61,180 nt of DNA from a virus. Both the position numbers and the translations under genes were made by a program. How positions within the stretch are numbered: position 1 is the first letter of the stretch; the number at the start of each line of letters is the position of its first letter. Positions 1 through 61,180 of this stretch are shown here, one piece after another. The notes beneath the pieces are model-generated. The model saw only the letters and a list, made by a program, of their open reading frames with translations, was not told the origin of the DNA and did no database searches. The DNA is taken from IMG/VR virus record IMGVR_UViG_3300023099_000001, positions 1-61,180 of that record. One strand, given 5' to 3'.

Positions 1-127
1 GAAGTGACCCTGCGCATCCTTGTAACCAAAGATGTCGCTCTTCGAAGTCTGAGAACCGACAGAAATTGCGTAGAAGTCAAGCCCCAACGCAGTAGCCGCA
101 TCCTCAGCGCCCTTAGTCTTACCAGTA
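1..127. repeat. 127-nt exact terminal overlap with 61054-61180 (circular assembly signature)
   Basis: First 127 nt (gaagtgaccctgcgc...cttaccagta) are identical to the last 127 nt of the window. Confidence 0.95.
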
Positions 128-609
128 CCGGCAGGACCAACCATGAATACAGGCAGCCGAGAGCCGATGATACGCAGCAACAGTTCAAACTTGTTGTGCT
201 GCACCCCGGACAGAGCAATCGTGTTGTTTTCTGTGCGGACCTCAATGGGCCGCACCTGCGTTGCAAGGGCAGTCAAATCTGCTGTAAGCTTCTCAGCCTC
301 AGCGCGCACTGCTGCGCTGTCAGACTTGACTGTCTTTTGAATGCCAGCAAGTGCAGACTTCATTTCCTTGTCGAAAGTTTCCGCTTCCGAACGCAGGCCA
401 TCACTGATGGTCTGAATCAGAACAGGCTTCAGTTCGGCTGTTACAGACTTCAGCACAGGTTCGGTAAGAACCTTCACAATTTCGTCAGTAACGTCAATCT
501 GCCCGTCCTTACCTTTGGTGAGGGTGGCAATGGGGGCTTTCTTAGCAGCTTCCTGCTGTCCCAGCAGTTGACGCATCTGCTCAATGCTGGGGGCTGTTTT
601 ATCAGTCAT
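1..609 (-). CDS. AAA+ ATPase (MoxR/CobS-like), N-terminal part; the gene wraps the contig ends and continues as 60415-61180
   Basis: Open minus frame from ATG at 609 runs off position 1. It reads ...LPVFMVGPAGTGKTKGAEDAATALGLDFYAISVG (Walker A) and continues into ORF 60415-61140 through the 127-nt overlap. Confidence 0.85.
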   Translation of the reverse strand, partial: MTDKTAPSIEQMRQLLGQQEAAKKAPIATLTKGKDGQIDVTDEIVKVLTEPVLKSVTAELKPVLIQTISDGLRSEAETFDKEMKSALAGIQKTVKSDSAAVRAEAEKLTADLTALATQVRPIEVRTENNTIALSGVQHNKFELLLRIIGSRLPVFMVGPAGTGKTKGAEDAATALGLDFYAISVGSQTSKSDIFGYKDAQGHF

Positions 610-964
610 TTTTTGTCAGTAGTCCTTCTACATAGGTGAGGTCGATATGTTCTGAGCTTACAGATGGGTGATACGTTTCGTCAACCATATCTTTTTCAAG
701 CTCTGGGTAACGTGTAACACGATATCGTGGTGTGATAGGAAGGTCAAGCATTTCTTCGATCATTTGAAGACTCTGCTCAAGTTCCCAAGCGTTCTGCCAG
801 AAATTTTCTGCCACCTTACCGGGGCGGTAGTCCCACACAGAAACTTCAAACCACTGATCGTGTTCCTGATCGAACAGTTCGAACTTGGACACGTTACCGC
901 GTGTGTGGTGCATTTCAACATAAAACTCTGGAAGTGTAACTTCCGTTACTGTTTCGTTTGACAT
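602..964 (-). CDS. hypothetical protein (120 aa)
   Basis: ORF track; start/stop packed against neighbours; no motif recognised. Confidence 0.6.
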   Translation of the reverse strand: MSNETVTEVTLPEFYVEMHHTRGNVSKFELFDQEHDQWFEVSVWDYRPGKVAENFWQNAWELEQSLQMIEEMLDLPITPRYRVTRYPELEKDMVDETYHPSVSSEHIDLTYVEGLLTKND

Positions 965-971
965 TTATTTT

Positions 972-1301
972 TCAGCCCTTTTCCCACTTGTTGTAATCGT
1001 TGCCGTAAGTTTTTGGACTGATTTGAACACCTGCGGCCAGCATGATAGACATGAGCGCAGTAATAGTGTCCTCATCAGTTAGATCAATGTTACGAATAGC
1101 TTCCTGAAGCTCTTTCGTACCCTTGTCCTGATTTGCCACATTTTTTTCAATGATGGCCTGCATAACAAAATGCACAGGTCGGATTAGACCCACTATTTTA
1201 CGCAACGCGCCTTCAGTGCCGGGAGGCGCTTTCTTCAAGTAATCTTCGTTACCGGAATCACCGCTGATCGATCCGCCGTTGGGCGGGAAGAAGCTATTCA
1301 T
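972..1301 (-). CDS. hypothetical protein (109 aa)
   Basis: ORF track; overlaps the next gene by 4 nt. Confidence 0.6.
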   Translation of the reverse strand: MNSFFPPNGGSISGDSGNEDYLKKAPPGTEGALRKIVGLIRPVHFVMQAIIEKNVANQDKGTKELQEAIRNIDLTDEDTITALMSIMLAAGVQISPKTYGNDYNKWEKG

Positions 1302-1654
1302 GCTTTATCTCCTGAAATGTCTTTGTCAGTGTCGTTTTCAAACGGATCAATACCGTCAGCAGGAATCTCACCGATAGCGAACATGGTTTCCCAGAGGGTC
1401 ATGTGTCGAGGTGCTTGATAGTAGACACCGTGATCGTGTTCCGAATCGCAGCTGGACAGCAGGCGTGTCAGTTCAATGCGAGTGTCTTCATCCACCTGAA
1501 TCCAACCAGACTCAAAACGGAAAGTGTCTGCGGCGACATAATCACCGGCAGCAAAATCTACCATAGCGTGCTTCTGGCTGAGCTTCACCATTTGGATTAG
1601 CTCAACAGACTTGTCACTCTTGGTGTCAGCGAGGGTTTTAGTAATTTCGTACAT
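1298..1654 (-). CDS. hypothetical protein (118 aa)
   Basis: ORF track; operon packing. Confidence 0.6.
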   Translation of the reverse strand: MYEITKTLADTKSDKSVELIQMVKLSQKHAMVDFAAGDYVAADTFRFESGWIQVDEDTRIELTRLLSSCDSEHDHGVYYQAPRHMTLWETMFAIGEIPADGIDPFENDTDKDISGDKA

Positions 1655-1656
1655 GT

Positions 1657-2202
1657 TTAGGACACTACTGCTTTCTCTGTCGGTGTGTCAAGAGCTACGA
1701 AGTAATTAATTATTTCGAAAAGTTCACAAGCAATTTTGCGGGTAAGCAGAATGTACTGCCCATTATCGGCAGCAAGGTTACTTGTAATTTTAAAGCCAGC
1801 TTCTGCATCGTTACCGTGAATAACTGTCACTTTGACAGCAGTGTAACCGTTTGGTCCCTGCTCAGACTCCACGCCAGCAATAACCCAGTGTAGAGCAATG
1901 TGAAACAAAGCCAACCGTTTGCGGGGCACAGCGAGGTCCATGATCTGGATAGTCTCAGCAGACACTTTCAGGATGCCTTCTTGCAGCAACGGTGTAACGT
2001 ACTGTGCCGCAATCTCTTTGGCGGGCGCGTGCATCATTGTCTTACAAAAGTCAGCGTTAGCTTGCTCTACAGCTTCGTCGTAGGTGTGCCATTCGATTAC
2101 TGCCGCCTCTTCCTCTTCGGGAGTTGCGAACGTGCTGGCTGGCTTGTACTCGGTGTCAGTCACTTGTATAGCTCCACAATCAAAATAATAGCTGAGATAC
2201 AA
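1657..2202 (-). CDS. hypothetical protein (up to 181 aa; start uncertain, TTG at 2202 or GTG at 2163)
   Basis: ORF track. The listed start is TTG. A GTG with a GGAGC motif 8 nt upstream lies at 2163. Confidence 0.55.
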   Translation of the reverse strand: MYLSYYFDCGAIQVTDTEYKPASTFATPEEEEAAVIEWHTYDEAVEQANADFCKTMMHAPAKEIAAQYVTPLLQEGILKVSAETIQIMDLAVPRKRLALFHIALHWVIAGVESEQGPNGYTAVKVTVIHGNDAEAGFKITSNLAADNGQYILLTRKIACELFEIINYFVALDTPTEKAVVS

Positions 2203-2254
2203 CCAGCTACAGCAAACAAACCAGCAATAAATAGTAGCTTTTCTTCAAGTGTTT

Positions 2255-2530
2255 TCAACGGTCGCTGCCTTGCGTGCGGTTCTCGCGGGGCTTGGCTGCC
2301 TGCTCAGCTTCGAACTCAGCGCGCGGCACCAGCTTATAGAAACTGTACGTCGTACCGTCAGGCTCAATTGTCATGTGCAAGTCAGTATTCGTGTCGGCCT
2401 GAAAACGTTGAATCCAAGTATTCCACAGCGGAGTACCTTTGATGCAGGTTTCTTCGATCTTCACCGCAAACGGATACTCAGGGTTACGTGCGAGCTTCCG
2501 CTTGAAATCATCAAGAGTCATTGCAAACAT
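2255..2530 (-). CDS. hypothetical protein (91 aa)
   Basis: ORF track; abuts the next gene. Confidence 0.6.
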   Translation of the reverse strand: MFAMTLDDFKRKLARNPEYPFAVKIEETCIKGTPLWNTWIQRFQADTNTDLHMTIEPDGTTYSFYKLVPRAEFEAEQAAKPRENRTQGSDR

Positions 2531-2722
2531 TTAATTTTCTCCATAAGTTGCATAGTATTCGAGTGCTGTAGCTAAATCTAGCGCTTCCTGCTTCGAAAGT
2601 CTAGAGCTAATAGTTATGTCTCTTTCAATAGCTGTGACACTTAAAACCAAAGGACCGGGAGAGCTTCGTGATCCTATAACGTGCACAGTTCGCGCCAGAT
2701 CAGTAGTTAGTTCAAAAGACAT
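2531..2722 (-). CDS. small protein, C-terminal D-L-x-x-A-L-x-Y-Y helix family
   Basis: 63 aa ending ...QEALDLATALEYYATYGEN; member of the tandem paralog set. Confidence 0.65.
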   Translation of the reverse strand: MSFELTTDLARTVHVIGSRSSPGPLVLSVTAIERDITISSRLSKQEALDLATALEYYATYGEN

Positions 2723-2961
2723 CAGGCGTGCCCCCTCGCATAAAATTGTAACGCAACTGCCAAATCTTCTGCCTCTTCGGCGGTAAGAAAAATCGCTGTA
2801 CCTTTAGTGGGTACGCTGTTCAGTTGAATAGACACAATAACGTCATTTAATTCTGAAATCTGTGTTGGGCGACTGCTAAGCACGGTAATGGTGCGTCTAC
2901 TACCACTAGTCTCCGGCCTAATATAACCCGTTGGCTTTGTAATTACAAATTTGCTCATCAA
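2722..2961 (-). CDS. small protein, C-terminal D-L-x-x-A-L-x-Y-Y helix family
   Basis: 79 aa ending ...AEEAEDLAVALQFYARGHA. Confidence 0.65.
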   Translation of the reverse strand: MMSKFVITKPTGYIRPETSGSRRTITVLSSRPTQISELNDVIVSIQLNSVPTKGTAIFLTAEEAEDLAVALQFYARGHA

Positions 2962-3293
2962 CTATTCCGCGTGGTTTTGTAATACGAAAGCACAGTAATC
3001 AGATCATCAATATCAGAGTCCGTCAGGTCAATCTGAGCTACCGCCTGCTGTGTGGCTGAGGTAACAGAAATAAGCGGCTCAGAAAGGCCAACATAAATAG
3101 AGGTCGGGTAAATCCGTAACTGAAACTCTCCGCGAGCGAACTTGTAATCAGTTCCGCCGCCTACCAGACCGTCAAAGGGTCCTAGCCTCTTTACTGCCGG
3201 AACGTAAGGTCGGTTTGAGTTCGCGGCTGTCGTCGTGTACACAGACTCTTGCAACTTAGCAGCTTGAAGCCAGTCATACTTACTCATTTTCAA
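2958..3293 (-). CDS. small protein, C-terminal D-L-x-x-A-L-x-Y-Y helix family
   Basis: 111 aa ending ...DSDIDDLITVLSYYKTTRNS; shares a 35-nt identical stretch with 58670-58704. Confidence 0.65.
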   Translation of the reverse strand: MKMSKYDWLQAAKLQESVYTTTAANSNRPYVPAVKRLGPFDGLVGGGTDYKFARGEFQLRIYPTSIYVGLSEPLISVTSATQQAVAQIDLTDSDIDDLITVLSYYKTTRNS

Positions 3294-3519
3294 GAGCCTT
3301 CACAAGATTTTGAAAGAACGGATCGGACATATCCCACACTACAGGGTAGTGTACGTTTCCGCTAGGGTCTTTATGGCACTGGTAAAGTTCGTCATCAACA
3401 GACACAATAAACCACCGCGACTCGTCAACACTACCCTGCCTCTGCTCCCAGATGCTCCATGTCCGAGTTTCTGCGGCCACGGGCGGGTCATCGGCCCGAT
3501 GCTTAGCCATGAAAACCAT
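3280..3519 (-). CDS. hypothetical protein (79 aa)
   Basis: ORF track. Confidence 0.55.
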   Translation of the reverse strand: MVFMAKHRADDPPVAAETRTWSIWEQRQGSVDESRWFIVSVDDELYQCHKDPSGNVHYPVVWDMSDPFFQNLVKALENE

Positions 3520-3820
3520 CGCGCATAATAGGCGTAGCAGTAGGCATTACCTTACCGTTAGCAATTTCTTCGCGCAGCTTAGCTGAAGTCTCGCGGACAC
3601 GAATAGTCTGCTTATCCATCACCCGCACATAGGCAGCCGTAGCCAAATCAGAATGACTAACAGCATCGATAGATAAACCCTGAATAACTCTCATGAATTC
3701 GTCAACAGCCACACGAGCGCTAGTAGCTTCCATGATAGCGCGGGAATGCTTCAACGCTGTGCTCACGCCCAAACGAATCTCACCGTATTGCTTAGCGATT
3801 TTATTTTTTGACTTAAACAT
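3503..3820 (-). CDS. hypothetical protein (105 aa; start moved to ATG 3820)
   Basis: Internal ATG (MFKSKNK...) lies 1 nt after the stop of the upstream gene at 3822. The longer ORF would overlap that gene by 80 nt. Confidence 0.55.
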   Translation of the reverse strand: MFKSKNKIAKQYGEIRLGVSTALKHSRAIMEATSARVAVDEFMRVIQGLSIDAVSHSDLATAAYVRVMDKQTIRVRETSAKLREEIANGKVMPTATPIMRDGFHG

Positions 3821-3821
3821 T

Positions 3822-4109
3822 TTATTCACCCGTCCACTGCTCGTATGTGCCGGGGTAACCCAGCAACACAATCTCACCTGACGCATCCTGACCAACCCCA
3901 ACAATAATTGCGGGGATAACCTGCTTCTCGTTCTCAGGATTCATAATCTCAATTGAGATTACAGTGTCACCGGGAATCTGCGCAAGAATGTTTGACAAAG
4001 CAGAAACCGTAATCTGAGTGCTTGACGTAGTGGTGTCCTCGCTGCCCCTATAGTTTCCCAACTGAGGGGTATCTTCGTGCTTTTCTTGTCCGTTAGGAAA
4101 CATAGACAT
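3822..4109 (-). CDS. hypothetical protein (95 aa; start moved to ATG 4109)
   Basis: ATG (MSMFPNG...) lies directly after the upstream stop at 4111. Confidence 0.55.
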   Translation of the reverse strand: MSMFPNGQEKHEDTPQLGNYRGSEDTTTSSTQITVSALSNILAQIPGDTVISIEIMNPENEKQVIPAIIVGVGQDASGEIVLLGYPGTYEQWTGE

Positions 4110-4110
4110 T

Positions 4111-4410
4111 TTAGTAATCTTCTCTCTGTGGGTCGTTGCCGTCGTACTGCTCGTACTGGTAATAGTAATCCATGGTCTGTAAATTACCGTTTCTATCTCT
4201 GATAAAACCATTTATACCGTGGATAAGAAAACCCGGAAATTTTTTAACAAACTGTAGCACAGCATCTGCAATGTCGGTTGCCGGAAAATTGCTTAACGTC
4301 ATTGACGTATTATCTGTCGGGTTGCGCGCAGAAATACTCCACACTGTCGGCGCAGTTTCCGTAGCTGCCGTAGCTGCCGTAGCTGCCGTAGAAGTCTCAG
4401 ATGCTGTCAT
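4111..4410 (-). CDS. hypothetical protein with (TAA)n repeat N-terminus (99 aa)
   Basis: ORF track; contains a 9-bp x3 tandem repeat (4361-4390) encoding TAATAATAAT. Confidence 0.55.
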   Translation of the reverse strand: MTASETSTAATAATAATETAPTVWSISARNPTDNTSMTLSNFPATDIADAVLQFVKKFPGFLIHGINGFIRDRNGNLQTMDYYYQYEQYDGNDPQREDY

Positions 4411-4607
4411 GAATTAAACACTACACCCTTGTAGTAAGTTAACGCAACAATCAAATCACTAACTTCCCGCTCATTCAGGATAATAGTATGACTTTCGTAC
4501 TTAGCCAACCAAGTAGTTTTAAGTCTTACTCCCTTGGAGTAGCTTTCGGCTTCTCCCACCTCTAAACTGAAAACAATTCTTTCATTAGTGCGCTCAATTT
4601 CTATCAT
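4407..4607 (-). CDS. small protein, C-terminal D-L-x-x-A-L-x-Y-Y helix family (66 aa; start at ATG 4607)
   Basis: MIEIERTNERIVF...EREVSDLIVALTYYKGVVFNS. Confidence 0.6.
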   Translation of the reverse strand: MIEIERTNERIVFSLEVGEAESYSKGVRLKTTWLAKYESHTIILNEREVSDLIVALTYYKGVVFNS

Positions 4608-4887
4608 CGCCTGCTTCCTTCTCAAGCTCACCGCGCACAAACTGCACTTGATCCAAAATTGCCAAAGCAAGCTCTTCAGCCTGTGCTACACTCATACCGA
4701 AAATGCCGTTAGTTCGTATAACACCAGAAAGTTCTACAAGAATTGGTGTCAGTCTTCCATCACGCATAGCCTCAAAATTATCGCCTGTCGGCCTGACTAC
4801 TTTAGAGAAATAAACATCGACTGCGGTATCTTGTGCCCACACAGTGACGACACGCCGTGAGTAAGCTTCCTCCCATGACGTAATCAT
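4594..4887 (-). CDS. hypothetical small protein (97 aa), distant member of the same family
   Basis: ...SVAQAEELALAILDQVQF...; same size class and position in the tandem array. Confidence 0.55.
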   Translation of the reverse strand: MITSWEEAYSRRVVTVWAQDTAVDVYFSKVVRPTGDNFEAMRDGRLTPILVELSGVIRTNGIFGMSVAQAEELALAILDQVQFVRGELEKEAGDDRN

Positions 4888-5144
4888 GGCTTAATCCTAC
4901 CCTCAGTCACCGCGATATGGTACTCCAAAACGGTAATATAATCTTTGACCTCTTGAACAGTCAAACCAATACTTGTTTTTACCTGTGTAAAACCGGGTGA
5001 GCCGGAGAGAAAATTTGCTCCTACCGTAGCCAACACAACAACTTCATTTATGCTACGAGGGCGGTTAGATTCTACCGTCAGTTCTACACCGTGCAGCCAA
5101 CGGGACTTAAGTGGAACAGCACTTTTAACATAGTTATCTGCCAC
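4884..5144 (-). CDS. small protein, C-terminal helix family
   Basis: 86 aa ending ...VQEVKDYITVLEYHIAVTEGRIKP. Confidence 0.6.
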   Translation of the reverse strand: MADNYVKSAVPLKSRWLHGVELTVESNRPRSINEVVVLATVGANFLSGSPGFTQVKTSIGLTVQEVKDYITVLEYHIAVTEGRIKP

Positions 5145-5373
5145 TATTCAACACCGTCCGGTAATATTCGAGCGCTGTAATAAAATCGTCAAGCTGTTTC
5201 CCGCGAATCAAAATTACGTGTCTGTTATCTTCGTTATCATAGTGAAACGTAACAGCAACATCGTTACCAGCCATTTCTTCAACGTCTAGCTCTAGCTTGA
5301 TATCAGTATTGTAGTTTTCTTCGTCGTTGTAATCAGACCTTGGCAGTTTAGTTTCAAGAATTCGATAACTCAC
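5134..5373 (-). CDS. small protein, C-terminal D-L-x-x-A-L-x-Y-Y helix family
   Basis: 79 aa (GTG start) ending ...GKQLDDFITALEYYRTVLNSGR. Confidence 0.6.
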   Translation of the reverse strand: MSYRILETKLPRSDYNDEENYNTDIKLELDVEEMAGNDVAVTFHYDNEDNRHVILIRGKQLDDFITALEYYRTVLNSGR

Positions 5374-5377
5374 CGGC

Positions 5378-5554
5378 TCACTCTCCGTTACTTATAGCCT
5401 GAGTGCGTTGAGCAAGGCGAGTGCGAGCGCGCCGCTTACGCCGATCAGCGTGAACACCACTAGCGCCAGAACGACGAAGCTCACGCATAGCCGCAATATA
5501 TCCCTCATTAGCGACCTTGTGCGGTCTGAATTTCGGCGGCTTCTGCTTCTTCAT
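5378..5554 (-). CDS. small basic protein (58 aa), below the ORF-track cutoff
   Basis: Hand translation MKKQKPPKFRPHKVANEGYIAAMRELRRSGASGVHADRRKRRARTRLAQRTQAISNGE. Its stop lies 4 nt before the next gene's GTG. Confidence 0.4.
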   Translation of the reverse strand: MKKQKPPKFRPHKVANEGYIAAMRELRRSGASGVHADRRKRRARTRLAQRTQAISNGE

Positions 5555-5660
5555 GGTCCAAGTCTACAAGTTCTTCATGGTCCAAGTCTACAAGCAAATC
5601 AGGCTGGTGTACAGCATAGTAAGCGTAAATTTCTTCGGGTGTCGGATGATTCTTTGACAT
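5490..5660 (-). CDS. small acidic protein (56 aa) containing a duplicated LVDLDHEE unit
   Basis: Hand translation MSKNHPTPEEIYAYYAVHQPDLLVDLDHEELVDLDHEEAEAAEIQTAQGR; spans the 24-bp tandem duplication at 5547-5594. Confidence 0.35.
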
Positions 5661-5667
5661 GATTTAA

Positions 5668-5973
5668 TCAATCTTTCAGGGCTTCAATAACGTCGGCACA
5701 ATCTATCAGATACTGTGCCAATTTGCGTGCCTCAGGAGCACTAAGCAGAAAATTTCTAGTCATGGCGGTAAAGAAAATGTCACTACCTTGAGCCGATATT
5801 GACGGAAGTCTATCAACAGTAGACGCATTTATAATCACCATACCTACGGTTTCTTCTGACGTTCTATTGCCTTCGTTATCAAATCCTACTATCTGCTTAT
5901 ACCCGTTTAAGTCCTCAAATGCGTGCTCGAAAATTTCTAGCTCGTCTGGCGTGTAATCTTTTCTAGCCATCAA
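5668..5973 (-). CDS. hypothetical protein (101 aa), possibly a distant family member
   Basis: ORF track; ends ...APEARKLAQYLIDCADVIEALKD. Confidence 0.55.
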   Translation of the reverse strand: MMARKDYTPDELEIFEHAFEDLNGYKQIVGFDNEGNRTSEETVGMVIINASTVDRLPSISAQGSDIFFTAMTRNFLLSAPEARKLAQYLIDCADVIEALKD

Positions 5974-6197
5974 AACTCCCCTCTTCTGGCAGAACGCTCT
6001 TCATGAGTTTTAACACGCTTCTTGATTGCGCGCGCAATAAGCCTAGCACCATTACGAACCGATCCGCTAACGCTACGATCAAACTTCTTCTCGATCTTCC
6101 GAACGTGCTCATCACGCCATCCAGTAGCACCGTGATATCCGCCGATTGTCGCCTTCACACGACGAGTTATTTTCCTTTGTCCTGCGTTTGAATCCAT
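5970..6197 (-). CDS. small basic protein (75 aa)
   Basis: ORF track; 4-nt overlap with the downstream gene. Confidence 0.55.
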   Translation of the reverse strand: MDSNAGQRKITRRVKATIGGYHGATGWRDEHVRKIEKKFDRSVSGSVRNGARLIARAIKKRVKTHEERSARRGEF

Positions 6198-6397
6198 TAG
6201 TCCGAACCTCCCGAGTCACCGGAAGACACCGGTACACACCAATCTGCCGGAACAGAAACAGGGGACGGCCACTCAGCATCAACCTCTTTAATAATAATAC
6301 TCTGGCTCGTTGACTTGATTTTGACAATCTGGTAAACAGTACCGTCGCCGCCATCATATTTTGGGGCGGTAACTAAATCACCTACTGACAGTTTCAT
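6197..6397 (-). CDS. hypothetical protein (66 aa)
   Basis: ORF track; shares junction nucleotides with both neighbours. Confidence 0.55.
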   Translation of the reverse strand: MKLSVGDLVTAPKYDGGDGTVYQIVKIKSTSQSIIIKEVDAEWPSPVSVPADWCVPVSSGDSGGSD

Positions 6398-6789
6398 TAC
6401 GGACCTCTTCGAATTTCAGTAGCCCATTCGCGCGCATCACTGACGAAAGTATCTTGGTCCCAGATTACAGCAGACTTATTATCTGCTAAGGCATTCGCGT
6501 AGTCCTCTACAGCCTCGGCCTTGACCTCGCGCTCGTCGCGGATGATGCCTGCGGCAAGCAGTGTGTCAACATCCTCCTGACATGAGCCACAATACGGAGG
6601 CGCGCTTGCGCAGCTGCCGCAATACTGTTGGTTTGATATGAATTCCAGCAGTGCTTCACGGCTTACGGTCAGGCGTGACTCGCGGCCAGCCTCAAACCCT
6701 ATGCGCCGGTCCTCGACACGACCATAGTGGTCGTCAATTCCGTCCGGGAAGCGGGCAATCGCCTCGGGGCTATGCTGTGGCTCAGTCAT
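6397..6789 (-). CDS. hypothetical Cys-rich protein (130 aa)
   Basis: ORF track; contains CGSCASAPPYCGSCQ. Confidence 0.6.
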   Translation of the reverse strand: MTEPQHSPEAIARFPDGIDDHYGRVEDRRIGFEAGRESRLTVSREALLEFISNQQYCGSCASAPPYCGSCQEDVDTLLAAGIIRDEREVKAEAVEDYANALADNKSAVIWDQDTFVSDAREWATEIRRGP

Positions 6790-6974
6790 TTTGAATCCTT
6801 AGTGTCAACAACTCTTGCGGCGTTACCTATGCTATTCCAAATCTTCACTTTGTACTTAGCTGAAAATTTAAAGTGGTAACTGTCGCTATCAACAACCCAC
6901 CTACCCATATTGAAAAATTCAACCACATAACGTTTTTGTGGGGCTGGATAAGATTCATAAATAACTTTTGGCAT
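6786..6974 (-). CDS. hypothetical protein (62 aa)
   Basis: ORF track. Confidence 0.55.
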   Translation of the reverse strand: MPKVIYESYPAPQKRYVVEFFNMGRWVVDSDSYHFKFSAKYKVKIWNSIGNAARVVDTKDSK

Positions 6975-7289
6975 TTACTTGTCCTCAAGTTTATTCGGCG
7001 GGTAATCCCCCACCAACTGTGTTTTCACATATTCCAAATGTGAAACTTGCCCGTTATATTTACGGTACCGTGACAAACACAAATAAGCATAATCAGAAAT
7101 TGTTTCTGGTGTTGCTTTGTCGGCGTACATATTAGTTTGATACAGTGCCACGGTGTACTTAATCAACCCAAAAAACGTTTTACGGCGTTCCATCAGTCGA
7201 ACATGAATAAATGACACCCCCAACGGGTGTGATTCAGTAACCCGCCAAAATTGGTGAGCAGGTAATACAGGCAACGTGTTCTTAGACAT
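6975..7289 (-). CDS. hypothetical protein (104 aa)
   Basis: ORF track. Confidence 0.55.
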   Translation of the reverse strand: MSKNTLPVLPAHQFWRVTESHPLGVSFIHVRLMERRKTFFGLIKYTVALYQTNMYADKATPETISDYAYLCLSRYRKYNGQVSHLEYVKTQLVGDYPPNKLEDK

Positions 7290-7575
7290 GCGTTAGCTCT
7301 TTCTCTTTACGCTTGATTTCCTGATAGCGGAACGCCTTAGCAACATCAAGATACAAATTGCTGAGCGGCAAGTCAAGCGCTTGGCTTATATTCGCAATCA
7401 CAGTACTACTCGGCTCTTTAATGCCCCGCTCAATCTCGCTCAGAAAACTCAGGCTGATATGGGATTTAGCCGACAGGTCACGTAAGGTCAAGTCCTGCTG
7501 TGTGCGGTACTGCTTGAGCGTACTACCCAACGCATACGCGGTTGACAATTCGTATTCAAGTGCGCGGTTTGTCAT
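7282..7575 (-). CDS. XRE-family helix-turn-helix transcriptional regulator (97 aa; start at ATG 7575)
   Basis: LKQYRTQQDLTLRDLSAKSHISLSFLSEIERGIKEPS is a classic Cro/CI-type HTH. The ATG overlaps the upstream stop (TGATG). Confidence 0.8.
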   Translation of the reverse strand: MTNRALEYELSTAYALGSTLKQYRTQQDLTLRDLSAKSHISLSFLSEIERGIKEPSSTVIANISQALDLPLSNLYLDVAKAFRYQEIKRKEKELTHV

Positions 7576-7874
7576 CAGATTAGTACAACCTTCCAGCAAT
7601 CTTCTGAATTTCTTTTGCAATCTGCGCAAATCACTTCATCCCACTTGTCTAGGTAATCATTGTAACGCTGCTGGCACCAAAAGCGTGTAATATTATCGCA
7701 TCCTGTTGCTTTTGCTACTGCGTGAGTAGTGCAGTCGTGCTCTTGCCTAGAATTACAGACCAAATTATCATGCTGGCTGTGCAGAATCTTCACAAACTCT
7801 TCGATATCCTGCTCAGAAATCGGTGACGCGACTGTTGGCGCTGATTCAGTATTCATGAGATACCCCCATTCCAT
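7575..7874 (-). CDS. hypothetical Cys-rich protein (99 aa)
   Basis: ORF track. Confidence 0.55.
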   Translation of the reverse strand: MEWGYLMNTESAPTVASPISEQDIEEFVKILHSQHDNLVCNSRQEHDCTTHAVAKATGCDNITRFWCQQRYNDYLDKWDEVICADCKRNSEDCWKVVLI

Positions 7875-8335
7875 GCTGCAAGTTCAGCCAGCCACTGGTC
7901 CGATTCGCGCAGCATTTGAGACAGGGCACGAGATACGAAGTAGAACTCGCCCCGCATGTTGACGAAGTTTTTCAACTCGTAGAGCACCGCCTCGCGCGGG
8001 GTCTTGCCGAATATTGCTGGACTCTTGCCCTCGGCGGCGCGGTGCATGTTGAGCGAGAGCGTCATGATGTGGTCCTGCATGTGGAAGCTGAACGCGTCCA
8101 TCACTGCCCGATACGCGGCGCTTTCGCGCTTCATATCAGCCTCGATGTGAGGGATGGATTTCGCAGCCTCAAAGTGCGCGTCGATGAGGTTCCAGCGCCC
8201 CGGCACGAACGTCACATCCATGCCGTATAGCTCGTTAGTGAACGAGAGCATTTCTCGGTATTCTACTTTGATGCCGGGATACCAGCGCAGTGTTGAATGA
8301 ATCACGGCTGCATTAGATGTGGGTGGATAGCTCAT
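7853..8335 (-). CDS. hypothetical protein (160 aa)
   Basis: ORF track. Confidence 0.6.
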   Translation of the reverse strand: MSYPPTSNAAVIHSTLRWYPGIKVEYREMLSFTNELYGMDVTFVPGRWNLIDAHFEAAKSIPHIEADMKRESAAYRAVMDAFSFHMQDHIMTLSLNMHRAAEGKSPAIFGKTPREAVLYELKNFVNMRGEFYFVSRALSQMLRESDQWLAELAAWNGGIS

Positions 8336-8339
8336 AGCT

Positions 8340-8954
8340 TTACTCTAGCGTCTGCGGGGGCGCTTGTACAGCGTTTTTGTTAATATCTTCGATCAGATTA
8401 CGGTAAAACGAACGCTGCGCTTCTGACATATTCGGGTCAGAATACCAATCCTCCGGCATGCTCTCAGTGGTCATAACATTCCACTCGTTCAGTTTGTAAT
8501 GGTACTCATACTCAGCCTGTTCGCCATCCTCAAGCTTCGTAATCCACACCGAACGCTCTGCGCGGTCAAGACTGTACTCCCACCCCAACACCGTAGCTTC
8601 GTTTGACAATTCAGCGTCAATCTTCTCGATTGTTGCAATTTTCTTCTGCGCCAGTCCAGCCACCGGACGAATTCTTGTTGTCAGCCCGCGCTCTTTGCGC
8701 TTTTGCGGGTCAGTTTCAATGAGCGGCTTATCGTTGCGAATCAGGTAAACGAAATTTCTGGTATTACCGATAGCTTCCGCAACCTGACCCACGGTGTAGT
8801 GGTAGTCAGCTTGCACCTTAAAAATGGCGCGCTGCAACGCTTGACGTTGGGGCGCTAACTCGTCTTCAAGCTGTTGACGTTGACGAGCTTTAATAGCTTC
8901 TCTGGTTTCCCAGAACTCGTTGTACTTATCGCTCAAATCTTCTAAACTACTCAT
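8340..8954 (-). CDS. hypothetical protein (204 aa); first gene downstream of the AT-rich palindrome region
   Basis: ORF track; possible HTH around TVGQVAEAIGNTRNFVYLIRN. Confidence 0.6.
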   Translation of the reverse strand: MSSLEDLSDKYNEFWETREAIKARQRQQLEDELAPQRQALQRAIFKVQADYHYTVGQVAEAIGNTRNFVYLIRNDKPLIETDPQKRKERGLTTRIRPVAGLAQKKIATIEKIDAELSNEATVLGWEYSLDRAERSVWITKLEDGEQAEYEYHYKLNEWNVMTTESMPEDWYSDPNMSEAQRSFYRNLIEDINKNAVQAPPQTLE

Positions 8955-9378
8955 TTTTATCTCTTTCGTGTCATAAACTAATTGTTTTAGGACGTACCAA
9001 TTATTTTGTGCGTACTAAACAATATAATCCTTCTCCGCACCAGCATGCGGGAGTAGATTAATTAATCTAGTTTGTATAATTTTGTCAGTACGTAGTAGAT
9101 TAATTAGTTTAGTACACTTTTTTGGGTGTGTCAAGTCAAAATTGTGCGATTCCGGGTTGTTTTTTGCTGTTTTTGAGGTTCAAATTTGCGTTTTTCGCTT
9201 TTTCCTCTATGTGAATGTGTAAAAGAATAATATATATATATTATTCTTTTAGAGCGACACAAAGGGAGAAAACTTAAACTGACCGATCGGTCAGGAATTT
9301 TCTGGAAAAAGGCACAACAACACAACTAACACAAAAAAGACAACACTAGTTACTTTCAGAACCAACAACTCTGATTTG

Positions 9379-9588
9379 TCAAGCATCGTTGACTCCCAAC
9401 ATTTCGTAAACACCCTTAGCAAATTCATCTGCTGAAATAGTAATGCCATCTATTCTGACATTATGCACATTCCAGATATTAATAAGAACAACAGACTCGT
9501 CGTCCTGTTTTTCCAACATCAAAGTAATAGACTTAACTTTATGTTTGCTGATGATTTTCACACCAAAATCACGAATGTTATACAACAT
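9379..9588 (-). CDS. hypothetical small protein (69 aa; start at ATG 9588)
   Basis: MLYNIRDFGVKIISKH...; the longer ORF would overlap the upstream gene. Confidence 0.5.
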   Translation of the reverse strand: MLYNIRDFGVKIISKHKVKSITLMLEKQDDESVVLINIWNVHNVRIDGITISADEFAKGVYEMLGVNDA

Positions 9589-9838
9589 TTTTGAATGCCT
9601 TACTGTGATAGTAAACCTCGAAAGTGTTCCAGCAGATAGCTGACCACACATAACCAGACTTAGTTGGGGGAGAAACTAAATTTCTCAGATTAGCCTCAAG
9701 GCTTGCCTCAAGCAACGAATCAAATTTATGTGATTGCCCATTCTGAGAAAAAGAACTACTAACACCTAACGGTAACACAGCAGGAGTTTCGACAATACCA
9801 AAACGTAGCGGCCTGCCGTACTTATCAGTGTCAGGCAT
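9578..9838 (-). CDS. hypothetical protein (86 aa)
   Basis: ORF track. Confidence 0.5.
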   Translation of the reverse strand: MPDTDKYGRPLRFGIVETPAVLPLGVSSSFSQNGQSHKFDSLLEASLEANLRNLVSPPTKSGYVWSAICWNTFEVYYHSKAFKNVV

Positions 9839-10112
9839 TTTTCAAATCCTCAAGCGTGATATCAGTGACTAAACGGTCAACAGAGTGTACGAGCTCATAA
9901 GTACCATTAGTGCGAACAACAGCCACAAAACGATTGTGTGCCGTACCAGCAATCATTGTAACCGCTCCGGTAGCAGGCGGTGTATGCACATTCCACGACA
10001 GCTTAGGGTTAGCTGATTTAATAATGTCAACCTGAATTTGCTGACGGTTAGAAAACTGACCTGTACTGTTTCTGACTTTATGAAAATTACTGGTGTTATT
10101 AGGTTTAGCCAT
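9831..10112 (-). CDS. hypothetical protein (93 aa)
   Basis: ORF track. Confidence 0.55.
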   Translation of the reverse strand: MAKPNNTSNFHKVRNSTGQFSNRQQIQVDIIKSANPKLSWNVHTPPATGAVTMIAGTAHNRFVAVVRTNGTYELVHSVDRLVTDITLEDLKNA

Positions 10113-10115
10113 AAT

Positions 10116-10340
10116 TCAGGTACCCTGCCTTCCCACAAGCTGCTTTAAATATTCAGCATTAAATTCTTCAAGATCAACAATAATATTCACATAGCTATGG
10201 CCGTCTTCAAGCTCCACATACATCTGAGTAGCATTAAAAACCTTTATAGTCAACACATGAGTCACGTCAGTACCGCCGCCTGTGTGATCGAGTAGTTTAG
10301 AATCTTCGTTCAGAGGAACAAATTTTTCAGGCTTAGTCAT
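10116..10340 (-). CDS. hypothetical small protein (74 aa; start at ATG 10340)
   Basis: MTKPEKFVPLNEDS...; the ATG overlaps the upstream stop by 8 nt. Confidence 0.5.
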   Translation of the reverse strand: MTKPEKFVPLNEDSKLLDHTGGGTDVTHVLTIKVFNATQMYVELEDGHSYVNIIVDLEEFNAEYLKQLVGRQGT

Positions 10341-10572
10341 AACTACGTGACCCCACCCCTGAGCCGTTAACCCAACCAAGAGTGCGGATAAGCTCAAGAC
10401 TCTCAAGCTCTTTATCAGGAATTGGCAAATCCATGTCAACGTCGAAACGGCTGCGTTTAGGCCGAGCTATCAAACTCTTGTGCATATCATTCACACGCTG
10501 CCTAGCTGCCACCCTAGCCGCTGTAGGAGCATTTCTGGGCGTAGAGTACTTAGAAGTGGGAGCCTTAGCCAC
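10333..10572 (-). CDS. hypothetical basic protein (79 aa)
   Basis: ORF track. Confidence 0.5.
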   Translation of the reverse strand: MAKAPTSKYSTPRNAPTAARVAARQRVNDMHKSLIARPKRSRFDVDMDLPIPDKELESLELIRTLGWVNGSGVGSRSYD

Positions 10573-10756
10573 GATTCGTAACCTCTACAATTTCATCCCA
10601 ATCGCTGCGAGAAAGCAGAACAATGTACGGATGAGAATTACTACGTTTTACAGAAACCTGCACAAGCTCGTCCTGAGCTACAACAGTAACAGAATTGTGC
10701 GGCTGCACGTTGTCTGTCTTTGTAACTCTTGTGAAGGTTGCCACAGGATTTCTCAT
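10565..10756 (-). CDS. hypothetical small protein (63 aa)
   Basis: ORF track; first gene after the 626-nt noncoding region. Confidence 0.5.
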   Translation of the reverse strand: MRNPVATFTRVTKTDNVQPHNSVTVVAQDELVQVSVKRSNSHPYIVLLSRSDWDEIVEVTNRG

Positions 10757-11382
10757 TTCTTGATTAGGTAATTACAAAAACTTGCCCGTAGGATCATACA
10801 TGGGGAGCTTTAGGGACTTTTAGCTCTCTGCCTCCACGTTCCATTCCAGTGAGTCAATTTCATATCTAGAATTTAGTTGTTACCTGACTGCCCTCATTCA
10901 CTACGCCATAGCTACGTGACTTATTGGGAATTTAAGATTGGCTAAATGCCCTCTGCGAGTTTTCTAGGGTTTCAAGTTTCATTTAGCCAATCAGCACGAC
11001 TGACACTTACTCTAGGCAATGTTCGGGCATTCCTGTTTCACTGCCAGCCGCGCAGACTGTCTAACTAATATATTTTCTATGTCGCTACACCAGTCCGGTC
11101 GTTTCTGGAATTACAAGCAATTCACCGGAGTTTCTAAAATCACATATATTCAACCCTATAGGCGGGTAACCTGTCGCTTTTACATGATAGCTCCTGATTA
11201 GGTATTTTTCATTTCTGTGCTACAAGAGAAACACTACGGGGAGTCAAGGTGTCTTGTCTAGTGTTTCTTTATAACAGATTGGTAACGGAAGATAACAGCC
11301 TGCAAACCAGCCTGAGAACTTGATTTCGAAAAATCAACTCTAGGCGCTTTACGTGGGACAGGTACAAAGCTGGGGAGTGTGA
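10757..11382 (-). other. 626-nt noncoding, hairpin-dense region between two leftward gene blocks (candidate structured RNA or regulatory region)
   Basis: No credible ORF on either strand. Perfect 13-bp (10936-10948/10980-10992) and 10-bp (11227-11236/11259-11268) inverted repeats, plus several shorter ones. Confidence 0.5.
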
Positions 11383-11613
11383 TCATTTCGAAATCACATC
11401 CGTGCCCAGCCCGTTACCCTGCACGTCCGCATCCCAAAAGCAATTATCGCTATCTTCAGTGGGGCACGGAGTTTCGGCGGGTATAGAAATAGTGGGCAAT
11501 TGCTGGGGAACAAACTGCATTTCCTGAATCTTGTTACCCACAATTACGATGAGTGCAACTGCAACCAACACAATCATGCAGTCCATAGCTGTTTTCAAAA
11601 ACTTGGGAATCAT
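11383..11613 (-). CDS. small membrane protein (76 aa, one TM helix)
   Basis: MIPKFLKTAMDCMIVLVAVALIVIVGNKI... is a hydrophobic N-terminus. ATGA overlap with the upstream ORF. Confidence 0.6.
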   Translation of the reverse strand: MIPKFLKTAMDCMIVLVAVALIVIVGNKIQEMQFVPQQLPTISIPAETPCPTEDSDNCFWDADVQGNGLGTDVISK

Positions 11614-11735
11614 GCTGGGTTTCCTACTCTCTTAGTGTTGTGTGAAATCTTTTCGAAGCTGGGTAAGTTGTCCATGTCCACGTCAAGGGCGGCAAGGCAC
11701 GACAGGGCACGCTGTAGCTTTCCTGAAATTCTCAT
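11610..11735 (-). CDS. small ORF (41 aa)
   Basis: Hand translation MRISGKLQRALSCLAALDVDMDNLPSFEKISHNTKRVGNPA; ATGA-coupled to 11613. Confidence 0.4.
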   Translation of the reverse strand: MRISGKLQRALSCLAALDVDMDNLPSFEKISHNTKRVGNPA

Positions 11736-11736
11736 T

Positions 11737-11880
11737 TCAGTAATCCCCTAAAAAGTAATCCCCTAAAATAGGAGCTAGGACCAACATAACCGCCGTGAGA
11801 ACACTATCCACAGTGGGATTATCCGCTTCCATAGCCTTATCAATGGCTTCGCCAAGGTCGTATTTAAGCTCTTCCAGCAT
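11737..11880 (-). CDS. small ORF (47 aa) downstream of hammerhead C
   Basis: Hand translation MLEELKYDLGEAIDKAMEADNPTVDSVLTAVMLVLAPILGDYFLGDY; the ATG lies 20 nt after the ribozyme motif. Confidence 0.45.
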   Translation of the reverse strand: MLEELKYDLGEAIDKAMEADNPTVDSVLTAVMLVLAPILGDYFLGDY

Positions 11881-11899
11881 TTTGATAACTCACTCTCTA

Positions 11900-11963
11900 A
11901 GTCTCATCAGTGTGCCTATCTGACACAGACCTAGCCTAATTGAATTTAGGCTAGGTTTCGACT
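11900..11963 (-). ncRNA. hammerhead ribozyme motif C (type II permutation)
   Basis: Minus-strand RNA: A GUC GAAA CCUAGCCUAA-auucaa-UUAGGCUAGG UC UGUGUC-agaua-GGCACA CUGAUGA GAC U. All invariant core nucleotides and a GUC cleavage triplet are present. Confidence 0.75.
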
Positions 11964-11976
11964 AGTTGGATAGAGA

Positions 11977-12816
11977 TTAGATGCTGTACGCTTCCCCACA
12001 GTTATCGCACGTCATCGTGGACTTCTCGTACATGTCACGAGGAATCCGGTAAATCGTGTCACAAGGGCACGAGACAGTGACCGTAGCGCTACCGTAAGCC
12101 TTACGCGGTTTCGGCGTGAACGGAATGTTCAAGTCAATTCCTGTAGTACCGCCGTAAGGGTTAGTGCTGGAAATGCGCCGGTAAATCGTGATCGCTGACA
12201 TAAGATTCTCGATTTTGTCGGCATACAGGGCGCGTGCGCTATCAGTGATACCCGGCGTAACGTGACCGATGTTTTGGTTCACGTTCGTGTTGGGGTCACG
12301 CTCCACAACACAACCGAAAGATGCTGCGAGGTTCGCAAAACGCTTGTTGTGGTAACGCCCTGAACGGGACGTGTCCTGAATGCCTTTAGCGTGCGCGTAA
12401 GCATGCGCAGCTTCATGCAACAGCGTGGAAACAGTTTTGATAACCTGTCCACCGTTTGTGTTCCACTCGCCCACCATAGACAGCGTGGAAAGCATCAACT
12501 CGTGGTGCGCAGCACCTTCGTACCGGTTCGGCGCGAAATGCCCATGAGCCCGTGTGTCGGCCTGCAACACAATGTTGACAGGCGGGGTACCGGGGTGTGT
12601 GTGCTGAATTTCACGCCACAACTCATTGATAGCGTTCAGAATGGGCAGAGTCGGCGTGTCATGGCGCAGAAACACTGCCAGCGCCTTACCGGGCAGCGTG
12701 TCGTGGTCCCGGTCGGCAGGGTAGCTCTTCTCAATGTTGCTAGCCCGCGTCAGGCTAACCACCCCGTGATCGACGGCGGCAACCAACGGGGCGTAAGTGA
12801 CTTTACGTGTTGACAT
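11977..12816 (-). CDS. SprT-like zinc metalloprotease with C-terminal zinc ribbon (279 aa; start at ATG 12816)
   Basis: LLHEAAHAYAHAKGIQDTSRSGRYHNKRFANLA contains an HExxH motif. C-terminal CPCD...CDNCG. The listed upstream start at 12849 lies inside the ribozyme motif. Confidence 0.7.
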   Translation of the reverse strand: MSTRKVTYAPLVAAVDHGVVSLTRASNIEKSYPADRDHDTLPGKALAVFLRHDTPTLPILNAINELWREIQHTHPGTPPVNIVLQADTRAHGHFAPNRYEGAAHHELMLSTLSMVGEWNTNGGQVIKTVSTLLHEAAHAYAHAKGIQDTSRSGRYHNKRFANLAASFGCVVERDPNTNVNQNIGHVTPGITDSARALYADKIENLMSAITIYRRISSTNPYGGTTGIDLNIPFTPKPRKAYGSATVTVSCPCDTIYRIPRDMYEKSTMTCDNCGEAYSI

Positions 12817-12832
12817 TCTATTCTCTCTTTCA

Positions 12833-12887
12833 AGACTCATCAGGTGCACTATCTGTGCACGACACGCTGTGGGAGCGTGTTTCGTCT
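12833..12887 (-). ncRNA. hammerhead ribozyme motif A (type II permutation)
   Basis: Minus-strand RNA: A GAC GAAA CACGCU-cccac-AGCGUG UC GUGCAC-agaua-GUGCAC CUGAUGA GUC U. Confidence 0.75.
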
Positions 12888-12894
12888 AGGGGGG

Positions 12895-13098
12895 TTACTC
12901 CCAGTCTGCTAGTGCTCCTGTTACCTCGAATTGTTCGAACGCTGCGCACAATGCGTCGCTACGGTCCAACCGAGGCCAGTTGCCTACTCGTGATTCGAAT
13001 ACCGAACCGTCGGTGTCAGCAATCGTTAGCACCGTATAACTGGGACGGTCCCCGAATGCCGGACCTTGCTTACCTGTAACAACTGTTATGCGTTCCAT
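12895..13098 (-). CDS. hypothetical protein (67 aa); first ORF of the ribozyme-punctuated operon
   Basis: ORF track; the ATG lies 21 nt after hammerhead B. Confidence 0.55.
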   Translation of the reverse strand: MERITVVTGKQGPAFGDRPSYTVLTIADTDGSVFESRVGNWPRLDRSDALCAAFEQFEVTGALADWE

Positions 13099-13119
13099 TG
13101 CTCTGCCTTTCGTGTAGTG

Positions 13120-13169
13120 GACTCATCAGCACGGGGGTTATCCGTGGACCCGTATACGCGGGTTTCGTC
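13120..13169 (-). ncRNA. hammerhead ribozyme motif B (type II permutation)
   Basis: Minus-strand RNA: GAC GAAA CCCG-cguaua-CGGG UC CACGG-auaaccc-CCGUG CUGAUGA GUC. Confidence 0.7.
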
Positions 13170-14164
13170 GGGTGGCTAGTACTTCGCGGCCCTAGCTAGG
13201 CGTTCCCTGAGACCCTGCCACCGTTTCGACTCCTACTATCCATGCGGCCCGGTGGGGCTCATTGATATCAGTATAGCCGCATATAGGCAGAATTGACCTG
13301 CAAATATCAACGGATTTATAACATTGCAGACCGTGCAAGATTGTGAGTACATAGCCCCCTCCACTAGTGGATATGCGCCACCCTGTCAATACCCCCGTAT
13401 ATACGCGCGCGGGCGAGGAAAACTCAGTCTTTCGAGCAGGGGGGTGTATGTACTGGTGTATGAGTGAGTCAATGGAACAGTACAGAGACCAACACATTGA
13501 TATATGAGTGTCAATCAATAGCTAGGTGCGCTGACATATGAGAGTCAATGAGTCGTTGACATATACATGTAGCTAGAACATATGTACGAGACAGAACAGT
13601 CTGTCGCACTATTAGCACTCGCAGAGCAAGAGTGCCAAAAGGGGGGTTTAGTGGGGTAAAGAGAACCCCGGAATAGAGCGGCTGAAAGGGGCTGATTCGA
13701 TTCTACGGGGCGAACGGGGATGAGTTAGGGGTAGCGGATGGGTAAGGGGGGTCAAGGGCTTAGACGGGCGCACAGGGCCGCACGCTATGAACTAGCTGTA
13801 TGAACACTGATAGGTGTGAGTGTAGAACACATGTACTAAACAGGGTGAGGATGTGTCAAGTTAAGAGTATGTACTGGTGTATGTACTAGCGTGACATATA
13901 AATGTATACATGAAAGGGATTAGAGTTGAATGAACGCTGATAGATAGCTGTGAGCGGGCTATGAGAAGAGCAAGAGAAACAAATGAGAATAAATCATGTT
14001 CAATCGATGAAAGAAGATAATGAGAGAATGTCACGGCTGGGAGAGCGTGGTTGGGGGTGGTGTATGTATTTTTGTATTAAAAATTTCTAGTGTAGTTTCT
14101 CTTTTCCAAAAAATAATCGGAGAAAAAATTGCTATAGGACCCGTTCTAGTTGTAGACTGTCTAC
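13170..14164. promoter_or_regulatory. about 1-kb noncoding divergent control region (repeats, G-tract cluster); candidate promoters, ori or pac
   Basis: Lies between leftward and rightward gene blocks. Only an implausible Cys/His-rich ORF is present. Direct repeats and 11 G-runs. Confidence 0.5.
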
Positions 14165-14476
14165 ATGAAAGATAAAACGCTTGAAGAGGTAGTATTAGAT
14201 TCTGTACAATCTACGTTGAGTACAGCAACACCTGAACAAATTACTGATTTAATCCGGGCACCATACGAGGATTTGAAGGGCAATAAAATGGACGAGTTTG
14301 ATTACATGCAGGACGATGCGCTAATGAAATTTACAAAACAGTTTGAGCCAGAGCTTAGCGACCATTACACCGGTAATATCGCGGATTACACTTTCTTTAT
14401 TCAGGAAGAGTTTCTGCCCCGTTTCGAGCGCGCTGTGTGGGAGCTAACGCTGCAATCCAGACCTAGCCGCAGGTAG
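14165..14476 (+). CDS. hypothetical protein (103 aa)
   Basis: ORF track; first rightward gene. TTGCTA-18 nt-TAGACT lies 6 nt upstream of the ATG (possible leaderless start). Confidence 0.6.
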   Translation: MKDKTLEEVVLDSVQSTLSTATPEQITDLIRAPYEDLKGNKMDEFDYMQDDALMKFTKQFEPELSDHYTGNIADYTFFIQEEFLPRFERAVWELTLQSRPSRR

Positions 14477-14492
14477 TGCTAAAATAGGTTGT

Positions 14493-14870
14493 ATGGCGAA
14501 TATGGTGTTGGTTGACTATAAGACTTTAGAGAACCCCCAAAAACGGGAGGTCGTTAAAGCCTTCCTTATCGAGCACTTAATTAGCCATCCCGATACCCTG
14601 ATTACTGTGCTGAATGCTGAATGGGACGCTCAACCTGTTATGACTAAAACTAGTCTGAAAGGTTGGGCGTTTCCTTTTGACGGGTTGGCGGTTAACCCTT
14701 TGACGTTGGAGGTACCTCCGATTACGTTTAAAACAATGTTTGCTGCGAGTGTGTCTGAAAAAGCTGAGCACAAGGTTGTGCTGGTTATTGATGACGAAAT
14801 GGAAGCGCTTACCATGTGGAAAAATTTTGGTGTAGTATTTACGTTAAGTCCTGAAGTTAAAGCGGCATAG
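14493..14870 (+). CDS. hypothetical protein (125 aa)
   Basis: ORF track. Confidence 0.6.
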   Translation: MANMVLVDYKTLENPQKREVVKAFLIEHLISHPDTLITVLNAEWDAQPVMTKTSLKGWAFPFDGLAVNPLTLEVPPITFKTMFAASVSEKAEHKVVLVIDDEMEALTMWKNFGVVFTLSPEVKAA

Positions 14871-14888
14871 AAGAGAGTAAGTGTTATT

Positions 14889-15104
14889 ATGGGTGTTTCT
14901 GCGTCTAAGTATGTGAAAGACATTATGGAAGTTCTGACTATGCAGGACGGGCAATTCAATGAAGAAATTAGTGCTTATGTTACTGCGTATGCTTGCGGTG
15001 AAGATCAGGTTGCTGTAGAGTTAGAATATGTAGACCCGGATGATGACGAGGATATGGAAATCGTTCAGGTTAAAAAATTCACTATTGTTATTACAGAAGA
15101 CTAG
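14889..15104 (+). CDS. hypothetical acidic protein (71 aa)
   Basis: ORF track. Confidence 0.55.
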   Translation: MGVSASKYVKDIMEVLTMQDGQFNEEISAYVTAYACGEDQVAVELEYVDPDDDEDMEIVQVKKFTIVITED

Positions 15105-15116
15105 AGGATTAAAATT

Positions 15117-15485
15117 ATGGCAGCACGTAACGAACGCAATAGTTTTTCAAGCAGCGAGACTATGACACGCACTTTTGTTGTTACACAGAAGCATGAGTAT
15201 GAGTATCAGGTACGTAAGAAAAATACCGATATGCTTACCAGCGCGCCGGTAGATTACGACACGTTGCCGGAAGATCACCCTGACTATGAGTGGATAGAGT
15301 CTAACTGGACAGACACAGTTACGGCTTATGTTATCGAGCCGCGTGATGATAGCGACGTAGTATGCGTTAGAGTTGGTGAAAGCGATAATTCTTTAACACT
15401 TTACGACGAAGGCGATATTGACGCTTACATTCAGTTGCTGTCTGATATCAAAGCCGCTAAGGTATTTGATAAGAAGTCCGAATAA
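15117..15485 (+). CDS. hypothetical protein (122 aa)
   Basis: ORF track; followed by a terminator. Confidence 0.6.
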   Translation: MAARNERNSFSSSETMTRTFVVTQKHEYEYQVRKKNTDMLTSAPVDYDTLPEDHPDYEWIESNWTDTVTAYVIEPRDDSDVVCVRVGESDNSLTLYDEGDIDAYIQLLSDIKAAKVFDKKSE

Positions 15486-15509
15486 ATCCGAAGTATTCGG
15501 AATAGAAGA

Positions 15510-15540
15510 CCCCGCTGAGAAATTGGCGGGGTTTTCGTTT
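15510..15540 (+). terminator. rho-independent terminator
   Basis: CCCCGC-ugagaaauug-GCGGGG followed by TTTTCGTTT. Confidence 0.7.
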
Positions 15541-15580
15541 GTCTGCACGGATTTGACATTTACATGATAAAATGTAAGTT

Positions 15581-16108
15581 ATGGCTAATCTTAGTGTGTT
15601 GCAGGGTGAAATACTTGATATGGTGGCTGAGGGCAAAAGCCCCCGCCAGATCGAAGCTCGCCTTGGCGTACCCGCTGCACAGGTTCACAGAATAGCTAAT
15701 GAGCTACTTGATAAAGAACTTGACCTTGACACTGATTCTAAGCGAAAAATTCAGGTATACCGGCTTGAAAAAATCATTGAGTCCCTTTACCAGCGTGTAA
15801 TGAAGCACGCTGACCGCGATGACGTAAAGAACCTTGTGGAAGTAATGGACCGCGTTAATGACCTGCTGGCGCTGCATAAAGAGCGTGATGCAGCAGAGTT
15901 GCTGCGTGTTACACAGTATCAGTCTAGTTTGTACATTGGTTCTCTAAAGACACTTGTTAACGCTTTTAAAGCTATTGCACCTAACGCTATGTCGAATGAT
16001 GAGTGGGATGAGTGGACGGCGGCACAGTTAATGATTGCGCAGTCAACTCTTGAAGCTAACGCTGGGCAGCTTGAACTCAGTGGTGAAACAAAGGAAATCG
16101 AGAACTAA
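15581..16108 (+). CDS. terminase small subunit (putative; HTH N-terminus)
   Basis: Position immediately upstream of the large terminase. N-terminal HTH-like GKSPRQIEARLGVPAAQVHRIANELL. Confidence 0.6.
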   Translation: MANLSVLQGEILDMVAEGKSPRQIEARLGVPAAQVHRIANELLDKELDLDTDSKRKIQVYRLEKIIESLYQRVMKHADRDDVKNLVEVMDRVNDLLALHKERDAAELLRVTQYQSSLYIGSLKTLVNAFKAIAPNAMSNDEWDEWTAAQLMIAQSTLEANAGQLELSGETKEIEN

Positions 16109-16350
16109 TGGCATATCCACAGACACAAACGCTACTAAAATCGCTGGGTTTAAATCCTAGTGTAATCAGCGCAGATGGTTTAACTCCTACAACTTACCAT
16201 GAGTTTATTGTTAGTAATGGTAAGCTAAAGTTTGACAACAATACCGGAAATGCGCAGTATGTTGTCCGCGAGTGGCCCACCGGACAGGCTGAAAGGATTT
16301 GGGCAAGCCTAATTGCTGAAGCGCCTTCCCTAAGCGGGGAGTATAAATAA
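16108..16350 (+). CDS. hypothetical protein (80 aa)
   Basis: ORF track; ATG/stop coupled on both sides. Confidence 0.55.
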   Translation: MAYPQTQTLLKSLGLNPSVISADGLTPTTYHEFIVSNGKLKFDNNTGNAQYVVREWPTGQAERIWASLIAEAPSLSGEYK

Positions 16351-18017
16351 TGGCTAACATTGAACAAGTAGTACAGAATGTATTTGATGATGCTATTGCT
16401 GATTTACGTAAGTCAAGTAAAAACGCTAAATACAAAACAGATATCGCTTTATGGGCTAAAGAAGTTCTAGGCATCCACCTGTGGAGTAAACAACGCGAAG
16501 TTGCTGATGCTGTGCTTAATCATAAGCGTGTAGCTGTAAAGTCTTGCCACAACGCTGGTAAAAGCAAACTTGCCGCCATTATTGCATGTTGGTGGATTGC
16601 AACACACCCTATCGGTGAAGCTATTGTCGTTACAACTGCGCCAACATATCAGCAGGTTCACGGTATCCTGTGGCGAGAAATTGGTAAACACCACGAAATC
16701 TCAGCCGAAAACGGTCAACCATTACCGGGTAACATTACCGCGAGTGATAAATGGAACATTGTTCACAACGGAACACTGTTTCAGGCTGGGTGGGGACGTA
16801 AGCCTGCGGACACAAATATTCACGGTTTTCAGGGTGTCCACGAACGTTATGTGCTGGTGATTGTAGATGAGGCGTGTGGTATTAATGAATCTCTTTGGAC
16901 AGCGATTGAAGCGATCACCACAACAGGTGATGCAAGAATTTTGGCTATCGGTAACCCAGATGACCCCAACACCCAGTTCGGGAAAATCTTTAATGACGCA
17001 AAAACCTCTAGTCAATGGAACCTCAATACAATCAGTGCATTTGACACACCCAACCTTGCCAGACATTTTCTTAACGATCCAAGCAGTCCCCACTATAAGT
17101 ACGCAGTGCTGGATAAAGATTTTCCCGACGAACTACGACCTTTAATGCTTCAAGAGGATACAGTCGAATCTTGGCGTATCCAATGGTCAGAGAACGATCC
17201 ACGCTGGAAAGCTAAAATTCTGGGCGAGTTCCCTGACCAATCTGAGAACTCTCTTTTCTCACAGGCAGTCGTCAACAAAGCTGTTGAGACAGAAGTCCGG
17301 CCAGATCACGACTCACGTCCGCTACTGGGTGTCGATGTGGCGCGTTTTGGAAATGACCTTAGCGCGATATATAGTGTTGAAACTGGTTCGGTTTGGGAGT
17401 CGCTAACTGATGAAGATAACGAAATTTCGTGGGTTCAAACGCAGCGTAGAGGCAAACGTGTCAGACTCGTTAAATCGTGGGCGAAAGCAGACGGCGTGGA
17501 AGCTGCAAACCTTATCCACCAAACTGCTCTCGAAACCGGCGCATATGAAGTCCGAATTGACATTGGTGGACTTGGTGCGCCAATCAAAGACCAAGTTGCT
17601 GTCCTTGCACAAACCACCTATTCAGTAGTTGGTATGAACGGTAACGGGCCGACACCGGACTCGTATCATTGGCGTAATGCTAGAGCGTGGTGGCATGACT
17701 CGCTAAGAGAGCAGATGCAAAGTGGTACAATTGATATTGATTATTCAGACGATAAGCTAAAAAATGAGCTTCTAGGTATTCGGTACCACTTTAAAAACAC
17801 GCACAGGGCTTTACAGGTTGAATCTAAAGATGACATGGCTTCACGTAACGTTAAGTCGCCTGACCACTCTGACGCGGTTGTTTACGCTACAGCACCTATT
17901 GAAGATTTACTTTCAAGTCCTTTAGGTATGTACAACGTTGGGCAGAAGTTAAGCATTGATCCGCGAGTATTTATGGACACTGAAGGTAACCGCTTCAGCC
18001 TACTCGGACCCTACTAA
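16350..18017 (+). CDS. terL: terminase large subunit
   Basis: 555 aa. Walker A-like VAVKSCHNAGKSKLAA, Walker B VLVIVDEACGI, nuclease-like C-terminal half, position before the portal. Confidence 0.85.
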   Translation: MANIEQVVQNVFDDAIADLRKSSKNAKYKTDIALWAKEVLGIHLWSKQREVADAVLNHKRVAVKSCHNAGKSKLAAIIACWWIATHPIGEAIVVTTAPTYQQVHGILWREIGKHHEISAENGQPLPGNITASDKWNIVHNGTLFQAGWGRKPADTNIHGFQGVHERYVLVIVDEACGINESLWTAIEAITTTGDARILAIGNPDDPNTQFGKIFNDAKTSSQWNLNTISAFDTPNLARHFLNDPSSPHYKYAVLDKDFPDELRPLMLQEDTVESWRIQWSENDPRWKAKILGEFPDQSENSLFSQAVVNKAVETEVRPDHDSRPLLGVDVARFGNDLSAIYSVETGSVWESLTDEDNEISWVQTQRRGKRVRLVKSWAKADGVEAANLIHQTALETGAYEVRIDIGGLGAPIKDQVAVLAQTTYSVVGMNGNGPTPDSYHWRNARAWWHDSLREQMQSGTIDIDYSDDKLKNELLGIRYHFKNTHRALQVESKDDMASRNVKSPDHSDAVVYATAPIEDLLSSPLGMYNVGQKLSIDPRVFMDTEGNRFSLLGPY

Positions 18018-18029
18018 AAGGACTAAAAT

Positions 18030-19565
18030 ATGGCAAGTCTCCTAGACTTCCTAAACGGCAACAAACAAACAGACAGTGGACTGTTTATTGAGAATGCTGC
18101 TCTACAAGAGCGCCTTACAGACCTTGAAGTAAAAGCTGAAGAACTTGAAGAATCTTTACTAGCAGTAGCTGACGCTTTCGATAATGTCGGATGGTCACCA
18201 CTTGACACAGAGAATTCTAACGAAATGTCTCTGAAGACTGTTAAAAAGATCAGCGAAATTGCGCGAGCAATGAACGCCGTTAATCCTTTTGTTAAGCGCG
18301 GGGTGAACGCCAGAATTAGTTATGTTTGGGGTAATGGCGTAGAATTTGAAAAAGCTGGCGAAACTGCTAAAGAGTATATGAAAAAGAATCGTAAAACGAT
18401 TTTCTCTCAGCAAGCTTATGAGGAGCGCGAACGCGCCGCAGCAACAGACGGTAACGTATTCACAGCGTTACATAAAGAAGATGGCTCTGTTTTCAGAATT
18501 CCGCTAGCGCAGATTTTTGGGTGTATCTCTAACCCAGAAAATGCTGAAGAGATTTGGTTTTACAAGCGTCAGTGGAAAGTTAAAGCTAAGTCTGGCGATG
18601 AAGGCGCAGCGGCTAAAGAAACAGAAAAGACACTGTTTTACCCTAGCCTAGCGTATGCTAAGAAGCTTGAAAATGAGGGTAAAGAACTTCCTAAGCGTTG
18701 GGGACGTACTGGAATCGACCAAACATACGTTATTCAACACGATGCAGTTAATAAGCAGGTTGGTTGGCGTTGGGGTGTACCGGATATTATGCCGGTAATT
18801 TACTTTGCTAAAGTTTATAAAGAGTACCTTGAAGATAACGTGACATTGGTTAAAGCTTACGCTCGTATTGCTTACCAAATTAAAAACGGTAGTCAGGCTT
18901 CCGCTAATAGTGCGTCTGCACAGTGGCAGTCAACACCTGTGCGCGATCCGCTGACAGGTGAAATGTCTAGTGTGGGTGCTACCGCGTTCACAGGTACGGG
19001 TACACAAATTGAGGCCACAGGTCTAAACAGTTCTGCGGTTGACTTCAGCACAGGTGAGCCACTAGCTGCTGGTATTGCCGCAGGTCTTGAAGTTTCTCTT
19101 GACGTTATATTGTCAAGCTCAAAAAACTCTGGTAACGGCAGCACACTTGACCAGCCTACACTTAAAGCTATGGAAACTCGGCAAAAATTGTGGACTGAAT
19201 CTTTCCTTGACCTGTTTGAATTCTGGGAAGATGATGACGTAAAAGTTACATGGCGCAACATTGATGAAGATGAAACGCACCGTCGTGTGCAGTCTGTGCA
19301 GCTTGCATACGATGGTGGTCTTCTGCATCAGGAAGAGGCACGTAAGGAAGCTCTTGAAATGCTGCGCATTGTTCCTACGAGCGAAGAAATGCCTATAGCT
19401 CCTGCTGTTGTTGCGGCAGAAAAAGCTGCCGAGAATGCTGAAAAGGTTGCTGCGGCTAAGCCTGCCGTTGTTCCCGGTCAAGGCCGTAGCGGTAGCGTAG
19501 GTTCAGTGAATTCTGGCCGTGGTCAAGTCAAAGCCGCTACCAAAAAAGCTATGGTTAATAAGTAG
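18030..19565 (+). CDS. portal protein
   Basis: 511 aa directly after TerL; size and position typical; Ala/Lys-rich C-terminal tail. Confidence 0.75.
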   Translation: MASLLDFLNGNKQTDSGLFIENAALQERLTDLEVKAEELEESLLAVADAFDNVGWSPLDTENSNEMSLKTVKKISEIARAMNAVNPFVKRGVNARISYVWGNGVEFEKAGETAKEYMKKNRKTIFSQQAYEERERAAATDGNVFTALHKEDGSVFRIPLAQIFGCISNPENAEEIWFYKRQWKVKAKSGDEGAAAKETEKTLFYPSLAYAKKLENEGKELPKRWGRTGIDQTYVIQHDAVNKQVGWRWGVPDIMPVIYFAKVYKEYLEDNVTLVKAYARIAYQIKNGSQASANSASAQWQSTPVRDPLTGEMSSVGATAFTGTGTQIEATGLNSSAVDFSTGEPLAAGIAAGLEVSLDVILSSSKNSGNGSTLDQPTLKAMETRQKLWTESFLDLFEFWEDDDVKVTWRNIDEDETHRRVQSVQLAYDGGLLHQEEARKEALEMLRIVPTSEEMPIAPAVVAAEKAAENAEKVAAAKPAVVPGQGRSGSVGSVNSGRGQVKAATKKAMVNK

Positions 19566-19567
19566 AG

Positions 19568-19573
19568 TATAAT
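19568..19573 (+). promoter_or_regulatory. candidate -10 box (TATAAT) after the portal gene
   Basis: gagTATAAT in the 40-nt intergenic spacer. Confidence 0.35.
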
Positions 19574-19605
19574 TAGTTGAGACTTCGAAGAAAATAGGTT
19601 ATAAT

Positions 19606-20274
19606 ATGGCAACTCAAGACGGCCCAGTGGTTGGCCTTACATTCACAGATGCTGCCGGGGTTCAGCGCTTCGGTGATACTCTTACGCCTTATCCGGTTAC
19701 AAATGCTGGTGGTAGCGTAAGCATTACCGGCGCTCTGCCTGCCGGTTCTAACTCAATTGGTACTGTTGCTGTTGTACCGGGAACTACTGCTACAGCCTTA
19801 GGTAAGGCCGAAGATGCCGCGCATGCCTCTGGTGATGTTGGTGTATCTGTACTAGGTGTGCGCGGTCCTACTACGCCTGTTGCTCCGACAAGTGCTGCGG
19901 GTGATTACGGAACTCTCAAAATTGACGCTGAGGGTAACCAAGTTGTTAAACTGAATGCTATACCCGATATCACATATCAGGCTGTCGCTACCCTAACAAC
20001 TACAACATCCACTTCTGTTAAAGCGTCTGCTGGTGCCGGTGTTCGTAATTATGTGACTGACATTACAGTGTCAAACGCTAGTGCCACCCCCACCCTTGTT
20101 ACTATCCTTGACGGTGTTACAGTTATTTGGCAAACATGGCTGGTTGCTGGCGCTAGCATCGACGGAGCATTTACAACACCGCTACGCGGTACCGCTGCAA
20201 CAGCCATTAACGTGCAGTCCAGCGTAGCTGTAACTAGTGTATATGTTGCAATCGCCGGTTTTGCTGGTATTTAA
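19606..20274 (+). CDS. hypothetical structural protein, Gly/Ala/Thr-rich (222 aa)
   Basis: ORF track; lies between the portal and scaffold genes and is flanked by promoter-like motifs. Confidence 0.6.
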   Translation: MATQDGPVVGLTFTDAAGVQRFGDTLTPYPVTNAGGSVSITGALPAGSNSIGTVAVVPGTTATALGKAEDAAHASGDVGVSVLGVRGPTTPVAPTSAAGDYGTLKIDAEGNQVVKLNAIPDITYQAVATLTTTTSTSVKASAGAGVRNYVTDITVSNASATPTLVTILDGVTVIWQTWLVAGASIDGAFTTPLRGTAATAINVQSSVAVTSVYVAIAGFAGI

Positions 20275-20294
20275 TTTTAACTGTCAAAACATAG

Positions 20295-20302
20295 TGTATA
20301 AT
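20295..20302 (+). promoter_or_regulatory. extended -10 promoter element (TGTATAAT; copy of TAGTGTATAAT)
   Basis: tagTGTATAAT lies 10 nt upstream of ATG 20313 with no SD between (short or no leader). Confidence 0.5.
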
Positions 20303-20312
20303 TGAATTTGAC

Positions 20313-21182
20313 ATGGACAACTTTGACGTAGTAGAATCCGCTACTCTTACCCAAGCACCTGAAGAGGTTACAGGTAAGCGTTGGAACGCGCTACTTATTA
20401 AAGCCGGTTGGGGTTCTAAAGCGTATTACACCGAAGAGGCGTTACGCAACGACGGACCAACCGTATTCAAAGCTGGTACACCAATCTTTTTAGACCACCA
20501 GACACCTTCTGATCGTGAGCTTCGTCCATTCGGTTCCGTAGCGAATCTAGCAGGCGAACTTGTAACAGACGCTGTGTGGGACGCAGAAAAAGGTGGATTA
20601 ACAGCAGAAGTCGAAATTTTTGAGCATGAGCAAGCTCGTGTTCGCTCCCTAGCTAAAAAAGTTGGTCTGTCCGTCCGGGCAACAACCCGCGCTGACAGGG
20701 GAACAATAGAAGGCCGTAGCGGTCGAATCGTTACAGGACTGGTTGGCGCTAAATCAGTAGATTTAGTTGTCAGAGCCGGAGCCGGAGGGCAATTGCTCGA
20801 CGTTCTCGAATCTGAAATTGACATAGAAATGGAAGAGCAGCAAATGGATGAAGTCCTAGAGGCTATCAAAAAGCTGTCTGACGATAACAACACTCGCTTT
20901 GAGGCGTTTGACAAAAAGTTTGCAGACATTGAGGAATCACTTGCTGCCGCTGTTGTCGAGCCAGAAGTTGAAGTAGATGCTGAAAAGGCTGAAGCTGAAG
21001 AGCCAGTTGATATCGCAAAGACAATCACCGAGGCAATCGCCGCAGAAATGGCTAAGCTTAAACTAGCTGTGCAGGAAAGCGCAGACGTTGAAGGCGACGA
21101 AGAAAATGTTGACGACGTTGAAGAGTCAGCAACCGACACAATTAAAACACCCCGTCACTGGGCTGTTAAGGGAGACAAGTAA
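20313..21182 (+). CDS. scaffolding protein (possibly protease-related N-domain)
   Basis: 289 aa; acidic coiled-coil C-terminal half (EMEEQQMDEVLEAIKKL...EAEEPVD); lies upstream of the capsid gene. Confidence 0.6.
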   Translation: MDNFDVVESATLTQAPEEVTGKRWNALLIKAGWGSKAYYTEEALRNDGPTVFKAGTPIFLDHQTPSDRELRPFGSVANLAGELVTDAVWDAEKGGLTAEVEIFEHEQARVRSLAKKVGLSVRATTRADRGTIEGRSGRIVTGLVGAKSVDLVVRAGAGGQLLDVLESEIDIEMEEQQMDEVLEAIKKLSDDNNTRFEAFDKKFADIEESLAAAVVEPEVEVDAEKAEAEEPVDIAKTITEAIAAEMAKLKLAVQESADVEGDEENVDDVEESATDTIKTPRHWAVKGDK

Positions 21183-21532
21183 TGGCTAAAAACGAAGTTT
21201 ACAAGGATGCCGATTACCTAAGCCTTCCCGTTACAAACGGTCTTCTATCAGGCTCACCAGTTATTATTAACGGTGGCCTTGTAGGTGTGCTTCAGACTAA
21301 CGAGGGCGATTTAGTAACCAACGAAGAGGGTTACGCAAGCGTTGCCCTTACCGGGGCATGGAGACTACCGTCATCTGTGGCCTTCGCTAGCGTTGGTCTG
21401 CCTGTTTACATTACATCAGGTAACGTACTTAACGCAACTAGTGCCGGTAACCGTTTCTTCGGCTACACGCTTAGTACAAAGGGTGCTGGCGCTGGAACAG
21501 TTATTGTTCGTATCGTCCAGACGGGAATCTAA
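21182..21532 (+). CDS. head decoration/cement-like protein (DUF2190-like position and size)
   Basis: 116 aa between the scaffold and major capsid genes; Gly/Val-rich, beta-rich. Confidence 0.45.
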   Translation: MAKNEVYKDADYLSLPVTNGLLSGSPVIINGGLVGVLQTNEGDLVTNEEGYASVALTGAWRLPSSVAFASVGLPVYITSGNVLNATSAGNRFFGYTLSTKGAGAGTVIVRIVQTGI

Positions 21533-21540
21533 GGAATATA

Positions 21541-22677
21541 ATGGCTAGACTAAATAAAGATCGCGTGAACGATGTTTCACGTAAGATCGAAGATGCCCTA
21601 GATGGTAAGCGTTCAGCGCAGCGTGCCCTTCAGGATGAAATTGATGGAATCTATGTTGAAGAGTCACATTCAACAAGTGACTTCCCAGCAGCATTCCAAG
21701 CGGTAACTAACCGCGCGGTGCTGGGGCAGTATGAGCTTATCCCTAACGGGTGGACAGCTTATGCTCGTAGCTTCGACGTGCAGAACCTTAAGCCACAGAG
21801 CTTCTACAGCTTCTTCCCAGACTACAGCAACCTGCCGGAAACTAACGGCGGTAAAAACACTGTTGCCGGTGGTCTACCCCGCGTTCCTGAGCTAACCGAG
21901 TTCCCAACCTTCAGCTTCGCAGCTAGCGAGACAAGCATGACGGTTCGCAAGTTCGGTGCTCGTGTGAACTTCAGCTTTGAAATGCTTCTGAACGACGAGT
22001 GGGGTGTCCTTGAGACTCTTCCCCGCGACCTCGCGCAGCTTGCTATTAACACTGAAGATATCACAGCAACTGAAGTATTTGCTGCCTCTGTTACACCGTT
22101 TGGGCCTAACCCAACAACATTCAGTGCAGCTAACGGTAACCGTATTGCCAACAACCCGGCACTAACAATTGCTAGCCTAAACGCGGCCATTGGTGCAATC
22201 CGCACCCGCACATTCAACGGTAACCCCGTTGTTGTCGGCTCACTTGCCCTCATTGTGCCACCAGCACTTGAGCAGCTTGCTAAGCAGATTGTTGGAATCA
22301 CAACACTTCAGGTAACTGATGTGAACGGTACCTATGATGTTGCTAGCCCGATCAATGGCGTAACTGTTGTTGTGAACCCTTGGCTACCAATCGTAGACAA
22401 GTCAGCTACAGCCAACACTACTTGGTACCTTGCACCACTAAACGGTGCAGGCGTTCGCCCAAGCGTTGTGTTCTCGAAGATTCGTGGACGTGGCAACCCT
22501 GAGCTTCGCATCGCGACACAGGGTGGAGCATACCTTGGTGGCGGGGCAGTACCCGGCCTTGAGGGTAGCTTCGAAACTGACGACATTCAGTTCCGCGTGA
22601 AGCACTACGTTGGGGCAGCCGCTATTGCGACTGAAACAATGGCAGTATCTAAGGGCGACGCAACAGCGTGGGCTTAA
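21541..22677 (+). CDS. major capsid protein
   Basis: 378 aa after the scaffold gene, followed by a strong terminator; size and position typical. Confidence 0.75.
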   Translation: MARLNKDRVNDVSRKIEDALDGKRSAQRALQDEIDGIYVEESHSTSDFPAAFQAVTNRAVLGQYELIPNGWTAYARSFDVQNLKPQSFYSFFPDYSNLPETNGGKNTVAGGLPRVPELTEFPTFSFAASETSMTVRKFGARVNFSFEMLLNDEWGVLETLPRDLAQLAINTEDITATEVFAASVTPFGPNPTTFSAANGNRIANNPALTIASLNAAIGAIRTRTFNGNPVVVGSLALIVPPALEQLAKQIVGITTLQVTDVNGTYDVASPINGVTVVVNPWLPIVDKSATANTTWYLAPLNGAGVRPSVVFSKIRGRGNPELRIATQGGAYLGGGAVPGLEGSFETDDIQFRVKHYVGAAAIATETMAVSKGDATAWA

Positions 22678-22717
22678 TCTAGAAACCTGCTAGGTTTCAT
22701 CCTCTCACCTAGCACCC

Positions 22718-22768
22718 AACCCTCCCGGTTCCCGGTTAAGCCGGTTTGAACCGGGAGGGTTTTCTTTT
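22718..22768 (+). terminator. rho-independent terminator after the capsid gene
   Basis: AACCCTCCCGGTT...AACCGGGAGGGTT 13-bp stem followed by TTCTTTT. Confidence 0.8.
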
Positions 22769-22778
22769 GGAGAAAATA

Positions 22779-23183
22779 ATGGCAGCAGAAGACGTATTAG
22801 ACATTCGCACACTCATTCCCGATACTGATGCTATCTATGGGAATGCTGAAGACGAGTACCTTTTTACTGACGAACAACTTGAGCGTTTTTACCGTTTAGG
22901 CGGCAACAGCGCTTTGCGCGGTGCGGGCCTTGCTATGATTGCTGTTGGCAACTCTGAAGCAATGATTAGCAAAGTAATTGTTACTCAAGATTTAGAAACT
23001 GATGGTGCTAAAGCTCAGAAAGAATGGCGTGAAGCTGGACGGCTTCTCATTAACCGCGCTGATGCTGGCGAAGAGTTCCACGGCTTTGAACTTGTTAACT
23101 TTCGTCAAGGATGGCGAGAGTTCCCTCCAGAGCTTACAGAAACGCCGTGGGATGGAAGTTGGCCTTACGGGTATGGATACTAA
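22779..23183 (+). CDS. head-tail connector protein (134 aa; start moved to ATG 22779)
   Basis: The listed start at 22746 lies inside the terminator stem. GGAGAAAATAATG provides an RBS for 22779. Confidence 0.55.
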   Translation: MAAEDVLDIRTLIPDTDAIYGNAEDEYLFTDEQLERFYRLGGNSALRGAGLAMIAVGNSEAMISKVIVTQDLETDGAKAQKEWREAGRLLINRADAGEEFHGFELVNFRQGWREFPPELTETPWDGSWPYGYGY

Positions 23184-23612
23184 ATGGCACCTATCAACGC
23201 CCGCAAAAGTTTGCATCCTCGCTGGACTAGTCATCATACTCGTACTATTGACGGTTTTAAAAACTGTGTTGTACAAATAAGTCGTCGCAATAATGCAATA
23301 GCTGTTACATATGATCCTGTTACAGAAACATACACAAACGGGTATGAGGTTGTATACGAGGGCGCGGCCAGACTACAGCCTTATGGTATTAACCTTGACC
23401 TTGAAATAGCAAACGATCCTACAGCGCGTCGGCTTGTTCTTGTGCAAATTGCTGGTAAGAATCTTGGCATTGAAACTGACGACATGCTTATTGTTACGTC
23501 TGCTGAAAACAACACAGACTTGATGTTGTACAAGTATGATGTGCGTGGATCACTAGGTAGCTCTATGGAATGGGGAACTAACCTTGTTACAGAAGCGAAC
23601 CTAAAAATCTAA
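23184..23612 (+). CDS. head-tail adaptor / head closure protein (putative)
   Basis: 142 aa; position in the connector module. Confidence 0.5.
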   Translation: MAPINARKSLHPRWTSHHTRTIDGFKNCVVQISRRNNAIAVTYDPVTETYTNGYEVVYEGAARLQPYGINLDLEIANDPTARRLVLVQIAGKNLGIETDDMLIVTSAENNTDLMLYKYDVRGSLGSSMEWGTNLVTEANLKI

Positions 23613-24013
23613 TGAAGCAATACGGACCTAACGGTGGAGTCAACCGGATTAAAGTAACTGGACCTGACTTCGACCTTATCCGTGCTCGCATACTATCAAA
23701 GCCGGATCAAGTAACAGATGAAATTGCTGAAGCTTTTGATGAAGTGGGTCGTGAAGCTGTTACAGAAATGCAAGAGCGCATAACTTCGCTTGACCGCATT
23801 GATACCAAAGTTATGTACGACTCTGTAGATTACATTGCCCGCAAAAACAAGCGCAGCGTAAGTTTAAGATTTGGCTGGATTAAAGGTACTCCCGGCTACG
23901 CAGCATTCCAAGAATACGGTGTCAGTAACCGTACCTACGAGCCAATGCACGCACTCACAGATGCCAGACTAAGTGCTGACATTAAAATTGCAAGCATATT
24001 AAGGAAACTATAA
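23612..24013 (+). CDS. neck protein (HK97 gp10-like position)
   Basis: 133 aa; ATG/stop coupled. Confidence 0.45.
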   Translation: MKQYGPNGGVNRIKVTGPDFDLIRARILSKPDQVTDEIAEAFDEVGREAVTEMQERITSLDRIDTKVMYDSVDYIARKNKRSVSLRFGWIKGTPGYAAFQEYGVSNRTYEPMHALTDARLSADIKIASILRKL

Positions 24014-24444
24014 TGCCACTAGATCAAGTACCCGGTCAAGATGACATTATAGTGCAGCTTAAAACAATACCCGGCGTAGACGTATACGAAGGACAATATA
24101 CACCAGACGGTGTAACGCCGCCAATGGATACTAACGGAATGTTTAAGCCGTACATTACAACAGTGTTTGGGGCAAGCTATCAATCAAAAGATAGAGGTAT
24201 CGCTTCTGAACGTTATAACACTGTAGTAACAACTGTCACTGTATATTGTGCCACACCAATAGACCGAGTAACACGACAGTATATTGACAGAATACGAAAC
24301 GTTCTCGTCGGCTATATTCCGACCGACTGCACACAGCTAGCACCTTACGGTGGCTACATTTATGTGGACTCTGATCTTGGAGTCAACCGTTACGTACATT
24401 CGGCTGTATTCCGTTACACAACTAACCTGAGTTATTCAGCGTAG
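24013..24444 (+). CDS. tail terminator / tail completion protein (putative)
   Basis: 143 aa immediately before the tail tube genes. Confidence 0.45.
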   Translation: MPLDQVPGQDDIIVQLKTIPGVDVYEGQYTPDGVTPPMDTNGMFKPYITTVFGASYQSKDRGIASERYNTVVTTVTVYCATPIDRVTRQYIDRIRNVLVGYIPTDCTQLAPYGGYIYVDSDLGVNRYVHSAVFRYTTNLSYSA

Positions 24445-24450
24445 TATACA

Positions 24451-24459
24451 TGATATAAT
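24451..24459 (+). promoter_or_regulatory. extended -10 promoter element (TGaTATAAT)
   Basis: Intergenic; followed by AGGAG and ATG 24485. Confidence 0.4.
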
Positions 24460-24484
24460 AGATTAGATCAACAGGAGAAATACA

Positions 24485-24703
24485 ATGGAGCTTAAAAGAT
24501 ATTACAACGAACTCACCAAAGAAATTGTTGAGTACCCTGAAGAAGCTGCTGCCCTCTTTGACGTTCTGAAGCCAGTACCCAGCGAGCGCAACAAACCAGT
24601 GCTAGACGCTGAGAACCAGCTTGACATTCAAATCGAAAAGCCTAACAACGTAGACGAAAAGGTTAAGGCTTCTAACAAGACAGGTAACGCAGATGCCAAG
24701 TAA
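24485..24703 (+). CDS. hypothetical protein (72 aa)
   Basis: ORF track; AGGAG RBS. Confidence 0.55.
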   Translation: MELKRYYNELTKEIVEYPEEAAALFDVLKPVPSERNKPVLDAENQLDIQIEKPNNVDEKVKASNKTGNADAK

Positions 24704-25205
24704 GCTTCTTCGTGGAAACACCAAAATTGTTGCGGTAGAGTACGACGCTATTGCTAACCCAGCCGCACCCACAAGCACAGAACTTAACAGCGCTACGATG
24801 GCTAACGACATTTCCTGTGCCGTGCTTGACGATTACACACTAAACATTACTGACTCTGACACAGATGACACAATGACAGTTTGTGATATCGGTAACGTTT
24901 CAACTCGTACTTTCACAAACTACGAAGCTGAATTAACTGGTCTAAAAGACGCTGTGCTTACAGACAACTCTAGCGTTTATAACACATTCTTTAGACTGTT
25001 TAATTCGCCAGATGTACGCTACTGGCTTGTGAAGCGTATCGGCCCTGCGCAAGCAACTGCGTTCGCTGCCGGACAAGTTGTTTCTCTATATGGTGTCTTA
25101 ACAGACTACCCCACAAATATTGCTGAAGACGGTTCAATGCTTTCTATGACAGCAAACTTCAAGCCAACCGGCGCTGTTAACGCCAACTACACGCTACTCG
25201 CCTAA
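24693..25205 (+). CDS. major tail (tube) protein paralog 1
   Basis: 170 aa; aligns by eye with the N-terminal 170 aa of 25217-25972 (I..PA.PT..E.N / D.GN / F.LF..P..YLV.R.G.A...AAG..VS.Y.V.TD). Confidence 0.6.
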   Translation: MPSKLLRGNTKIVAVEYDAIANPAAPTSTELNSATMANDISCAVLDDYTLNITDSDTDDTMTVCDIGNVSTRTFTNYEAELTGLKDAVLTDNSSVYNTFFRLFNSPDVRYWLVKRIGPAQATAFAAGQVVSLYGVLTDYPTNIAEDGSMLSMTANFKPTGAVNANYTLLA

Positions 25206-25216
25206 GGGATAATATA

Positions 25217-25972
25217 ATGCCAACAAGACAAATCTCTAACGGTAACGTAACCGTATGGTGGGTTACATCCATTGCTACACCGGCCTCACCAACACCAGCC
25301 GAAATTAACGCCGGAATTAACCTATCGGCGGCTATCGCATGGAATAACTTTGAATTAGGTTCCACAGGTTCAGCCGATGTTGACGACCGTTCAATTGTGG
25401 ATGCCGGTAACTCTGTATCTCGCGGGTTCCCCGATTTCGGTGCAACACTAGATTTCTTCCGCGAAGCAAACATGGCAGACACTGCTTCTATTTACCAGCA
25501 GGCGTTTACGCTGTTCAAGACACCGGGTATTTATGGGTACCTTGTTGTTCGTTACGGACAGGCACTGCCAACCGCAGTAGCGGCTGCTGGCGAATATGTA
25601 AGCGTCTACTATGTGCAGACAGACGTTTTCTCTGACGACACAGAAGGTGACGATAGTGTTAAGTTTGAAGTTACTTACTTACCACAAGGTGTCCTGTTTG
25701 AACACACTCTCGTGAAGACGGCTGTAGTTCCGATCAGTGCACCAACCACTCTTTCTCTAGCAACCAACGGAGCTATCGGAAAGCTGAAGATTACAGTCTC
25801 CGGTAAGGATGTTACTAGTGGAGCAACATATACAGTGAGCGACCCTACTAAAGCAATTTCAAAAGGTAACGGAATTATTCAGCGCGTAGCTGCGGGTACA
25901 GGTGTGACAGTAACAGTCAGCCACCCGGCAGCTACAGGTTCCAGCACGGCTGTTACACTGACAATGCCATAA
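25217..25972 (+). CDS. major tail (tube) protein paralog 2 with C-terminal Ig-like domain
   Basis: 251 aa. The C-terminus (ISAPTTLSLATNGAIGKLKITVSGKDVTSGATYTVSDPTKA...VTVTVSHPA) resembles a Big_2-type Ig fold. Confidence 0.7.
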   Translation: MPTRQISNGNVTVWWVTSIATPASPTPAEINAGINLSAAIAWNNFELGSTGSADVDDRSIVDAGNSVSRGFPDFGATLDFFREANMADTASIYQQAFTLFKTPGIYGYLVVRYGQALPTAVAAAGEYVSVYYVQTDVFSDDTEGDDSVKFEVTYLPQGVLFEHTLVKTAVVPISAPTTLSLATNGAIGKLKITVSGKDVTSGATYTVSDPTKAISKGNGIIQRVAAGTGVTVTVSHPAATGSSTAVTLTMP

Positions 25973-25982
25973 TAGTAACAAT

Positions 25983-26011
25983 TTGATTACAACTTAAAAA
26001 TCACGTATAAT
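25983..26011 (+). promoter_or_regulatory. sigma70-like promoter (TTGATT-17 nt-TATAAT)
   Basis: -35 TTGATT at 25983-25988, exact 17-nt spacer, -10 TATAAT at 26006-26011. Confidence 0.55.
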
Positions 26012-26049
26012 TAGGGGCATGGAGTGCTATACTTCATGCCCCTAATTTT
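26011..26049 (+). terminator. rho-independent terminator / 5' hairpin after the tail tube genes
   Basis: TTAGGGGCATG-13 nt-CATGCCCCTAA followed by TTTTA. Confidence 0.7.
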
Positions 26050-26063
26050 ATGGAGAGAATTAA

Positions 26064-26726
26064 ATGTCAGACGTAAACCCCATCGAAGCTGCAAAAGCAC
26101 CCGGCGTGTTTGATTTAAACAGCTTCCTTGCTGGTGTGGCATACCCGGAAGAAACAGTAACCGTGTTTACTGACGCGTATGCGGTAAACGAACTCATCCG
26201 TCTTAAGTCTAGACGGAATGAAATTGAGTTAACGCTAAAAGAGAAGAAAAAGTCTGCGCAGAGAACAATTGCTGGTAATCAGCCCGCCACTAACGACGTG
26301 GAAGAGCTTGAAGAGATTAACGACAAAATTGAAAAACTAGACAAAGTGGTGGCTGAAAGCGCGCTTAAAATCAAGTTACGCGGCATTTCTCCCAAAGCTT
26401 TAGAAGACTTAACAGCTAAGCATTACACAGACCCACAAGTGAACTATTCTGGTAAGCCAGAAGAAAAAGCGCGTGATTACGAACTTATCGCTACTGCAAT
26501 TGTAAGCATTGAAAATGCGGAAGGCAGTGTTGATGTAACGCCTGTTGGTGTAGAAAAGGTTAAGCAACTGCAAGGCGTTCTTCTAGAGGGCGAATACATG
26601 CGTATTGTTTACGGCGTGTCTCGCGTAGCCATGAATGGCGCACTCTTCGATGAGGCGGTCGATGCCCCCTTTCTTAGCGGACGTACTAACTTGGCCGGAC
26701 AACAGAGGGTTCGTAACAGCGCTTAG
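26064..26726 (+). CDS. tail assembly chaperone (gpG-like)
   Basis: 220 aa between the tube and tape measure genes; overlaps the next ORF by 92 nt. Confidence 0.7.
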   Translation: MSDVNPIEAAKAPGVFDLNSFLAGVAYPEETVTVFTDAYAVNELIRLKSRRNEIELTLKEKKKSAQRTIAGNQPATNDVEELEEINDKIEKLDKVVAESALKIKLRGISPKALEDLTAKHYTDPQVNYSGKPEEKARDYELIATAIVSIENAEGSVDVTPVGVEKVKQLQGVLLEGEYMRIVYGVSRVAMNGALFDEAVDAPFLSGRTNLAGQQRVRNSA

Positions 26727-27114
26727 AGTAGCGCGAGACTATCAAGTCCCGCCTACGGTAATGCTTTTACAAAACAGACAGCCTACAGAAGGCTGGTCAG
26801 CCAACGATAAAAAGTTGGCAATGGCGCTTCAAATTCTGGAAGATGAAACGTGCTCAGACTGCGGTGTGCCCATATGGATTGGGCACAGTGACGATAAAAA
26901 CGTTGAATTTGAAATCAAGTCAAAGACTTGTTATTCCTGCGCTCGCATAGAGTCCGAAAAAGAGTCGGAAGAAAAGCGCTCAAGTAAGCGTAAAGGAAGT
27001 AACCGTGGCAACCACGGACGTAAGCGCTTCCTTGTTACAAACAACAATGGACTAGCCCCCTCCCGTGAAAAATACATGCTAGTTCAATCGGGTATAATTG
27101 TAGATGACGACTGA
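26635..27114 (+). CDS. tail assembly chaperone frameshift extension (gpT-like), in the +1 frame relative to 26064-26726
   Basis: The overlapping ORF has no RBS of its own. Candidate slip site GCC CCC UUU C at 26664-26673. The extension carries CSDCG...CYSC. Confidence 0.6.
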   Translation: MAHSSMRRSMPPFLADVLTWPDNRGFVTALRVARDYQVPPTVMLLQNRQPTEGWSANDKKLAMALQILEDETCSDCGVPIWIGHSDDKNVEFEIKSKTCYSCARIESEKESEEKRSSKRKGSNRGNHGRKRFLVTNNNGLAPSREKYMLVQSGIIVDDD

Positions 27115-27140
27115 GATTAAAATGACAAAGGAAAACGGCG

Positions 27141-30100
27141 ATGCCAGATAATTCAACTGATGTTGACATTAACATTGCCGTTGACGGTACCGCAAGTTTA
27201 AGAACCGCAGCCAACGCTTTAGCCGCTATAAACGACAGCCTAAAAAGTGTCGGTAGCTCGCTGGGTAGCGCTATCAGCGGTATCGATAAATTAGAAAAAT
27301 CTCTTGCCGGTGTCTCAAAGCAACGTTCAGGCATTGAATCTCTTACTGCGGCCACTAAAGAGTACTACAAAGTTGCTAATACTACGCCGACTAAATCAGG
27401 TGTGTTTAGCGAAACAGCGGCGCAACAACAGGGCAGTGTTTCACTCCAGTCGGCTAACGGTATCTATTACCGCGACATGGAAGGGCAGTTTATTTCAACT
27501 GCCAAAGCCGCGAGTATTGCGGATGCTGCACTGGCAAAAAACCGTGAGAACCTTGACAAATCTGCCGCAGCTTATGGCCGCGTCACGGAAGCAAATCATA
27601 CATTCGGTAGCGCTATCATTGACAGCCGCACCAGAATGCAGAAATTTAACGACGGTCTACGAGACATTAACCAAAATGCCTCTACAACACGTTACGCACT
27701 TTATGACGTAAGCCAGTCCTTCGCTGTGCTGGGTGCTGGCCTTCTATCTGTCTCTGTGGCCTCTGCTGCTGTGGCTATCCAATACGAGCGTGACTTCGCT
27801 AACGTTATTAGAACATCACAAGACGGCACAATCGGAATCTCTGAGCTTCGTGACGAACTTATCGGCCTAACAGAAGATATTCCTATTGCGTTCTCAGAGA
27901 TTACAGAAATCGCTACCCTTGGTGGGCAACTAGGTATAGCCGGTAAAGACCTTGACGAATTTACTTCTGTTGTTGCCCGCCTTGCTGCTACTACTGACCT
28001 TTCTGCTGAAGCCGCTGGTACAGCGCTTGGCCGTTTCCAAGCTCTACTAGGCGTGCCCGGTGATGAGTTTGAAAACCTTGCTAGTTCCATTCTTAAAGTC
28101 GGTGTTAACTCTGTTGCTACAGAATCACAGATTGTCGCTATCTCAACGCAGATTAGCTCAATGGCTGACTTCGCTGGGTTCACTGCCGATCAAGTTGTAG
28201 GACTCGCTGGTGCTTTAGCATCGGTTGGTGCCGCCCCTGAACTATCTCGCGGTACTATCACCCGCGTTTTCTCTTTAATGTCAAAGGCTATTGCCGGTAG
28301 TACAGAACAACTTGATGGCTTTGCTAGAATTTCTGGCGTATCTGCTGCTGAGTTTGAAAAGTCATTTGGTACATCAGAATTCGCTGGTATCTTCCAGAAG
28401 TTCCTTATAGGACTTGAGAGCATCAATGATGCTGGCGGTAACGCAGTCATCGAGCTTAACAATCTTGGCATTAGTTCTGTGCGTGACGTTCCACTCCTAC
28501 TTCGCCTAGCTGGTGCGCAGGATACCGTGACACGCGCATTTATTGATTCAGCTACAGCCTACGCCGAGGCCACAGAGTTACAGGATCAATACGGTATCAT
28601 TGCGGATACTACCGCCTCAAAAATTCAGCTACTAATTAACAGCGTAACTAATTTGCTTGATGCTTTAGGTTCAGGCGCTACTGGTCCCATTAAAGATGTA
28701 GTAGACATGTTGGCCGAAATGGTTCAGAATATTACGGAATTTGTTAAGACCGACGCTGGACAAAGAATCACAGTAGTTGTTTTAGCGTTAACGGCTCTAG
28801 CCGGTGTACTAGCATTAACAGTTTCAGGCTTAGCTCTTTCTGCTGCCGGGTATCTCGCCGTACAGCAGGCTTTAATCGGATTAGGGCTTAGAGCTAATAC
28901 GGCTACGATTAGCCTAACTGCAACAGAACTAGCTGCCCGCCGCACAGCGTTAGCATTTAACCTACTGAAAGGCGCTGCAATTGCTGCCGGTGTTATTGCC
29001 GCAATTACATTCCTCCCAGATATTACAGAACAAGGTAAGGTTTGGGCTGATGAAGTTCGCGGCATTGACCGTAGCTTTGTCCCCGCGTTAGGTCGTTTAG
29101 CTAAAGCCAGCGATGAGGTCGCAAAGCAAACTGTTACAACAACAAAGACCTATTCAACGTATGCTGGTGGAACATACACAGCCGGTAAAGTAACGGAAGA
29201 CCTTTCGGCTGCGCAAATTCAAGCTGCTAAAGATGCTAACACTTTATGGAACAGCCTATTAAGCGGACGCGGCGTTAATGCTGAACTAAAGCGCGATTTT
29301 GAATCCACGCAGAAAGCGTTAATCGAGCTTGCTAATACTGGTGATGTAGAAGGCTTAAACTCTAGACTTACTGCTGTCGCTAATGCTTTTGGCATAACTA
29401 CTCAAGAGGTCATAAAAGGAATGCCAGACCTTGGGAAAGCCCTTGCGAACGGAAATCTGGAGCTTACCAAGAACGAAAACGGTGTGTACAGTCTTACCAC
29501 TAAGCTTACTGAATTCTCTGCCGTTGAAGAAATAGCTACTGCTCGTGCAGAAGAGCTTGCTACGCAGCTAGGCCTTCTCCCAGAAGAACTTGACAATCTT
29601 AAGACAAACCTTACTTCTGGTAGCGCTGGCTTCGTACAGTTCGGTGACCTCATACAACGTGTGCAAGACAAGACACGCGGCTGGGCTGAAGAAGAATCTA
29701 AAGAAAAATATGATTCTAAGGATTCTTGGCAGGAATGGTATGACGGTAGCTCCGTCAATATCTACGACTTTATGACTCTGCTGGATCAACAAATAAACGC
29801 ACAAGCTGTGTGGGCCGATGACTTAGCTGAACTAAGCGCTCGTGGTGCTAACGCTTTTGTTAGCGAACTGGCAAAAATGGGACCGGAAGGTGCACCGCTC
29901 GCTGCCGCTGCTGTGAATCTTACAGCAGAAGAATTATTCAGACTAGAAGATCAAGCACGTCTTGCTGCGTTCTTAGCAAGCACAGCTTTTGCTGAAACCT
30001 TTACAGAAAATCAGCCAGCACTTATTGCAGCATATAAGTCTGGCGGTATCGCTGCTGTGCAGGCGCTTATTACAGCACAGCGTGAAAATCCGGTGCCGCC

Positions 30101-30614
30101 TATTACGCCTACAGTAGATACAGAGCCTGCTCGCAGTACGTTTAACAAGCTTCTCCAAGACTTCCCTAAGTCTGTAACCGTTCGTGTCGATATGGTACCG
30201 GGTGGTGGAGCAAAACTTGGCACTGGGCAGTTTGCAAACAAAATAGTTCCGCTTGCAACAGGTGGGCCTGTTAGCGGGCCGGGTACTGGTACATCCGATA
30301 CAGCAGGAATATTCGCGCTATCAAATAACGAATATGTTGTCAAGGCGAAATCTGCTGAAGGACTAGGATTACCAGTGATGAACTACATCAACAAATATGG
30401 TAGATTACCCGGATTTGCTACTGGCGGTTCAGTCGGCGGCGGCACAACTACAGTCGCGTCAATCGGAAGCGGAATTGTAGAACTAGGTCCTACAAGTCTG
30501 GGAATTCTACGTCAAGCTCTGGCACGAGAAATAGCAGTATACCTTGACGGTTCAGCTGTGGGTAGAAGTGTAAATGAATATAATGCTAATCAGGCAAGAC
30601 GTGGAGCTAACTAA
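27141..30614 (+). CDS. tape measure protein
   Basis: 1157 aa; Ala-rich helical protein with TM-like segments, after the chaperones. Confidence 0.9.
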   Translation: MPDNSTDVDINIAVDGTASLRTAANALAAINDSLKSVGSSLGSAISGIDKLEKSLAGVSKQRSGIESLTAATKEYYKVANTTPTKSGVFSETAAQQQGSVSLQSANGIYYRDMEGQFISTAKAASIADAALAKNRENLDKSAAAYGRVTEANHTFGSAIIDSRTRMQKFNDGLRDINQNASTTRYALYDVSQSFAVLGAGLLSVSVASAAVAIQYERDFANVIRTSQDGTIGISELRDELIGLTEDIPIAFSEITEIATLGGQLGIAGKDLDEFTSVVARLAATTDLSAEAAGTALGRFQALLGVPGDEFENLASSILKVGVNSVATESQIVAISTQISSMADFAGFTADQVVGLAGALASVGAAPELSRGTITRVFSLMSKAIAGSTEQLDGFARISGVSAAEFEKSFGTSEFAGIFQKFLIGLESINDAGGNAVIELNNLGISSVRDVPLLLRLAGAQDTVTRAFIDSATAYAEATELQDQYGIIADTTASKIQLLINSVTNLLDALGSGATGPIKDVVDMLAEMVQNITEFVKTDAGQRITVVVLALTALAGVLALTVSGLALSAAGYLAVQQALIGLGLRANTATISLTATELAARRTALAFNLLKGAAIAAGVIAAITFLPDITEQGKVWADEVRGIDRSFVPALGRLAKASDEVAKQTVTTTKTYSTYAGGTYTAGKVTEDLSAAQIQAAKDANTLWNSLLSGRGVNAELKRDFESTQKALIELANTGDVEGLNSRLTAVANAFGITTQEVIKGMPDLGKALANGNLELTKNENGVYSLTTKLTEFSAVEEIATARAEELATQLGLLPEELDNLKTNLTSGSAGFVQFGDLIQRVQDKTRGWAEEESKEKYDSKDSWQEWYDGSSVNIYDFMTLLDQQINAQAVWADDLAELSARGANAFVSELAKMGPEGAPLAAAAVNLTAEELFRLEDQARLAAFLASTAFAETFTENQPALIAAYKSGGIAAVQALITAQRENPVPPITPTVDTEPARSTFNKLLQDFPKSVTVRVDMVPGGGAKLGTGQFANKIVPLATGGPVSGPGTGTSDTAGIFALSNNEYVVKAKSAEGLGLPVMNYINKYGRLPGFATGGSVGGGTTTVASIGSGIVELGPTSLGILRQALAREIAVYLDGSAVGRSVNEYNANQARRGAN

Positions 30615-31492
30615 TGGCCGGACAAATTTGGTTTGGTAGACCCGGAGATTTTCGTTGGATGCCTGCGCCCGCCACAGGCATGTCTGCGCGTAACGAAGGA
30701 TACTCAGAAACAATAAACTTCGAAAACGGGCGAGCTTCGGTGGTTCGCTCCAAAGCTTCTCATAAGGTTTTCGAGTGGATTTTTCCGGTTCAAGATGCCA
30801 CTGAATACGAGGGGCTTGACGTTTACTCGGAGTACGCTACCGGATTACGCGGAATTGGTGACAAGGTTTACTGGGCCGACCCTATGAACTACGATACAAA
30901 CCTCTTCCCTCCCGGTTGGGCAGCACCAGCATTACAGGAGCAAGGATGGAAAAGCGTCGCACCGTTAGCTACTGTCACATATCTTAACACCGCCGCCAAT
31001 TCTTATTTGCAACCGTCACGCACGGCAACGTTTAACCTCAACTCCATTCCTGCCAATACCCCAGCGGGGGCGAGCGTAATTATTCCAATCCCGCCATCAC
31101 ATACTTTGAGTATTGGGCACAGTGGTGCCAACATCGGTGCCGCAGCAGTTGTGGCTAGGCCTATCAATTTTGACGGAACATACGCTACCGTTGTCCCGCT
31201 TACTCCGTTGAACCCAGTAAACTTCACTAGATACAATGCAACCTTTGCGGGTTCCAGTTTTTCGGCTGTCGAAGTTTACTTGCGGCAAACTACAGTTTCT
31301 GCGGGTAATAGCGTTACGATTACTTCCCTCTCAGCGCGTCTTGATTCTTTATCACTTCCCACGACGGACGTTTTTGTTTCGGGAAAGGGAACAACCGGCA
31401 TGAAGTTTGCTGATGGTGCAATTTCTGAAACTTATGTGATGCAGGATCGTCACCTTAAAGGAATGTCAACAAGCTTGGTGGAGGTGGATTAA
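30614..31492 (+). CDS. distal tail protein (Dit-like)
   Basis: 292 aa directly after the tape measure gene (ATGA-type coupling). Confidence 0.6.
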   Translation: MAGQIWFGRPGDFRWMPAPATGMSARNEGYSETINFENGRASVVRSKASHKVFEWIFPVQDATEYEGLDVYSEYATGLRGIGDKVYWADPMNYDTNLFPPGWAAPALQEQGWKSVAPLATVTYLNTAANSYLQPSRTATFNLNSIPANTPAGASVIIPIPPSHTLSIGHSGANIGAAAVVARPINFDGTYATVVPLTPLNPVNFTRYNATFAGSSFSAVEVYLRQTTVSAGNSVTITSLSARLDSLSLPTTDVFVSGKGTTGMKFADGAISETYVMQDRHLKGMSTSLVEVD

Positions 31493-33762
31493 TGTCTGTA
31501 GAATTAGATATAACTAGTTCGGGTACTGTTGGCGATGTCATAAATTGGTCGGTTACAGAGAACGCAACACCTGTTGCTATTGGTGACAGTTCTGGTAGTG
31601 TGGGTCAGATTTCAGTCACAGTGGAACAAGGTATTGATTCAGAGTTCATCATCGACTCTAGTGCCGTTTTTACACACGAGGATTTGGGTTCTATAAACGG
31701 TCGCGTTTCTGACGGTACCAGTAACGGTGCCTCGGAACTTACAGATACTAGTTTCCCGCTTTCAATTGACACTGTGCTTAGTTCGCTTGCAACCGATAGG
31801 GTAGCAAAAAGCATATCTCGTCTATCTGATGTATACAAGGTGAACACTGCGGTTTACCCATATTTTGACAATTTGGCAATGAACCCAGCAGATGGAAGCT
31901 TAGCTGCAATCTCTGGTGATCAATACATGACCTACGATGCAAGCGGTAATCCGACATTACCTAATACTATTGTGCTTTCGGGTGGAATTTACGTCAACGA
32001 TTTTATTATCGACACAAATGACGACCTTTGGGTTTATGACATAAATTCTTCCACTATACGTAAGTATGACAGCGCGGGAGCCTACCTTGGAATAACAATA
32101 TCAGGGCATAACAATCTTTCTAGAATGGCAGTTAACAGTACCCACCTTTTTGTTACTGACCCTGCTAACTCTAGGATTAGGGTTTATCTAGTTTCAACTG
32201 GTGCCTACGTTACGCAGTGGGGTACACTTGGCGCGGGAAATGGTCAATTCTTCAATCTTGGCGGTATCGCGGTTGGGGACAGTATCACAACCTTTGGACC
32301 GGGATCAGTTTATGTGGTGGATGGTCCGCAAACTACAAACTTCCGAGTTCAGAAATTTGATTATTCTGGAACATATATTACAAGCTGGACCTTTGACACT
32401 GCTGGGATTGAACCATCTGAGCGCTTCCCATATCATAGCCCCGTTTCTGCTGATGGAAATGACATGCTATGGTTTACCGATTTAGTTACCGGGACAGTTT
32501 ATGCACATTTGGCACCGACTGGGGAACGCTTTGCTAAAATGCCACTCACCTTTGCCAAGAAAACAGTTTCTGCATTTATCAGGACAGAAACTTTCGCGAG
32601 TGTTGGTAATGCAACTGGATTTTCCACGGCTGAAAACTTGTACCGGTTTATCGGCTTTACTCCCACCCTATCTGATGCTTTCAGTTACTACATAAATTTA
32701 GTCGATCCTAATATTCTAGTATCTTATCAGGCTAGTACTAATCCGACGGTGATCGCAAAGGGCTGGACTGGTGATGTTTGGAAGTATCTCAAAGACCTCT
32801 GCGCTGCTTATAACGTAGAGATTGCCCTAATTTCTGACAGTATTATTATTAGGGACATATCTACATCAGTGCTCCCCATAGAGGATGCACTTGCTGGGTC
32901 CACCAGCCTCACGCTTTCCACTGCTAACTCCGCAAGAACTGTCAACATAAAGAACTATAAAAGTTTTTATACACCACTGGGGCTTGCCTATAGCGCGTTT
33001 TCTGAAGGCAAGGAAATCTCTGTTGACATTGGCGCTACAGTAACTTATACTACCGCAACAAACCATGACCTTACAGAAGTTTATGCGCCGATAATGCTAT
33101 CCGATCCGGGGCTGGTCGGGAAAGGCACACCGGGATTTGTGTTATACGACGCAGAAGGTAAATTATATCCTGAGGCAGCGTGGTATAACAACCCAGATTA
33201 TGCCGGGGTTTATAAAGTCGAACTTGACCCCACTAATAGTTCAAACGTTGTTACAACAATTGTAGGTCCTAGATCACTGCTTCCGGGCTATCCCGGTCCT
33301 TACCGAATCGTGGGTGGTGGGTTTTACGGTAGAGGCGTTTTCATGGAGCCAGAAATGATTAATCTGTATGTTGGGAATGCTGAAAGTACAACGCCAGAAG
33401 AGGTAGCCAAAGATATTGACAACATCTTTATTAAGTCTTTGTCGCAGGTTTACGATAGAGGCTCTTGGGCCTCTGAGCAAGTTCTGAGCCCACAGGTTAA
33501 ACTGTCATTCAGCATTCCCACAACTCAGGTTCAATCTTTTGGCCTAACTCAAGGTTCTCGTTTTCTTTTTAAAGAAGCAATATACCGTGTGATCGATGTA
33601 ACACTTTCCAAGTCTACAGTTAAAATCGACGCTGTGCGCCATACCACGCAGGCTGACGTTGTGGCTGTTATTGGAAGCGCCACTATGGGGGATTACGTAA
33701 ACGTGTGGGGTGACCACCCTGCCAAAGATGTCCTGATTAAGCCGCTAAGGACGATTCTGTAG
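31492..33762 (+). CDS. tail-associated (Tal-like) protein with NHL-type beta-propeller repeats
   Basis: 756 aa. Repeats such as NSRIRVYLVSTGAYVTQWGTLGAGNGQFFNLGGIAVG and NFRVQKFDYSGTYITSW. Confidence 0.6.
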   Translation: MSVELDITSSGTVGDVINWSVTENATPVAIGDSSGSVGQISVTVEQGIDSEFIIDSSAVFTHEDLGSINGRVSDGTSNGASELTDTSFPLSIDTVLSSLATDRVAKSISRLSDVYKVNTAVYPYFDNLAMNPADGSLAAISGDQYMTYDASGNPTLPNTIVLSGGIYVNDFIIDTNDDLWVYDINSSTIRKYDSAGAYLGITISGHNNLSRMAVNSTHLFVTDPANSRIRVYLVSTGAYVTQWGTLGAGNGQFFNLGGIAVGDSITTFGPGSVYVVDGPQTTNFRVQKFDYSGTYITSWTFDTAGIEPSERFPYHSPVSADGNDMLWFTDLVTGTVYAHLAPTGERFAKMPLTFAKKTVSAFIRTETFASVGNATGFSTAENLYRFIGFTPTLSDAFSYYINLVDPNILVSYQASTNPTVIAKGWTGDVWKYLKDLCAAYNVEIALISDSIIIRDISTSVLPIEDALAGSTSLTLSTANSARTVNIKNYKSFYTPLGLAYSAFSEGKEISVDIGATVTYTTATNHDLTEVYAPIMLSDPGLVGKGTPGFVLYDAEGKLYPEAAWYNNPDYAGVYKVELDPTNSSNVVTTIVGPRSLLPGYPGPYRIVGGGFYGRGVFMEPEMINLYVGNAESTTPEEVAKDIDNIFIKSLSQVYDRGSWASEQVLSPQVKLSFSIPTTQVQSFGLTQGSRFLFKEAIYRVIDVTLSKSTVKIDAVRHTTQADVVAVIGSATMGDYVNVWGDHPAKDVLIKPLRTIL

Positions 33763-33769
33763 CAGATGG

Positions 33770-33775
33770 TATAAT
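33770..33775 (+). promoter_or_regulatory. candidate -10 box (TATAAT)
   Basis: ggTATAATataataATG in a 19-nt spacer. Confidence 0.3.
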
Positions 33776-33781
33776 ATAATA

Positions 33782-33907
33782 ATGACTTTAAATAATCAAG
33801 CTTCTTACGCCCCCGCAGAAATGCAGCCGTGGGTCCGCGAAGTGGAGAAAGAAATCAATGAACTTAAAGATTTGATTAAAGTTCTGTCTACGCAGGTGGG
33901 TAAGTAA
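33782..33907 (+). CDS. small ORF (41 aa), coiled-coil-like
   Basis: Hand translation MTLNNQASYAPAEMQPWVREVEKEINELKDLIKVLSTQVGK; TAATG-coupled to the next gene. Confidence 0.45.
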   Translation: MTLNNQASYAPAEMQPWVREVEKEINELKDLIKVLSTQVGK

Positions 33908-34695
33908 TGCCGACAACATCACCAGATAATATATACTTCACTGATACTTCCCAACCGGGGAACCCTATTACCGAATCAGCCACTCAGGCAACAAGTATTC
34001 AGGCGGCGCTGAACAGCCGCTCCGTCCATTCTTATAAGTGGAATAACTCTGCGGCTCGAATCGCCCAAACTGGTATGTCCGAGGGGGATGTCGGGGATCA
34101 GAGAGACACCAATATAACTTATCGATATGATGGCGCACAGTGGCGTGCGATCAGTGCTGGACTTATCCCTGCGGTTCCGGCAGGCGTAGCCGGGTCAGGG
34201 GTTGTGCTTTCTGCCGGAGGTTTGGTTACCTTTACTGGCTCGACAACGGTTAGCGTAAATGGTTGTTTTGATTCCGCATTTCGCCGCAACCAGATTCTTA
34301 TAGAATGGGATTCGGGTGCAGCGTCCGACGTTTTCTTGCGGTTCCGCTCTGGCGGTACTGATGCCACCGGTCTAGACTACACAACTCAAGGTGTGCATAA
34401 TGCTGCCGCTGCCGTCACGGGCGTGGGAGCTTTAAACTCTTACATTCCTCTCAGCTATGCAGACCTTGAAGTGGGTTCTTCCCGCGTTGAGTTAAGAAAA
34501 GTATCAGCCGCCACGATTACTCGCTACCAGACGCAAGGAGAATCGTCAAACGCGGCAGGAACTTCCGTATCGGCAATGTTCAGCGGAGGAAATCACAAAG
34601 TGGCCGCCGCTTATGACGGGTTTACTATCTACCGAGAATCTGGCGGGACACTTAGCGGTGAACTGGTAGTCTACGGCTTCAACAGTAATATTTAA
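33907..34695 (+). CDS. minor tail / receptor-binding protein (putative)
   Basis: 262 aa; last structural gene before the lysis genes. Confidence 0.5.
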   Translation: MPTTSPDNIYFTDTSQPGNPITESATQATSIQAALNSRSVHSYKWNNSAARIAQTGMSEGDVGDQRDTNITYRYDGAQWRAISAGLIPAVPAGVAGSGVVLSAGGLVTFTGSTTVSVNGCFDSAFRRNQILIEWDSGAASDVFLRFRSGGTDATGLDYTTQGVHNAAAAVTGVGALNSYIPLSYADLEVGSSRVELRKVSAATITRYQTQGESSNAAGTSVSAMFSGGNHKVAAAYDGFTIYRESGGTLSGELVVYGFNSNI

Positions 34696-34704
34696 GGGGT
34701 CGTT

Positions 34705-35673
34705 TTGTTAACTCAAAAATTCAACGAATTTAAGAGGCTTTACGTTACCCCTAAAAGCCTTCCATCAAAATACAATGTACCAAAAGATGCCGTTGATTGG
34801 TCATCATGGTGTGGCGTAGCGGTTAGAACCTTCAGTCAATGGATCGGATGGCAAAAATGGCCTGATGCTCCTTTCGGAACTGCCACTATCGCTGGAAATA
34901 ATTCAGGTCCGTTAAACAATAATTTCAATCTTGCACCCATTGGCGCTTATCACTTTTGGGGTGGGGGGCCGCTAGGGCATGGTCATGTTGTGATAGACCT
35001 AGAAGGCGGCGGGCACACCGTTGGTCAATCTTTTAATACGCTAAATATTAGTTCCGTATCGAACATGACCAAAACCCTAGAACGTTCAGGTCACTTCTAT
35101 CGCGGCTGGTCTAGAAACTATGCTGGCGGCACACTTATTCCGTCATCATCCACTGCCGGTGGGGATGTTAAACCGCTACCTAATAATAAGGAAATTGATA
35201 TGCTCCCAGTGATGCTTCATACCCCCGCAACTAACAAAACTATTATCGTTTTTGCAGAGGCAAACAAAATTCTTCAACTTACAGATGATGCCGGTCTGAG
35301 AGATTTAGCAATCTCAATGTATTCACCTGTGCTATACATGCAACAGCCGGAAAATGTTTGGGCTGCGCGACTGCAAATGTTAGGGTTTGCAGAAGTTGCC
35401 TCAAACCCAGAGTTAATTAACAGTGTCCCCCGCCTTGGGTATTATTTACAGGGCACAGTGGATAGCGCTACCATCGTTAACACTATTAAGCAAGCCATCA
35501 AAGACTCTCCATTAGTAGATGTTGACGAATCGGCCATAGCTGAACTGTTAGGACCTAAGCTTGTCGAGTCTCTAACTCCTAAGTTTGACGCGCTGGAAAT
35601 TGACTATACCGAAGTTGCTAAATTTGTTAACGACGAAGATGATCGTCGTGAACGTGAGCGTCTTTCTTTATAA
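34705..35673 (+). CDS. endolysin (putative cysteine peptidase, CHAP/NlpC-like N-domain)
   Basis: 322 aa, TTG start after a GGGG RBS. WCGVAV...GHGHVVIDLEG gives a Cys/His pair. Followed by three membrane proteins. Confidence 0.5.
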   Translation: MLTQKFNEFKRLYVTPKSLPSKYNVPKDAVDWSSWCGVAVRTFSQWIGWQKWPDAPFGTATIAGNNSGPLNNNFNLAPIGAYHFWGGGPLGHGHVVIDLEGGGHTVGQSFNTLNISSVSNMTKTLERSGHFYRGWSRNYAGGTLIPSSSTAGGDVKPLPNNKEIDMLPVMLHTPATNKTIIVFAEANKILQLTDDAGLRDLAISMYSPVLYMQQPENVWAARLQMLGFAEVASNPELINSVPRLGYYLQGTVDSATIVNTIKQAIKDSPLVDVDESAIAELLGPKLVESLTPKFDALEIDYTEVAKFVNDEDDRRERERLSL

Positions 35674-36083
35674 TGCTTATTAATCGTGGGTTACTTATTG
35701 TTGTCTATGCTCTGTCAAGTTTAATGGGGCTTATGACTACAGTGTTTCCTGTGACTGCAATTGTAGATATCATTACATTACACTTCACAGTCGGCTACGG
35801 GCTATCTATTTTTGCGGGCTCAGTAGGCGCGCTTATAGCAGTAATCAAGCCGGATTACCGCCTAGAAATTGTTTTCCTTTGGTTCATCGTAGCTGGATAT
35901 TTGTGCTATGATGTGGCACTTTGGGGATTATTTTTTGAGCGCGTGGGGGTACCAGATGGCTTAGCGCCACCCTATGGCCCTGCTTTAGGTATAGCTGTTC
36001 TAGTATCTTTGTTGTTTGCTAAGCAGGTAACTTTGATAGCAAAAAATCGTGAGCTTGTTAGGAATGTAAATAATAATGCCTAA
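35673..36083 (+). CDS. holin-like membrane protein (4 predicted TM)
   Basis: 136 aa, highly hydrophobic. Confidence 0.6.
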   Translation: MLINRGLLIVVYALSSLMGLMTTVFPVTAIVDIITLHFTVGYGLSIFAGSVGALIAVIKPDYRLEIVFLWFIVAGYLCYDVALWGLFFERVGVPDGLAPPYGPALGIAVLVSLLFAKQVTLIAKNRELVRNVNNNA

Positions 36084-36492
36084 CTGGTTTGATCTTATAG
36101 TTGAAGGTAATATTGCAGCGATAATAATTTCGTTTATTTTGGTTGCGCTTACAGGCGCTGTTGGCGCATCTATCGTGAATGGTATATATGCAAGCCGTCG
36201 CGGTGTCCGGGGTGACGCTTTAGTTAAAGAACAAAATGGTATTACAGGTCTGGGTAAACTTGCTGATTCTCAGGGGGAGTATATCGACAGACTAGAAAAA
36301 AGATTGTCAGAAGTCGAGACTAGTGCCAAAGAGCAAATCGCGGAACTGCGGACAGAGTTTGAAGCCAAAGTAGATGAGCTAGAAACTAAGCTATTTATCG
36401 AAGTGGAATATTCTAACGTTTTAATTTCTGCCTTATCTGAAAATACAATTCCAATACCACCGCGCCCCATTAGGCGCATTAAGGACAAATAA
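36076..36492 (+). CDS. membrane-anchored coiled-coil protein (lysis accessory)
   Basis: 138 aa; N-terminal TM helix plus a coiled coil (LEKRLSEVETSAKEQIAELRTEFEAKVDELE). Confidence 0.5.
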   Translation: MPNWFDLIVEGNIAAIIISFILVALTGAVGASIVNGIYASRRGVRGDALVKEQNGITGLGKLADSQGEYIDRLEKRLSEVETSAKEQIAELRTEFEAKVDELETKLFIEVEYSNVLISALSENTIPIPPRPIRRIKDK

Positions 36493-36803
36493 TGATTGAG
36501 TTTAACTTAGAAATCGCACAGCTTATCGGTATCCTATCAGGTATCGTAATCCCTGTGCTCGTTGGTCTAGTGACTCGTTACGTCACACACAGCGGTATTA
36601 AAGCTGGGTTGCTTGCTGGTCTTTCGTTTGGCATTAACTTGCTAACCGAGCTTGGCGCAGCTTTAGCTAACGGCACAGCGTACAACCTTGGAGCGGCGTT
36701 ACTTGCTGGTCTAGGCACTGTTATCGTTGCTGTGAGTCTACACTACGGTATTTACAAGCCTACCGGTGTGTCGGATGTTGCGCAGCGCTCTCTAATCAAG
36801 TAG
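36492..36803 (+). CDS. holin-like membrane protein
   Basis: 103 aa, 3 hydrophobic segments. Confidence 0.55.
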   Translation: MIEFNLEIAQLIGILSGIVIPVLVGLVTRYVTHSGIKAGLLAGLSFGINLLTELGAALANGTAYNLGAALLAGLGTVIVAVSLHYGIYKPTGVSDVAQRSLIK

Positions 36804-36840
36804 AATAGTAGCTGGACAGGGGACGCTTGACCGGCAGCGC

Positions 36841-36874
36841 AAAGGGCACGTTACGATTATGTAACGTGCCCTTT
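36841..36874. terminator. perfect 14-bp hairpin (terminator-like)
   Basis: AAAGGGCACGTTAC-gattat-GTAACGTGCCCTTT. Confidence 0.6.
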
Positions 36875-36917
36875 GTCATGTAAAATAGTAAGCGCGCCTA
36901 CCTAATTGGAGGATACA

Positions 36918-38021
36918 ATGGCTCGCATTTTAACTGAGGCTGACCTGAAACGTGTTGAAGGGTTGTCAGGTAGAGAAGCCGCAAAAGTTCTGGGTGTCGG
37001 TAAGACTACCGTCAATGAAGCCCGCCGACAAAACCTATTCGCACGTCCACTTGTTTTCACAGATGAGCCGCAGTGGCCTGTCATCCAGCCCGCGCAGCCT
37101 GTGGCTGTAACGCTGAAGCTTAGTCAACTACGAGAAAACTTCGGCCCTAAATCTGAATGGAAGACAGCTATCTTCCTGCCAGACCCGCAAATTGGTTACC
37201 GTAAATTCGAGGACGGCACGCTTGATCCATTCCACGATGAGCGAGCAATGGAACTTGCGCTACAAATCGTAGCATATGAAGAGGTTAAAAATGGTGTCGA
37301 TCAGGTTGTAAACCTTGGCGACTTCCTTGACCTGCCTACACAATCACGCTGGGCGCAAGAGGCCACTTTCGCTAACACCACACAGCTTGCGATTGACCGT
37401 GGACATAGATTCTTAGCCGAACAGCGTGCGGTTGCTCCCAATGCTCGCGTCGTTCTTATTGAGGGTAACCATGACAGACGACTACAAAACTTCGTGGAGA
37501 TTAACGCACTGTCGGCTTTTGGTATTCGCCGCGCTAATATGCCTGCAAGCTGGCCTGTTATGTCTCTCCCTTATTTGCTTCGCCTTGATGAGCTTTCCGT
37601 GGAATATATTGATAGCTACCCTGCTGGGGTTCACTGGGTTGCAGATGATCTTCGTGCCATTCATGGCGACAAAGTTCGCAGTGGAGGGTCAACGGCAGCA
37701 GCCTACACCAACGCTCTACCCCACATCAGCACAGTGTTCGGACACACACACAGACTAGAGATTCAGTCTACTACCACCTTTGATCGTTTGGGTAAGATTC
37801 GCTCAATGGCGATTTCTCCCGGTTGCCTGTGCCGTGTTGATGGCGCTGTGCCCAGTGTTCACGGTGCTATTGGTGTTGACAGTAAGCCAGCTTATGTAGC
37901 CGAGAATTGGCAGCAGGGTGTGGCGGTTATCAAGTATAAGGACACCGGTGAGTTTTTCGTGAACCTTGTACAGATTGATGATGGACTTACCGTGTATGAG
38001 GGTGTAGAGTTTAAGGTATGA
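36918..38021 (+). CDS. HTH-containing calcineurin-like metallophosphoesterase (start at ATG 36918)
   Basis: GGAGGA RBS. N-terminal HTH (EAAKVLGVGKTTVNEARRQ). Motifs NLGDFLD, IEGNHD, FGHTH. Confidence 0.75.
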   Translation: MARILTEADLKRVEGLSGREAAKVLGVGKTTVNEARRQNLFARPLVFTDEPQWPVIQPAQPVAVTLKLSQLRENFGPKSEWKTAIFLPDPQIGYRKFEDGTLDPFHDERAMELALQIVAYEEVKNGVDQVVNLGDFLDLPTQSRWAQEATFANTTQLAIDRGHRFLAEQRAVAPNARVVLIEGNHDRRLQNFVEINALSAFGIRRANMPASWPVMSLPYLLRLDELSVEYIDSYPAGVHWVADDLRAIHGDKVRSGGSTAAAYTNALPHISTVFGHTHRLEIQSTTTFDRLGKIRSMAISPGCLCRVDGAVPSVHGAIGVDSKPAYVAENWQQGVAVIKYKDTGEFFVNLVQIDDGLTVYEGVEFKV

Positions 38022-38182
38022 TACTAACCATTGCTCCTACGAGTACCGTGTACATGGACGGTACTGGAATGTATTCTGTACGCGAAGAAAATAAGCCGGG
38101 AATACTTTATACACTAAGACTGTGGCCTGAAGACTACAGCAGCCTAGTCAACAGCGGCGTATTTGTGGCGGTGCGAATATGA
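38018..38182 (+). CDS. small ORF (54 aa)
   Basis: ATGA-coupled to the upstream stop; hand translation MILTIAPTSTVYMDGTGMYSVREENKPG... Confidence 0.4.
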   Translation: MILTIAPTSTVYMDGTGMYSVREENKPGILYTLRLWPEDYSSLVNSGVFVAVRI

Positions 38183-38358
38183 TGAAAGTTGACGGAATCT
38201 GTCGGTGCGGGAATAAGTTAGACTTGGCTAGCGTTACACCTTGCACACACTGTGACAATGTGTGTATACTGAATCCTAGAAGTTGTTCATTCTGCAAAGC
38301 ACTAAATGAAACTGGTGGGGATGCAGAATATTATGACTACCATGCGGATACAAAATAG
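38179..38358 (+). CDS. small Cys-rich (zinc-ribbon-like) protein (59 aa)
   Basis: MMKVDGICRCGNKLDLASVTPCTHCDNVCILNPRSCSFCKAL...; ATGA-coupled. Confidence 0.45.
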   Translation: MMKVDGICRCGNKLDLASVTPCTHCDNVCILNPRSCSFCKALNETGGDAEYYDYHADTK

Positions 38359-38366
38359 TGTATAAT
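38359..38366 (+). promoter_or_regulatory. extended -10 promoter (TGTATAAT; TAGTGTATAAT copy) at the head of the tRNA array
   Basis: tagTGTATAATag lies 20 nt before the first tRNA-like gene. Confidence 0.5.
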
Positions 38367-38385
38367 AGATAACTCAAGCTGACGT

Positions 38386-38456
38386 ATCGTGTTGGTGTAA
38401 TGGCAGCACAAGAAACTCCAAATCTCTTGGCGGGAGTTCGATTCTCTCACACTTTG
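38386..38456 (+). tRNA. tRNA-Trp(CCA)-like, acceptor stem defective at pairs 2-71 and 3-70
   Basis: D arm GTGT/GCAC, anticodon loop CTCCAAA, T arm GGGAG-TTCGATT-CTCTC, CCA encoded. Acceptor ATCGTGT/ACACTTT gives only 5 of 7 pairs. Confidence 0.45.
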
Positions 38457-38479
38457 CCAGCTTGAATAACTAAATACTT

Positions 38480-38552
38480 GGGCCTATGACTAGATAGGGA
38501 TGTCCCTGCTTTGCAAGCAGTGTGTATGGGAGTTCGAATCTCCTTAGGTCCA
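38480..38552 (+). tRNA. tRNA-Ala(TGC)
   Basis: Acceptor GGGCCTA/TAGGTCC with G3:U70; anticodon loop TTTGCAA; T loop TTCGAAT. Confidence 0.7.
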
Positions 38553-38557
38553 CGCAA

Positions 38558-38629
38558 CGCGGTGTAGTCTAACGGTAGGACAACAGTTTCATACGCTGTA
38601 CAGTGCGAGTTCGATTCTCGTCACCGCAA
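38558..38629 (+). tRNA. tRNA-Met(CAT) with C1-A72 mismatch (initiator-like acceptor), CCA encoded
   Basis: CGCGGTG/CACCGCA; anticodon loop TTCATAC; T arm GCGAG-TTCGATT-CTCGT; A73-CCA. Confidence 0.7.
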
Positions 38630-38654
38630 CCACTTGACAACTTAATATCAACAA

Positions 38655-38726
38655 CCGATTATACGCAAGAGGTATGCGGCACGCTTTGGGAGCATGAAGT
38701 CGAAGGTTCGAATCCTTCTAATCGGA
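38655..38726 (+). tRNA. tRNA-Pro(TGG)
   Basis: CCGATTA/TAATCGG; loop TTTGGGA (G37); T arm GAAGG-TTCGAAT-CCTTC. Confidence 0.75.
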
Positions 38727-38728
38727 CT

Positions 38729-38801
38729 GCGGCTATGACAGAATGATAATTGTCACTGATTGTGGATCAGTTGTACGTGGGTTTGATCCCCACTAGTCGC
38801 C
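38729..38801 (+). tRNA. tRNA-His(GTG), CCA encoded
   Basis: GCGGCTA/TAGTCGC; C73; anticodon stem ACTGA/TCAGT; loop TTGTGGA. Confidence 0.75.
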
Positions 38802-38896
38802 CCACTTCCCGGTAACGGGCAGCGCAACAATCGGCGCGATAAAAGACATGAGGTTAGCGGCCTCAGGTGAAGTCCTCACTGACGAATGGACAATTT

Positions 38897-38968
38897 GGGA
38901 CTATAGCTCAGAGGAAGAGCATTCGCCTGTCGAGCGAAAGGTCGCGGTATCGTAATCCGTTAGTCTCG
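38897..38968 (+). tRNA. tRNA-Asp(GTC), non-canonical T arm (U53-U61), CCA encoded
   Basis: GGGACTA/TAGTCTC; stem TTCGC/GCGAA; loop CTGTCGA; T arm GCGGT-ATCGTAA-TCCGT. Confidence 0.65.
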
Positions 38969-38972
38969 CCAA

Positions 38973-39045
38973 GTCGCATTAGGATAGCGGTTAATCCACT
39001 TGATTCTCAGTCAAGATACCGAGGGTTCGAATCCCTCATGCGATA
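38973..39045 (+). tRNA. tRNA-Glu(CTC)
   Basis: GTCGCAT/ATGCGAT; stem CTTGA/TCAAG; loop TTCTCAG; T arm GAGGG-TTCGAAT-CCCTC. Confidence 0.7.
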
Positions 39046-39046
39046 C

Positions 39047-39120
39047 GCTCCGTTGGTCTAGCGGTTAGGATGCCGGGCTTTCACCCCGTGCGAACGTCGG
39101 TTCGAATCCGACACGGAGTA
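39047..39120 (+). tRNA. tRNA-Glu(TTC)
   Basis: GCTCCGT/ACGGAGT; loop CTTTCAC; T arm GTCGG-TTCGAAT-CCGAC. Confidence 0.7.
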
Positions 39121-39122
39121 CG

Positions 39123-39150
39123 ATAGCACAGTACACCCTGTGCTATTTTT
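39123..39150 (+). terminator. rho-independent terminator inside the tRNA array
   Basis: ATAGCACAG-tacacc-CTGTGCTAT followed by TTTT. Confidence 0.7.
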
Positions 39151-39165
39151 AGTCAGTGGAGTATA

Positions 39166-39249
39166 ATGGATAACAGTACAGAGAACATCGACGGATTTGC
39201 TTGCCCAATTGATCCTATGGAAGCCTTGCAATGCGAGTCTTGCCAGTGA
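39166..39249 (+). CDS. micro-ORF (27 aa, Cys-containing)
   Basis: GGAG-tata-ATG; hand translation MDNSTENIDGFACPIDPMEALQCESCQ. Confidence 0.3.
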   Translation: MDNSTENIDGFACPIDPMEALQCESCQ

Positions 39250-39255
39250 TATAAT
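39247..39255 (+). promoter_or_regulatory. extended -10 element (TGaTATAAT) 8 nt before tRNA-Tyr
   Basis: The predicted start site would fall at or next to the mature tRNA 5' end. Confidence 0.4.
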
Positions 39256-39263
39256 TAAATAAC

Positions 39264-39345
39264 GGCGCGTTACTCAAGCGGTTAACGAGGTCTGACTGTA
39301 AATCAGATGTGTAATGCTACGGGAGTTCGAATCTCTCACGCGCCA
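39264..39345 (+). tRNA. tRNA-Tyr(GTA), class II
   Basis: GGCGCGT/ACGCGCC; stem TCTGA/TCAGA; loop CTGTAAA; 13-nt variable arm. Confidence 0.8.
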
Positions 39346-39405
39346 CGCAGTAGCTGAAGTGTTGCAACGGGACTAACTGAATAACTCCCTATTGCTGCTG
39401 CACTT

Positions 39406-39478
39406 GCCCCTTTAGCTCAAACGGTAGAGCATTGGTCTGAAACGCCGAGGGTTGTTGGTTCGAATCCAATGGGGGGCA
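39406..39478 (+). tRNA. tRNA-Phe(GAA)
   Basis: GCCCCTT/GGGGGGC; loop CTGAAAC; T arm GTTGG-TTCGAAT-CCAAT. Confidence 0.75.
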
Positions 39479-39483
39479 CGCAT

Positions 39484-39556
39484 GCCTGTGTACCCCAATG
39501 GCAGAGGGACAGCACTTAAAATGCTTTCAGTAAGGGTTCGAGTCCCTTGACAGGTA
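39484..39556 (+). tRNA. class-I-shaped tRNA with anticodon TAA (UUA-Leu codon)
   Basis: GCCTGTG/GACAGGT; loop CTTAAAA; only a 5-nt variable region; T arm AAGGG-TTCGAGT-CCCTT. Confidence 0.55.
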
Positions 39557-39574
39557 CGTTACAATTAAACATAT

Positions 39575-39655
39575 GGCTCATTGGTGGAATGGTATACACG
39601 CTAGTCTTAGGAACTAGTGCCGAAAGGTATAAGAGTTCGAATCTCTTATGGGCTA
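39575..39655 (+). tRNA. tRNA-Leu(TAG), class II
   Basis: GGCTCAT/ATGGGCT; stem CTAGT/ACTAG; loop CTTAGGA; 13-nt variable arm. Confidence 0.75.
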
Positions 39656-39669
39656 CTCGTAGGAAAATA

Positions 39670-39740
39670 AAAGCTATAGTGTAGTGGAAGCGCGCCGGGC
39701 CGTTAACCCGGAAGTGGGAGTTCGATTCTCTCTAGCAAAA
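39670..39740 (+). tRNA. tRNA-Asn(GTT)-like, acceptor pairs 1-3 all A-A, C33
   Basis: AAAGCTA/TAGCAAA; stem CCGGG/CCCGG; loop CCGTTAA; canonical D and T arms. Possibly a pseudogene. Confidence 0.4.
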
Positions 39741-39817
39741 AGTGGTGTATACTGCACACGTAAGCGCTCCCTGTTTGGTACGGGGGAAGCGGGACGAGGA
39801 CTACCGCATAGAAACGG

Positions 39818-39846
39818 TAGACACTACGATTCATTTAGTGTATAAT
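39818..39846 (+). promoter_or_regulatory. promoter (TAGACA-17 nt-TGTATAAT; TAGTGTATAAT copy)
   Basis: -35 at 39818-39823, 17-nt spacer, extended -10 at 39839-39846, 6 nt before ATG 39853. Confidence 0.55.
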
Positions 39847-39852
39847 AGGAGA

Positions 39853-39921
39853 ATGATGATTAAGCAGCAAACGAAATGCTCGGGCATAGGTAATACTGTC
39901 CGCGCCCTGTTTGCTGCCTAA
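39853..39921 (+). CDS. micro-ORF (22 aa), possibly leaderless
   Basis: MMIKQQTKCSGIGNTVRALFAA; followed by a terminator. Confidence 0.3.
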   Translation: MMIKQQTKCSGIGNTVRALFAA

Positions 39922-39942
39922 AAGTTCTTAGAACTACTTGAC

Positions 39943-39973
39943 AGCCTATAGGGAAACCTGTAGGCTATTTTTA
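39943..39973 (+). terminator. rho-independent terminator
   Basis: AGCCTATAGG-gaaa-CCTGTAGGCT followed by ATTTTTAT. Confidence 0.7.
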
Positions 39974-39991
39974 TAACTACACACAGCAAAT

Positions 39992-40073
39992 GGAGACACG
40001 CATGGGAGAGCTTATGCGTCTTGAAAACGTTGATGACCGCAAGGTTGTGGGGGTTCGAGTCCCTCTGTCTCCG
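39992..40073 (+). tRNA. tRNA-Ser(TGA), class II, atypical D arm
   Basis: GGAGACA/TGTCTCC; loop CTTGAAA; variable arm GACC-gcaa-GGTT; T arm GGGGG-TTCGAGT-CCCTC. Confidence 0.6.
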
Positions 40074-40123
40074 CAATAGGTTAGGAAGCCCTGAGTTCCA
40101 GAACAGCACCGACACCTAGATTT

Positions 40124-40206
40124 GGAATCATGGCAGAGCGGTAATGCAGCACCCTGCTAAGGTGTACAGCCTCACGGTTGCGAAGGTTCGATTCCTTCTG
40201 GTTCCG
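40124..40206 (+). tRNA. tRNA-Ser(GCT), class II
   Basis: GGAATCA/TGGTTCC; stem GCACC/GGTGT; loop CTGCTAA; long variable arm. Confidence 0.75.
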
Positions 40207-40229
40207 CTTGACAACTAAATAATAACTAA

Positions 40230-40301
40230 CCCCCTGTAGCTCAGAGGCAGAGCACCGGACTTTTAATCCGAGGGCCGAGATTTCAAAATTCTCTGGGGGG
40301 A
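40230..40301 (+). tRNA. tRNA-Lys(TTT), non-canonical T arm (U53-U61)
   Basis: CCCCCTG/TGGGGGG; loop CTTTTAA; T arm GAGAT-TTCAAAA-TTCTC. Confidence 0.6.
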
Positions 40302-40395
40302 CAAACTCGACACACGGAGCGCTCTGTGCTAGAGTTAGGTACGTTGGACCGGACTGGTGCAATTCAAGCTAAGGTTTCCGCAACGTACCGATCTT

Positions 40396-40466
40396 GCCTT
40401 ATTGATGTAGAAGTAACATACTAGTCTTCCAAACTAGGTTCGCGGTGGCAGAATCCGCATAAGGCT
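40396..40466 (+). tRNA. tRNA-Gly(TCC), non-canonical T arm
   Basis: GCCTTAT/ATAAGGC; stem CTAGT/ACTAG; loop CTTCCAA; T arm GCGGT-GGCAGAA-TCCGC. Confidence 0.6.
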
Positions 40467-40485
40467 CTTGATAACTAAATAACAT

Positions 40486-40558
40486 GCCGAATTAGCTCAT
40501 CAGGTAGAGCAGGTATCTTGTAAATATCAGGTGGTCAGTTCGAGTCTGACATTCGGCC
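40486..40558 (+). tRNA. tRNA-Thr(TGT)
   Basis: GCCGAAT/ATTCGGC; loop CTTGTAA; T arm GTCAG-TTCGAGT-CTGAC. Confidence 0.8.
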
Positions 40559-40560
40559 CC

Positions 40561-40628
40561 GGTTCACGTTCTGGGAACAAGCATCCTTTACACGGAAGCT
40601 CCGCAGAGTCCGATTCTCTGGTGAACTA
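40561..40628 (+). tRNA. tRNA-Val(TAC), short D arm
   Basis: GGTTCAC/GTGAACT; loop TTTACAC; T arm CAGAG-TCCGATT-CTCTG. Confidence 0.55.
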
Positions 40629-40778
40629 CGCAATACGTCTTAGCATGGTGTAAGCCTGAAGCTAAGAACTATACAGGAACTTACATTCCGTGGTATAGTC
40701 GAGTCAAAGGATACTCGTAATCATCCGGCGCTGATAGTTTATGGTACAACGCATGAAGCATAATGAACCGTACAACAT

Positions 40779-40850
40779 TGGAGTGTGGCGCAGCGGCAGC
40801 GCAGGAAACTGTTAATTTCTTGGTCGTAGGTTCGAATCCTACCATTCCAG
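40779..40850 (+). tRNA. tRNA-Asn(GTT)
   Basis: TGGAGTG/CATTCCA; D arm GCGC/GCGC; loop CTGTTAA; T arm GTAGG-TTCGAAT-CCTAC. Confidence 0.75.
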
Positions 40851-40870
40851 CTTTACAATTAAATATCAAT

Positions 40871-40942
40871 GCCTTATTAGCTCAGCGGAAGAGCTTGCGC
40901 CTACGGAGCGTAGAGTCGGGAGTTCGAATCTCTCATAGGGCA
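40871..40942 (+). tRNA. tRNA-Arg(ACG)
   Basis: GCCTTAT/ATAGGGC; loop CTACGGA; T arm GGGAG-TTCGAAT-CTCTC. Confidence 0.8.
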
Positions 40943-41023
40943 CGAAAGGCTGTGTGGTAGGTATCTCAGACGCTCCCGATAACGGAGACAGTAGATCACA
41001 GTGAAGAAACACCCTACCGACAA

Positions 41024-41095
41024 TGCCCGCTGGTGTAACCGGCAACACGACTGGCTCTGAATCAGTTATTTCTAGTTCGAATCTAGGGTGGGCAG
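41024..41095 (+). tRNA. tRNA-Gln(CTG)
   Basis: TGCCCGC/GTGGGCA (U1-A72); loop CTCTGAA; T arm TCTAG-TTCGAAT-CTAGG. Confidence 0.75.
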
Positions 41096-41105
41096 CGCTT
41101 GACAT

Positions 41106-41177
41106 ACCCCGTTGGTGTAGCGGCAGCACGCGAGCCTTTGGAACTCGTAGGGCGTGGTTCGAATCCACGGTGGGGTG
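41106..41177 (+). tRNA. tRNA-Gln(TTG)
   Basis: ACCCCGT/GTGGGGT; loop CTTTGGA (31-39 C-A mismatch); T arm CGTGG-TTCGAAT-CCACG. Confidence 0.65.
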
Positions 41178-41197
41178 CTCTGATAATTTAATAACAC

Positions 41198-41269
41198 GCC
41201 CCTCTAACTCAGAGGCAGAGTATTCCCCTCTTAAGGGAAGAGTCGAGATTTCGAAATTCTCGGGGGGCA
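41198..41269 (+). tRNA. tRNA-Lys(CTT), non-canonical T arm (U53-U61)
   Basis: GCCCCTC/GGGGGGC; stem TTCCC/GGGAA; loop CTCTTAA; T arm GAGAT-TTCGAAA-TTCTC. Confidence 0.65.
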
Positions 41270-41270
41270 C

Positions 41271-41344
41271 TGTCCTAGGGCCGAACGGTTTGACGGCATG
41301 AAGCTTATAACTTCACGGACAGGGTTCAATTCCCTGTGGGACTA
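41271..41344 (+). tRNA. tRNA-Ile(TAT)
   Basis: TGTCCTA/TGGGACT (1-72 U-U); D stem GCCG/CGGC; stem TGAAG/CTTCA; loop CTTATAA. Confidence 0.55.
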
Positions 41345-41345
41345 C

Positions 41346-41417
41346 GGTAGTGTGCGTGAGTGGCTAGCGCGCTGATTGCAAACCAGTTGTACGCCTGTTC
41401 GAATCAGGTCACTACCT
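41346..41417 (+). tRNA. tRNA-Cys(GCA)
   Basis: GGTAGTG/CACTACC; U73; loop TTGCAAA; T arm GCCTG-TTCGAAT-CAGGT. Confidence 0.75.
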
Positions 41418-41436
41418 CTTGATAATTTAATAGCAA

Positions 41437-41508
41437 GCCTCTATAGCTCAATGGAAGAGCAACGGTTTTCTAGGCCATAGGTTGCGGGTTCGAATCCTGC
41501 TAGGGGTA
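41437..41508 (+). tRNA. tRNA-Arg(TCT)
   Basis: GCCTCTA/TAGGGGT; loop TTTCTAG; T arm GCGGG-TTCGAAT-CCTGC. Confidence 0.7.
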
Positions 41509-41566
41509 CTGGGTGCTACCTATGGCGGTAGTTAAATGTCGGCATCGTCCCTACAGCCCTTATTAA

Positions 41567-41640
41567 AGCCGTTTAGCTCAGTAGGTTAGAGCGCTGTGCT
41601 GATAACACAGAGGTCCGCAGTTCAAATCTGCGAATGGCTA
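41567..41640 (+). tRNA. tRNA-Ile(GAT)
   Basis: AGCCGTT/AATGGCT; stem CTGTG/CACAG; loop CTGATAA; T arm CGCAG-TTCAAAT-CTGCG. Confidence 0.8.
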
Positions 41641-41648
41641 CGTTATGG

Positions 41649-41692
41649 CCCGCAAGCTCGGTGAGCTAACTGCCACCACTTGCGGGTTTTTT
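41649..41692 (+). terminator. rho-independent terminator closing the tRNA array
   Basis: CCCGCAAG...CTTGCGGG followed by TTTTTT. Confidence 0.8.
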
Positions 41693-41750
41693 ACTTTGCA
41701 AAATCAAAATGGTAGAATGATAACAAGAACATAACTTTCTACTAGAGGAC

Positions 41751-42008
41751 TTGATTTTGAACGAACACGATGCTAACCAACCGGTGTGGTTCACCGCGCG
41801 TGTAGCCGACAAAAATGCCGGTTACTTTGAAGCTGTGCCTATTGGTACAGACCCGGTAACCGGCATGATTGATTATAGAATTACAATTGACGAAGAAGTT
41901 TTTATTGTAGGGCATCATCCCGATAAGTCAGTATGGTTCCTACTTTACCGCGCATTAGAAGCATCACTATTCGGCCAAGTTGACGACGAAATTTCACCCG
42001 AAGTCTAA
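41751..42008 (+). CDS. hypothetical protein (85 aa, TTG start); last rightward gene
   Basis: ORF track. AGAGGA RBS. TGgTAGAAT extended -10 at 41710-41718. Confidence 0.5.
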   Translation: MILNEHDANQPVWFTARVADKNAGYFEAVPIGTDPVTGMIDYRITIDEEVFIVGHHPDKSVWFLLYRALEASLFGQVDDEISPEV

Positions 42009-42119
42009 GCATGTTTGCATTCCTTACAGCCGCACACCAGTGCAGCTTGATCTGATTGTCGAATCGTTTCTTTGTTGCAAAGCTCGTGTGTTTCTGATAT
42101 GCAGTAACCGCAAGGCTGA

Positions 42120-42410
42120 TTACGTTTGATTCTTTCGCTCATCTAATAAGTTCTCGTTCTCTTCTCTCAGCCTTGCGATAGTTGACCGGGCTTCGTCCAT
42201 CATCTGAAACGCCATAGGTAACAACAGGACTAACCTTACCATTTTCTCTTCGGTAGTCCCGCTCTCTTCGAGAATCCCGAATGTATTGCCGCGTAGGACC
42301 TCGAATGCCTTGTCGTTTTCTGACATGGAAGCTACCTCTGTTGACTCTACAGGGATATACTTCATAATTTCTTGGCTTAGCGCCTCTAGCGGCGGCTTCT
42401 CTGCTGTCAT
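42120..42410 (-). CDS. hypothetical protein (96 aa)
   Basis: ORF track; last gene of the leftward arm. Confidence 0.55.
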   Translation of the reverse strand: MTAEKPPLEALSQEIMKYIPVESTEVASMSENDKAFEVLRGNTFGILEESGTTEEKMVRLVLLLPMAFQMMDEARSTIARLREENENLLDERKNQT

Positions 42411-42422
42411 AAGATTTTTTGG

Positions 42423-42668
42423 CTACACCTTCGTGGCTAAAGCAGCAACTGTTTGCGAACTTTCCTGAGACTTTAAGCGTTTTATTTCTCGCTGTAGGTA
42501 CCATTGGGCCTTTTCCAAGTCTTCTATTTCTGTGTCAGGATTTTTTACGCCAGCCCTTGACACATATTTTACAACGTTTCCTCTGTTGTAGTTGAGTTGT
42601 TCGGCTAAGTCTATGACCTCTATGCCCTGAAATCTAGTGTAATGTTTAGGGTTTATTGCGTCAGACAT
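42423..42668 (-). CDS. DUF3310-family protein
   Basis: NPKHYTRFQGIEVIDLAEQLNYNRGNVVKYVSRAGVKNP...DLEKAQWYL matches my recollection of the DUF3310 signature. Confidence 0.7.
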   Translation of the reverse strand: MSDAINPKHYTRFQGIEVIDLAEQLNYNRGNVVKYVSRAGVKNPDTEIEDLEKAQWYLQREIKRLKSQESSQTVAALATKV

Positions 42669-42990
42669 TCATACCAGCTTCCTGTAGGGCGAGGATGGCG
42701 CGAGCTAGACATATTTCAGCGCCGTCAGAATGCTTGTGGTTGAACGTCACATGCGGCGTTGTAATATACTTGTGTATCTGTGCGCTGCCCATAAAGTTTA
42801 GGCCTTCTACGGTTTCGTACTCTACCATGTCAGGAGCTACGCGAGCAGCATAATATGTCATGGTGTCGTTGGGGCTGTTTTGTATTTCGTTTCTCCAAAT
42901 ATAAATGTCAGAGATATGTCCGTTGGTTACTCCACTGTCGTATGTAAGCCCTAATTTCATGCGTAGCGCGCCCATTTTAGCGGTACCCAT
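42661..42990 (-). CDS. hypothetical protein (109 aa)
   Basis: ORF track. Confidence 0.55.
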   Translation of the reverse strand: MGTAKMGALRMKLGLTYDSGVTNGHISDIYIWRNEIQNSPNDTMTYYAARVAPDMVEYETVEGLNFMGSAQIHKYITTPHVTFNHKHSDGAEICLARAILALQEAGMNV

Positions 42991-43144
42991 AGTCTTCCTC
43001 TTGCTTGACTTGTTGCTCTATTTCTCCGGTAGTACGAGTATCTGGGTGGAAAATGTCGTACCAAATCGTGTATCCGATAAAGATAAACACCACCAGCATA
43101 AAAAGACTATAAACAACCCACCCAATGATACTAAATATGTTCAT
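42977..43144 (-). CDS. small membrane protein (55 aa)
   Basis: Hand translation MNIFSIIGWVVYSLFMLVVFIFIGYTIWYDIF... Confidence 0.45.
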   Translation of the reverse strand: MNIFSIIGWVVYSLFMLVVFIFIGYTIWYDIFHPDTRTTGEIEQQVKQEEDYGYR

Positions 43145-43145
43145 T

Positions 43146-43301
43146 TTAGTCCTCGTACCATCTTCCGATATAGTAATGTCTGTAGCTTATGATAACGGAT
43201 AACTGCCAGCCCGCGTTACCCATCATCTTAGAACCCCTAAGAAAGTAAGGCGCGTGCCACTTGGTATTAAATGTTTTGTAACTGCCAATGTGAAACTTCA
43301 T
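43146..43301 (-). CDS. small ORF (51 aa)
   Basis: Hand translation MKFHIGSYKTFNTKWHAPYFLRGSKMMGNAGWQL...; abuts the HNH stop. Confidence 0.4.
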   Translation of the reverse strand: MKFHIGSYKTFNTKWHAPYFLRGSKMMGNAGWQLSVIISYRHYYIGRWYED

Positions 43302-43703
43302 TTATTCTCCATAGAATTCTAATAACTCTTTAGCCCACGATATCTTATCTGACACGCGCTGTCCAGCAGGTTGTGAAGTAGGCCATAATTCAAGATTGGA
43401 CAATCTATTATCAAGCTTGTCCCCGTTTATGTGGTGTACATTTTCTCCGGGCAGCAACTTACGCCCCAAATGGCGCTCCATAACTAGTCTATGTTGCATG
43501 GCACGCCTACCGGTCTCGGTCATTTCTAATACGTAACCCTTGGAAATAACTGTATGACCTATTGGCGCTTTCACTCTAGCTTTAGAGGGCAATGCGACTT
43601 GCTCAAACGTCCCTAATTCAATTAAATAGTAGCGACACTTGCCGCAAATTCCTCTTGCTGTATGTTCTTTTACTATGCCACAATTTACACATTTAGTCTT
43701 CAT
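43302..43703 (-). CDS. HNH endonuclease
   Basis: N-terminal CxxC...CxxC and [17 protein letters not shown]. Confidence 0.85.
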
Positions 43704-44160
43704 GCTCAGGCCAATACGCTTTAGCTGTTGGTAGGTGGTTAAGTTTTCCCCAAGCTAATGCGTGCATCCTAGCATCCATCTGATGACGCTGGCCGGGTAT
43801 CCAGAAACCATGCTCTCTAAGGGCACTGTCGCCCACTAGGCTCTTCTTAGTGTTGCGCTGGTAGGTGACTGTACCCTCACCCAGTAAGGCCGTTAGAGCG
43901 CCTTCTATGCGTACCGGTGTGAGGTCGGGTTGCTTAGTTCGACCGTCTAAAACGAAGCTCTCAGAGACAATAGTAAACTGGTCCCACTCCCACGGCTCTA
44001 GCTGGTTTAGTTCCTGCGCCTTAATAAAATTTACGACACCGACCACGCCGTTAGGTATTTGACCGCCCGCGACAAATGTCATAGGCTCGCTGTCCGAATA
44101 CTGCGCGATTGACCAACCTGTCGTACCACCGGGATCAAAAGCTAACACATATTTAGTCAT
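43693..44160 (-). CDS. RuvC-like Holliday junction resolvase
   Basis: [14 protein letters not shown]-terminal catalytic motif; 155 aa. Confidence 0.7.
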
Positions 44161-44458
44161 TGTCTAGCACCAACACTTCCGCGTAGTAAGGTATTGTATC
44201 TGGAATGTCAGAAGGGTTGTACCAGTAGCTAGGATACTTACCATTACGGCCTTTGACATGCTTAGTCTTGCTGTACATGCCAACAATTCTGACACCACCA
44301 TTTTCTTTGTGCATAATAGTTCTGGGAATTATATACCACCTATGCAGCTTAGCGTTGGCGCGAAACGTACCATCACTGTTGCTGTACTTAAACTCGGTAT
44401 AAATTTGACGACCTATATGAAGGCCGTTTAGTTCTATCGCTTTCATTTCTGGTACCAA
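44153..44458 (-). CDS. small protein, IELNG-family paralog
   Basis: KAIELNGLHIGRQIYTEFKY resembles the N-termini of 53227-53463 and 53460-53681. Confidence 0.55.
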   Translation of the reverse strand: MVPEMKAIELNGLHIGRQIYTEFKYSNSDGTFRANAKLHRWYIIPRTIMHKENGGVRIVGMYSKTKHVKGRNGKYPSYWYNPSDIPDTIPYYAEVLVLDND

Positions 44459-44727
44459 CTTTCTTTTGCCGCCTTTAGTTTAGCTGTGAGCACTGGCTGA
44501 GCACCTACCTTTGTGGAAAAGTCTCCCTGAAAACCGGCTTCACATTCTAGGCTGTGTAGTCTGACATCATCTACAAGTACGATATCTGCATCAGCAATTC
44601 GCCACACAGTGCCAGAGCTTATTACGTTAACTTTGTTGCCTTCTGGATCGCTAAAACTTTCGGACCAAAAAACAAGATCACCAACCCTAAACACTGTAGG
44701 TACTCGGCTCATAGCAAATCTCCCCAA
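44443..44727 (-). CDS. hypothetical protein (94 aa)
   Basis: ORF track. Confidence 0.55.
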   Translation of the reverse strand: MGRFAMSRVPTVFRVGDLVFWSESFSDPEGNKVNVISSGTVWRIADADIVLVDDVRLHSLECEAGFQGDFSTKVGAQPVLTAKLKAAKESWYQK

Positions 44728-45482
44728 CTACGTCCGTACGAAAATTCGCTCAGGTACGGCACTTTGTCACCGAACACGGCTTCTCCGGTCAGTCTAAACT
44801 CCGATTGTATACGCTTACCTATGATATCCGCAAGTGTCCATGCCGCAGGATCAGCACCCGGAATTTCCACGAGGATAGCGTCATGCACAAGGGCCACGAT
44901 GTGCGCGCCTTGCTCTTTAATCCACGGGTGAACTCTTATAGCGGTTACCAAACAAATGTCAGAGCTAATCGCCTGCGGCATAAAAGACAACGCTTCGCGC
45001 TCGATGTTACCCTTGTTTTTGTGTGTAATGATTTCGCTTTGAAAACGCCGACCAAATGGTGTAAGTAGGTATTGATCACGGAGAGTTTCGTCTGTTGCAG
45101 CGCGCTTGACATTCACACGCCATTCAGCAAATTTCTCTGCTGTTGTCAAGTAGTTGTCAATAATAGCTTGCGCCTCGCGGACAGTGATGCCAAGCTCTAC
45201 TGCAATTGCTTTAGCTTCGCGGCCAAACGCTAGTCCGTACTGCACAGTCTTTACTTTGACGCGGAATTCTTTCTTAGCCGTCTTGTCAATGTTGTGCACG
45301 TCAACATTAGGGAAACAAATGGGCATCATGTAATTGTCGAAGAAATCCCCGGCACCTTCGCGTAAGGCGTTCAGCATCCAAGGGTCGTCAGATAGTGCCG
45401 CCATTGTTCGTAGTTCCGCTTGGCTGAGGTCTACTTGTAAGAGCGTCACGTCTTGCCTGCTTTCTTTCCTTGTCTGGATCAC
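44709..45482 (-). CDS. DNA polymerase I (family A), C-terminal fragment (motifs A, B, C)
   Basis: GTG start preceded by a stop. VDLSQAELRTMAALS (motif A), KTVQYGLAFG (motif B), VALVHDAILVE (motif C). Confidence 0.85.
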   Translation of the reverse strand: MIQTRKESRQDVTLLQVDLSQAELRTMAALSDDPWMLNALREGAGDFFDNYMMPICFPNVDVHNIDKTAKKEFRVKVKTVQYGLAFGREAKAIAVELGITVREAQAIIDNYLTTAEKFAEWRVNVKRAATDETLRDQYLLTPFGRRFQSEIITHKNKGNIEREALSFMPQAISSDICLVTAIRVHPWIKEQGAHIVALVHDAILVEIPGADPAAWTLADIIGKRIQSEFRLTGEAVFGDKVPYLSEFSYGRSWGDLL

Positions 45483-45744
45483 GAGTTATATAAGTGTTTG
45501 CAAGGTCTTGCGCGTGGTGAGGGAATGTATTTGTAGTATTCCAGCGCCCACCGGGAGTATAGTTCTGTATATAACGAATAGTTCTTTGCGCACTATAACC
45601 TACCAATCTCCACTCTTCTAGCAGTATACCCAGCACTTTAATTTTGTGCTTTTGGCGTTTGATTTTAGCGCGCAGGCGTAAGATTTCTTCTGCCATTTGA
45701 AGTTCAAGCTCGGTAGGATTACGAGGTATCAAGTCATCCACCAT
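45388..45744 (-). CDS. hypothetical protein within the polymerase split (118 aa from ATG 45744)
   Basis: ATG overlaps the stop of 45734-46093 (ATGGTGGATGA). Coiled-coil-like; the 3' end overlaps the polymerase C-fragment. Confidence 0.45.
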   Translation of the reverse strand: MVDDLIPRNPTELELQMAEEILRLRAKIKRQKHKIKVLGILLEEWRLVGYSAQRTIRYIQNYTPGGRWNTTNTFPHHAQDLANTYITRDPDKERKQARRDALTSRPQPSGTTNNGGTI

Positions 45745-46093
45745 CAGGTAATACAACTCCCGTACCGTTTTCGTGACGGTTACCGTCACTGTCATACCAG
45801 ATAATAGTGTTGTGGTCTGTCGGACCCATGTCTGGGTAAATTGTCTTCCAAAACTCTGCGTTCACTGCGGGATCATTGCTGTGTGAGCAGGGAAATCTGT
45901 GGTTGACTGCGCCGGGACAGCGTTTGTTGCCGCACTCAGGGCATAGTGTCATCCATGACCCGCCTTGCATAAACGCTTCGAAAGGGTCAGCAGGCCGCAC
46001 CCACGGCACTTCAGGATCACGCCACGGTGGGCCGCATTTACTGCATGTACACATGTCGAACGGCGTTACTTTGTTTGGATTAATGTCAGCCAT
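45734..46093 (-). CDS. Cys-rich (zinc-finger-like) protein within the polymerase split (119 aa)
   Basis: CTCSKCGPPW...LCPECGNKRCPGAVNHRFPCSH. The ATG lies 3 nt after, and in frame with, the TAG of the polymerase N-fragment. Confidence 0.55.
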   Translation of the reverse strand: MADINPNKVTPFDMCTCSKCGPPWRDPEVPWVRPADPFEAFMQGGSWMTLCPECGNKRCPGAVNHRFPCSHSNDPAVNAEFWKTIYPDMGPTDHNTIIWYDSDGNRHENGTGVVLPDGG

Positions 46094-46096
46094 AAT

Positions 46097-47452
46097 CTAT
46101 CCTATGTAAATCGAGCGAAATTTTGCGTCGCGGGGAATGTTTTGTATGTTCGGGCCTGAGCTTGACAACCTGCCTGTACTCGTACCGTGTACAAGAAATG
46201 TTGTATGCACTCTGCCTTTGCGGGCTTTGTTCAGTGCGCCTGTCACATAGGTAGAGAGTGCTTTACTTACCCCTCTGTACTCTAACAGTAAATCAATGAA
46301 TACAACAACAGGGTGAGTAGACGAAAAGTTGGCCCTATACTTTGTCAAATGTTTTTCATCTGTACTGTCCGTGTAAGCGGTACCAGAGAATGAAGTCAGA
46401 ACAGTTTGGACTTGCTGCCATGAACCGGGATTAAATAGCTTGTTTGTTTTGAACACAACGCCGCTAGTAAGCGTCTGAAGTTTAGAAAGTAGGTCGTCTA
46501 CTTCAAATGCCATATCGTTTTCAAGATTCTGCGTATAAGGCACATCAATAGCGAAACCGAACTGCTCCACATCCAGCAGGAAATCTGCGGCCTTCATTTC
46601 CAGTAGGAAAGCTTTCTGCGCTTCATCATCAGCGAAGATAAGCGGCTCAAGATACTTCCAAAGCTCATACGTCCAGTACACATCCCACATGTTGTACTCA
46701 TTCAGGATGTGTGCGGGCACGTTCTCGTAGTAGGCACCGCCTACCGTCCATTTAGACAGGTCAGCTTCCCACTCGGGGGCACCCAAATACATTCTGCACA
46801 GTGGCTTGAGCTTGTGAAGTCCTGCGGCTTGGTTGAGTACGTGGTGCGCAAGCATGGTGTCGAAAAAGTTTGGCATTCTAACGCCAGTGCGTGCTTCTAT
46901 TACACGGATATCGAACTTACCATTATGCCAAATAGGGTACTTGATTTTACGTAGCCACTGTTTAACAGCGGCCATTTCTAGGGGCGTTCTGAAATCCCAG
47001 CACGCCCACATACCCTCTTGATAGAAGCTGATCGAGAGAATGTCAACTTGTTCAGGCGTGTGCTTTTTATCAAGGTCACCAGCAGTCTCAATGTCTACTG
47101 CAATTGGCTTGTCAAGGTCAAACCTGTCTAAGCCACCCTGAATAACTCTGGTAGGGTGAACCTTTTGGGGTAGATAAAACTGGTTCAGGGCGGCTTTCAG
47201 GACGCTTACAGCATTGGCTTTTGTACATATTTGCGCAAGGCTGTAAGTGTGGACAAGCTGGCTGCCTGTTTGTATGGCATTTAAGGCAATTCTACCCATA
47301 GGATCAACTATAGTACCAAAGATTAAAACTCTGGGTTCGTGAATACCACTAAACGAGGCGTAGTTTTTGGGGTCTAGGTTATGAATTCTAAAGGTGTTCG
47401 GCGGGTATTGGTCGATGACACCTTTGATAATATCAAAAGCATCCTGAGTCAT
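46097..47452 (-). CDS. DNA polymerase I (family A), N-terminal fragment (3'-5' exonuclease, thumb, motif 2a; start at ATG 47452)
   Basis: IAVDIETAG (Exo I); HNGKFDIRV; TGRLSSSGPNIQNIPRDAKFRSIYIG then TAG. Confidence 0.85.
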   Translation of the reverse strand: MTQDAFDIIKGVIDQYPPNTFRIHNLDPKNYASFSGIHEPRVLIFGTIVDPMGRIALNAIQTGSQLVHTYSLAQICTKANAVSVLKAALNQFYLPQKVHPTRVIQGGLDRFDLDKPIAVDIETAGDLDKKHTPEQVDILSISFYQEGMWACWDFRTPLEMAAVKQWLRKIKYPIWHNGKFDIRVIEARTGVRMPNFFDTMLAHHVLNQAAGLHKLKPLCRMYLGAPEWEADLSKWTVGGAYYENVPAHILNEYNMWDVYWTYELWKYLEPLIFADDEAQKAFLLEMKAADFLLDVEQFGFAIDVPYTQNLENDMAFEVDDLLSKLQTLTSGVVFKTNKLFNPGSWQQVQTVLTSFSGTAYTDSTDEKHLTKYRANFSSTHPVVVFIDLLLEYRGVSKALSTYVTGALNKARKGRVHTTFLVHGTSTGRLSSSGPNIQNIPRDAKFRSIYIG

Positions 47453-47459
47453 GGGTTGC

Positions 47460-47879
47460 TCAGAGTAAATCGGTACCTGTATAACCACTGAGACTCCTAG
47501 AAATTTGTGAAAGCGTAAGACCTGTAAACTTAGCAACAATTCTACGTGAGTTACCGTCAAGAATTGCGCCATGCAGCAGGTGAACATTGATAGGTCGCCC
47601 GTTGTTTAAGTTTAGTCGTAGCTGCAACAAGGTGTCAAGGCTCTTCGGGTTAAACTTTCCGGTACCTTTGCGTGGCATTTCAATGCCAAAACCTCTGATG
47701 GTACTGGCAGACCAACCTGACAGTTGCACCAGATGACCTGTGCTGAACAGTCCCCACTCGTTCAGCGACACTAACGCTTCGTAACGTTGCTGCTTTGACA
47801 TAAATTTGCTGCGTTCGTAAAGGTATTTTGCCTCTGTCATTGCCTTTACATAATCAGCATTACTCAGTTGTACCTGCAA
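47460..47879 (-). CDS. putative DNA-binding protein (139 aa)
   Basis: ORF track; HTH-like segments. Confidence 0.5.
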   Translation of the reverse strand: MQVQLSNADYVKAMTEAKYLYERSKFMSKQQRYEALVSLNEWGLFSTGHLVQLSGWSASTIRGFGIEMPRKGTGKFNPKSLDTLLQLRLNLNNGRPINVHLLHGAILDGNSRRIVAKFTGLTLSQISRSLSGYTGTDLL

Positions 47880-50076
47880 AATTTATCTCCAAGGTTCTAG
47901 CAACAGGTCCAGTTTTACGCTGAATGATTCTACCCATGTCTTCAAGTCCGTCAGCAAGCTCAAGGAACTCTTTCGGGCGCTTGTCATCGAACTGCTTGTA
48001 TGCAAGCTCGTAACTAACCTTGCCGCCTTTTTGAAGAATGAACTTCTCAAGCTTGGTAAGGTCAGCTTGCCAAGCGGACTCAGAAATCATGGCAGCGATC
48101 TTCTGTAAATCATCGTACCAATCTTCCGCCAAGTCAATAGCCGACAATACATCATCAAGCTCAATGTTTTGACGCTTGTCATCCATAGCAAACAGTGCAG
48201 CAGTCTTTGCCACACTAATGACAAGACGCTCAATTGGTCCTTTGAGAGTTTCAAAGCGTGAGCTTGTCATAATCATTTTCTTCACAGCGAAACTGAATTC
48301 GTTCAACCGGGCCAAGGCCGGGTCGCTGAATCTAATAGGTGTTGTCTGGCTGCGGTTACCTCGCATACCCCAGAAATTACGCACCACTGCAAGGTGCTGC
48401 ACTAGACTCTCCCGCACGGGGTCAACATAACCTGCTGTTGTAGCTCCGCTTTGTTTCAGCGGATCATTCTGGGGCTCATACGGGCGCGGCTCAACCAGCG
48501 TGTACAAGAATCGTGTAAGGAACCCCGACTCGAAGTGCTTAATTGTCAGAGCTTCCGCAACGTGCGTAACAATACCGGTTAGATACATTTGAAAGTTAAC
48601 TGGCACAGATTTGATAACCTGTTTGTCACCAGTGCTGCGTAATGTACCGCGAGATTTACCGGAGTAAAGCTGCGTCCAGTAACCTACAAGACCCGTAAGA
48701 TAACCCTGTGAAAATACTTCACGGAATACGTCTTGGACTTCGTCAGCGTGCAGCAGTGATGACTGGTGCGGGCGCTCAGATAGCGCCTTGTTCAGACCTT
48801 GCTGCGTTACATCAGAGCCAATGTCGTAAGTGTAATCTGGTGTCTCAAGTGACTCAAGAATACCTGTCATGTATTTGAGCGCAGTAGTTTTACGGTCAAC
48901 TGTTGTATTACCCAACAGCATTACCCAAACAGCAAGGTTTGTTTCTTCAAAGTCAAACGGGATATGTCCGTACTCTGCATACACACATGACATAAGCATA
49001 AGGGCAGCCATGCGGTGATACTTAGCAGGACTAGTTGTGTGGCTGGTTGCCCATGCCTCGTATTTGTCAATGAATGTGACTGGCAAAGACGCGCGCTCTT
49101 CTGCTGTAAGAAAGTCGGCAGGAATGATTGTCTCGTAGATGTTGATAAGAGCATCACCGTCAAGCGAGGATGCTGCCTGAGCCGCTAAATCTACCGGCCT
49201 GCCATCGTCTACAGGCGGCTGATTTTCGGGGTCAACTTCGGCGTTGAGAATTTCTTTCCAAAGATGCTCTTGCGGACGATTCTCTTGCTTGTATTTACAG
49301 CAAGGGGCATCCCACACGAGTACCAAAACCTCTTCAGCACTGAACCCATAGCGGAACAGTTCACTTTCGAGCTTGTATCGCATTTCCGAACGGCGACCGG
49401 GGATTGGCTCGTCAAAAAGCAGGTTGCGTAACGTGCGGTCGTCAGAAATTTTATCGAGCAGGGTTGCTCTGTCAGGTAGTTTCGCTGTGTCAAGCGGCTT
49501 ATCTGTGCCGTACACTTTTTCGGGTACATCTGTTGCTGGGTAGGCGGCTTCGAGTTCTGCTAACGAGTAGATAGCAGTGCCGTCAACAACTACTGTGACC
49601 CTGAAGTTGTCGCGGTTAGTGTTAAGACTACCGGGCACACGTAGCATCTTAGCTGCGTGACCAAAGTTTCTATCTAGTCCCTCGTCTTTGTGTGCCCAAT
49701 GGACACGACGATTGAGTAGTGCAATAGTATGCGGGTTATAATCCCCGTCAAGAAACCAATAATTGTGTGTACGACCTTCGGCTGTTTGGACTGTGAGACT
49801 AGGTACAATCTTATAAGCATTGAAATCAAAAACGTCTGAGTCCGCGTAAGCCACGCTTGTTGTTTTGGCATAAATCTTCTCACGTTTCGGCTGGCTGAAC
49901 AGCACAGGACTGAAGTAGACTTGCTGGTTGACACCGTTGGTGTCAGCATAGCGTACCATATCGTCAAGCTGCACAGGGTAGCTGAAGAATGTTCCCTTGC
50001 TTGACAGGTCAGTGGTTAGGACAGCGTAACCCTCGCCAGCACCGAAGATGCTTTCAAAGAATTCGCGTGTCTGCAT
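47860..50076 (-). CDS. DNA primase/polymerase-helicase (AEP prim-pol N-domain plus DUF3987/D5-like C-domain, putative)
   Basis: 738 aa; SVAYADSDVFD and THNYWF resemble AEP motifs; position next to the polymerase. Confidence 0.65.
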   Translation of the reverse strand: MQTREFFESIFGAGEGYAVLTTDLSSKGTFFSYPVQLDDMVRYADTNGVNQQVYFSPVLFSQPKREKIYAKTTSVAYADSDVFDFNAYKIVPSLTVQTAEGRTHNYWFLDGDYNPHTIALLNRRVHWAHKDEGLDRNFGHAAKMLRVPGSLNTNRDNFRVTVVVDGTAIYSLAELEAAYPATDVPEKVYGTDKPLDTAKLPDRATLLDKISDDRTLRNLLFDEPIPGRRSEMRYKLESELFRYGFSAEEVLVLVWDAPCCKYKQENRPQEHLWKEILNAEVDPENQPPVDDGRPVDLAAQAASSLDGDALINIYETIIPADFLTAEERASLPVTFIDKYEAWATSHTTSPAKYHRMAALMLMSCVYAEYGHIPFDFEETNLAVWVMLLGNTTVDRKTTALKYMTGILESLETPDYTYDIGSDVTQQGLNKALSERPHQSSLLHADEVQDVFREVFSQGYLTGLVGYWTQLYSGKSRGTLRSTGDKQVIKSVPVNFQMYLTGIVTHVAEALTIKHFESGFLTRFLYTLVEPRPYEPQNDPLKQSGATTAGYVDPVRESLVQHLAVVRNFWGMRGNRSQTTPIRFSDPALARLNEFSFAVKKMIMTSSRFETLKGPIERLVISVAKTAALFAMDDKRQNIELDDVLSAIDLAEDWYDDLQKIAAMISESAWQADLTKLEKFILQKGGKVSYELAYKQFDDKRPKEFLELADGLEDMGRIIQRKTGPVARTLEINFAGTTE

Positions 50077-50110
50077 AACCTACCCTTAGCTTGAATTATA
50101 AATGTCTATG

Positions 50111-50184
50111 TCTCTCACCTGAGATTCGAACTCAGATCGCACACCGTTTGAAGGTGCCGCCTCTACCATTTGGGCTAGCGAGAG
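50111..50184 (-). tRNA. class-I-shaped tRNA with anticodon CAA (UUG-Leu codon), isolated on the minus strand
   Basis: Reverse complement: CTCTCGC TA GCCC-AAATGGTA-GAGGC GCACC-TTCAAAC-GGTGT GCGAT CTGAG-TTCGAAT-CTCAG GTGAGAG A. Confidence 0.6.
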
Positions 50185-50192
50185 TGGACGAA

Positions 50193-50224
50193 GGGAGGGG
50201 CGTTGGTTTCCCAAGACCCCTCCC
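50193..50224. terminator. GC-rich hairpin (terminator-like) after the SSB-like gene
   Basis: GGGAGGGG-16 nt-CCCCTCCC. Confidence 0.45.
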
Positions 50225-50250
50225 CGCGATTTTGCAAGAGCGGCGGCGTT

Positions 50251-50742
50251 CTAGCTACCGTTTAACCCGCCCCATGAGGGCGCAGCACTGGTGGCTGCTG
50301 GTGCGGCTGAACCGCCGACACCTGCGGGAGCGTAACCCCCGACTTCATTGAAGATACGCTTCTGCGCATCCGGGGCTTTTTCGTTCACCTTGATAGTGAG
50401 CGGTGTACCCAGCACTGACTGTAGGTTGTCAGGAAGTTCAACGCCTGCACCCTTACCGGCCTTCCAGCCGACAGCTTCCGCGAACGTGGTCAGCTTCCAT
50501 GCACCCGGCCCGTCGTACAGCGGAATGTTCTGGTAGCGAATCTCTCTACCATTATACTCTTCGCCGGGAGCCTGCACCTTGAACGTAACAACAAGCTGCG
50601 GCTTACCAGCGTTGTCACCTGACTTGACAGCTACCTCTTCGATGGCGAAGACGGTTGCCTGAACTTTGGTTCCGTGTGGGATCGGCTTGAAATCTCCGCC
50701 ACCCTCAAAGGCTTTATCGCCTACGTTAATTACTCTACCCAT
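50251..50742 (-). CDS. ssDNA-binding protein (DUF2815/gp2.5-like, putative)
   Basis: 163 aa with a Gly/Ala-rich acidic-less tail; canonical position between the Sak4-like ATPase and the primase. Confidence 0.5.
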   Translation of the reverse strand: MGRVINVGDKAFEGGGDFKPIPHGTKVQATVFAIEEVAVKSGDNAGKPQLVVTFKVQAPGEEYNGREIRYQNIPLYDGPGAWKLTTFAEAVGWKAGKGAGVELPDNLQSVLGTPLTIKVNEKAPDAQKRIFNEVGGYAPAGVGGSAAPAATSAAPSWGGLNGS

Positions 50743-50751
50743 TTTTATTCC

Positions 50752-51459
50752 TTACTTCGCTTCTTCGATTAACTGGTTGATTACTGAAATTGTTGGGTCA
50801 TAGATTTTGCTTGGCAGACCGAAACGGTTTTTCGTAACAAGACCAAGAGCTTCACCAACGTACAGCGTGCGGCGCAGCTTACCGTCAGTGTCTGTTTCGT
50901 AGTTGTAGTAACCCACTATATCAGAAACTGTGGGAACTTCCTCTTTGAACGATCCCTGATACTTTGGAATTGTTTTGACAGCGCCGGTCTGTTCGTTCTT
51001 CTCATCCAGCGCGTGGAAAATGAACACGGTTGGGATTGGTGAGTGGTGGAAGTCCCACATGAAATCACTAGTCCAGTTGAACAAGTCATCCCACGCGCCG
51101 AATTTGTTGGCGCGGTTAGCTGGATCGTTTTTGAACTTAGCTGTTGCCAACTTACCGGCGCGGTTCATAGTGTCAAACACCACAAGGTCAACGTCGTTAG
51201 GGTTAGCAAGTAGTTCATCTTTGATAAGCTCAAGGTGCTGGAAAGTTGGCGCACTGATACGCTTTACGCCGGGGTTAAGGCGACCAACACCTTTAGCTGA
51301 ACCTTCAATGTCAACAATGAGAACGTTCTTAAATCCGGCATGAATTGCGCTGGCTGCAAGGTTAGTCTTACCTACACCTGATGGGCCGTACAGTGTCATA
51401 CTGTCGAAGGTGTCTAACGATTCCACGTCTTCGATTCCTGCGTCAAAACTATAAACCAT
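50752..51459 (-). CDS. RecA-fold AAA ATPase (Sak4-like)
   Basis: Walker A LYGPSGVGKTN; Walker B DLVVFDT. Confidence 0.75.
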   Translation of the reverse strand: MVYSFDAGIEDVESLDTFDSMTLYGPSGVGKTNLAASAIHAGFKNVLIVDIEGSAKGVGRLNPGVKRISAPTFQHLELIKDELLANPNDVDLVVFDTMNRAGKLATAKFKNDPANRANKFGAWDDLFNWTSDFMWDFHHSPIPTVFIFHALDEKNEQTGAVKTIPKYQGSFKEEVPTVSDIVGYYNYETDTDGKLRRTLYVGEALGLVTKNRFGLPSKIYDPTISVINQLIEEAK

Positions 51460-51625
51460 TTGTTCCCTCTGCCTCTTTGTTGTATCGTGCGTAAGCTTCG
51501 CCGTAACCGTAGTCGTAGACGTGTAGTAAAGCTATGCGGTGCGCTTCAAAATCTCCCACACCTTTAGCCAAAACTTTAGCATGCTCTTCGCGATAGATTT
51601 TATCTAACAGTCGAGTGTCAATCAT
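51449..51625 (-). CDS. small ORF (58 aa)
   Basis: Hand translation MIDTRLLDKIYREEHAKVLAKGVGDFEAHRIALLHVYDYGYGEAYARYNKEAEGTNGL. Confidence 0.45.
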   Translation of the reverse strand: MIDTRLLDKIYREEHAKVLAKGVGDFEAHRIALLHVYDYGYGEAYARYNKEAEGTNGL

Positions 51626-51626
51626 A

Positions 51627-51971
51627 CTACGCCTTCAGTTTAATTTCAACTTTGTTTTTGGGGAAGACTTTCTGGCATGAAGCGTACTCTTCCTCGGTAA
51701 GATATTTCTTAGCCAGTGTACTGTCTACGACAGCAGAATACAACTTCATGTTCTCGCCGTTAGGGCCGAGCGGAAACTTTTCAGTGGCGATATCTGAATT
51801 GAATCGAACGTTAGGTGAAATTACAATTTCAGCGTTCACTGTATCAGCAGTGTATACGCCGACCGGCATAGACGCAAGTCCAAGTTCTGATGTTAGCTCT
51901 TCAATCTCTTCCGTCAGGCGCTTGATTTCGTTCTTGCGCTTAAGGATTTCGATAAGCTTAGTCTCGTCCAT
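51627..51971 (-). CDS. hypothetical protein (114 aa)
   Basis: ORF track. Confidence 0.55.
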   Translation of the reverse strand: MDETKLIEILKRKNEIKRLTEEIEELTSELGLASMPVGVYTADTVNAEIVISPNVRFNSDIATEKFPLGPNGENMKLYSAVVDSTLAKKYLTEEEYASCQKVFPKNKVEIKLKA

Positions 51972-52090
51972 TACTTGTTCTTTCTCTGCTTGCGGTCAAA
52001 ATAAAAATTCACTGCCCACGGCACGACTACATGATTAATGTACGTAATGCCGATAAAGATAGCGGCAAACATCCACCAGTTAAATTCCAT
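51971..52090 (-). CDS. small membrane protein (39 aa)
   Basis: Hand translation MEFNWWMFAAIFIGITYINHVVVPWAVNFYFDRKQRKNK; TAATG coupling. Confidence 0.4.
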   Translation of the reverse strand: MEFNWWMFAAIFIGITYINHVVVPWAVNFYFDRKQRKNK

Positions 52091-52092
52091 TA

Positions 52093-52245
52093 TTTTCCTC
52101 TTCGCATAAGCGTGCCGCCGATTAGTCCTAGCGAAAAACTTGCAATGCTGCGCTTAGTTTCGTCGTTGTCAGTAGCATAGAACGATGCTGTGAAAGTGTC
52201 AACGATTTTCTCAATCTCATCGAGAATTTCTTTATCGCTTGCCAT
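52093..52245 (-). CDS. small ORF (50 aa)
   Basis: Hand translation MASDKEILDEIEKIVDTFTASFYATDNDETKRSIASFSLGLIGGTLMRRGK. Confidence 0.4.
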
Positions 52246-52953
52246 TTATGGCCCCATTCTGTGTAAAACATTGCTACACACGTAGCAGTTCGGATCGGAA
52301 GGTAAGGTTTCAGGATCGTTACCGTCCTCCAACCACTGCCAAGCTAATAGTAACCTATCCCACGCCTCATTAGCAAGCGTTTCGTCATAATCAAATGAGA
52401 TAACAACTACATCACGGTCACTGGTACCGTCACGGTTGATAAACACAAAACTTATCTTGTCTACCGGGTGTCCCGCAGCTATTAATGCGCGAGCGTACAG
52501 CATCACCTGATAGATGTACTGTGTTGGTATGGTGCTGTTGTCCAGCCGGTACATGTCAACTTTAGAACGCTTTGAAGTTTTATAGTCAACAAGATGATTC
52601 TCCGCCGTCAAATACAAATCAGGTGTGGAGTAAATATCTCCGTAGTTCGGCACAGTGCCGATGTACACAGATTTTTCTAGTCTAGCCCCAGCGAAGTATT
52701 TAAACTTACCATTAGTGGTGTTCAGATATTTTTCTGCTTCATGCTCTAAGAGTGCGTGGATTGCGTCACCAATACGAGCGCCTAACCAGTATTGCCCAAT
52801 CTTACCGCCTTGCCCGCCGATTAGGCTTGTAGCTAGGCAGTAAGCGCAAGGGTTTCCGATACCTGATGCACCAATTTTACGCTGCTGTGTCCGTACTGTT
52901 GGAACTTTTAGTACGTCTAAGATTAGCTTTTTGAGTTGCGCGTCGTCTAGCAA
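52246..52953 (-). CDS. Cas4/RecB-like PD-(D/E)XK exonuclease with four Cys
   Basis: NPCAYC near the N-terminus, VDYKTSK core, CYVCS near the C-terminus. The start is uncertain (77-nt overlap with the WhiB gene). Confidence 0.75.
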   Translation of the reverse strand: MLDDAQLKKLILDVLKVPTVRTQQRKIGASGIGNPCAYCLATSLIGGQGGKIGQYWLGARIGDAIHALLEHEAEKYLNTTNGKFKYFAGARLEKSVYIGTVPNYGDIYSTPDLYLTAENHLVDYKTSKRSKVDMYRLDNSTIPTQYIYQVMLYARALIAAGHPVDKISFVFINRDGTSDRDVVVISFDYDETLANEAWDRLLLAWQWLEDGNDPETLPSDPNCYVCSNVLHRMGP

Positions 52954-53215
52954 TTTCTTCCTTACGCTGTGCCGGTGTCATCCCACCGTAAATGAAGTTG
53001 TTTTCTTCGTTAAGGATAGCAAATTGACCGCATAATTCCAAAACGTGACAACCTTCACACAGCGAAGCTGCTACTTCAGGTGTTGTGCTGTTAACCCATG
53101 CGCCTGTCCATTTCTCAGGGTCGTTGGGGTTACCATCTTTGTCAAAATCTACATAGCATGGTTCTGTTTCGTTGAGCGCATGTTTCAGCGCTATCTTAGC
53201 TCGCTCTGGTGTCAT
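52877..53215 (-). CDS. whiB: WhiB-like transcription factor
   Basis: EPC...CEGCHVLELC (C-Xn-C-X2-C-X5-C), IYGGMT turn, basic C-terminus. Confidence 0.8.
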   Translation of the reverse strand: MTPERAKIALKHALNETEPCYVDFDKDGNPNDPEKWTGAWVNSTTPEVAASLCEGCHVLELCGQFAILNEENNFIYGGMTPAQRKEEIARRRATQKANLRRTKSSNSTDTAA

Positions 53216-53226
53216 AGTTTCCCCCG

Positions 53227-53463
53227 TTAATCAAGTAGCTCCACAGTAGCATCGAAAGGAATCTTTACAATGTCTTGATATGACAAACCATATTCTGACT
53301 GGTAATTAGCAACGCTTAACATAACACTGTTTGGCTGGTGACGCACACCATTTAGGTATCCCTCTAAGATAACTTCAGGTTTGTCTTTCTTCCATGACTT
53401 AAACCGATATGTAATCCTCATTTTAGCGTGAACATGCACACCGCTTAGCTCAAGTGCGATCAT
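53227..53463 (-). CDS. small protein, IELNG-family paralog
   Basis: MIALELSGVHVHAKMRITYRFKS...PFDATVELLD. Confidence 0.6.
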   Translation of the reverse strand: MIALELSGVHVHAKMRITYRFKSWKKDKPEVILEGYLNGVRHQPNSVMLSVANYQSEYGLSYQDIVKIPFDATVELLD

Positions 53464-53681
53464 AGAAACTCTACCTCCGCGTCGAATGGTACGCGGAATG
53501 CACCGTCAGCTTTCTTAGGGGTGGGCGCTGTTGTCAGTTTAATCCAAAGCTCTCCACCTGCCATATGCCGTACTTCGTTTAAGTATCCAGACGCAAATCG
53601 ATCATAGTTGTCAGTTTTAAATCTGTATGTCAACTTGACATTTCTCTGTACGTGCGCGCCGTTAAGTTCAATTGCGTACAC
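53460..53681 (-). CDS. small protein, IELNG-family paralog
   Basis: MYAIELNGAHVQRNVKLTYRFKT...PFDAEVEFL. Confidence 0.6.
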   Translation of the reverse strand: MYAIELNGAHVQRNVKLTYRFKTDNYDRFASGYLNEVRHMAGGELWIKLTTAPTPKKADGAFRVPFDAEVEFL

Positions 53682-53682
53682 C

Positions 53683-53928
53683 TTATATCAACCCCAGTTC
53701 CGCGAGTCTTTTAGTAGCCGCATAAACTCGATCCAATTCTGGTTGGTGGTTGGGATGACCGCAAAGCCAAGAGCAGTGCGCTGTAATAGCAGAGCCGCCG
53801 ATCCCACCATGTACCGCTGTTGAGCCGTGCATTTTATGTAAGTTGTTGATTGTTAGTACATACTCTTTTATTGCGTCGGCTACATATTTGGGAATGAGTA
53901 TTTTGCTTTCGCCGTTCATGTCCATCAC
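53683..53928 (-). CDS. hypothetical protein (81 aa)
   Basis: ORF track. Confidence 0.55.
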   Translation of the reverse strand: MMDMNGESKILIPKYVADAIKEYVLTINNLHKMHGSTAVHGGIGGSAITAHCSWLCGHPNHQPELDRVYAATKRLAELGLI

Positions 53929-54563
53929 TTTTCCTTACGAGGTCGGCCCAGCTTTGGGGCATTCATATGCACAGGCTCAGCGAACAAGACACTAGCCATA
54001 GCCTTAGACACGAGGACAAAGAACAGGGACACTACGAATCTGATACTTACACCAACCCACATATCAGGATCAGTCCAAGCGAAGTCATATAGGTCAATAA
54101 CGTGGTAACTTGACAGCGCAATGGCAACGCCCGATGCGGCGATCATAGCCACAAACCACCCGGTAACCTGCGGGCCTTTTTCTCGGCTGCCCTTGACATA
54201 GTAGGTAAGCATAAACACAAGGATGGCAACCTCTACGGCACCAAACAGAACAAACGCTTGCCAAGGATCAGCAAACCTAGACAACGCTGCGCTTGAAATT
54301 GTTCCGTCAGCGGTGAGGATAGCTGTAGCAATAAACATGATTGCCGCAAGCCCGCCCAGAATTCCTAGCGTAGCTGTTTGGTCAATCTGAAACTGCGGTG
54401 CTCGCTTAGATTCCTGCTCGATGAAACGCTCAGCACTACGATCACGAGTGAACGCAGCCACTTTCTGTGCTGTGTTCTGCTCACGCTTTACTGGTGTTGC
54501 TGGCTCTCGTACAGCTATAGTGTTGTTTACCACGCTTAGTGTCCTAATCTTTTTGATTTCCAT
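53925..54563 (-). CDS. integral membrane protein (212 aa, about 5 TM)
   Basis: Multiple hydrophobic segments. Confidence 0.6.
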   Translation of the reverse strand: MEIKKIRTLSVVNNTIAVREPATPVKREQNTAQKVAAFTRDRSAERFIEQESKRAPQFQIDQTATLGILGGLAAIMFIATAILTADGTISSAALSRFADPWQAFVLFGAVEVAILVFMLTYYVKGSREKGPQVTGWFVAMIAASGVAIALSSYHVIDLYDFAWTDPDMWVGVSIRFVVSLFFVLVSKAMASVLFAEPVHMNAPKLGRPRKEK

Positions 54564-54774
54564 AGTATCCGAACTTATTCAGTATATACGCAAGATTTTG
54601 CATTTGTTTTTCAGCATCTTCTACAGCTATACCTAACAGTTTGATTGTTTCCGCCGAAGCATCAACGGTCGCGGTCGATGGCTGAGATTCCGGGGTAGGG
54701 GTTTGTCTCTGGAATTTCAAGAGGTTCGTTTCGAGTGCTACCGTTACTCGGTCCTCCCGGCTCGGCTTCGACAT
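54544..54774 (-). CDS. hypothetical protein (76 aa); overlaps 54662-54997 by 113 nt
   Basis: ORF track; the true boundary with the upstream ORF is unresolved. Confidence 0.4.
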   Translation of the reverse strand: MSKPSREDRVTVALETNLLKFQRQTPTPESQPSTATVDASAETIKLLGIAVEDAEKQMQNLAYILNKFGYYGNQKD

Positions 54775-54997
54775 ACGTACCCTCCAAAATTGCCTTTATG
54801 GTGTGTTTATTAGGCTCCATGCGAAGAAATCCGCATTGACTGATATATGCCAACGCTTCCTCAACCCTTAGAAAAGCTACCTGCTTCATACGGTCACGCA
54901 TGAACTCTTCGGGGCTTGTGTCAGGGCGTGCGACCTCCTGCGCAGCTTTCCACTGCACATACTCAGTCAGTAACGCGGTGTCGTTAGAAACGTCCAT
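54662..54997 (-). CDS. hypothetical protein (111 aa)
   Basis: ORF track. Confidence 0.5.
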   Translation of the reverse strand: MDVSNDTALLTEYVQWKAAQEVARPDTSPEEFMRDRMKQVAFLRVEEALAYISQCGFLRMEPNKHTIKAILEGTYVEAEPGGPSNGSTRNEPLEIPETNPYPGISAIDRDR

Positions 54998-55268
54998 TAA
55001 TCAAATCCTCATAAGTCTTTACGCTTCGTTTGTTTGTCCGAATTGAATCATATTCAATCAGGTACAGCACTACCATAATTGAACCAAAAACTACGTTCCA
55101 CCAGTAGTCAGGCCGGATGATAAACGCGAAAAAATCCCAGATAGCGAACACGCCACAATATGCTAGCCAAAAGTAGCCCCACTTGATTCGCTTTTCAAGC
55201 TCGCGAATCTTATCTCTCCACATTGGGGTTTTGTTTTTAATGTATGCGTTTCTCGTTGTGTCTGACAT
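54984..55268 (-). CDS. membrane protein (94 aa, 2 TM)
   Basis: GYFWLAYCGVFAIWDFFAFII...VFGSIMVVLYLI. Confidence 0.55.
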   Translation of the reverse strand: MSDTTRNAYIKNKTPMWRDKIRELEKRIKWGYFWLAYCGVFAIWDFFAFIIRPDYWWNVVFGSIMVVLYLIEYDSIRTNKRSVKTYEDLINGRF

Positions 55269-55322
55269 TTAATTTTCTCTTTCCAGAATTTTTTCGGGGT
55301 CTAATTTTCCGCGCGGGGGATT

Positions 55323-55922
55323 TTAGAAGTGCGCCTTCTCGCCGGAACGAGTCATCGAAATGAACTGCCCCAACTGCTCAGCCATACGCTTCATACCGTC
55401 CTCATCAAACGGCTCAAGGATTGCCACAGACTTGTCAAGCCCCAACTGCGGCAGCGCCTGCTGCAAACCAGAAGCAGAACCAGCAGACAAGAAAGCAAAA
55501 TCCCAGCCAGCCTTATTCAGTCGCTTAGTAGTCTGGGGAAGGTCACGCGCGCGATGCGTGATGTCGTATTCACTCACACCATCACTAGCGAAAATAACCA
55601 CAACATGACCCGGCTTCTCATTCTCTGGCATCTTGTTTACTTTTGCCTCGAAATTGTCAATGATAGTGGCGCTGCTATCAAACATGGACGTACCGCCGCT
55701 AGCAAACATGCTCAGATGTACAGTCATAGGGTCAGCATCTGCCTCACCCCAGTAAGGGTCGTCATCAAAGTATGTTACATCAACTGTGATGTAACCAGCG
55801 AGTTTGCGCGCCTGCTGCTCAAGCATCATGTGCATAGCGTCTTCCATCAGGTGAAAGTGCCCCCCCATAGAGCCGGACACGTCAAGGATGAAAAGGACTG
55901 CGGTGTAGTTAGGGTTGCTCAT
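55323..55922 (-). CDS. von Willebrand factor A (vWA) domain protein
   Basis: MIDAS motif FILDVSGSMGG; 199 aa. Confidence 0.8.
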   Translation of the reverse strand: MSNPNYTAVLFILDVSGSMGGHFHLMEDAMHMMLEQQARKLAGYITVDVTYFDDDPYWGEADADPMTVHLSMFASGGTSMFDSSATIIDNFEAKVNKMPENEKPGHVVVIFASDGVSEYDITHRARDLPQTTKRLNKAGWDFAFLSAGSASGLQQALPQLGLDKSVAILEPFDEDGMKRMAEQLGQFISMTRSGEKAHF

Positions 55923-57397
55923 GTGGAGTGATTACCTTTTGTTTGGGAGCCTAGTGAGTTATTCAAGCTTAGCCGCTTAGCTAACTGCTTGTCAATGATT
56001 TCCTGATCGTATGTTCCCGGTACAATGAAACGGTACCGTGTAACACGTTCTGATCTTACCGTGCTGGGGCGGGGAAGTCTACCCTTAGCCTGAGTATTCA
56101 TGAACAAATTATCGGAGTCGCTGAACCAAAATTCTGTGCTACACAGGTCTTGGAGTCCGTCTGTGCCTTCGGCTATTGCTTCCACGACTGCGACAATGAC
56201 CTGATATCCTCCGGCTTTCCCCCACGTCGCCAAAGCATCTGCGCGAGCCTTATCAGATGTACCCCCAATCCAAGCGAACGCATTGTAACCCCTCTGTGTG
56301 AATCTATGCGCCGCGACACTAGCAAATTCCCTGCTGTGAGTAAATACAAGCACAGGCTCCAATACTGGGAGGTCACCCATAACTTCCATAGCCTCATCAA
56401 GTTTTGAACTGTACGTGTCAACATTGTATGCGACCTTTCCAACTTCATTGAAGGCTGGCGCACCTAGGGTGATTTGACGCAGCCTGATCCTAGTTACAGC
56501 CCGAAGCTCGGACACTGACGGTAGCTTACCAGTAAGTGGGTCCGGCGTGTCAAGCCACATAATTTCTTCCTCTACCATTTGCTTGTAGAGTTTCTTCTGT
56601 GCTGGTGACAACTTACATTCAATATCAACAACCAGCGGTTCTTCTAGCCCGAGGTCGTCGCCTTCGTGAATATAATTATCATAGTAGGAGAGCATTGTGC
56701 CCTCTTCGTAGCGTTCACCCTCAATGGTCGTGAACCCCAACCATTCGTCCTCAACCTGAATAAGCCAATCGCCCACCCAATTCCAGAAACTGCGCGGCGT
56801 ACCATACACGCCGTACTTAGGGTCGTAGCTACCGTCTTTGATAAGATGCTCAGGGAACAACCAACGCAGAGTCGTCCAAGCACCTTGCATTTTATTGCCA
56901 ACAAACGTACCCGACATAGCAACACGTTTTGTATTTGTCTTGCCAACATTGCGCATGTTAGCCCACGACTTAGAGTTACGGTTCTGCATACGGTGGCATT
57001 CGTCTGCCACAACCATGTCAACATCAGTCTTGTTCCAGAAACCTTCTGGGCGTAACGCAAAATATTGCCATGTAACAAAATACCAACCGGGCACACCGTT
57101 CCAGAAATCTTGCATCGCCTGTTTACCGGGCACTGTGCTATTGATCCAACGTACAAGCATAGGGTCAGTGTAGTCTTGATACTGTCGGCGTACTGTGCGT
57201 TCCCAGCCTGAGTACGTATTACGTGGAGCAACAATAAGGACACGTTTCAGCTTCAGCCTGTACGCAGCTTCTACAGCGGTAGTTGTTTTACCTTGTGCAA
57301 GACCTAGCGCATACAGCACCGACTCTTCCCGCATCAAAACTTGACAGTATTGTTCCTGCCGTGGTCTGAGAGTCAGTCTACTTTCGGTCGCTATCAA
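55919..57397 (-). CDS. SNF2/DEAD-like helicase (TTG start, uncertain)
   Basis: Motif I LGLAQGKTT; motif II VVADECHRMQN; helicase C-domain. Confidence 0.8.
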   Translation of the reverse strand: MIATESRLTLRPRQEQYCQVLMREESVLYALGLAQGKTTTAVEAAYRLKLKRVLIVAPRNTYSGWERTVRRQYQDYTDPMLVRWINSTVPGKQAMQDFWNGVPGWYFVTWQYFALRPEGFWNKTDVDMVVADECHRMQNRNSKSWANMRNVGKTNTKRVAMSGTFVGNKMQGAWTTLRWLFPEHLIKDGSYDPKYGVYGTPRSFWNWVGDWLIQVEDEWLGFTTIEGERYEEGTMLSYYDNYIHEGDDLGLEEPLVVDIECKLSPAQKKLYKQMVEEEIMWLDTPDPLTGKLPSVSELRAVTRIRLRQITLGAPAFNEVGKVAYNVDTYSSKLDEAMEVMGDLPVLEPVLVFTHSREFASVAAHRFTQRGYNAFAWIGGTSDKARADALATWGKAGGYQVIVAVVEAIAEGTDGLQDLCSTEFWFSDSDNLFMNTQAKGRLPRPSTVRSERVTRYRFIVPGTYDQEIIDKQLAKRLSLNNSLGSQTKGNHST

Positions 57398-57531
57398 CGT
57401 AGTTTCTCCGAATCCACAGTGCTGCTGCTACCACTGTTGCGAGGGCTACAATGATGACAATACCCAGTAGAACACCACGAGGACCAAGGCCTACGAAGCC
57501 GGGCCAACCTGCTGCAATTGCTCTGAACATT
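57379..57531 (-). CDS. small membrane protein (50 aa)
   Basis: Hand translation MFRAIAAGWPGFVGLGPRGVLLGIVIIVALATVVAAALWIRRNYVDSDRK. Confidence 0.45.
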
Positions 57532-57559
57532 TGTTTTACCTTTGTTAGTTTAATATCAA

Positions 57560-57624
57560 GTGCGCGGACAGGAATCGAACCTGTGTTTGGGCTTACGCCC
57601 TGTCTACCACTGAACTACCGCGCG
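57560..57624 (-). ncRNA. anticodon-less tRNA-like RNA (initiator-tRNA-like acceptor/T arm; GNRA tetraloop in place of the anticodon loop)
   Basis: Reverse complement: CGCGCGG TA GTTC-AGTGGTA-GAC A GGGC-GTAA-GCCC AAAC ACAGG-TTCGATT-CCTGT CCGCGCA C. Confidence 0.6.
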
Positions 57625-57637
57625 ATACTGCTTTGTG

Positions 57638-58561
57638 TTACTTAGCGCCGATGAACGGCGTTGAACCATCCGGCACCACATAAACGGTACCTTCACCAAG
57701 TGAATCGATGTACTTCTGCTGAAGCAGGAGCGGAGTCAAAGAATCATTGATTAGGCGGTTAGCTTCAGCCTGCGCTGTCGCGGTTGCCACAAGCTGCTGC
57801 GCTTCAATTTCTTTAGCGCGCAACTCAGCTTCCTGCTTCAGAACATTCTGGTTAGAAACCTCAACAGCCTTCAAAGCCTCTTCAACAGCTTCAGGATAGG
57901 TTACCATCTGAATGTTCACAAAGTCAACAGCCACACCCAGCGGCTTCAACTTAGCATTGAGAAGATCGAGCATTGATTCTGCTGCTTCGGCACGCTTGTC
58001 ACCACGGAATTCAACAGCCGTGTAGTCGGACGGAACCTGACGAATAATTGACAAAACGGTCTTCTCAATTACCTGCTTCGTGAAACGTTCCTGTGACTTG
58101 TACTTCTCGTACAGGGACACAACCTTGTCAGCGTCAAGGCTGTATGTTACGGAAATGTCAATGTCGGCCTGCGTGCTGCCACCATTGATACCACCAACAG
58201 CCGTTGTCACTTCATAACCGCTCACAGTACCGCCTGTGTAGGCTGGCTGCCCGTCACCGTTACCGGCATAAACCAGTTCCTGTGAGAACAAGTCGTAATC
58301 GATAACGTCCTGCCACGGTGCCTTCCAGCCAGAACCGGGAGTCAATCGCGGCTCACCAGCTAGCGTACCATCAACATTCACGAACACTTTAGCCTCACCG
58401 ACACTGTTGGTGTAGTACGAGCTTGAAATCAACACAATACCACCAGCAACCGCTGCGACGATAGCAATAATGACCGGAAAGAATTCCCTAACCATGACTG
58501 CTGCAATAATTGCGATCAGTGCGATAACGAACAGCACAATCGCGATAACAAAAGCTACCAT
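57638..58561 (-). CDS. SPFH/band-7 (prohibitin/stomatin-like) membrane protein
   Basis: Two N-terminal TM helices, an SPFH core, and a C-terminal Ala/Glu coiled coil (EAELRAKEIEAQQLVATATAQAEA). Confidence 0.75.
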   Translation of the reverse strand: MVAFVIAIVLFVIALIAIIAAVMVREFFPVIIAIVAAVAGGIVLISSSYYTNSVGEAKVFVNVDGTLAGEPRLTPGSGWKAPWQDVIDYDLFSQELVYAGNGDGQPAYTGGTVSGYEVTTAVGGINGGSTQADIDISVTYSLDADKVVSLYEKYKSQERFTKQVIEKTVLSIIRQVPSDYTAVEFRGDKRAEAAESMLDLLNAKLKPLGVAVDFVNIQMVTYPEAVEEALKAVEVSNQNVLKQEAELRAKEIEAQQLVATATAQAEANRLINDSLTPLLLQQKYIDSLGEGTVYVVPDGSTPFIGAK

Positions 58562-58587
58562 TTATTTTCCTCTTTTTGTTGGGTTTT

Positions 58588-58872
58588 TTACTCTCGAATC
58601 GAAATTTTTTCCGACCCGAAATTTTCCGCGCGGGGGCCTTGCCAGCTACCGTGCTTAAGTTTTAGTTGCTTGTAATACGAAAGCACAGTAATCAGATCAT
58701 CAATGTCTTGATCTTTTATATATACTTCGCGTCCGCTATCCGGTCTTACGGGATCACTGACACCTACAAATGCTCCACCTGCCGTTTGGGGAACAAAGCG
58801 TAACGTTGGACTTAGGTCATATTCCTGACCCCACACATTATAACAAAAATCGGAATTAGCCTCGTTATACAT
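58588..58872 (-). CDS. small protein, C-terminal D-L-x-x-A-L-x-Y-Y helix family (dispersed copy)
   Basis: ...DQDIDDLITVLSYYKQLKL...; 35 nt identical to 2977-3011. The C-terminal 25 aa run through a conserved intergenic-type motif, so the true stop may be earlier. Confidence 0.55.
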   Translation of the reverse strand: MYNEANSDFCYNVWGQEYDLSPTLRFVPQTAGGAFVGVSDPVRPDSGREVYIKDQDIDDLITVLSYYKQLKLKHGSWQGPRAENFGSEKISIRE

Positions 58873-59828
58873 CAGTAGTTACTCCGGCGCTTTCTAGTGC
58901 GGTTACGCTGGATACGTAAGAACGGACGGCCAACCTTCAAAGGAACTTCGGTAAACCGCTGCTCACGAGTAATCATGCCTGCAATTTCTTTCTCGATTTT
59001 ATCGAAATCGGCATCCAGCTTCGTCAAGTCGTTATCATACGTGTAACCCTGCTCAGTGTCATCAGGAGCGTAAGGCATGTAACCGCCGACATAAATACTG
59101 ATACCATCGTCAGGGTCCGCATAGTTGCTTGCCAAAGAAATGTCATCGTAGTCCACCGCGTCACCGTAACCGAACTCCCACGTAGGAGACTGCTCAGCGA
59201 TCAGCAGGCAAGTGCGGCGCATGAAATCTGGGTGCATAGCCACCGCAAGGTGATTCAAGTCAAACGGGTCTTGATGCTCTTTCACAGTCACCACCACGTT
59301 TGCAGCATCAGTGAACAGCAGGCACCGTACCTGCGTGCGGATACCGTACTGCTCAAGCCAGTCCACCAGACGCAGAATACGCTTCTGCTTGTGAATCATG
59401 TACTCGGCTGTAGTCCACTTTGCGGCAGCCAGATTTACGGTAATGCGGGCGAAAATGCGTGCCGGGTTACCCATGATGCTGTTACCGAAATCTTCGGGGT
59501 CACCTTCCATTGTCTTACCAATGTCAAGGTAATCACCGGTCACATCATAGAACACATCGTTGCCGGGGTTATCGTCCGTGCGCAGCTTGTCGTCTTTCTG
59601 CGAAAACTGGCGAATGCGCCACGGCTCATTCAGAAACACGTTGTGTGCATGTTCCAGTGAATCGAAGATCAGGTATTCCCCATCACCGGGGATGTCGCTT
59701 GCCATTGCACGCGCCGGTCCCCAACCTTCACGGTCGATCAGACGGAACAGCGCGGGGATGCTTTCGGTGGCGACAAACAGCGTACCCTCGTCGTCAGTGT
59801 CAACCATTGTTGCGCGAATTTTAGACAT
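58872..59828 (-). CDS. hypothetical protein (318 aa) adjacent to the AAA+ ATPase
   Basis: ORF track; no motif recognised. Confidence 0.6.
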   Translation of the reverse strand: MSKIRATMVDTDDEGTLFVATESIPALFRLIDREGWGPARAMASDIPGDGEYLIFDSLEHAHNVFLNEPWRIRQFSQKDDKLRTDDNPGNDVFYDVTGDYLDIGKTMEGDPEDFGNSIMGNPARIFARITVNLAAAKWTTAEYMIHKQKRILRLVDWLEQYGIRTQVRCLLFTDAANVVVTVKEHQDPFDLNHLAVAMHPDFMRRTCLLIAEQSPTWEFGYGDAVDYDDISLASNYADPDDGISIYVGGYMPYAPDDTEQGYTYDNDLTKLDADFDKIEKEIAGMITREQRFTEVPLKVGRPFLRIQRNRTRKRRSNY

Positions 59829-59833
59829 GTTGT

Positions 59834-60079
59834 TTAGCTATCCTTTGAAGTCTCGTTTTGTCCAGTGTATAGCTCAGGTGCCGAATACACAACAGCTTTC
59901 ATACGAATTTCTAGAATGATTTTGTCGTGGTGTTCTTGATCTATCACAGATTTATAGTCTCTCATTTTCATGTAAGCGTGAGCCATTGAACCCCAAGAAG
60001 TCCTGCTTAGCAGTCCGTCTTTAAAATTAACCATACGCGGATAAACGCAACTAAACTCATACGTTATTTCTGCGTTCAT
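59834..60079 (-). CDS. small protein, paralog of 60076-60408
   Basis: ITYEFSCVYP...ILEIRMKAVVYSAPELYTGQNE. Confidence 0.55.
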   Translation of the reverse strand: MNAEITYEFSCVYPRMVNFKDGLLSRTSWGSMAHAYMKMRDYKSVIDQEHHDKIILEIRMKAVVYSAPELYTGQNETSKDS

Positions 60080-60408
60080 TTATCCTGCCCTGTGTACTCT
60101 TCCCATTCGGAAACCACAGATACAACGGCTCGGATACGCAGTTTAACAGCATCCCTAAACTCTTGTGTTGCTCGGGGTACTGCCGTGTTTTTAAAGTCAA
60201 GATAACTATTCATAATATCTTGCACTGATCTGGGGCCGTGCCCGCTAGCAGATATTCCTGAAGATTCGGGTGCAAGAGTAACCCATATGTTAGTAGATTT
60301 ATTGGGGTACTCATAGTCACTCGGAACAGTAAGTTCGTACTCGTAAGTCAGTGTATACGCGGGGAGGGCATCAATGCTGGTGCCCTCCCCGTTCTCGTCA
60401 ATATTCAT
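60076..60408 (-). CDS. small protein, paralog of 59834-60079
   Basis: LTYEYELTVP...VKLRIRAVVSVVSEWEEYTGQDK. Confidence 0.55.
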   Translation of the reverse strand: MNIDENGEGTSIDALPAYTLTYEYELTVPSDYEYPNKSTNIWVTLAPESSGISASGHGPRSVQDIMNSYLDFKNTAVPRATQEFRDAVKLRIRAVVSVVSEWEEYTGQDK

Positions 60409-60414
60409 GACTAC

Positions 60415-61180
60415 TTACTCGTTTACTTCGCCCTCAAAAGCGGACACCAAATCGTCAAGATCAGTTTCCTTAGCGACACGCTCACGGCCCGCCTTGCCCT
60501 GCTTAGGAGCACCCTTAGCCCACGTTGCGTTAGCGAGGTTCAGCAGAACCTCACGCTCAGCCTCAGGCATGTTGGCGATAAGAGCCACCTGCACGGCTTC
60601 CTCATACGTCACCCCCGCCTCAAGCAACGTAGCACCACGCAGAGTTGACCGTGGAGAGACAACCGCACGCAATTCAAGCTTGTTGATGGCTTCGTCACGC
60701 ACAGCACGCACAACACGCAACCAACGCTGGCCGTAGGTGGGGCTGATACCAGAAATCGCTTCCTCAATCTGATCGTCAATGTCCCACGTAATAACAGTGA
60801 AGCGGTCAAGCGTTGCCGCGTCAAGCTGGTTACGTCCCACATACTGACGGCTTGCACCGTTACCATACGTGTTCGCGGTCGCTACCATGCGGAAATCGTC
60901 GTGCATCTTCGACATGACACCATTCGGGAAAAACACGTAACCGTTAGACAGGGCCGCGTTCAACCCCACCAGCACGTTAGCGTTACCCGCGTCAGCTTCA
61001 TCAAGGAGAAACACACCACCGTTGACATACGCCTTATAGAAAGCTGTCTCGTGGAAGTGACCCTGCGCATCCTTGTAACCAAAGATGTCGCTCTTCGAAG
61101 TCTGAGAACCGACAGAAATTGCGTAGAAGTCAAGCCCCAACGCAGTAGCCGCATCCTCAGCGCCCTTAGTCTTACCAGTA
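60415..61180 (-). CDS. AAA+ ATPase (MoxR/CobS-like), C-terminal part; same gene as 1-609
   Basis: VFLLDEADAGN (Walker B), sensor/arginine region. The frame stays open to the window end and is identical to 1-127 over the overlap. Confidence 0.85.
   Translation of the reverse strand, partial: TGKTKGAEDAATALGLDFYAISVGSQTSKSDIFGYKDAQGHFHETAFYKAYVNGGVFLLDEADAGNANVLVGLNAALSNGYVFFPNGVMSKMHDDFRMVATANTYGNGASRQYVGRNQLDAATLDRFTVITWDIDDQIEEAISGISPTYGQRWLRVVRAVRDEAINKLELRAVVSPRSTLRGATLLEAGVTYEEAVQVALIANMPEAEREVLLNLANATWAKGAPKQGKAGRERVAKETDLDDLVSAFEGEVNE
61054..61180. repeat. 127-nt exact terminal overlap with 1-127
   Basis: Identical string at both window ends. Confidence 0.95.

Follow-up and report, generated by a model that had tools for sequence, protein, structure and literature searches.

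Multiple hammerhead ribozymes that flank single genes were described in prophages in 2011 (Perreault et al., PMC3088659), so the idea that such ribozymes process phage mRNA is not new. The triple arrangements cleave in vitro, that of A. tumefaciens also in vivo in E. coli, and these authors proposed that long phage transcripts are in this way converted into gene-length mRNAs (PMC3088659). A 2019 review restates the mRNA-processing idea and calls the matter unresolved; the role of bacterial and phage self-cleaving ribozymes is still open (PMC6765202). Type II hammerheads located near phage-like genes of D. vulgaris also cleave in vivo (PMC8782182). The stretch of phage DNA analysed here, hereafter the window (61,180 nt), adds a compact example in which three hammerheads, designated (a), (b) and (c), bracket two genes of a leftward operon, and it is a good new example of the phage hammerhead triplet, not a new phenomenon.

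In the prophage clusters (the A. tumefaciens triplet around ardA, C. scindens and A. caulinodans; PMC3088659 Figures 3, S1-S3), the hammerheads lie in sense orientation and bracket genes. The window resembles them in having three sense ribozymes within about 1-2 kb, in the bracketing of both ORF1 and ORF2, and in the proposed role, namely the production of gene-length mRNAs. It differs from them in the genes concerned, which are here a 67-aa ORF and a SprT-like gene, and in belonging to an uncultured 61-kb phage known from its sequence, where the published clusters lie in prophages of cultured bacteria. With respect to family, the copies of the window share the catalytic core and the GUC cleavage triplet with the type II model RF02276 (clan CL00010), whose members are found in phage DNA. 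In RF02276, fast cleavage at physiological Mg2+ requires that stems I and II make a tertiary contact, commonly through a pseudoknot of 4 bp or more that joins loop I to the 3' tail; a pseudoknot is used by only about 40% of hammerheads (PMC3088659). Compared with the RF02276 consensus, (a) and (b) are devoid of this pseudoknot and (c) has only a possible one, whereas in (b) and (c) stem I has 6 bp and is capped by an AGAUA pentaloop, and the conserved stem II, UAGNC/GNCUU, includes a U.U.

Three other systems deserve comparison. The HHphage hammerhead of haloviruses HF1 and HF2 lies 13 nt upstream of the helicase start codon, before the first gene of a polycistronic early transcript, which parallels the situation of element (a), and the mapped 5' end falls within 3 nt of the cleavage site (PMC3088659); it differs in residing in an archaeal virus, in its variant core that needs high Mg2+ and in being a single copy. 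The engineered insulator RiboJ consists of the sTRSV hammerhead and a hairpin inserted between promoter and RBS, and raises mRNA about 2-fold and protein 2-10-fold (PMC6206723). As would be the case in the window, its self-cleavage strips the upstream RNA, leaves a 5'-OH and a terminal hairpin ahead of the RBS and standardises the 5' UTR; unlike the window, it is an engineered device made of a plant satellite RNA hammerhead of another topology with an added 23-nt hairpin, and the likeness is one of mechanism that has no bearing on family membership. Finally, hammerheads in the 5' UTR of fungal and plant RNA viruses stand upstream of a viral ORF and are needed for translation initiation (bioRxiv 10.1101/2024.05.16.594327), but these are type I hammerheads of eukaryotic, cap-independent systems with RNA genomes, and no dependence of this kind is known from bacteria.

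Three type II hammerheads in a leftward phage operon

Exactly three complete type II hammerhead motifs occur on the minus strand of the whole window, clustered within 1.27 kb on the coding strand (Table 1). The initial annotation had described a leftward operon with a hammerhead in front of three successive cistrons, and every statement made there on the sequence, the three start codons included, proved correct. Type II hammerheads follow the order stem II 5' strand, GAAA, stem III hairpin, cleavage site, stem I hairpin, CUGANGA and stem II 3' strand, and the core was tested at C3 U4 G5 A6 N7 G8 A9, at G12 A13 A14, at the A15.1-U16.1 pair and at H17 of the cleavage site. All three elements carry CUGAUGA, GAA, A15.1-U16.1 and C17 without deviation, the 11 core nucleotides being intact, and their helices stand in type II order with intact core-adjacent pairs (N10.1-N11.1 is G-C in all three; N1.1-N2.1 is C-G in (a), G-C in (b) and U-A in (c)). 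In (a), (b) and (c), respectively, stem III measures 5, 7 and 11 bp, stem I 5, 6 and 6 bp and stem II 3, 4 and 4 bp; stem I of (a) is capped by the loop AUAACCC and its stem II pairs GAC with GUC, and the stem II sequences of (b) and (c) are UAGAC/GUCUU (4 bp and U.U) and UAGUC/GACUU.

Element (a) is situated in the 5' leader of ORF1, ahead of the first cistron and not between two genes, while (b) and (c) occupy the 78-nt ORF1/ORF2 and the 96-nt ORF2/ORF3 intergenic spaces, 7 and 13 nt past the respective stop codons. From the full stem II to the next ATG we count 21, 16 and 19 nt for (a), (b) and (c); measured from a 3-bp stem II the distances are 21, 17 and 20 nt, which bears out the 17-21 nt reported initially, and the purine-rich stretch between ribozyme and ATG is present in the form of the SD-like sequences GAAAGGCAGAG, GAAAGAGAGAA and AGAGAGUGAG. 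Judged from these features, (a), (b) and (c) are genuine type II hammerheads in sense orientation within the leftward operon, and self-cleavage is predicted for each.

Table 1. Positions in the window of the leader block, the hammerheads with their parts, the genes of the leftward operon and the predicted cleavage sites and RNAs.
Feature	Position	Strand	Basis or remark
Conserved non-coding leader block	13171..13263	minus	immediately upstream of (a); 79% identity to L008 3505-3600
Hammerhead (a), type II	13120..13169	minus	sequence, descriptor scan, covariance model R1
(a) stem II 5' strand GAC	13169-13167		
(a) G12-A14	13166-13164		
(a) stem III	13163-13148		
(a) C17	13147		
(a) stem I	13146-13130		
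(a) CUGAUGA	13129-13123		
(a) stem II 3' strand GUC	13122-13120		
(a) next ATG	13098		
(a) predicted cleavage	13147/13146		between C13147 and C13146
ORF1, 67 aa	12895..13098	minus	ORF list; homologues in other contigs at 58% and 54% identity
Hammerhead (b), type II, AGAUA sub-class	12831..12889	minus	sequence, descriptor, RF02276 and R1 scores, fold
(b) stem II 5' strand AGAC	12887-12884		
(b) stem III	12880-12862		
(b) C17	12861		
(b) stem I	12860-12844		
(b) CUGAUGA	12843-12837		
(b) GUCU	12836-12833		
(b) next ATG	12816		
(b) predicted cleavage	12861/12860		between C12861 and G12860
ORF2, 279 aa, SprT-like zinc metalloprotease-type, HEAAH motif	11977..12816	minus	Pfam PF10263, phrog_6361
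Hammerhead (c), type II, AGAUA sub-class	11898..11965	minus	sequence, descriptor, R1, fold
(c) AGUC	11963-11960		
(c) stem III	11956-11929		
(c) C17	11928		
(c) stem I	11927-11911		
(c) CUGAUGA	11910-11904		
(c) GACU	11903-11900		
(c) next ATG	11880		
(c) predicted cleavage	11928/11927		between C11928 and U11927
ORF3 (47 aa), ORF4 (41 aa), ORF5 (76 aa), ORF6 (42 aa)	11258..11880	minus	ORF list
Predicted ORF1 RNA, 286 nt	13146-12861		between the predicted cuts in (a) and (b)
Predicted SprT-like RNA, 933 nt	12860-11928		between the predicted cuts in (b) and (c)

ORF1 has no match in Pfam or PHROG. ORF2 scores 20.4 bits against PF10263, below the Pfam cut-off, and matches phrog_6361 at 9e-17; it has 209 homologues, the closest of which (50-61% identity) lie in syntenic phage loci. 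ORF3 to ORF6 are packed tightly or overlap, and no ribozyme is found between them; ORF5 matches phrog_19904 at 2e-9, no homologue of ORF3, ORF4 or ORF6 was detected in Pfam, PHROG or the related loci, and a search of the related loci for homologues of the four yielded none. On the minus strand, neither a sigma-70-like promoter nor a terminator was identified between the elements, nor was a sigma-70 promoter for the operon found upstream of (a), and no U-tract comes after any of the ribozyme hairpins; that the whole stretch is co-transcribed is assumed here from the orientation and packing of the genes. The block has a GC content of 54% against about 46% for the genome. In every relative, however, the SprT-like gene exceeds its surroundings by 3-9 points of GC, so that the high GC is a property of this gene, and we rejected the idea of a GC-rich, horizontally acquired cassette bounded by ribozymes.

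Chance expectation and family-level covariation

A descriptor comprising the whole core and the three helices retrieved (a), (b), (c) and one weak hit (4/4/2 bp, within a 738-aa ORF), against a mean of 0.06 motifs per window in 100 dinucleotide shuffles searched with the same descriptor. The covariance model R1, which was built from hammerheads of other contigs only and had no window sequence in its training, gave 58.7 bits for (c) (E=1e-15), 54.0 bits for (b) (E=3e-14) and 26.9 bits for (a) (E=8e-6), its fourth-best hit in the 61 kb reaching 11.7 bits (E=0.41). That the window holds no further copies, as had been claimed, was upheld by the descriptor, by a permissive Rfam scan and by R1 with filters off. 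Searches of the window for other ribozyme classes at Rfam gathering thresholds returned tRNAs only, and CTAG-rich hairpins were dismissed as a genome-wide signal, CTAG not being enriched (193 observed vs 220 expected).

RF02276, a model built around the pseudoknot sub-type (gathering score 37 bits), gave 22.8 bits for (b), 18.6 bits for (a) and no hit for (c), all below threshold. Such scores would suit inactive relics or plain hairpins, serving as 3' stabilisers, RNase III sites or terminators, in which the hammerhead-like core does not cleave. We regard this as very improbable in view of the 11 core nucleotides, the A15.1-U16.1 pair and C17 that are intact in three copies, the low chance expectation, the E-values obtained with R1, the missing U-tracts behind the hairpins and the strong structure-preserving covariation of the sub-class to which (b) and (c) belong.

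This sub-class is characterised by a 6-bp stem I, the A-rich pentaloop AGAUA and a stem II of the form UAGNC/GNCUU, and the set comprises 22 distinct sequences, 20 from other contigs together with (b) and (c), collected with a search pattern that imposed no pairing. A MAFFT alignment of six hammerheads misplaced the variable helices, and an equal-length, descriptor-based alignment was used instead. Pairing was observed in 98.2% of cells (n=22), while shuffles reach 64.7% and slid controls 24-39%, and double-sided changes numbered 101 versus 26.9 in shuffles; both sides change in 11 of the 15 pairs, the covariation score amounts to 0.846 versus 0.177 in shuffles, and in stem I pairing is 100% and all six pairs covary. 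The AGAUA loop and the stem II with its U.U, both common to (b) and (c), are conserved across the sub-class, which suggests a tertiary contact different from the pseudoknot. For (a), support from compensatory changes comes only from the diverse CGAC/GUC set. The sub-class appears in viral contigs only: none was found in about 186,000 species-representative genomes, and the 16 matches to its pattern in 596 Gb of bacterial genomes are all unpaired, so that the search for a culturable host carrying it yielded chance matches.

Hammerhead or hairpin at the same site in related phages

Neither blastn of the region against 50,697 GenBank phages nor a query of IMG/VR with the back-translated SprT-like protein gave a match, and relatives were located via a protein database. 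The search of related phages for syntenic hammerheads, suggested in the initial annotation, proved positive: the site before the SprT-like gene is occupied in four of eight lineages, and the syntenic hammerheads of L006, L008 and L015 have unrelated helix sequences, the one of L006 passing the RF02276 gathering score with 39.8 bits. The syntenic occurrence and the family-level covariation together argue for functional ribozymes. Half of the related phages have no hammerhead at these sites, so that the ribozymes are dispensable for these genes. The relatives without hammerheads carry a strong hairpin right behind the stop codon of the SprT-like gene, the place taken in the window by stem III of (c), so that related phages hold a hammerhead or a plain hairpin at one and the same spot; permissive scans of the window and seven related loci revealed no twister, pistol, hatchet or other ribozyme replacing the hammerhead at the syntenic sites. 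The half of the lineages devoid of hammerheads and the plain hairpins at the same positions, where a hairpin alone may suffice, are in keeping with the relic or plain-hairpin reading discussed above.

Among 52 phage type II hammerheads, the succession of stop codon, hammerhead, SD and ATG is a general architecture. SD and start codon follow 5-30 nt downstream in 39 of them (75%), versus 8.6% of random positions, many begin 0-13 nt from the upstream stop codon, and, the median distance to the start codon being 19 nt, a spacing of 17-21 nt is what phage type II hammerheads normally show and is not special to this operon. Similar hammerhead clusters exist in L023, L030 and L044. On the basis of this general layout, of the viral-only sub-class and of the alternation of hammerhead and hairpin among relatives, we lean towards a function in the shaping of mRNA ends, like that of RiboJ.

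Predicted processing of the leftward transcript

It seems reasonable to argue, with a probability of roughly 0.7, that the three ribozymes cleave the leftward transcript into hairpin-ended messages, a reading that draws on the motif and on published assays of analogous clusters. Each ribozyme would fold on emerging from the polymerase and cut itself after C17, and the two halves would then part, since a stem II of only 3-4 bp joins them. The products would be the freed leader, a 286-nt ORF1 mRNA, a 933-nt SprT-like mRNA and a polycistronic mRNA from ORF3 onward. The monocistronic units put forward at first would be realised only for the ORF1 and SprT-like RNAs; ORF3 to ORF6, which no ribozyme separates, would stay on one polycistronic product, and (a) would trim a leader. 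Every cut would lie downstream of the preceding stop codon, so that no non-stop mRNAs would arise. The product ends had been described correctly: the upstream RNA would finish with the stem III hairpin and UC, with a predicted 2',3'-cyclic phosphate, and the downstream RNA would open with a 5'-OH directly at the stem I hairpin, after which come CUGAUGA, the 3' strand of stem II, the SD and the ATG. Folding of the predicted products places the stem I hairpin at the very 5' terminus and the stem III hairpin at the 3' terminus, and all downstream products would possess a uniform 5' UTR of 44-48 nt made up of hairpin, CUGAUGA, stem II 3' strand and SD.

A 5'-terminal hairpin without monophosphate hinders 5'-end-dependent attack by RNase E or RNase J, and a 3' hairpin with a cyclic phosphate hinders 3' exonucleases and polyadenylation. 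From such end protection in bacterial mRNA decay it follows that neighbouring cistrons would gain independent stability and translation, each with a context-free 5' UTR, and we infer that the arrangement is a natural counterpart of the engineered RiboJ insulator. In RNase J hosts, a 5'-OH could destabilise the RNA, as for glmS, which counts against stabilisation.

The 5'-OH and 2',3'-cyclic phosphate are also the ends used by RtcB and by hammerhead ligation, and they would suit a second fate, in which the 286-nt and 933-nt RNAs become circular or spliced via a hybrid hammerhead or a host RtcB-type ligase. The stem II 3' GUC of (a) is complementary to the stem II 5' GAC of (b), so that the ORF1 fragment could rebuild a hybrid hammerhead, and the neighbouring hammerheads of L023 have identical stem II strands. 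If true, this would provide the phage with circular mRNAs that resist exonucleases, and bacterial viruses with a counterpart of the retrozyme circles of eukaryotes. Such rejoining nevertheless appears scarcely credible: a 3-bp complementarity is trivial, the second stem II pair of a hybrid from (b) to (c) would be a U.U mismatch, a circle would bring no obvious coding benefit to ORF1, whose stop codon is normal, and Perreault et al. sought spliced or circular products from the prophage clusters and found none (PMC3088659). A milder, likewise speculative version is that the downstream cistron is translated only once cleavage has taken place, a requirement described for some eukaryotic RNA viruses.

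Folding of the elements and the leader of ORF1

Element (b) adopts the full three-way junction as its minimum-energy fold (z=-2.97), that of (c) contains stems III and I (z=-3.8), and the predicted fold of (a) is no better than shuffles (z=-0.39). No pseudoknot was found in (b), and neither a pseudoknot nor another tertiary partner in (a); in (c), a loop I/3' tail pseudoknot of 4-5 bp (GAUAG/UUAUC, read from the sequence) is possible, and a competing hairpin, whose loop presents the SD GAGAG, takes up the 3' strand of stem II together with UGAUGA from the core. Element (a) is the weakest of the three and may cleave slowly at physiological Mg2+.

It is tempting to see conditional switches in these features, slow or gated cleavage altering how much of the RNA is polycistronic and how much is processed as infection proceeds; the gate might be Mg2+, temperature, a protein, the competing hairpin in (c) or a ribosome that terminates at the stop codon 7-13 nt upstream. 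The minimal stem II of (a) with no visible tertiary contact would fit such control, as would the alternative hairpin of (c) and the stop codons 0-13 nt from many hammerheads, at which a terminating ribosome would mask the stem II 5' strand, and the possibility that phage hammerheads cleave in a regulated manner was raised by Perreault et al. (PMC3088659). We consider it unlikely, however, as (b) folds cleanly into the active junction, the AGAUA sub-class has conserved features typical of fast natural hammerheads, the elements are without a ligand-binding or extra domain, and the tested prophage clusters were cleaved efficiently during transcription (PMC3088659).

Under the preferred reading, cleavage into hairpin-ended messages, the cut in (a) would detach the conserved leader block from the ORF1 mRNA. 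The similarity of this block to L008, which includes a 1-nt indel, continues beyond the point where a doubtful ORF of 108 aa has its stop codon. The block has no match in Rfam, and its three exact 17-mer matches elsewhere in IMG/VR, being without flanking similarity, were attributed to chance. A fourth hammerhead in the string GUCGAAAC upstream of (a) was considered and rejected, as it has no CUGANGA partner, no stem III and no R1 hit; where the window has this string, L008 has GUCGUAAAU.

Three type II hammerheads ahead of successive cistrons

Three sites in the minus-strand operon show, one after the other, a stem II 5′ strand, GAAA, a first hairpin, UC, a second hairpin, CUGAUGA and a stem II 3′ strand; judged on sequence, this arrangement is that of a hammerhead ribozyme in its type II circular permutation. 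The initial annotation had placed a hammerhead motif before each of the ATGs at 13098, 12816 and 11880, and a descriptor demanding CUGANGA, GAAA, an A15.1-U16.1 pair, any base but G at position 17 and the full set of three helices recovered the three of them, hereafter (a), (b) and (c), together with one marginal match within a long ORF, as against a mean of 0.06 matches per window in dinucleotide-preserving shuffles (n=100). The gaps from ribozyme to ATG measure 21, 16 and 19 nt, or 21, 17 and 20 nt with a stem II of 3 bp, the latter count agreeing with the 17-21 nt first reported, and a purine-rich Shine-Dalgarno (SD) stretch lies between each ribozyme and its start codon. Elements (b) and (c) take up nearly the whole of the 78-nt and 96-nt intergenic spaces, beginning 7 nt and 13 nt, respectively, after the preceding stop codon; (a) is upstream of the first cistron and is therefore located in a 5′ leader.

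Element (a) differs from the two others by its loop, AUAACCC, and by its 3-bp stem II, CGAC/GUC. The same stem II recurs in a varied group of phage hammerheads; in some of these, loop I pairs with the 3′ tail as the classic pseudoknot (UUGGCAU/UGCCA), but no such pseudoknot is visible in (a) or in some other members of this group. Because its predicted fold is no better than that of shuffled sequence, (a) is the least secure of the three.

Positions of the hammerheads, hammerhead clusters and isolated tRNA genes
Feature	Position	Strand	Stem III	Stem I	Stem II	Predicted cleavage site	Remarks
Hammerhead (a)	window 13169-13120	-	5 bp	5 bp	3 bp	between C13147 and C13146	
Hammerhead (b)	window 12889-12831	-	7 bp	6 bp	4 bp	between C12861 and G12860	
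Hammerhead (c)	window 11965-11898	-	11 bp	6 bp	4 bp	between C11928 and U11927	
Hammerhead cluster	L044 180-2540	-					five type II, each 13-19 nt before SD + ATG where scorable
Hammerhead cluster	L023 205-964	-					three nearly identical copies in 760 bp
Hammerhead cluster	L030 9008-10274	-					three type II
Isolated tRNA genes	window 50111-50184, 57560-57624	-					Rfam scan

Evidence that the motifs are genuine hammerheads

The curated type II model of Rfam (RF02276) gives 22.8 bits for (b), 18.6 bits for (a) and no match for (c), with a gathering score of 37 bits. IMG/VR was searched with a pattern that specified the core, a stem I frame of 6+5+6 and the loop common to (b) and (c), AGAUA, complementarity not being demanded, and the 25 stretches obtained were reduced to 22 distinct sequences after removal of duplicates. 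The 6 bp of stem I are perfectly paired in all 22, stem III is paired in nearly all, and a stem II of the form UAGNC/GNCUU (four pairs, then U.U) is conserved in most of them. When the same pattern was run on 596 Gb of bacterial and archaeal genomes, one for each of 185,579 species, 16 matches were returned (L064-L079), none with paired helices and hence no true member of this AGAUA sub-class. As these genome matches are unpaired, the search pattern does not itself impose pairing, and that of the viral set is intrinsic to its sequences.

An equal-length structural alignment of the sub-class has standard pairs in 98.2% of its cells, versus 64.7% after shuffling and 24-39% with slid partners; double-sided changes number 101 versus 26.9 expected, and covariation is seen at 6/6 stem I pairs. 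Furthermore, an independent covariance model, trained on 20 members of the sub-class with the window sequences left out, scores (c) at 58.7 bits (E ~1e-15), (b) at 54.0 bits (E ~3e-14) and (a) at 26.9 bits (E ~8e-6). The next-best match in the whole window reaches 11.7 bits (E=0.41), and a permissive Rfam scan of the window agrees, so that the earlier statement that the genome contains no further copies holds. The idea that the three elements are inactive relics serving as plain hairpins seems to us very improbable.

The sub-class was seen on at least 20 distinct viral contigs (L016-L040), and may be limited to phages seldom encountered as prophages. The UAGNC/GNCUU stem II always accompanies a 6-bp stem I with an A-rich pentaloop, whether AGAUA, AAACA, AAGUA or AUAUA (L025 283, L030 9736, L037 3419, and (b) and (c) of the window), which points to a specific loop-stem II contact other than the usual pseudoknot. 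In two contigs (L018 and L032) the AGAUA loop is kept and a downstream UAUCU could pair in a pseudoknot instead.

General layout of phage hammerheads

Applied to all the loci fetched, a generic descriptor yielded 52 distinct type II hammerheads, some of which had not been picked by any search pattern. An SD and the start of an ORF encoding 35 aa or more lie within 80 nt on the 3′ side of 45 of the 52; for 39 (75%) the SD and start are 5-30 nt downstream (median 19 nt), compared with 8.6% of random positions, and many of the hammerheads begin no more than 13 nt after an upstream stop codon. Given this median, the spacing first noticed in the window is the norm of the family, and corresponds roughly to the room needed for an SD and a spacer in a compact intergenic region. 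Clusters are common: one viral contig (L044) has five hammerheads in 2.4 kb, another (L030) has three, and a further one (L023) has three and one more elsewhere on the contig.

Relatives and synteny

The window belongs to an uncultured tailed phage whose terminase shares 42% identity with that of Arthrobacter phages, and no relative at the nucleotide level was found among GenBank phages. ORF2, between (b) and (c), encodes an SprT-like protein with homologues at 50-61% identity in syntenic loci adjoining a divergent junction. The initial annotation had proposed a search for syntenic hammerheads in related phages; one is present before the SprT-like gene in four of eight sampled lineages. In L006/L007, L008 and L015 a type II hammerhead directly precedes this gene, its helices being unrelated in sequence, and that of L006 reaches 39.8 bits, above the Rfam gathering score; none was found upstream of the gene in L001, L009, L011 and L014, nor was any other known ribozyme class found in the related SprT-like loci. 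Only the window phage has hammerheads ahead of ORF1 and ORF3. ORF1, judging from homologues at 58% and 54% identity, is a real gene, and the loci of these homologues contain no hammerhead.

All the relatives (L001, L006, L008, L009, L011, L014, L015) have a strong hairpin just 3′ of the SprT-like stop codon, GC-rich, often with CTAG and without U-tract; in the window this position is held by the 11-bp stem III of (c). L009 and L014 have a second conserved hairpin, CACUGAG...GCUCA, after the stop codon. In every lineage examined (window 11977-12816; L001-L015) the GC content of the SprT-like gene exceeds that of the flanking phage DNA by 3-9 percentage points.

Proposed function and earlier work

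Natural type II hammerheads were discovered by Perreault et al. (2011; PMC3088659), who reported that prophages often carry several of them flanking individual genes or short gene blocks, and who showed in vitro cleavage for triple arrangements from C. scindens, A. caulinodans and A. tumefaciens, with the A. tumefaciens one cleaving in E. coli cells as well. Activity in vivo is likewise known for type II hammerheads close to phage-like genes of D. vulgaris (PMC8782182). Perreault et al. proposed that long phage transcripts are processed into operon-length or gene-length mRNAs (PMC3088659), an idea repeated in a 2019 review in which the purpose is called still undefined (PMC6765202). Because of this proposal, the operon-level hypothesis of the initial annotation restates a published, still unproven one, and the window is a new instance of it, not a novel idea. 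The statistics on spacing, the AGAUA/U.U sub-class restricted to phages and the alternation of hammerhead or hairpin among related phages are by-products possibly of some value.

Each ribozyme would cut during or shortly after transcription, and the cleaved halves would separate because only the 3-4 bp of stem II join them. The expected products are a detached leader, a 286-nt ORF1 RNA, a 933-nt SprT-like RNA and an RNA from ORF3 onward. The initial observation is thus confirmed, and the interpretation first given is partly supported: the anatomy is correct and the mechanism plausible, and the ORF1 and SprT-like RNAs are each predicted to carry a single gene, but the RNA following (c) would stay polycistronic, so that the units are not strictly monocistronic. 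The folds predicted for the products open directly with the stem I hairpin at the 5′ terminus, continue with a uniform UTR of 44-48 nt and close with the stem III hairpin at the 3′ terminus. Degradation should be slowed both by a 5′-OH carried on a terminal hairpin and by a 3′ hairpin that bears a cyclic phosphate, as follows from what is established about bacterial mRNA decay.

The engineered insulator RiboJ, which raises mRNA about 2-fold and protein 2-10-fold (PMC6206723), has the same design as that proposed here. By this analogy, the best reading is that the elements would be natural ribozyme insulators making adjacent cistrons independent in stability and translation. Cleavage occurring only conditionally is an unlikely alternative. 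Re-ligation of the cleaved RNAs into circles is the least probable of all; spliced or circular products were sought by Perreault et al. and none was found (PMC3088659).

On the 3′ side of (c), UGAUGAGACUUAGAGAGUGAGUUAUCA (window 11878-11910, minus strand) can fold into a hairpin that takes in part of the catalytic core and shows the SD GAGAG in its loop, and that is predicted before and after cleavage alike. This predicted hairpin, which resembles the extra hairpin of RiboJ, could compete with ribozyme folding or present the ribosome-binding site.

Other features of the window

A block of about 100 nt directly 5′ of (a) (13171-13263, minus strand) is 79% identical to L008 3505-3600. It is probably non-coding, since the similarity passes the stop codon of a doubtful 108-aa ORF with a 1-nt indel. 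One long-range helix (CCACC/GGUGG versus CCCC/GGGG) seems to covary; the block has no Rfam match and was not found beyond the window and L008. A cut at (a) would separate it from the ORF1 mRNA.

The divergent junction (13171-14160) comprises about 1 kb without convincing gene, with a strong strand bias (C-rich minus strand, GC skew up to 0.45), four copies of GGTGTATGTACTGGTGT and several TTGAC...CAT units. A gene-free gap of 0.3-1 kb occurs at the matching place in all related loci. The junction of the window may serve in regulation, as an origin or in packaging.

ORF3 closes with a tandem duplication of TTTTAGGGGATTAC (11740-11768, minus strand) at its 3′ end, whose repeated peptide ends LGDYFLGDY and which overlaps a terminator-like hairpin and T-run at 11774-11760. 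Finally, a dense array of about 26 tRNA genes occupies 3.3 kb of the plus strand (38386-41640), with a weak tRNA-Sec-like match at 39992-40072, and the tRNA complement is unusually large for a 61-kb phage.

Follow-up and report, generated by a model that had tools for sequence, protein, structure and literature searches.

Copy C, a 64-base element on the minus strand of an uncultured tailed phage, is most probably a functional type II hammerhead ribozyme that would cut the transcript of an early operon into single-gene mRNAs; judging from its sequence, its viral family and its gene context, we place the probability of this reading at about 80%. The element lies between two early phage genes in the window, by which we mean the whole 61-kb stretch of DNA that was analysed, and it is the last of three such motifs, copies B, A and C, within 1.3 kb of the same strand.

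Results

Copy C contains a complete type II hammerhead motif

To describe the element we read the minus strand directly from 11963 to 11900, which gives A GUC GAAA (CCUAGCCUAA auucaa UUAGGCUAGG) UC (UGUGUC agaua GGCACA) CUGAUGA GAC U, where the brackets enclose two hairpins. This agrees exactly with the sequence, coordinates and cleavage position given for copy C in an earlier note on this DNA. Its parts are as follows.

11900..11963, minus strand: copy C, complete type II hammerhead motif from 4-bp stem II to 4-bp stem II (sequence, descriptor match, covariance model R2, minimum-free-energy and centroid fold)
11960..11963, minus strand: stem II 5' strand AGUC (11.4-11.1), pairs with GACU at 11900-11903
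11957..11959, minus strand: core G12 A13 A14, invariant in 84 of 84 aligned family members
11929..11956, minus strand: stem III hairpin, A15.1 (11956) to U16.1 (11929), 11 bp, loop AUUCAA (11945-11940)
11927..11928, minus strand: predicted cleavage site, C17 (11928) / U1.1 (11927), from the hammerhead consensus in which the cut is 3' of H17
11911..11927, minus strand: stem I hairpin UGUGUC-AGAUA-GGCACA, 6 bp and a 5-nt loop
11904..11910, minus strand: core C3 U4 G5 A6 U7 G8 A9 (CUGAUGA)
11900..11903, minus strand: stem II 3' strand GACU (10.1-10.4)

By the criteria of the Methods of PMC3088659, all of the invariant hammerhead core bases are present, namely CUGAUGA, GAAA, A15.1-U16.1 and C17, and the pairs adjacent to the core (G10.1-C11.1, U1.1-A2.1 and A15.1-U16.1) are intact. 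The stems of 4, 11 and 6 bp contain no mismatch, with a single G-U wobble in stem I. Stem III, whose 11 bp include the A15.1-U16.1 pair, is long for the family yet within its range of 4-12 bp. The order of elements is 11.x-GAAA-III-H17-I-CUGAUGA-10.x, such that loops cap both stem I and stem III and stem II is open, which is the type II permutation.

The motif is neither a chance match nor explained by a DNA-level element

We evaluated how often such a motif arises by chance using a descriptor in which the core and U16.1-H17 are obligatory, each of two hairpins has 4 bp or more and stem II has 3 bp or more. This descriptor matched the window exactly three times (13120-13169, 12833-12887 and 11900-11963), each time on the minus strand and between genes, whereas 300 dinucleotide-preserving shuffles gave a mean of 0.02 matches per window, with a single match in 6 of the 300. 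The hammerhead secondary structure is both the minimum-free-energy and the centroid fold of the 68-nt copy C RNA at -25 kcal/mol (z = -4.67), none of 200 shuffles was equally stable, and the hammerhead junction is also part of the minimum-free-energy fold within 108 nt of context.

The earlier note had suggested a covariance-model search. We built such a model, R2, from 81 IMG/VR viral hammerheads only, with no window sequence among them. R2 matched copy C over its full model length with 55.8 bits (E 1.3e-13) and scored copies A and B at 49.9 and 35.4 bits, respectively; with filters off it found no further match in the window at E <= 1. Together with family-wide covariation and gene context, this independent model backs the hammerhead reading, the type II topology, the predicted cleavage position and the 10.2-11.2 double change that had been proposed.

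Standard Rfam models behaved differently. At gathering score, Rfam reported 26 tRNAs and nothing else in the window, and in E-value mode no Hammerhead_II match was returned for the 501 bases around copy C even at E <= 10. Copy B reached 18.6 bits against Rfam Hammerhead_II (RF02276), under the gathering score of 37 bits, a score of which copy C likewise falls short. The Rfam consensus describes the pseudoknotted form, in which loop I is long and the 3' tail conserved, and in six multi-copy viral loci that we tested all of the short-loop members were missed at gathering score. The RF02276 miss reflects the threshold of one model and is not a property of the ribozyme class.

The lack of an Rfam match could also be taken to mean that copy C is a chance match, or an operator or terminator palindrome that resembles a hammerhead at the level of DNA, and a dimeric protein could indeed bind the 10-bp palindrome of stem III. 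We regard this explanation as effectively refuted. The excess of three motifs over the shuffled expectation and the R2 E-value of about 1e-13 both speak against it, the hairpin is not followed by a U-tract, and a terminator scan shows nothing at the site. Moreover, the stems of family members are wholly different in sequence yet remain paired, which is the signature of an RNA rather than of a DNA element.

Copies B, A and C flank single genes of an early phage operon

The functional reading of copy C depends in part on its neighbours, which are listed here in the order of minus-strand transcription.

13120..13169, minus strand: hammerhead copy B, stem II GAC/GUC, 7-nt loop I, predicted cleavage 13147/13146 (descriptor; R2 35.4 bits, E 9e-8)
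12895..13098, minus strand: 67-aa ORF (orf67), between copies B and A
12833..12887, minus strand: hammerhead copy A, stem II AGAC/GUCU, loop I AGAUA, predicted cleavage 12861/12860 (descriptor; R2 49.9 bits)
11977..12816, minus strand: SprT-like gene, 279 aa, with copies A and C on either side (Pfam SprT-like, E 4.8e-4, below cut-off)
11737..11880, minus strand: 47-aa ORF (orf47), start codon 19 nt past copy C

Copy B sits in the 5' leader of the first ORF, and copy A ends 16 nt before the ATG of the SprT-like gene. Copy C begins 13 nt past the SprT-like stop codon (TAA, 11979-11977) and ends 19 nt before the ATG at 11880-11878, in keeping with the placement described earlier. The distance to the next start codon is 21, 16 and 19 nt for the three window copies. 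Copies A and C carry the same stem I loop, AGAUA, an identity that the earlier note had correctly recorded. The three copies flank orf67 and the SprT-like gene in short intergenic gaps, which is the arrangement of the phage operon hammerhead clusters in Figure 3 of PMC3088659. The window itself is the genome of an uncultured tailed phage: it encodes a terminase (42% identical to Arthrobacter phage terminases), a portal, a tape measure and DNA polymerase A, and has a structural module, a cluster of 25 tRNA genes and a replication module with DNA polymerase A.

These data allow us to propose a processing model for the window, which extends the proposal of Perreault et al. (PMC3088659). An early polycistronic transcript would begin in the ORF-poor region at 13200-14160. 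Following transcription, the copy C RNA would fold into a three-way junction and cut 3' of C17, between 11928 and 11927. Cuts by copies B, A and C would divide the transcript into an orf67 message, a SprT-like message and a third comprising orf47 and what follows. The upstream product of the copy C cut, the SprT-like mRNA, would carry a terminal 2',3'-cyclic phosphate one nucleotide past stem III, a very stable hairpin of 11 bp. The downstream product would begin with the stem I hairpin and a 5'-OH, ahead of the ribosome-binding site and about 19 nt before the next start codon. Given hairpins at both product ends, the stability and the translation of neighbouring genes should become uncoupled.

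There is precedent for several parts of this model. A 2011 study had already described phage and prophage operons in which type II hammerheads flank single genes, and had proposed processing into single-gene mRNAs (PMC3088659), and three type II hammerheads near phage-like genes of Desulfovibrio vulgaris cleave in vivo as judged by cyPhyRNA-seq (PMC8782182). The biological role of bacterial and phage hammerheads in general is still unproven (PMC6765202).

As exactly one gene is bracketed by copies A and C, we also considered whether paired hammerheads excise the RNA of the flanked gene, which hammerhead reversal or an RtcB-type ligase would then join into a circle or a spliced RNA. RNA ends carrying a 5'-OH and a 2',3'-cyclic phosphate are the chemistry on which RtcB acts, and the predicted products fit it. 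The same possibility was raised by Perreault et al., who nevertheless sought spliced or circular products and detected none (PMC3088659). In the window, no RtcB or RNA-ligase domain was found in the ten larger replication-module ORFs that we scanned, and the stereotyped distance at which the next ribosome-binding site and start codon follow fits linear mRNAs instead. We therefore hold paired excision to be very improbable compared with the processing into linear single-gene mRNAs described above.

Copy C belongs to a large viral family of compact type II hammerheads

To place copy C among its relatives we scanned IMG/VR with core-anchored patterns, which returned at least 120 loci in each of two scans and 35 loci in another. 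Among the matches listed, the 1.43 Mb of DNA that we retrieved gave 167 unique type II hammerheads with the descriptor, up to seven per locus, and a later IMG/VR scan raised the maximum among its listed matches to eight copies. We further evaluated the family with a core-only pattern, AGUCGAAA-N28-58-CUGAUGAGACU, which presupposes no stems. Both hairpins and U16.1-H17 were in register in 114 of the 124 unique viral matches listed (92%), in contrast to 0.27% of matches once the inner segment had been shuffled.

Alignment A1 brings together 84 members whose stem I hairpin measures 17 nt. Paired cells make up 99.8% of its stems, a figure that is partly circular through member selection, and 13 of the 15 pairs have changed on both sides. 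Compensatory cells numbered 354 versus 95 in shuffles. In stem II the four pairs are 100% paired, and in three of them both partners have changed. This compact class is recognised by its stem II of 4 bp together with a stem I hairpin of 17 nt; copy C has both, in addition to its R2 match.

The placement of the family resembles that in the window: its members begin a median of 6 nt past a stop codon, and the next start codon follows their end after a median of 22 nt (10th to 90th percentile, 11-41 nt). Their stem III loops are mostly UUCG, UACG or GNRA tetraloops, as would fit a protective terminal hairpin.

The hammerheads of L017, L041 and L399-L404, which are unrelated viral and marine metagenome sequences, carry exactly the 17-nt stem I hairpin found in copy C. 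Their stem III sequences and neighbouring genes are different. An exact search of metagenomes for stem I plus core yielded six genuine hammerheads, all with a different stem III and different neighbours.

The stem II difference of copy C reads as ordinary family covariation

The pair at 10.2-11.2 is U-A in copies A and B (GUC/GAC) and A-U in copy C (GAC/GUC), which the earlier note interpreted as a compensatory swap. The double change is real, and all four Watson-Crick pairs occur at this position across the family. In an unbiased viral sample, where stem II was left free beyond the fixed G10.1-C11.1 pair, the counts at 10.2-11.2 among the matches listed were A-U 43, G-C 33, C-G 23 and U-A 18, and stem II was exactly 4 bp long in 107 of the 118 listed members. 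On these alignments the difference in copy C is most simply read as ordinary covariation that supports stem II, and not as evidence of a local compensatory event. The covariation support for copy C is at the level of the family, since no ortholog exists for this copy.

Hammerheads are patchy in the related phage lineage

We looked for relatives at several levels. A megablast of 10500-14500 against phage genomes gave no match, and among phages the SprT-like protein has its sole match in Actinoplanes phage phiAsp2 (26% identity). A protein-based search of viral contigs for relatives of the SprT-like locus confirmed none. SprT-like homologs that are 50-61% identical occur in a group of related phage contigs, from which we compared seven distinct loci.

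Two of these loci have a type II hammerhead immediately upstream of the SprT-like gene, at the position of copy A. In L005 Rfam Hammerhead_II scores it at 39.8 bits, over the gathering score of 37; in L006 it has CUGAAGA, loop AGAUA and stem II AGUC/GACU. Downstream of the SprT-like gene none of the seven related loci has a hammerhead, and a strong plain hairpin is found instead. It follows that copy C is without an ortholog and, given the plain hairpin in relatives, that it is dispensable in the lineage. Hammerheads are patchy in these SprT-like phages.

The plain hairpins lie 10-90 nt past the SprT-like stop codon in L002, L005, L006, L007, L010 and L011, matching the site of copy C. Several of them have GGCTAGG...CCTAGCC-like arms, and stem III of copy C contains the same words with the order of the arms reversed. 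We considered CCTAGCC/GGCTAGG as a motif common to the relatives and dropped it: there is no excess of CTAG in the window, with 193 occurrences for 237 expected, and the motif does not cluster.

Loop I and the stem II flanks occur in two complementary classes

In most type II members, although not all, loop I pairs with the 3' tail in a pseudoknot of 4 bp or more, which gives high-speed activity (PMC3088659), and this pseudoknot is visible in many of the viral members that we found. Copy C, with its 5-nt loop I, has no such pseudoknot to its 3' tail, and might be slow at physiological Mg2+.

The earlier note had put forward, as speculative, a pseudoknot between the loop and sequence just 5' of the motif. 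The complementarity is there, with CUAUC (11973-11969) able to pair with GAUAG (11920-11916), but it is not conserved and gains no comparative support: a 5'-flank complement of at least 5 nt is present in 4 of 30 class members versus 7.4% of shuffled flanks. On the other side, 8 of 30 class members have a 3'-tail complement of at least 4 nt to loop I, versus 21% of shuffled tails. Two further candidates were rejected. A 2-bp mini-pseudoknot of the 3' tail with loop I showed no covariation by eye on the alignment, and an extended stem II, UCUCUA:UAGAGA, is part of the copy C minimum-free-energy fold but is absent from copy A and from family members, and was set aside as a general feature.

A different constraint emerged from the bases that flank stem II. 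Where a 4-bp stem II is flanked by U on both sides, as in copy C, loop I reads A-NNN-A, in 30 of 30 members from targeted scans and in 2 of 2 from the unbiased sample. In the common class the 5' flank is A (the 3' base being A, G or C) and loop I reads U-NNN-G/A/U, in 54 of 54 and 104 of 104 members. Across alignments A1 and A2 and the unbiased sample, there is one exception to this two-state pattern in about 190 sequences. The copy C class is the minor one, with 2 of the 107 members that have a 4-bp stem II in the unbiased sample, its 30 examples coming from the targeted scans.

Type I and type III hammerheads have a loop-loop contact with a conserved reverse Hoogsteen A-U pair (PMC6155905). 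In copy C an A and a U stand in corresponding positions, one at the end of stem II and the other as the first base in loop I, and could pair alike; the difference is that in the copy C class the two bases are the other way round. As of a 2017 review, there was no crystal structure of any type II hammerhead (PMC6155905). We tentatively suggest that copy C may contain an undescribed variant of the hammerhead tertiary contact, in which a single invertible A-U pair between helices replaces the type II pseudoknot, although we consider this rather less likely than its absence. Given that only two flank/loop states are seen, two old clades could yield the same pattern without any contact.

The absence of the loop I pseudoknot also bears on whether copy C is an efficient ribozyme at all. 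It could be a genuine hammerhead by descent that is now catalytically weak and minimal, acting mainly through its stable hairpins to stabilise the transcript or to induce pausing. Minimal hammerheads without loop contacts are around 100-fold slower, or worse, at low Mg2+ (PMC6155905), and related phages have only a strong hairpin at the position of copy C. Against this, loop I and the stem II flanks are tightly constrained in two complementary classes, which argues for a selected tertiary contact, and every catalytic base is kept in hundreds of members, something that would not last without cleavage. On balance we think a weak, structural element unlikely, and favour a copy C that would cleave its transcript.

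Discussion

It is already established that type II hammerheads exist, are linked to phages and cluster around single small genes (PMC3088659, PMC6155905, PMC6765202), and the copies described here fit well into this background. In common with the type II hammerheads of Perreault et al. 2011 (PMC3088659; RF02276), copy C has the same catalytic core and the same permutation with a short, open stem II, lies in the kind of intergenic region of phage and prophage operons where several copies often surround single genes, and invites the same proposed processing into single-gene mRNAs. It differs from their consensus, in which a long loop I forms a pseudoknot with the 3' tail right past stem II: copy C has the 5-nt loop AGAUA, a stem II of strictly 4 bp and no pseudoknot.

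The closest comparison is with the majority compact class of IMG/VR, characterised by flank A and loop I U-NNN-R. Copy C is like it in the 4-bp stem II and the 17-nt stem I hairpin. A tetraloop-capped stem III and a site between a stop codon and the next ribosome-binding site are listed as further features in common. The flanks of copy C, in contrast, are U/U in place of A/R, and its loop I is A-NNN-A in place of U-NNN-G. By description, the three type II hammerheads of D. vulgaris (PMC8782182) resemble copy C in topology and in their location near hypothetical and phage-like genes, with the difference that those were predicted by existing models.

These data add three well-supported ribozymes to an uncultured phage. 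They also indicate that a compact and very abundant viral class, with at least 120 loci per large scan, escapes the current Rfam type II model. The stereotyped placement of the class members leads to a concrete model, in which a polycistronic early RNA would be cut into hairpin-capped single-gene messages, for a role question described as open in PMC6765202. Finally, the two complementary flank/loop classes point to a tertiary contact in type II hammerheads that is open to mutational testing.

Additional observations

The tRNA genes of the window number 26, of which 25 lie in one 3.3-kb cluster on the plus strand (38386-41640), after the structural module. The remaining one (50111-50184, minus strand) is on the opposite strand, within the replication module.

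DNA polymerase A is encoded in two ORFs on the minus strand (44712-47587). The ORF at 46100-47587 comprises the exonuclease domain and polymerase profile positions 11-137, while that at 44712-45482 covers profile positions 150-381. Approximately 600 nt separate the two halves, and a 135-aa ORF (45388-45795) is found there. The split may be the result of an intron or of a homing-endonuclease insertion.

The region at 13200-14160 comprises about 950 nt poor in ORFs, between the divergent early (minus-strand) and plus-strand units. On its minus strand it contains the repeat 'acaccagtacatac', at approximately 13880-13867 and 13458-13445, and several TTGACA motifs. This is likely the promoter and regulatory region of the hammerhead-containing transcript. 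A second 'GAGUCGAAAC' occurs 60 nt upstream of copy B (13222-13231, minus strand), with a GGUGG...CCACC stem after it. Lacking both U16.1-H17 and CUGAUGA, it is not a hammerhead and may be a remnant or chance.

Beyond viral DNA, a search of 185,579 cellular genomes with the class 2a pattern returned at least 120 loci, none with a real hammerhead among the matches listed, an outcome that is consistent with chance and says nothing on hosts. The class 2a strings were not found in the supplementary text files of PMC3088659.

In four marine metagenome contigs (L400-L403), the same hammerhead 3' half and the same ribosome-binding stretch (ucaaggagaacugaaAUG) occur together with different genes on both sides, so that hammerhead and ribosome-binding site appear to travel as a module. 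In another viral genome, IMGVR_UViG_3300010381_000016 (L013), a hammerhead of the copy C class lies 176 nt upstream of a Twister-P5 ribozyme (elements at 840-894 and 1070-1124). The latter scores 44.8 bits, over its gathering score of 37.6, making this locus another case of distinct self-cleaving classes in one phage neighbourhood.

Follow-up and report, generated by a model that had tools for sequence, protein, structure and literature searches.

Hammerhead ribozymes arranged in tandem around single prophage genes were described in 2011 by Perreault et al. (PMC3088659). In the triple hammerhead around ardA of A. tumefaciens, and in the clusters of C. scindens and A. caulinodans, closely spaced copies on the same strand enclose one gene each, the flanked genes being small, accessory and of variable identity (PMC3088659). 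The tandem hammerheads of all three bacteria cleave in vitro, and those of A. tumefaciens also in vivo (PMC3088659). Similarly, three type II hammerheads found in a prophage context in D. vulgaris by cyPhyRNA-seq cleave in vivo and during in vitro transcription; they lie in prophage-like regions of the bacterial chromosome, beside phage-like genes, and two of them are approximately 300 nt apart (PMC8782182). The role proposed for such clusters is the processing of a polycistronic transcript into single-gene mRNAs (PMC3088659; PMC6765202), and the function of bacterial and phage hammerheads has been called ‘largely elusive’ (PMC6765202).

The window considered here (the whole stretch of DNA that was analysed, 61,180 nucleotides) represents a 61,194-bp metagenomic contig of an uncultured tailed phage without close cultured relative. 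Here too, same-strand hammerheads (three, where at least two make a cluster of the type described in PMC3088659) lie in intergenic gaps and bracket single phage genes. The gene-bracketing arrangement of phage hammerheads is thus already known, and this cluster is a further example of it. Its copies resemble the type II class (RF02276; PMC3088659) in strand order, stem II being the open helix and the other two being closed by loops, in their canonical core and GUC triplet, in their short stem II and in their phage context. However, the type II consensus and the Rfam model both include, after stem II, a pseudoknot of at least 4 bp between loop I and the 3′ tail, a feature of ‘a majority’ of type II hammerheads that is not obligatory (PMC3088659), whereas none of the three copies in the window has one. 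Two of them, moreover, differ from the consensus by a 5-nt AGAUA loop and by an unpaired U beside a 4-bp stem II. The cluster also departs from those of Perreault et al. in its genes, a 67-aa open reading frame (ORF) and a SprT-like gene, in its host, an uncultured tailed phage, and in being known from sequence alone.

Three hammerheads at the head of a leftward operon

All ORFs from position 1 to 13100 lie on the minus strand. They are separated by a gene-free divergent region of approximately 1 kb (13100-14165) from a rightward terminase and portal module, whose genes identify the window as phage. The terminase is 42% identical to Arthrobacter phage terminases, and a comparison of the DNA of 11900-13600 with cultured phages returned no match. 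The three hammerheads, referred to as 1, A and 3 in their order on the transcript, bracket two genes at the head of this leftward operon. ORF67 (67 aa; 12895..13098, minus strand), which figures in the ORF list and was called as a gene, stands between hammerheads 1 and A. Two homologues of it were retrieved (58% and 54% identity), and no hammerhead was found nearby in their loci, L230 and L231. The SprT-like putative zinc metalloprotease gene (279 aa; 11977..12816, minus strand) stands between hammerheads A and 3. Its product matches the Pfam SprT-like family at E = 5e-4, below the cutoff, and phrog_6361 at E = 9e-17, has 209 homologues and displays a HEAAH motif and C-terminal Cys pairs; H134, E135, H138 and Cys250/252/270/273 are invariant in 17 relatives. 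PADLOC and the PDB provided no match to this protein. On these sequence features, it is a conserved early-region protein and a putative zinc metalloprotease. The first ORF downstream of the cluster (47 aa; 11737..11880, minus strand) was likewise taken from the ORF list and called as a gene; the remaining transcript, which contains it, would start at 11927 once hammerhead 3 has cut.

Hammerhead A (12833..12887, minus strand) is the copy that the initial annotation had reported. The minus strand from 12888 to 12832 reads U-AGAC-GAAA-[CACGCU-cccac-AGCGUG]-UC-[GUGCAC-agaua-GUGCAC]-CUGAUGA-GUCU-U, that is, a stem II of 4 bp (AGAC/GUCU), a stem III of 7 bp with loop CCCAC and a stem I of 6 bp with loop AGAUA, set around a CUGAUGA/GAAA core. 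The pairs adjacent to the core are G10.1-C11.1, G1.1-C2.1 and A15.1-U16.1, and an unpaired U stands on either side of the motif, at 12888 and 12832. C17 falls at 12861 and N1.1 at 12860, so the cut is predicted at 12861|12860. The sequence given by the initial annotation matches the minus strand exactly; the order with stem II open agrees with both the sequence and the minimum free energy (MFE) fold, the core and its GUC cleavage triplet had been correctly assigned, and the same cleavage position had been derived. The motif had also been rightly placed in the 78-nt gap between the stop of ORF67 (12897-12895) and the ATG at 12816 of the SprT-like gene, 17 nt ahead of that ATG. The type II interpretation is accordingly supported; the entry had left out the arrangement of three in tandem, the subclass and the published precedent for the arrangement.

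Folded in isolation (59 nt), hammerhead A adopts the exact three-way junction as its MFE structure at -19.4 kcal/mol, against -12.5 ± 2.9 kcal/mol for shuffled sequences (z = -2.4). In a 121-nt context the MFE fold is an alternative one, in which upstream coding RNA pairs with the 3′ strand of stem I (ensemble frequency 0.002, z = -1.5). The end of the ORF67 coding sequence (CAGGAGCACUAGC, 12900-12917, minus strand) can indeed pair with 12841-12853, which covers the 3′ strand of stem I and C3-G5. Such a predicted structure would block hammerhead A, and may have arisen by chance.

Hammerhead 1 (13120..13169, minus strand), the first on the transcript, was detected by a scanner that demands base pairing and by two covariance models. 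It has a stem II of 3 bp (GAC/GUC), a stem III of 5 bp with loop CGUAUA and a stem I of 5 bp with loop AUAACCC; C17 is 13147, the predicted cut is 13147|13146, and the motif ends 21 nt 5′ of the ORF67 ATG. Its MFE fold is the hammerhead junction, but z is only -0.5. With a 3-bp stem II, no recognisable tertiary contact and this z-score, it is the weakest of the three. Hammerhead 3 (11900..11963, minus strand), also of type II, was found by the same scanner and has a fold z-score of -4.7. Its stem II comprises 4 bp (AGUC/GACU), its stem III is an 11-bp CTAG-rich hairpin, and its stem I (6 bp) carries the same AGAUA loop as that of hammerhead A. C17 is 11928, the predicted cut is 11928|11927, and the ATG at 11880 follows after 19 nt; a U at 11964 and another at 11899 border the motif.

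All three copies contain CUGAUGA, GAAA, A15.1-U16.1, C17 and the GUC triplet, with perfect stems beside the core, so that the conserved core (C3-A9, G12-A14, A15.1-U16.1, C17) is canonical in 3/3, and their MFE folds are the hammerhead three-helix junction. A sequence-only pattern, CGAAAC..GTC..CTGATGA, with free spacers and no demand for base pairing, matched three times in 61 kb (11904-11960, 12837-12884 and 13123-13167), always on the minus strand and within 1.3 kb, where 0.01 matches were expected and 0/100 shuffles reached three. The pairing-demanding scanner confirmed three complete type II hammerheads, each ending 17-21 nt ahead of the next ATG. Two further candidates were rejected: a possible fourth hammerhead at 49329-49370 (minus strand), which came from a loose scanner and has a 2-bp stem II and a score of 7.5 bits with model R1 (described below), and a second GUCGAAAC at approximately 13223-13230, a partial chance match without the corresponding 3′ half.

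Two other features of the window may be mentioned. In the divergent region (13100-14165), a repeat of 14-17 nt (GGTGTATGTACTGGTGT and variants) occurs at 13443, 13864, 13876 and 14059, together with other short direct repeats; such elements could serve as operators, phage-specific promoters or an origin. A scan for sigma-70 promoters 5′ of hammerhead 1 detected nothing on the minus strand. Elsewhere, 25 tRNA genes are gathered within 3.3 kb (38386-41640, plus strand) and an isolated one lies at 50111-50184 (minus strand), a large complement for a 61-kb phage.

Taken as a whole, the evidence points to 12833-12887 on the minus strand as an active type II hammerhead, with one further copy on either side of it where a leftward, presumably early, operon begins; to this reading we assign a probability of approximately 0.85. 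For hammerhead A, the motif, the fold, the model scores, the covariation, the conservation in orthologues and the location in the gap from a stop codon to the next ribosome-binding site are directly supported, and the RNA is very probably a genuine self-cutting one.

A compact subclass below the Rfam threshold

The Rfam model RF02276 (Hammerhead_II) has a gathering threshold of 37 bits, and all three copies in the window score under it. In a 601-nt search it gave 22.8 bits for hammerhead A (E = 0.034) and 18.6 bits for hammerhead 1. When 14.3 kb were searched, only hammerhead A was reported (E = 0.82), hammerhead 3 being absent from the results at E up to 1, and a search of 1-14300 for other ribozyme classes, also at E up to 1, returned none. 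Accordingly, a scan of the whole window at Rfam gathering thresholds yielded tRNAs only and no ribozyme. The low scores result from the lack of the pseudoknot, in place of which A and 3 have the AGAUA loop and the U-flanked 4-bp stem II, and the empty scan reflects low sensitivity for this subclass, not absence. Indeed, in nine phage loci (L103, L104, L106, L114, L129, L149, L098, L099 and L101), only 6 of the 33 hammerheads detected with a second model, R1, pass the RF02276 threshold. Since most compact phage type II hammerheads are missed in this way, annotation pipelines under-report them. The six copies that pass include three with an AGAUA loop, all in L103, at 37.3-40.3 bits, and the AGAUA subclass therefore belongs within the Rfam family.

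Model R1 was built from 16 hammerheads, none of them from the window (15 from IMG/VR phage contigs and one from L011, a related phage). Run over the 61 kb with filters off, it scored hammerhead 3 at 64.8 bits (E = 1e-19), hammerhead A at 60.6 bits (E = 4e-18) and hammerhead 1 at 29.6 bits (E = 2e-7), the next-best match in the window reaching 11 bits (E = 0.39). The high scores of A and 3 are partly by design, because the IMG/VR seeds had been found with a pattern modelled on hammerhead A; hammerhead 1 lies outside the seed pattern, yet R1 detects it. Moreover, when the A-derived pattern was applied to IMG/VR without requiring pairing, all 15 matches folded as hammerheads, and the 16 copies from outside the window show compensatory changes in 10 of 14 pairs. 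The covariance-model check proposed in the initial annotation thus had a divided outcome: the curated Rfam model left hammerhead A (22.8 bits) short of 37 bits, which by itself would nearly have counted as a refutation, whereas R1 recovered it, and an orthologue in the related phage L007 reaches 39.8 bits with RF02276 itself. The sub-threshold Rfam scores are also what might be put forward for a chance resemblance to the hammerhead consensus. Against three clustered copies on one strand, an R1 E-value of 4e-18 and compensatory changes in orthologues, this explanation is effectively refuted.

To place the window copies among phage hammerheads, IMG/VR was scanned for the same stem I geometry with the loop left free, which gave at least 120 stretches. 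Among the matches listed, the retrieved loci contained 133 distinct foldable hammerheads, a sample unbiased as to loop. Stem II has exactly 4 bp in 122/133 of these listed type II hammerheads; the open 4-bp stem II, regarded as a weakness in the initial annotation, is on the contrary the norm. A Shine-Dalgarno-like purine-rich run and a start codon follow within 42 nt in 115/133 (median 21 nt), again among the matches listed. Copies may be numerous on a single contig, as R1 detects 12 in L129 (within approximately 5 kb), six in L114 and five in L149.

The 4-bp cases listed (loci L098-L189) fall into two forms. In the dominant form (119/122 among the matches listed), an A precedes stem II, usually with another A on its 3′ side, and loop I begins with U; in the minor form (3/122 among these same matches), stem II is flanked by U on both sides and loop I runs from A to A. 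The association of flank with loop is complete among these matches (3/3 versus 0/119, Fisher p = 3e-6). Most of the set that had been selected for an AGAUA loop is also of the minor form, to which hammerheads A and 3 and the L011 orthologue belong; hammerhead 1 and the hammerheads of L007 (of the pseudoknot type) and L016 represent other forms. When the three window copies were inspected by eye, no pseudoknot joining loop I to the 3′ tail was found: hammerheads A and 1 have no complement of loop I in the tail, and the tail of hammerhead 3 offers only a 4-nt UAUC approximately 13 nt away, probably by chance. The association between flank and loop suggests covariation over a tertiary contact made by loop I with the open end of stem II. 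This contact would replace the consensus pseudoknot, and the two forms may correspond to a swapped tertiary base pair within it.

Different ribozyme classes are known to co-occur, and one such case was met in this survey: in L098, a type-P5 twister ribozyme (1070-1124, plus strand; 44.8 bits, over its threshold) lies approximately 180 nt 3′ of a type II hammerhead (840-894).

Gain and loss among related phages

Sixteen relatives of the SprT-like protein are 50-61% identical to it, and DNA was obtained for eight lineages. Gene order is conserved among them, with a divergent terminase module, a gap, small ORFs and the SprT-like gene. A type II hammerhead directly 5′ of the SprT-like gene is present in the window, L011, L007 (and its near-duplicate L008) and L016, the SprT-like proteins of the last three lineages being 52-61% identical to that of the window. 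No hammerhead was found 5′ of the SprT-like gene in L003, L009, L012 and L013, so the ribozyme is dispensable for this gene. The single SprT-like protein sequence gave no match in IMG/VR; an alignment query gave one locus, L017, which is of the same lineage as L013 and without hammerhead. A metagenome scan retrieved a single close relative, L018, which does not differ from L017 in the region compared, and 79 distant ones (approximately 30% identity), with a hammerhead in 0/80 of these loci. Conservation does not extend to the small flanked ORFs: ORF67, ORF47, ORF76 and ORF41 gave no tblastn matches in the relatives' neighbourhoods. These comparisons indicate that the ribozymes come and go on a short evolutionary scale and have no fixed association with particular genes, in agreement with what Perreault et al. 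noted (PMC3088659).

Where hammerheads are present, their stems differ between lineages and pairing is kept. Across the six copies available (three in the window and three orthologous), 98.8% of cells pair, a percentage inflated by the fact that the copies were partly selected for pairing; compensatory changes affect 9/14 pairs, and covariation extends to every one of the six pairs of stem I. Together the copies have a covariation score of 0.795, as against 0.21 ± 0.06 for shuffles and at most 0.14 for slid partners.

A long CTAG-rich hairpin stands just 3′ of the SprT-like stop in L003, L007, L009, L011, L012, L013 and L016 (in L011, ggggctaggctgataccagaattcaacctagcccc). The window has a similar hairpin at 11929-11956 (minus strand), which is stem III of hammerhead 3, as if the core of this ribozyme had assembled around a pre-existing post-gene hairpin. 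One might then regard the copies as decaying or inactive relics, or consider that only their hairpins are functional, as RNase III sites or stabilisers, with an incidental core. Such an explanation would account for the hairpin in close relatives, all of which have it at this place without a core, and for the lack of hammerheads in half of the close lineages. It is nonetheless improbable, as the eleven core bases are intact in all three copies, and remain so in orthologues with wholly different stems; relics would gather core mutations, and the chance expectation for the pattern is 0.01.

Probable transcript processing and a possible link to translation

Hammerhead chemistry is established, with cleavage occurring 3′ of C17. 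As the motif is canonical, cleavage is expected after 13147, 12861 and 11928. Beyond the motif itself, we infer cleavage, what becomes of its products and how expression is affected, as follows. During leftward transcription, the stem III and stem I hairpins would fold first, and the 4-bp stem II would close once its 3′ strand has been transcribed, allowing the core to catalyse the attack of the C17 2′-OH on the adjacent phosphate. Cuts at 13147|13146, 12861|12860 and 11928|11927 would then remove the 5′ leader and free two messages from the rest of the polycistronic RNA, namely a predicted ORF67 mRNA of 286 nt (13146..12861) and a predicted SprT-like mRNA of 933 nt (12860..11928). Because only the four pairs of stem II join the products, these would separate and the cut would be effectively irreversible.

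When the predicted products were folded, the 3′ products started flush with the stem I hairpin, the 5′ products ended in the stem III hairpin plus one nucleotide, and the Shine-Dalgarno region and AUG were largely unstructured. Each message would thus begin with a 5′-OH at the stem I hairpin, with its own Shine-Dalgarno sequence and AUG approximately 17-25 nt further on, and would finish with a stem III hairpin and a one-nucleotide overhang bearing a 2′,3′-cyclic phosphate. Ends of this kind are poor substrates for the 5′-monophosphate-dependent RNase E, for RNase J and for 3′ exonucleases. The ribozymes could therefore act as natural insulators that give each cistron defined and stable ends whatever sequence adjoins it; from what is generally known of RNA decay, the hairpin-capped 5′-OH and 2′,3′-cyclic-phosphate ends would have an insulating or stabilising effect. 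The synthetic insulator RiboJ offers a parallel: its hammerhead, placed just 5′ of the ribosome-binding site, cuts away the variable RNA upstream and a hairpin stays at the new 5′ end, which makes expression independent of context. RiboJ was engineered, with a type III hammerhead of a satellite RNA as its source, whereas the insulator is here a working model for a natural phage element. The most likely role of the cluster, by analogy with what has been proposed for others of its kind, would be the processing of a polycistronic phage transcript into single-gene mRNAs.

The same cuts could also serve down-regulation or timing, active ribozymes uncoupling the first genes from the remaining operon, whereby the messages of these genes would be shorter-lived or less translated than uncut RNA. 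Cleavage does strip the RNA of its triphosphate 5′ end and of any leader, the identity of the flanked genes changes from phage to phage as it would for a generic dosage device (tblastn here; PMC3088659), and the presence or absence of hammerheads among close relatives would suit a tunable accessory role. However, the predicted products have hairpin-capped ends with almost no overhang, of a kind generally tied to protection, and the Shine-Dalgarno sequence and AUG stay accessible in the 3′ products. We therefore hold down-regulation to be a possible but unlikely role, although it cannot be separated from stabilisation by sequence.

Far less probable is a use of the ends for joining, by which the bracketed segments would be circularised, or their flanks spliced, through hammerhead ligation or a host RtcB-type ligase. 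The 5′-OH and 2′,3′-cyclic-phosphate ends have the substrate chemistry of RtcB, and pairing of GUC, from the 3′ half of hammerhead 1, with GAC, from the 5′ half of hammerhead A, could give a chimeric 3-bp stem II. On the SprT-like segment, by contrast, the corresponding chimeric helix, GUCU with AGUC, contains a U-U mismatch at 10.2/11.2, and nothing in the sequence specifically favours end-joining. Perreault et al., who raised the idea of circularisation, sought spliced or circular products and found none (PMC3088659).

The position of the motifs brings in a further relation, with translation. In hammerhead A, the U that precedes stem II makes a UAG with the first two bases of that stem (12886..12888, minus strand); it is in frame with ORF67 and follows the UAA of this ORF by 9 nt. 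Another UAG, at the 5′ edge of hammerhead 3 (11962..11964, minus strand), stands in the frame of the SprT-like gene and follows the UAA there by 15 nt. Both UAGs in the window are therefore in-frame second stops. The frame was then examined for 20 hammerheads of the minor, U/U form (L011, L098-L109, L126, L165 and L170), 19 of which follow an ORF of 40 codons or more. In 15 of these 19 the UAG shares the frame of that ORF (binomial p = 6e-5 against one third), and in 10/19 it is the ORF's own stop. At the other end, the 3′ strand of stem II abuts the ribosome-binding site of the next gene; with the stop overlap, the ribozyme thus fills the whole space from stop codon to next ribosome-binding site. 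As the UAG takes in two bases of stem II, a ribosome terminating on the upstream gene would need to melt this stem and the base of stem III. It is conceivable, if rather doubtful, that cleavage, and hence the uncoupling and fate of the downstream cistron, is gated by translation of the upstream gene and not constitutive.

The window adds one well-supported hammerhead cluster to the thousands known. The overlap with stop codons and the association of loop with flank are leads on the coupling of ribozymes to translation and on the tertiary contact of type II hammerheads without pseudoknot. Finally, the related phages with a hammerhead (the window, L011, L007 and L016) and those without (L003, L009, L012 and L013) form a natural comparison set, which bears on the purpose of hammerheads in phages.
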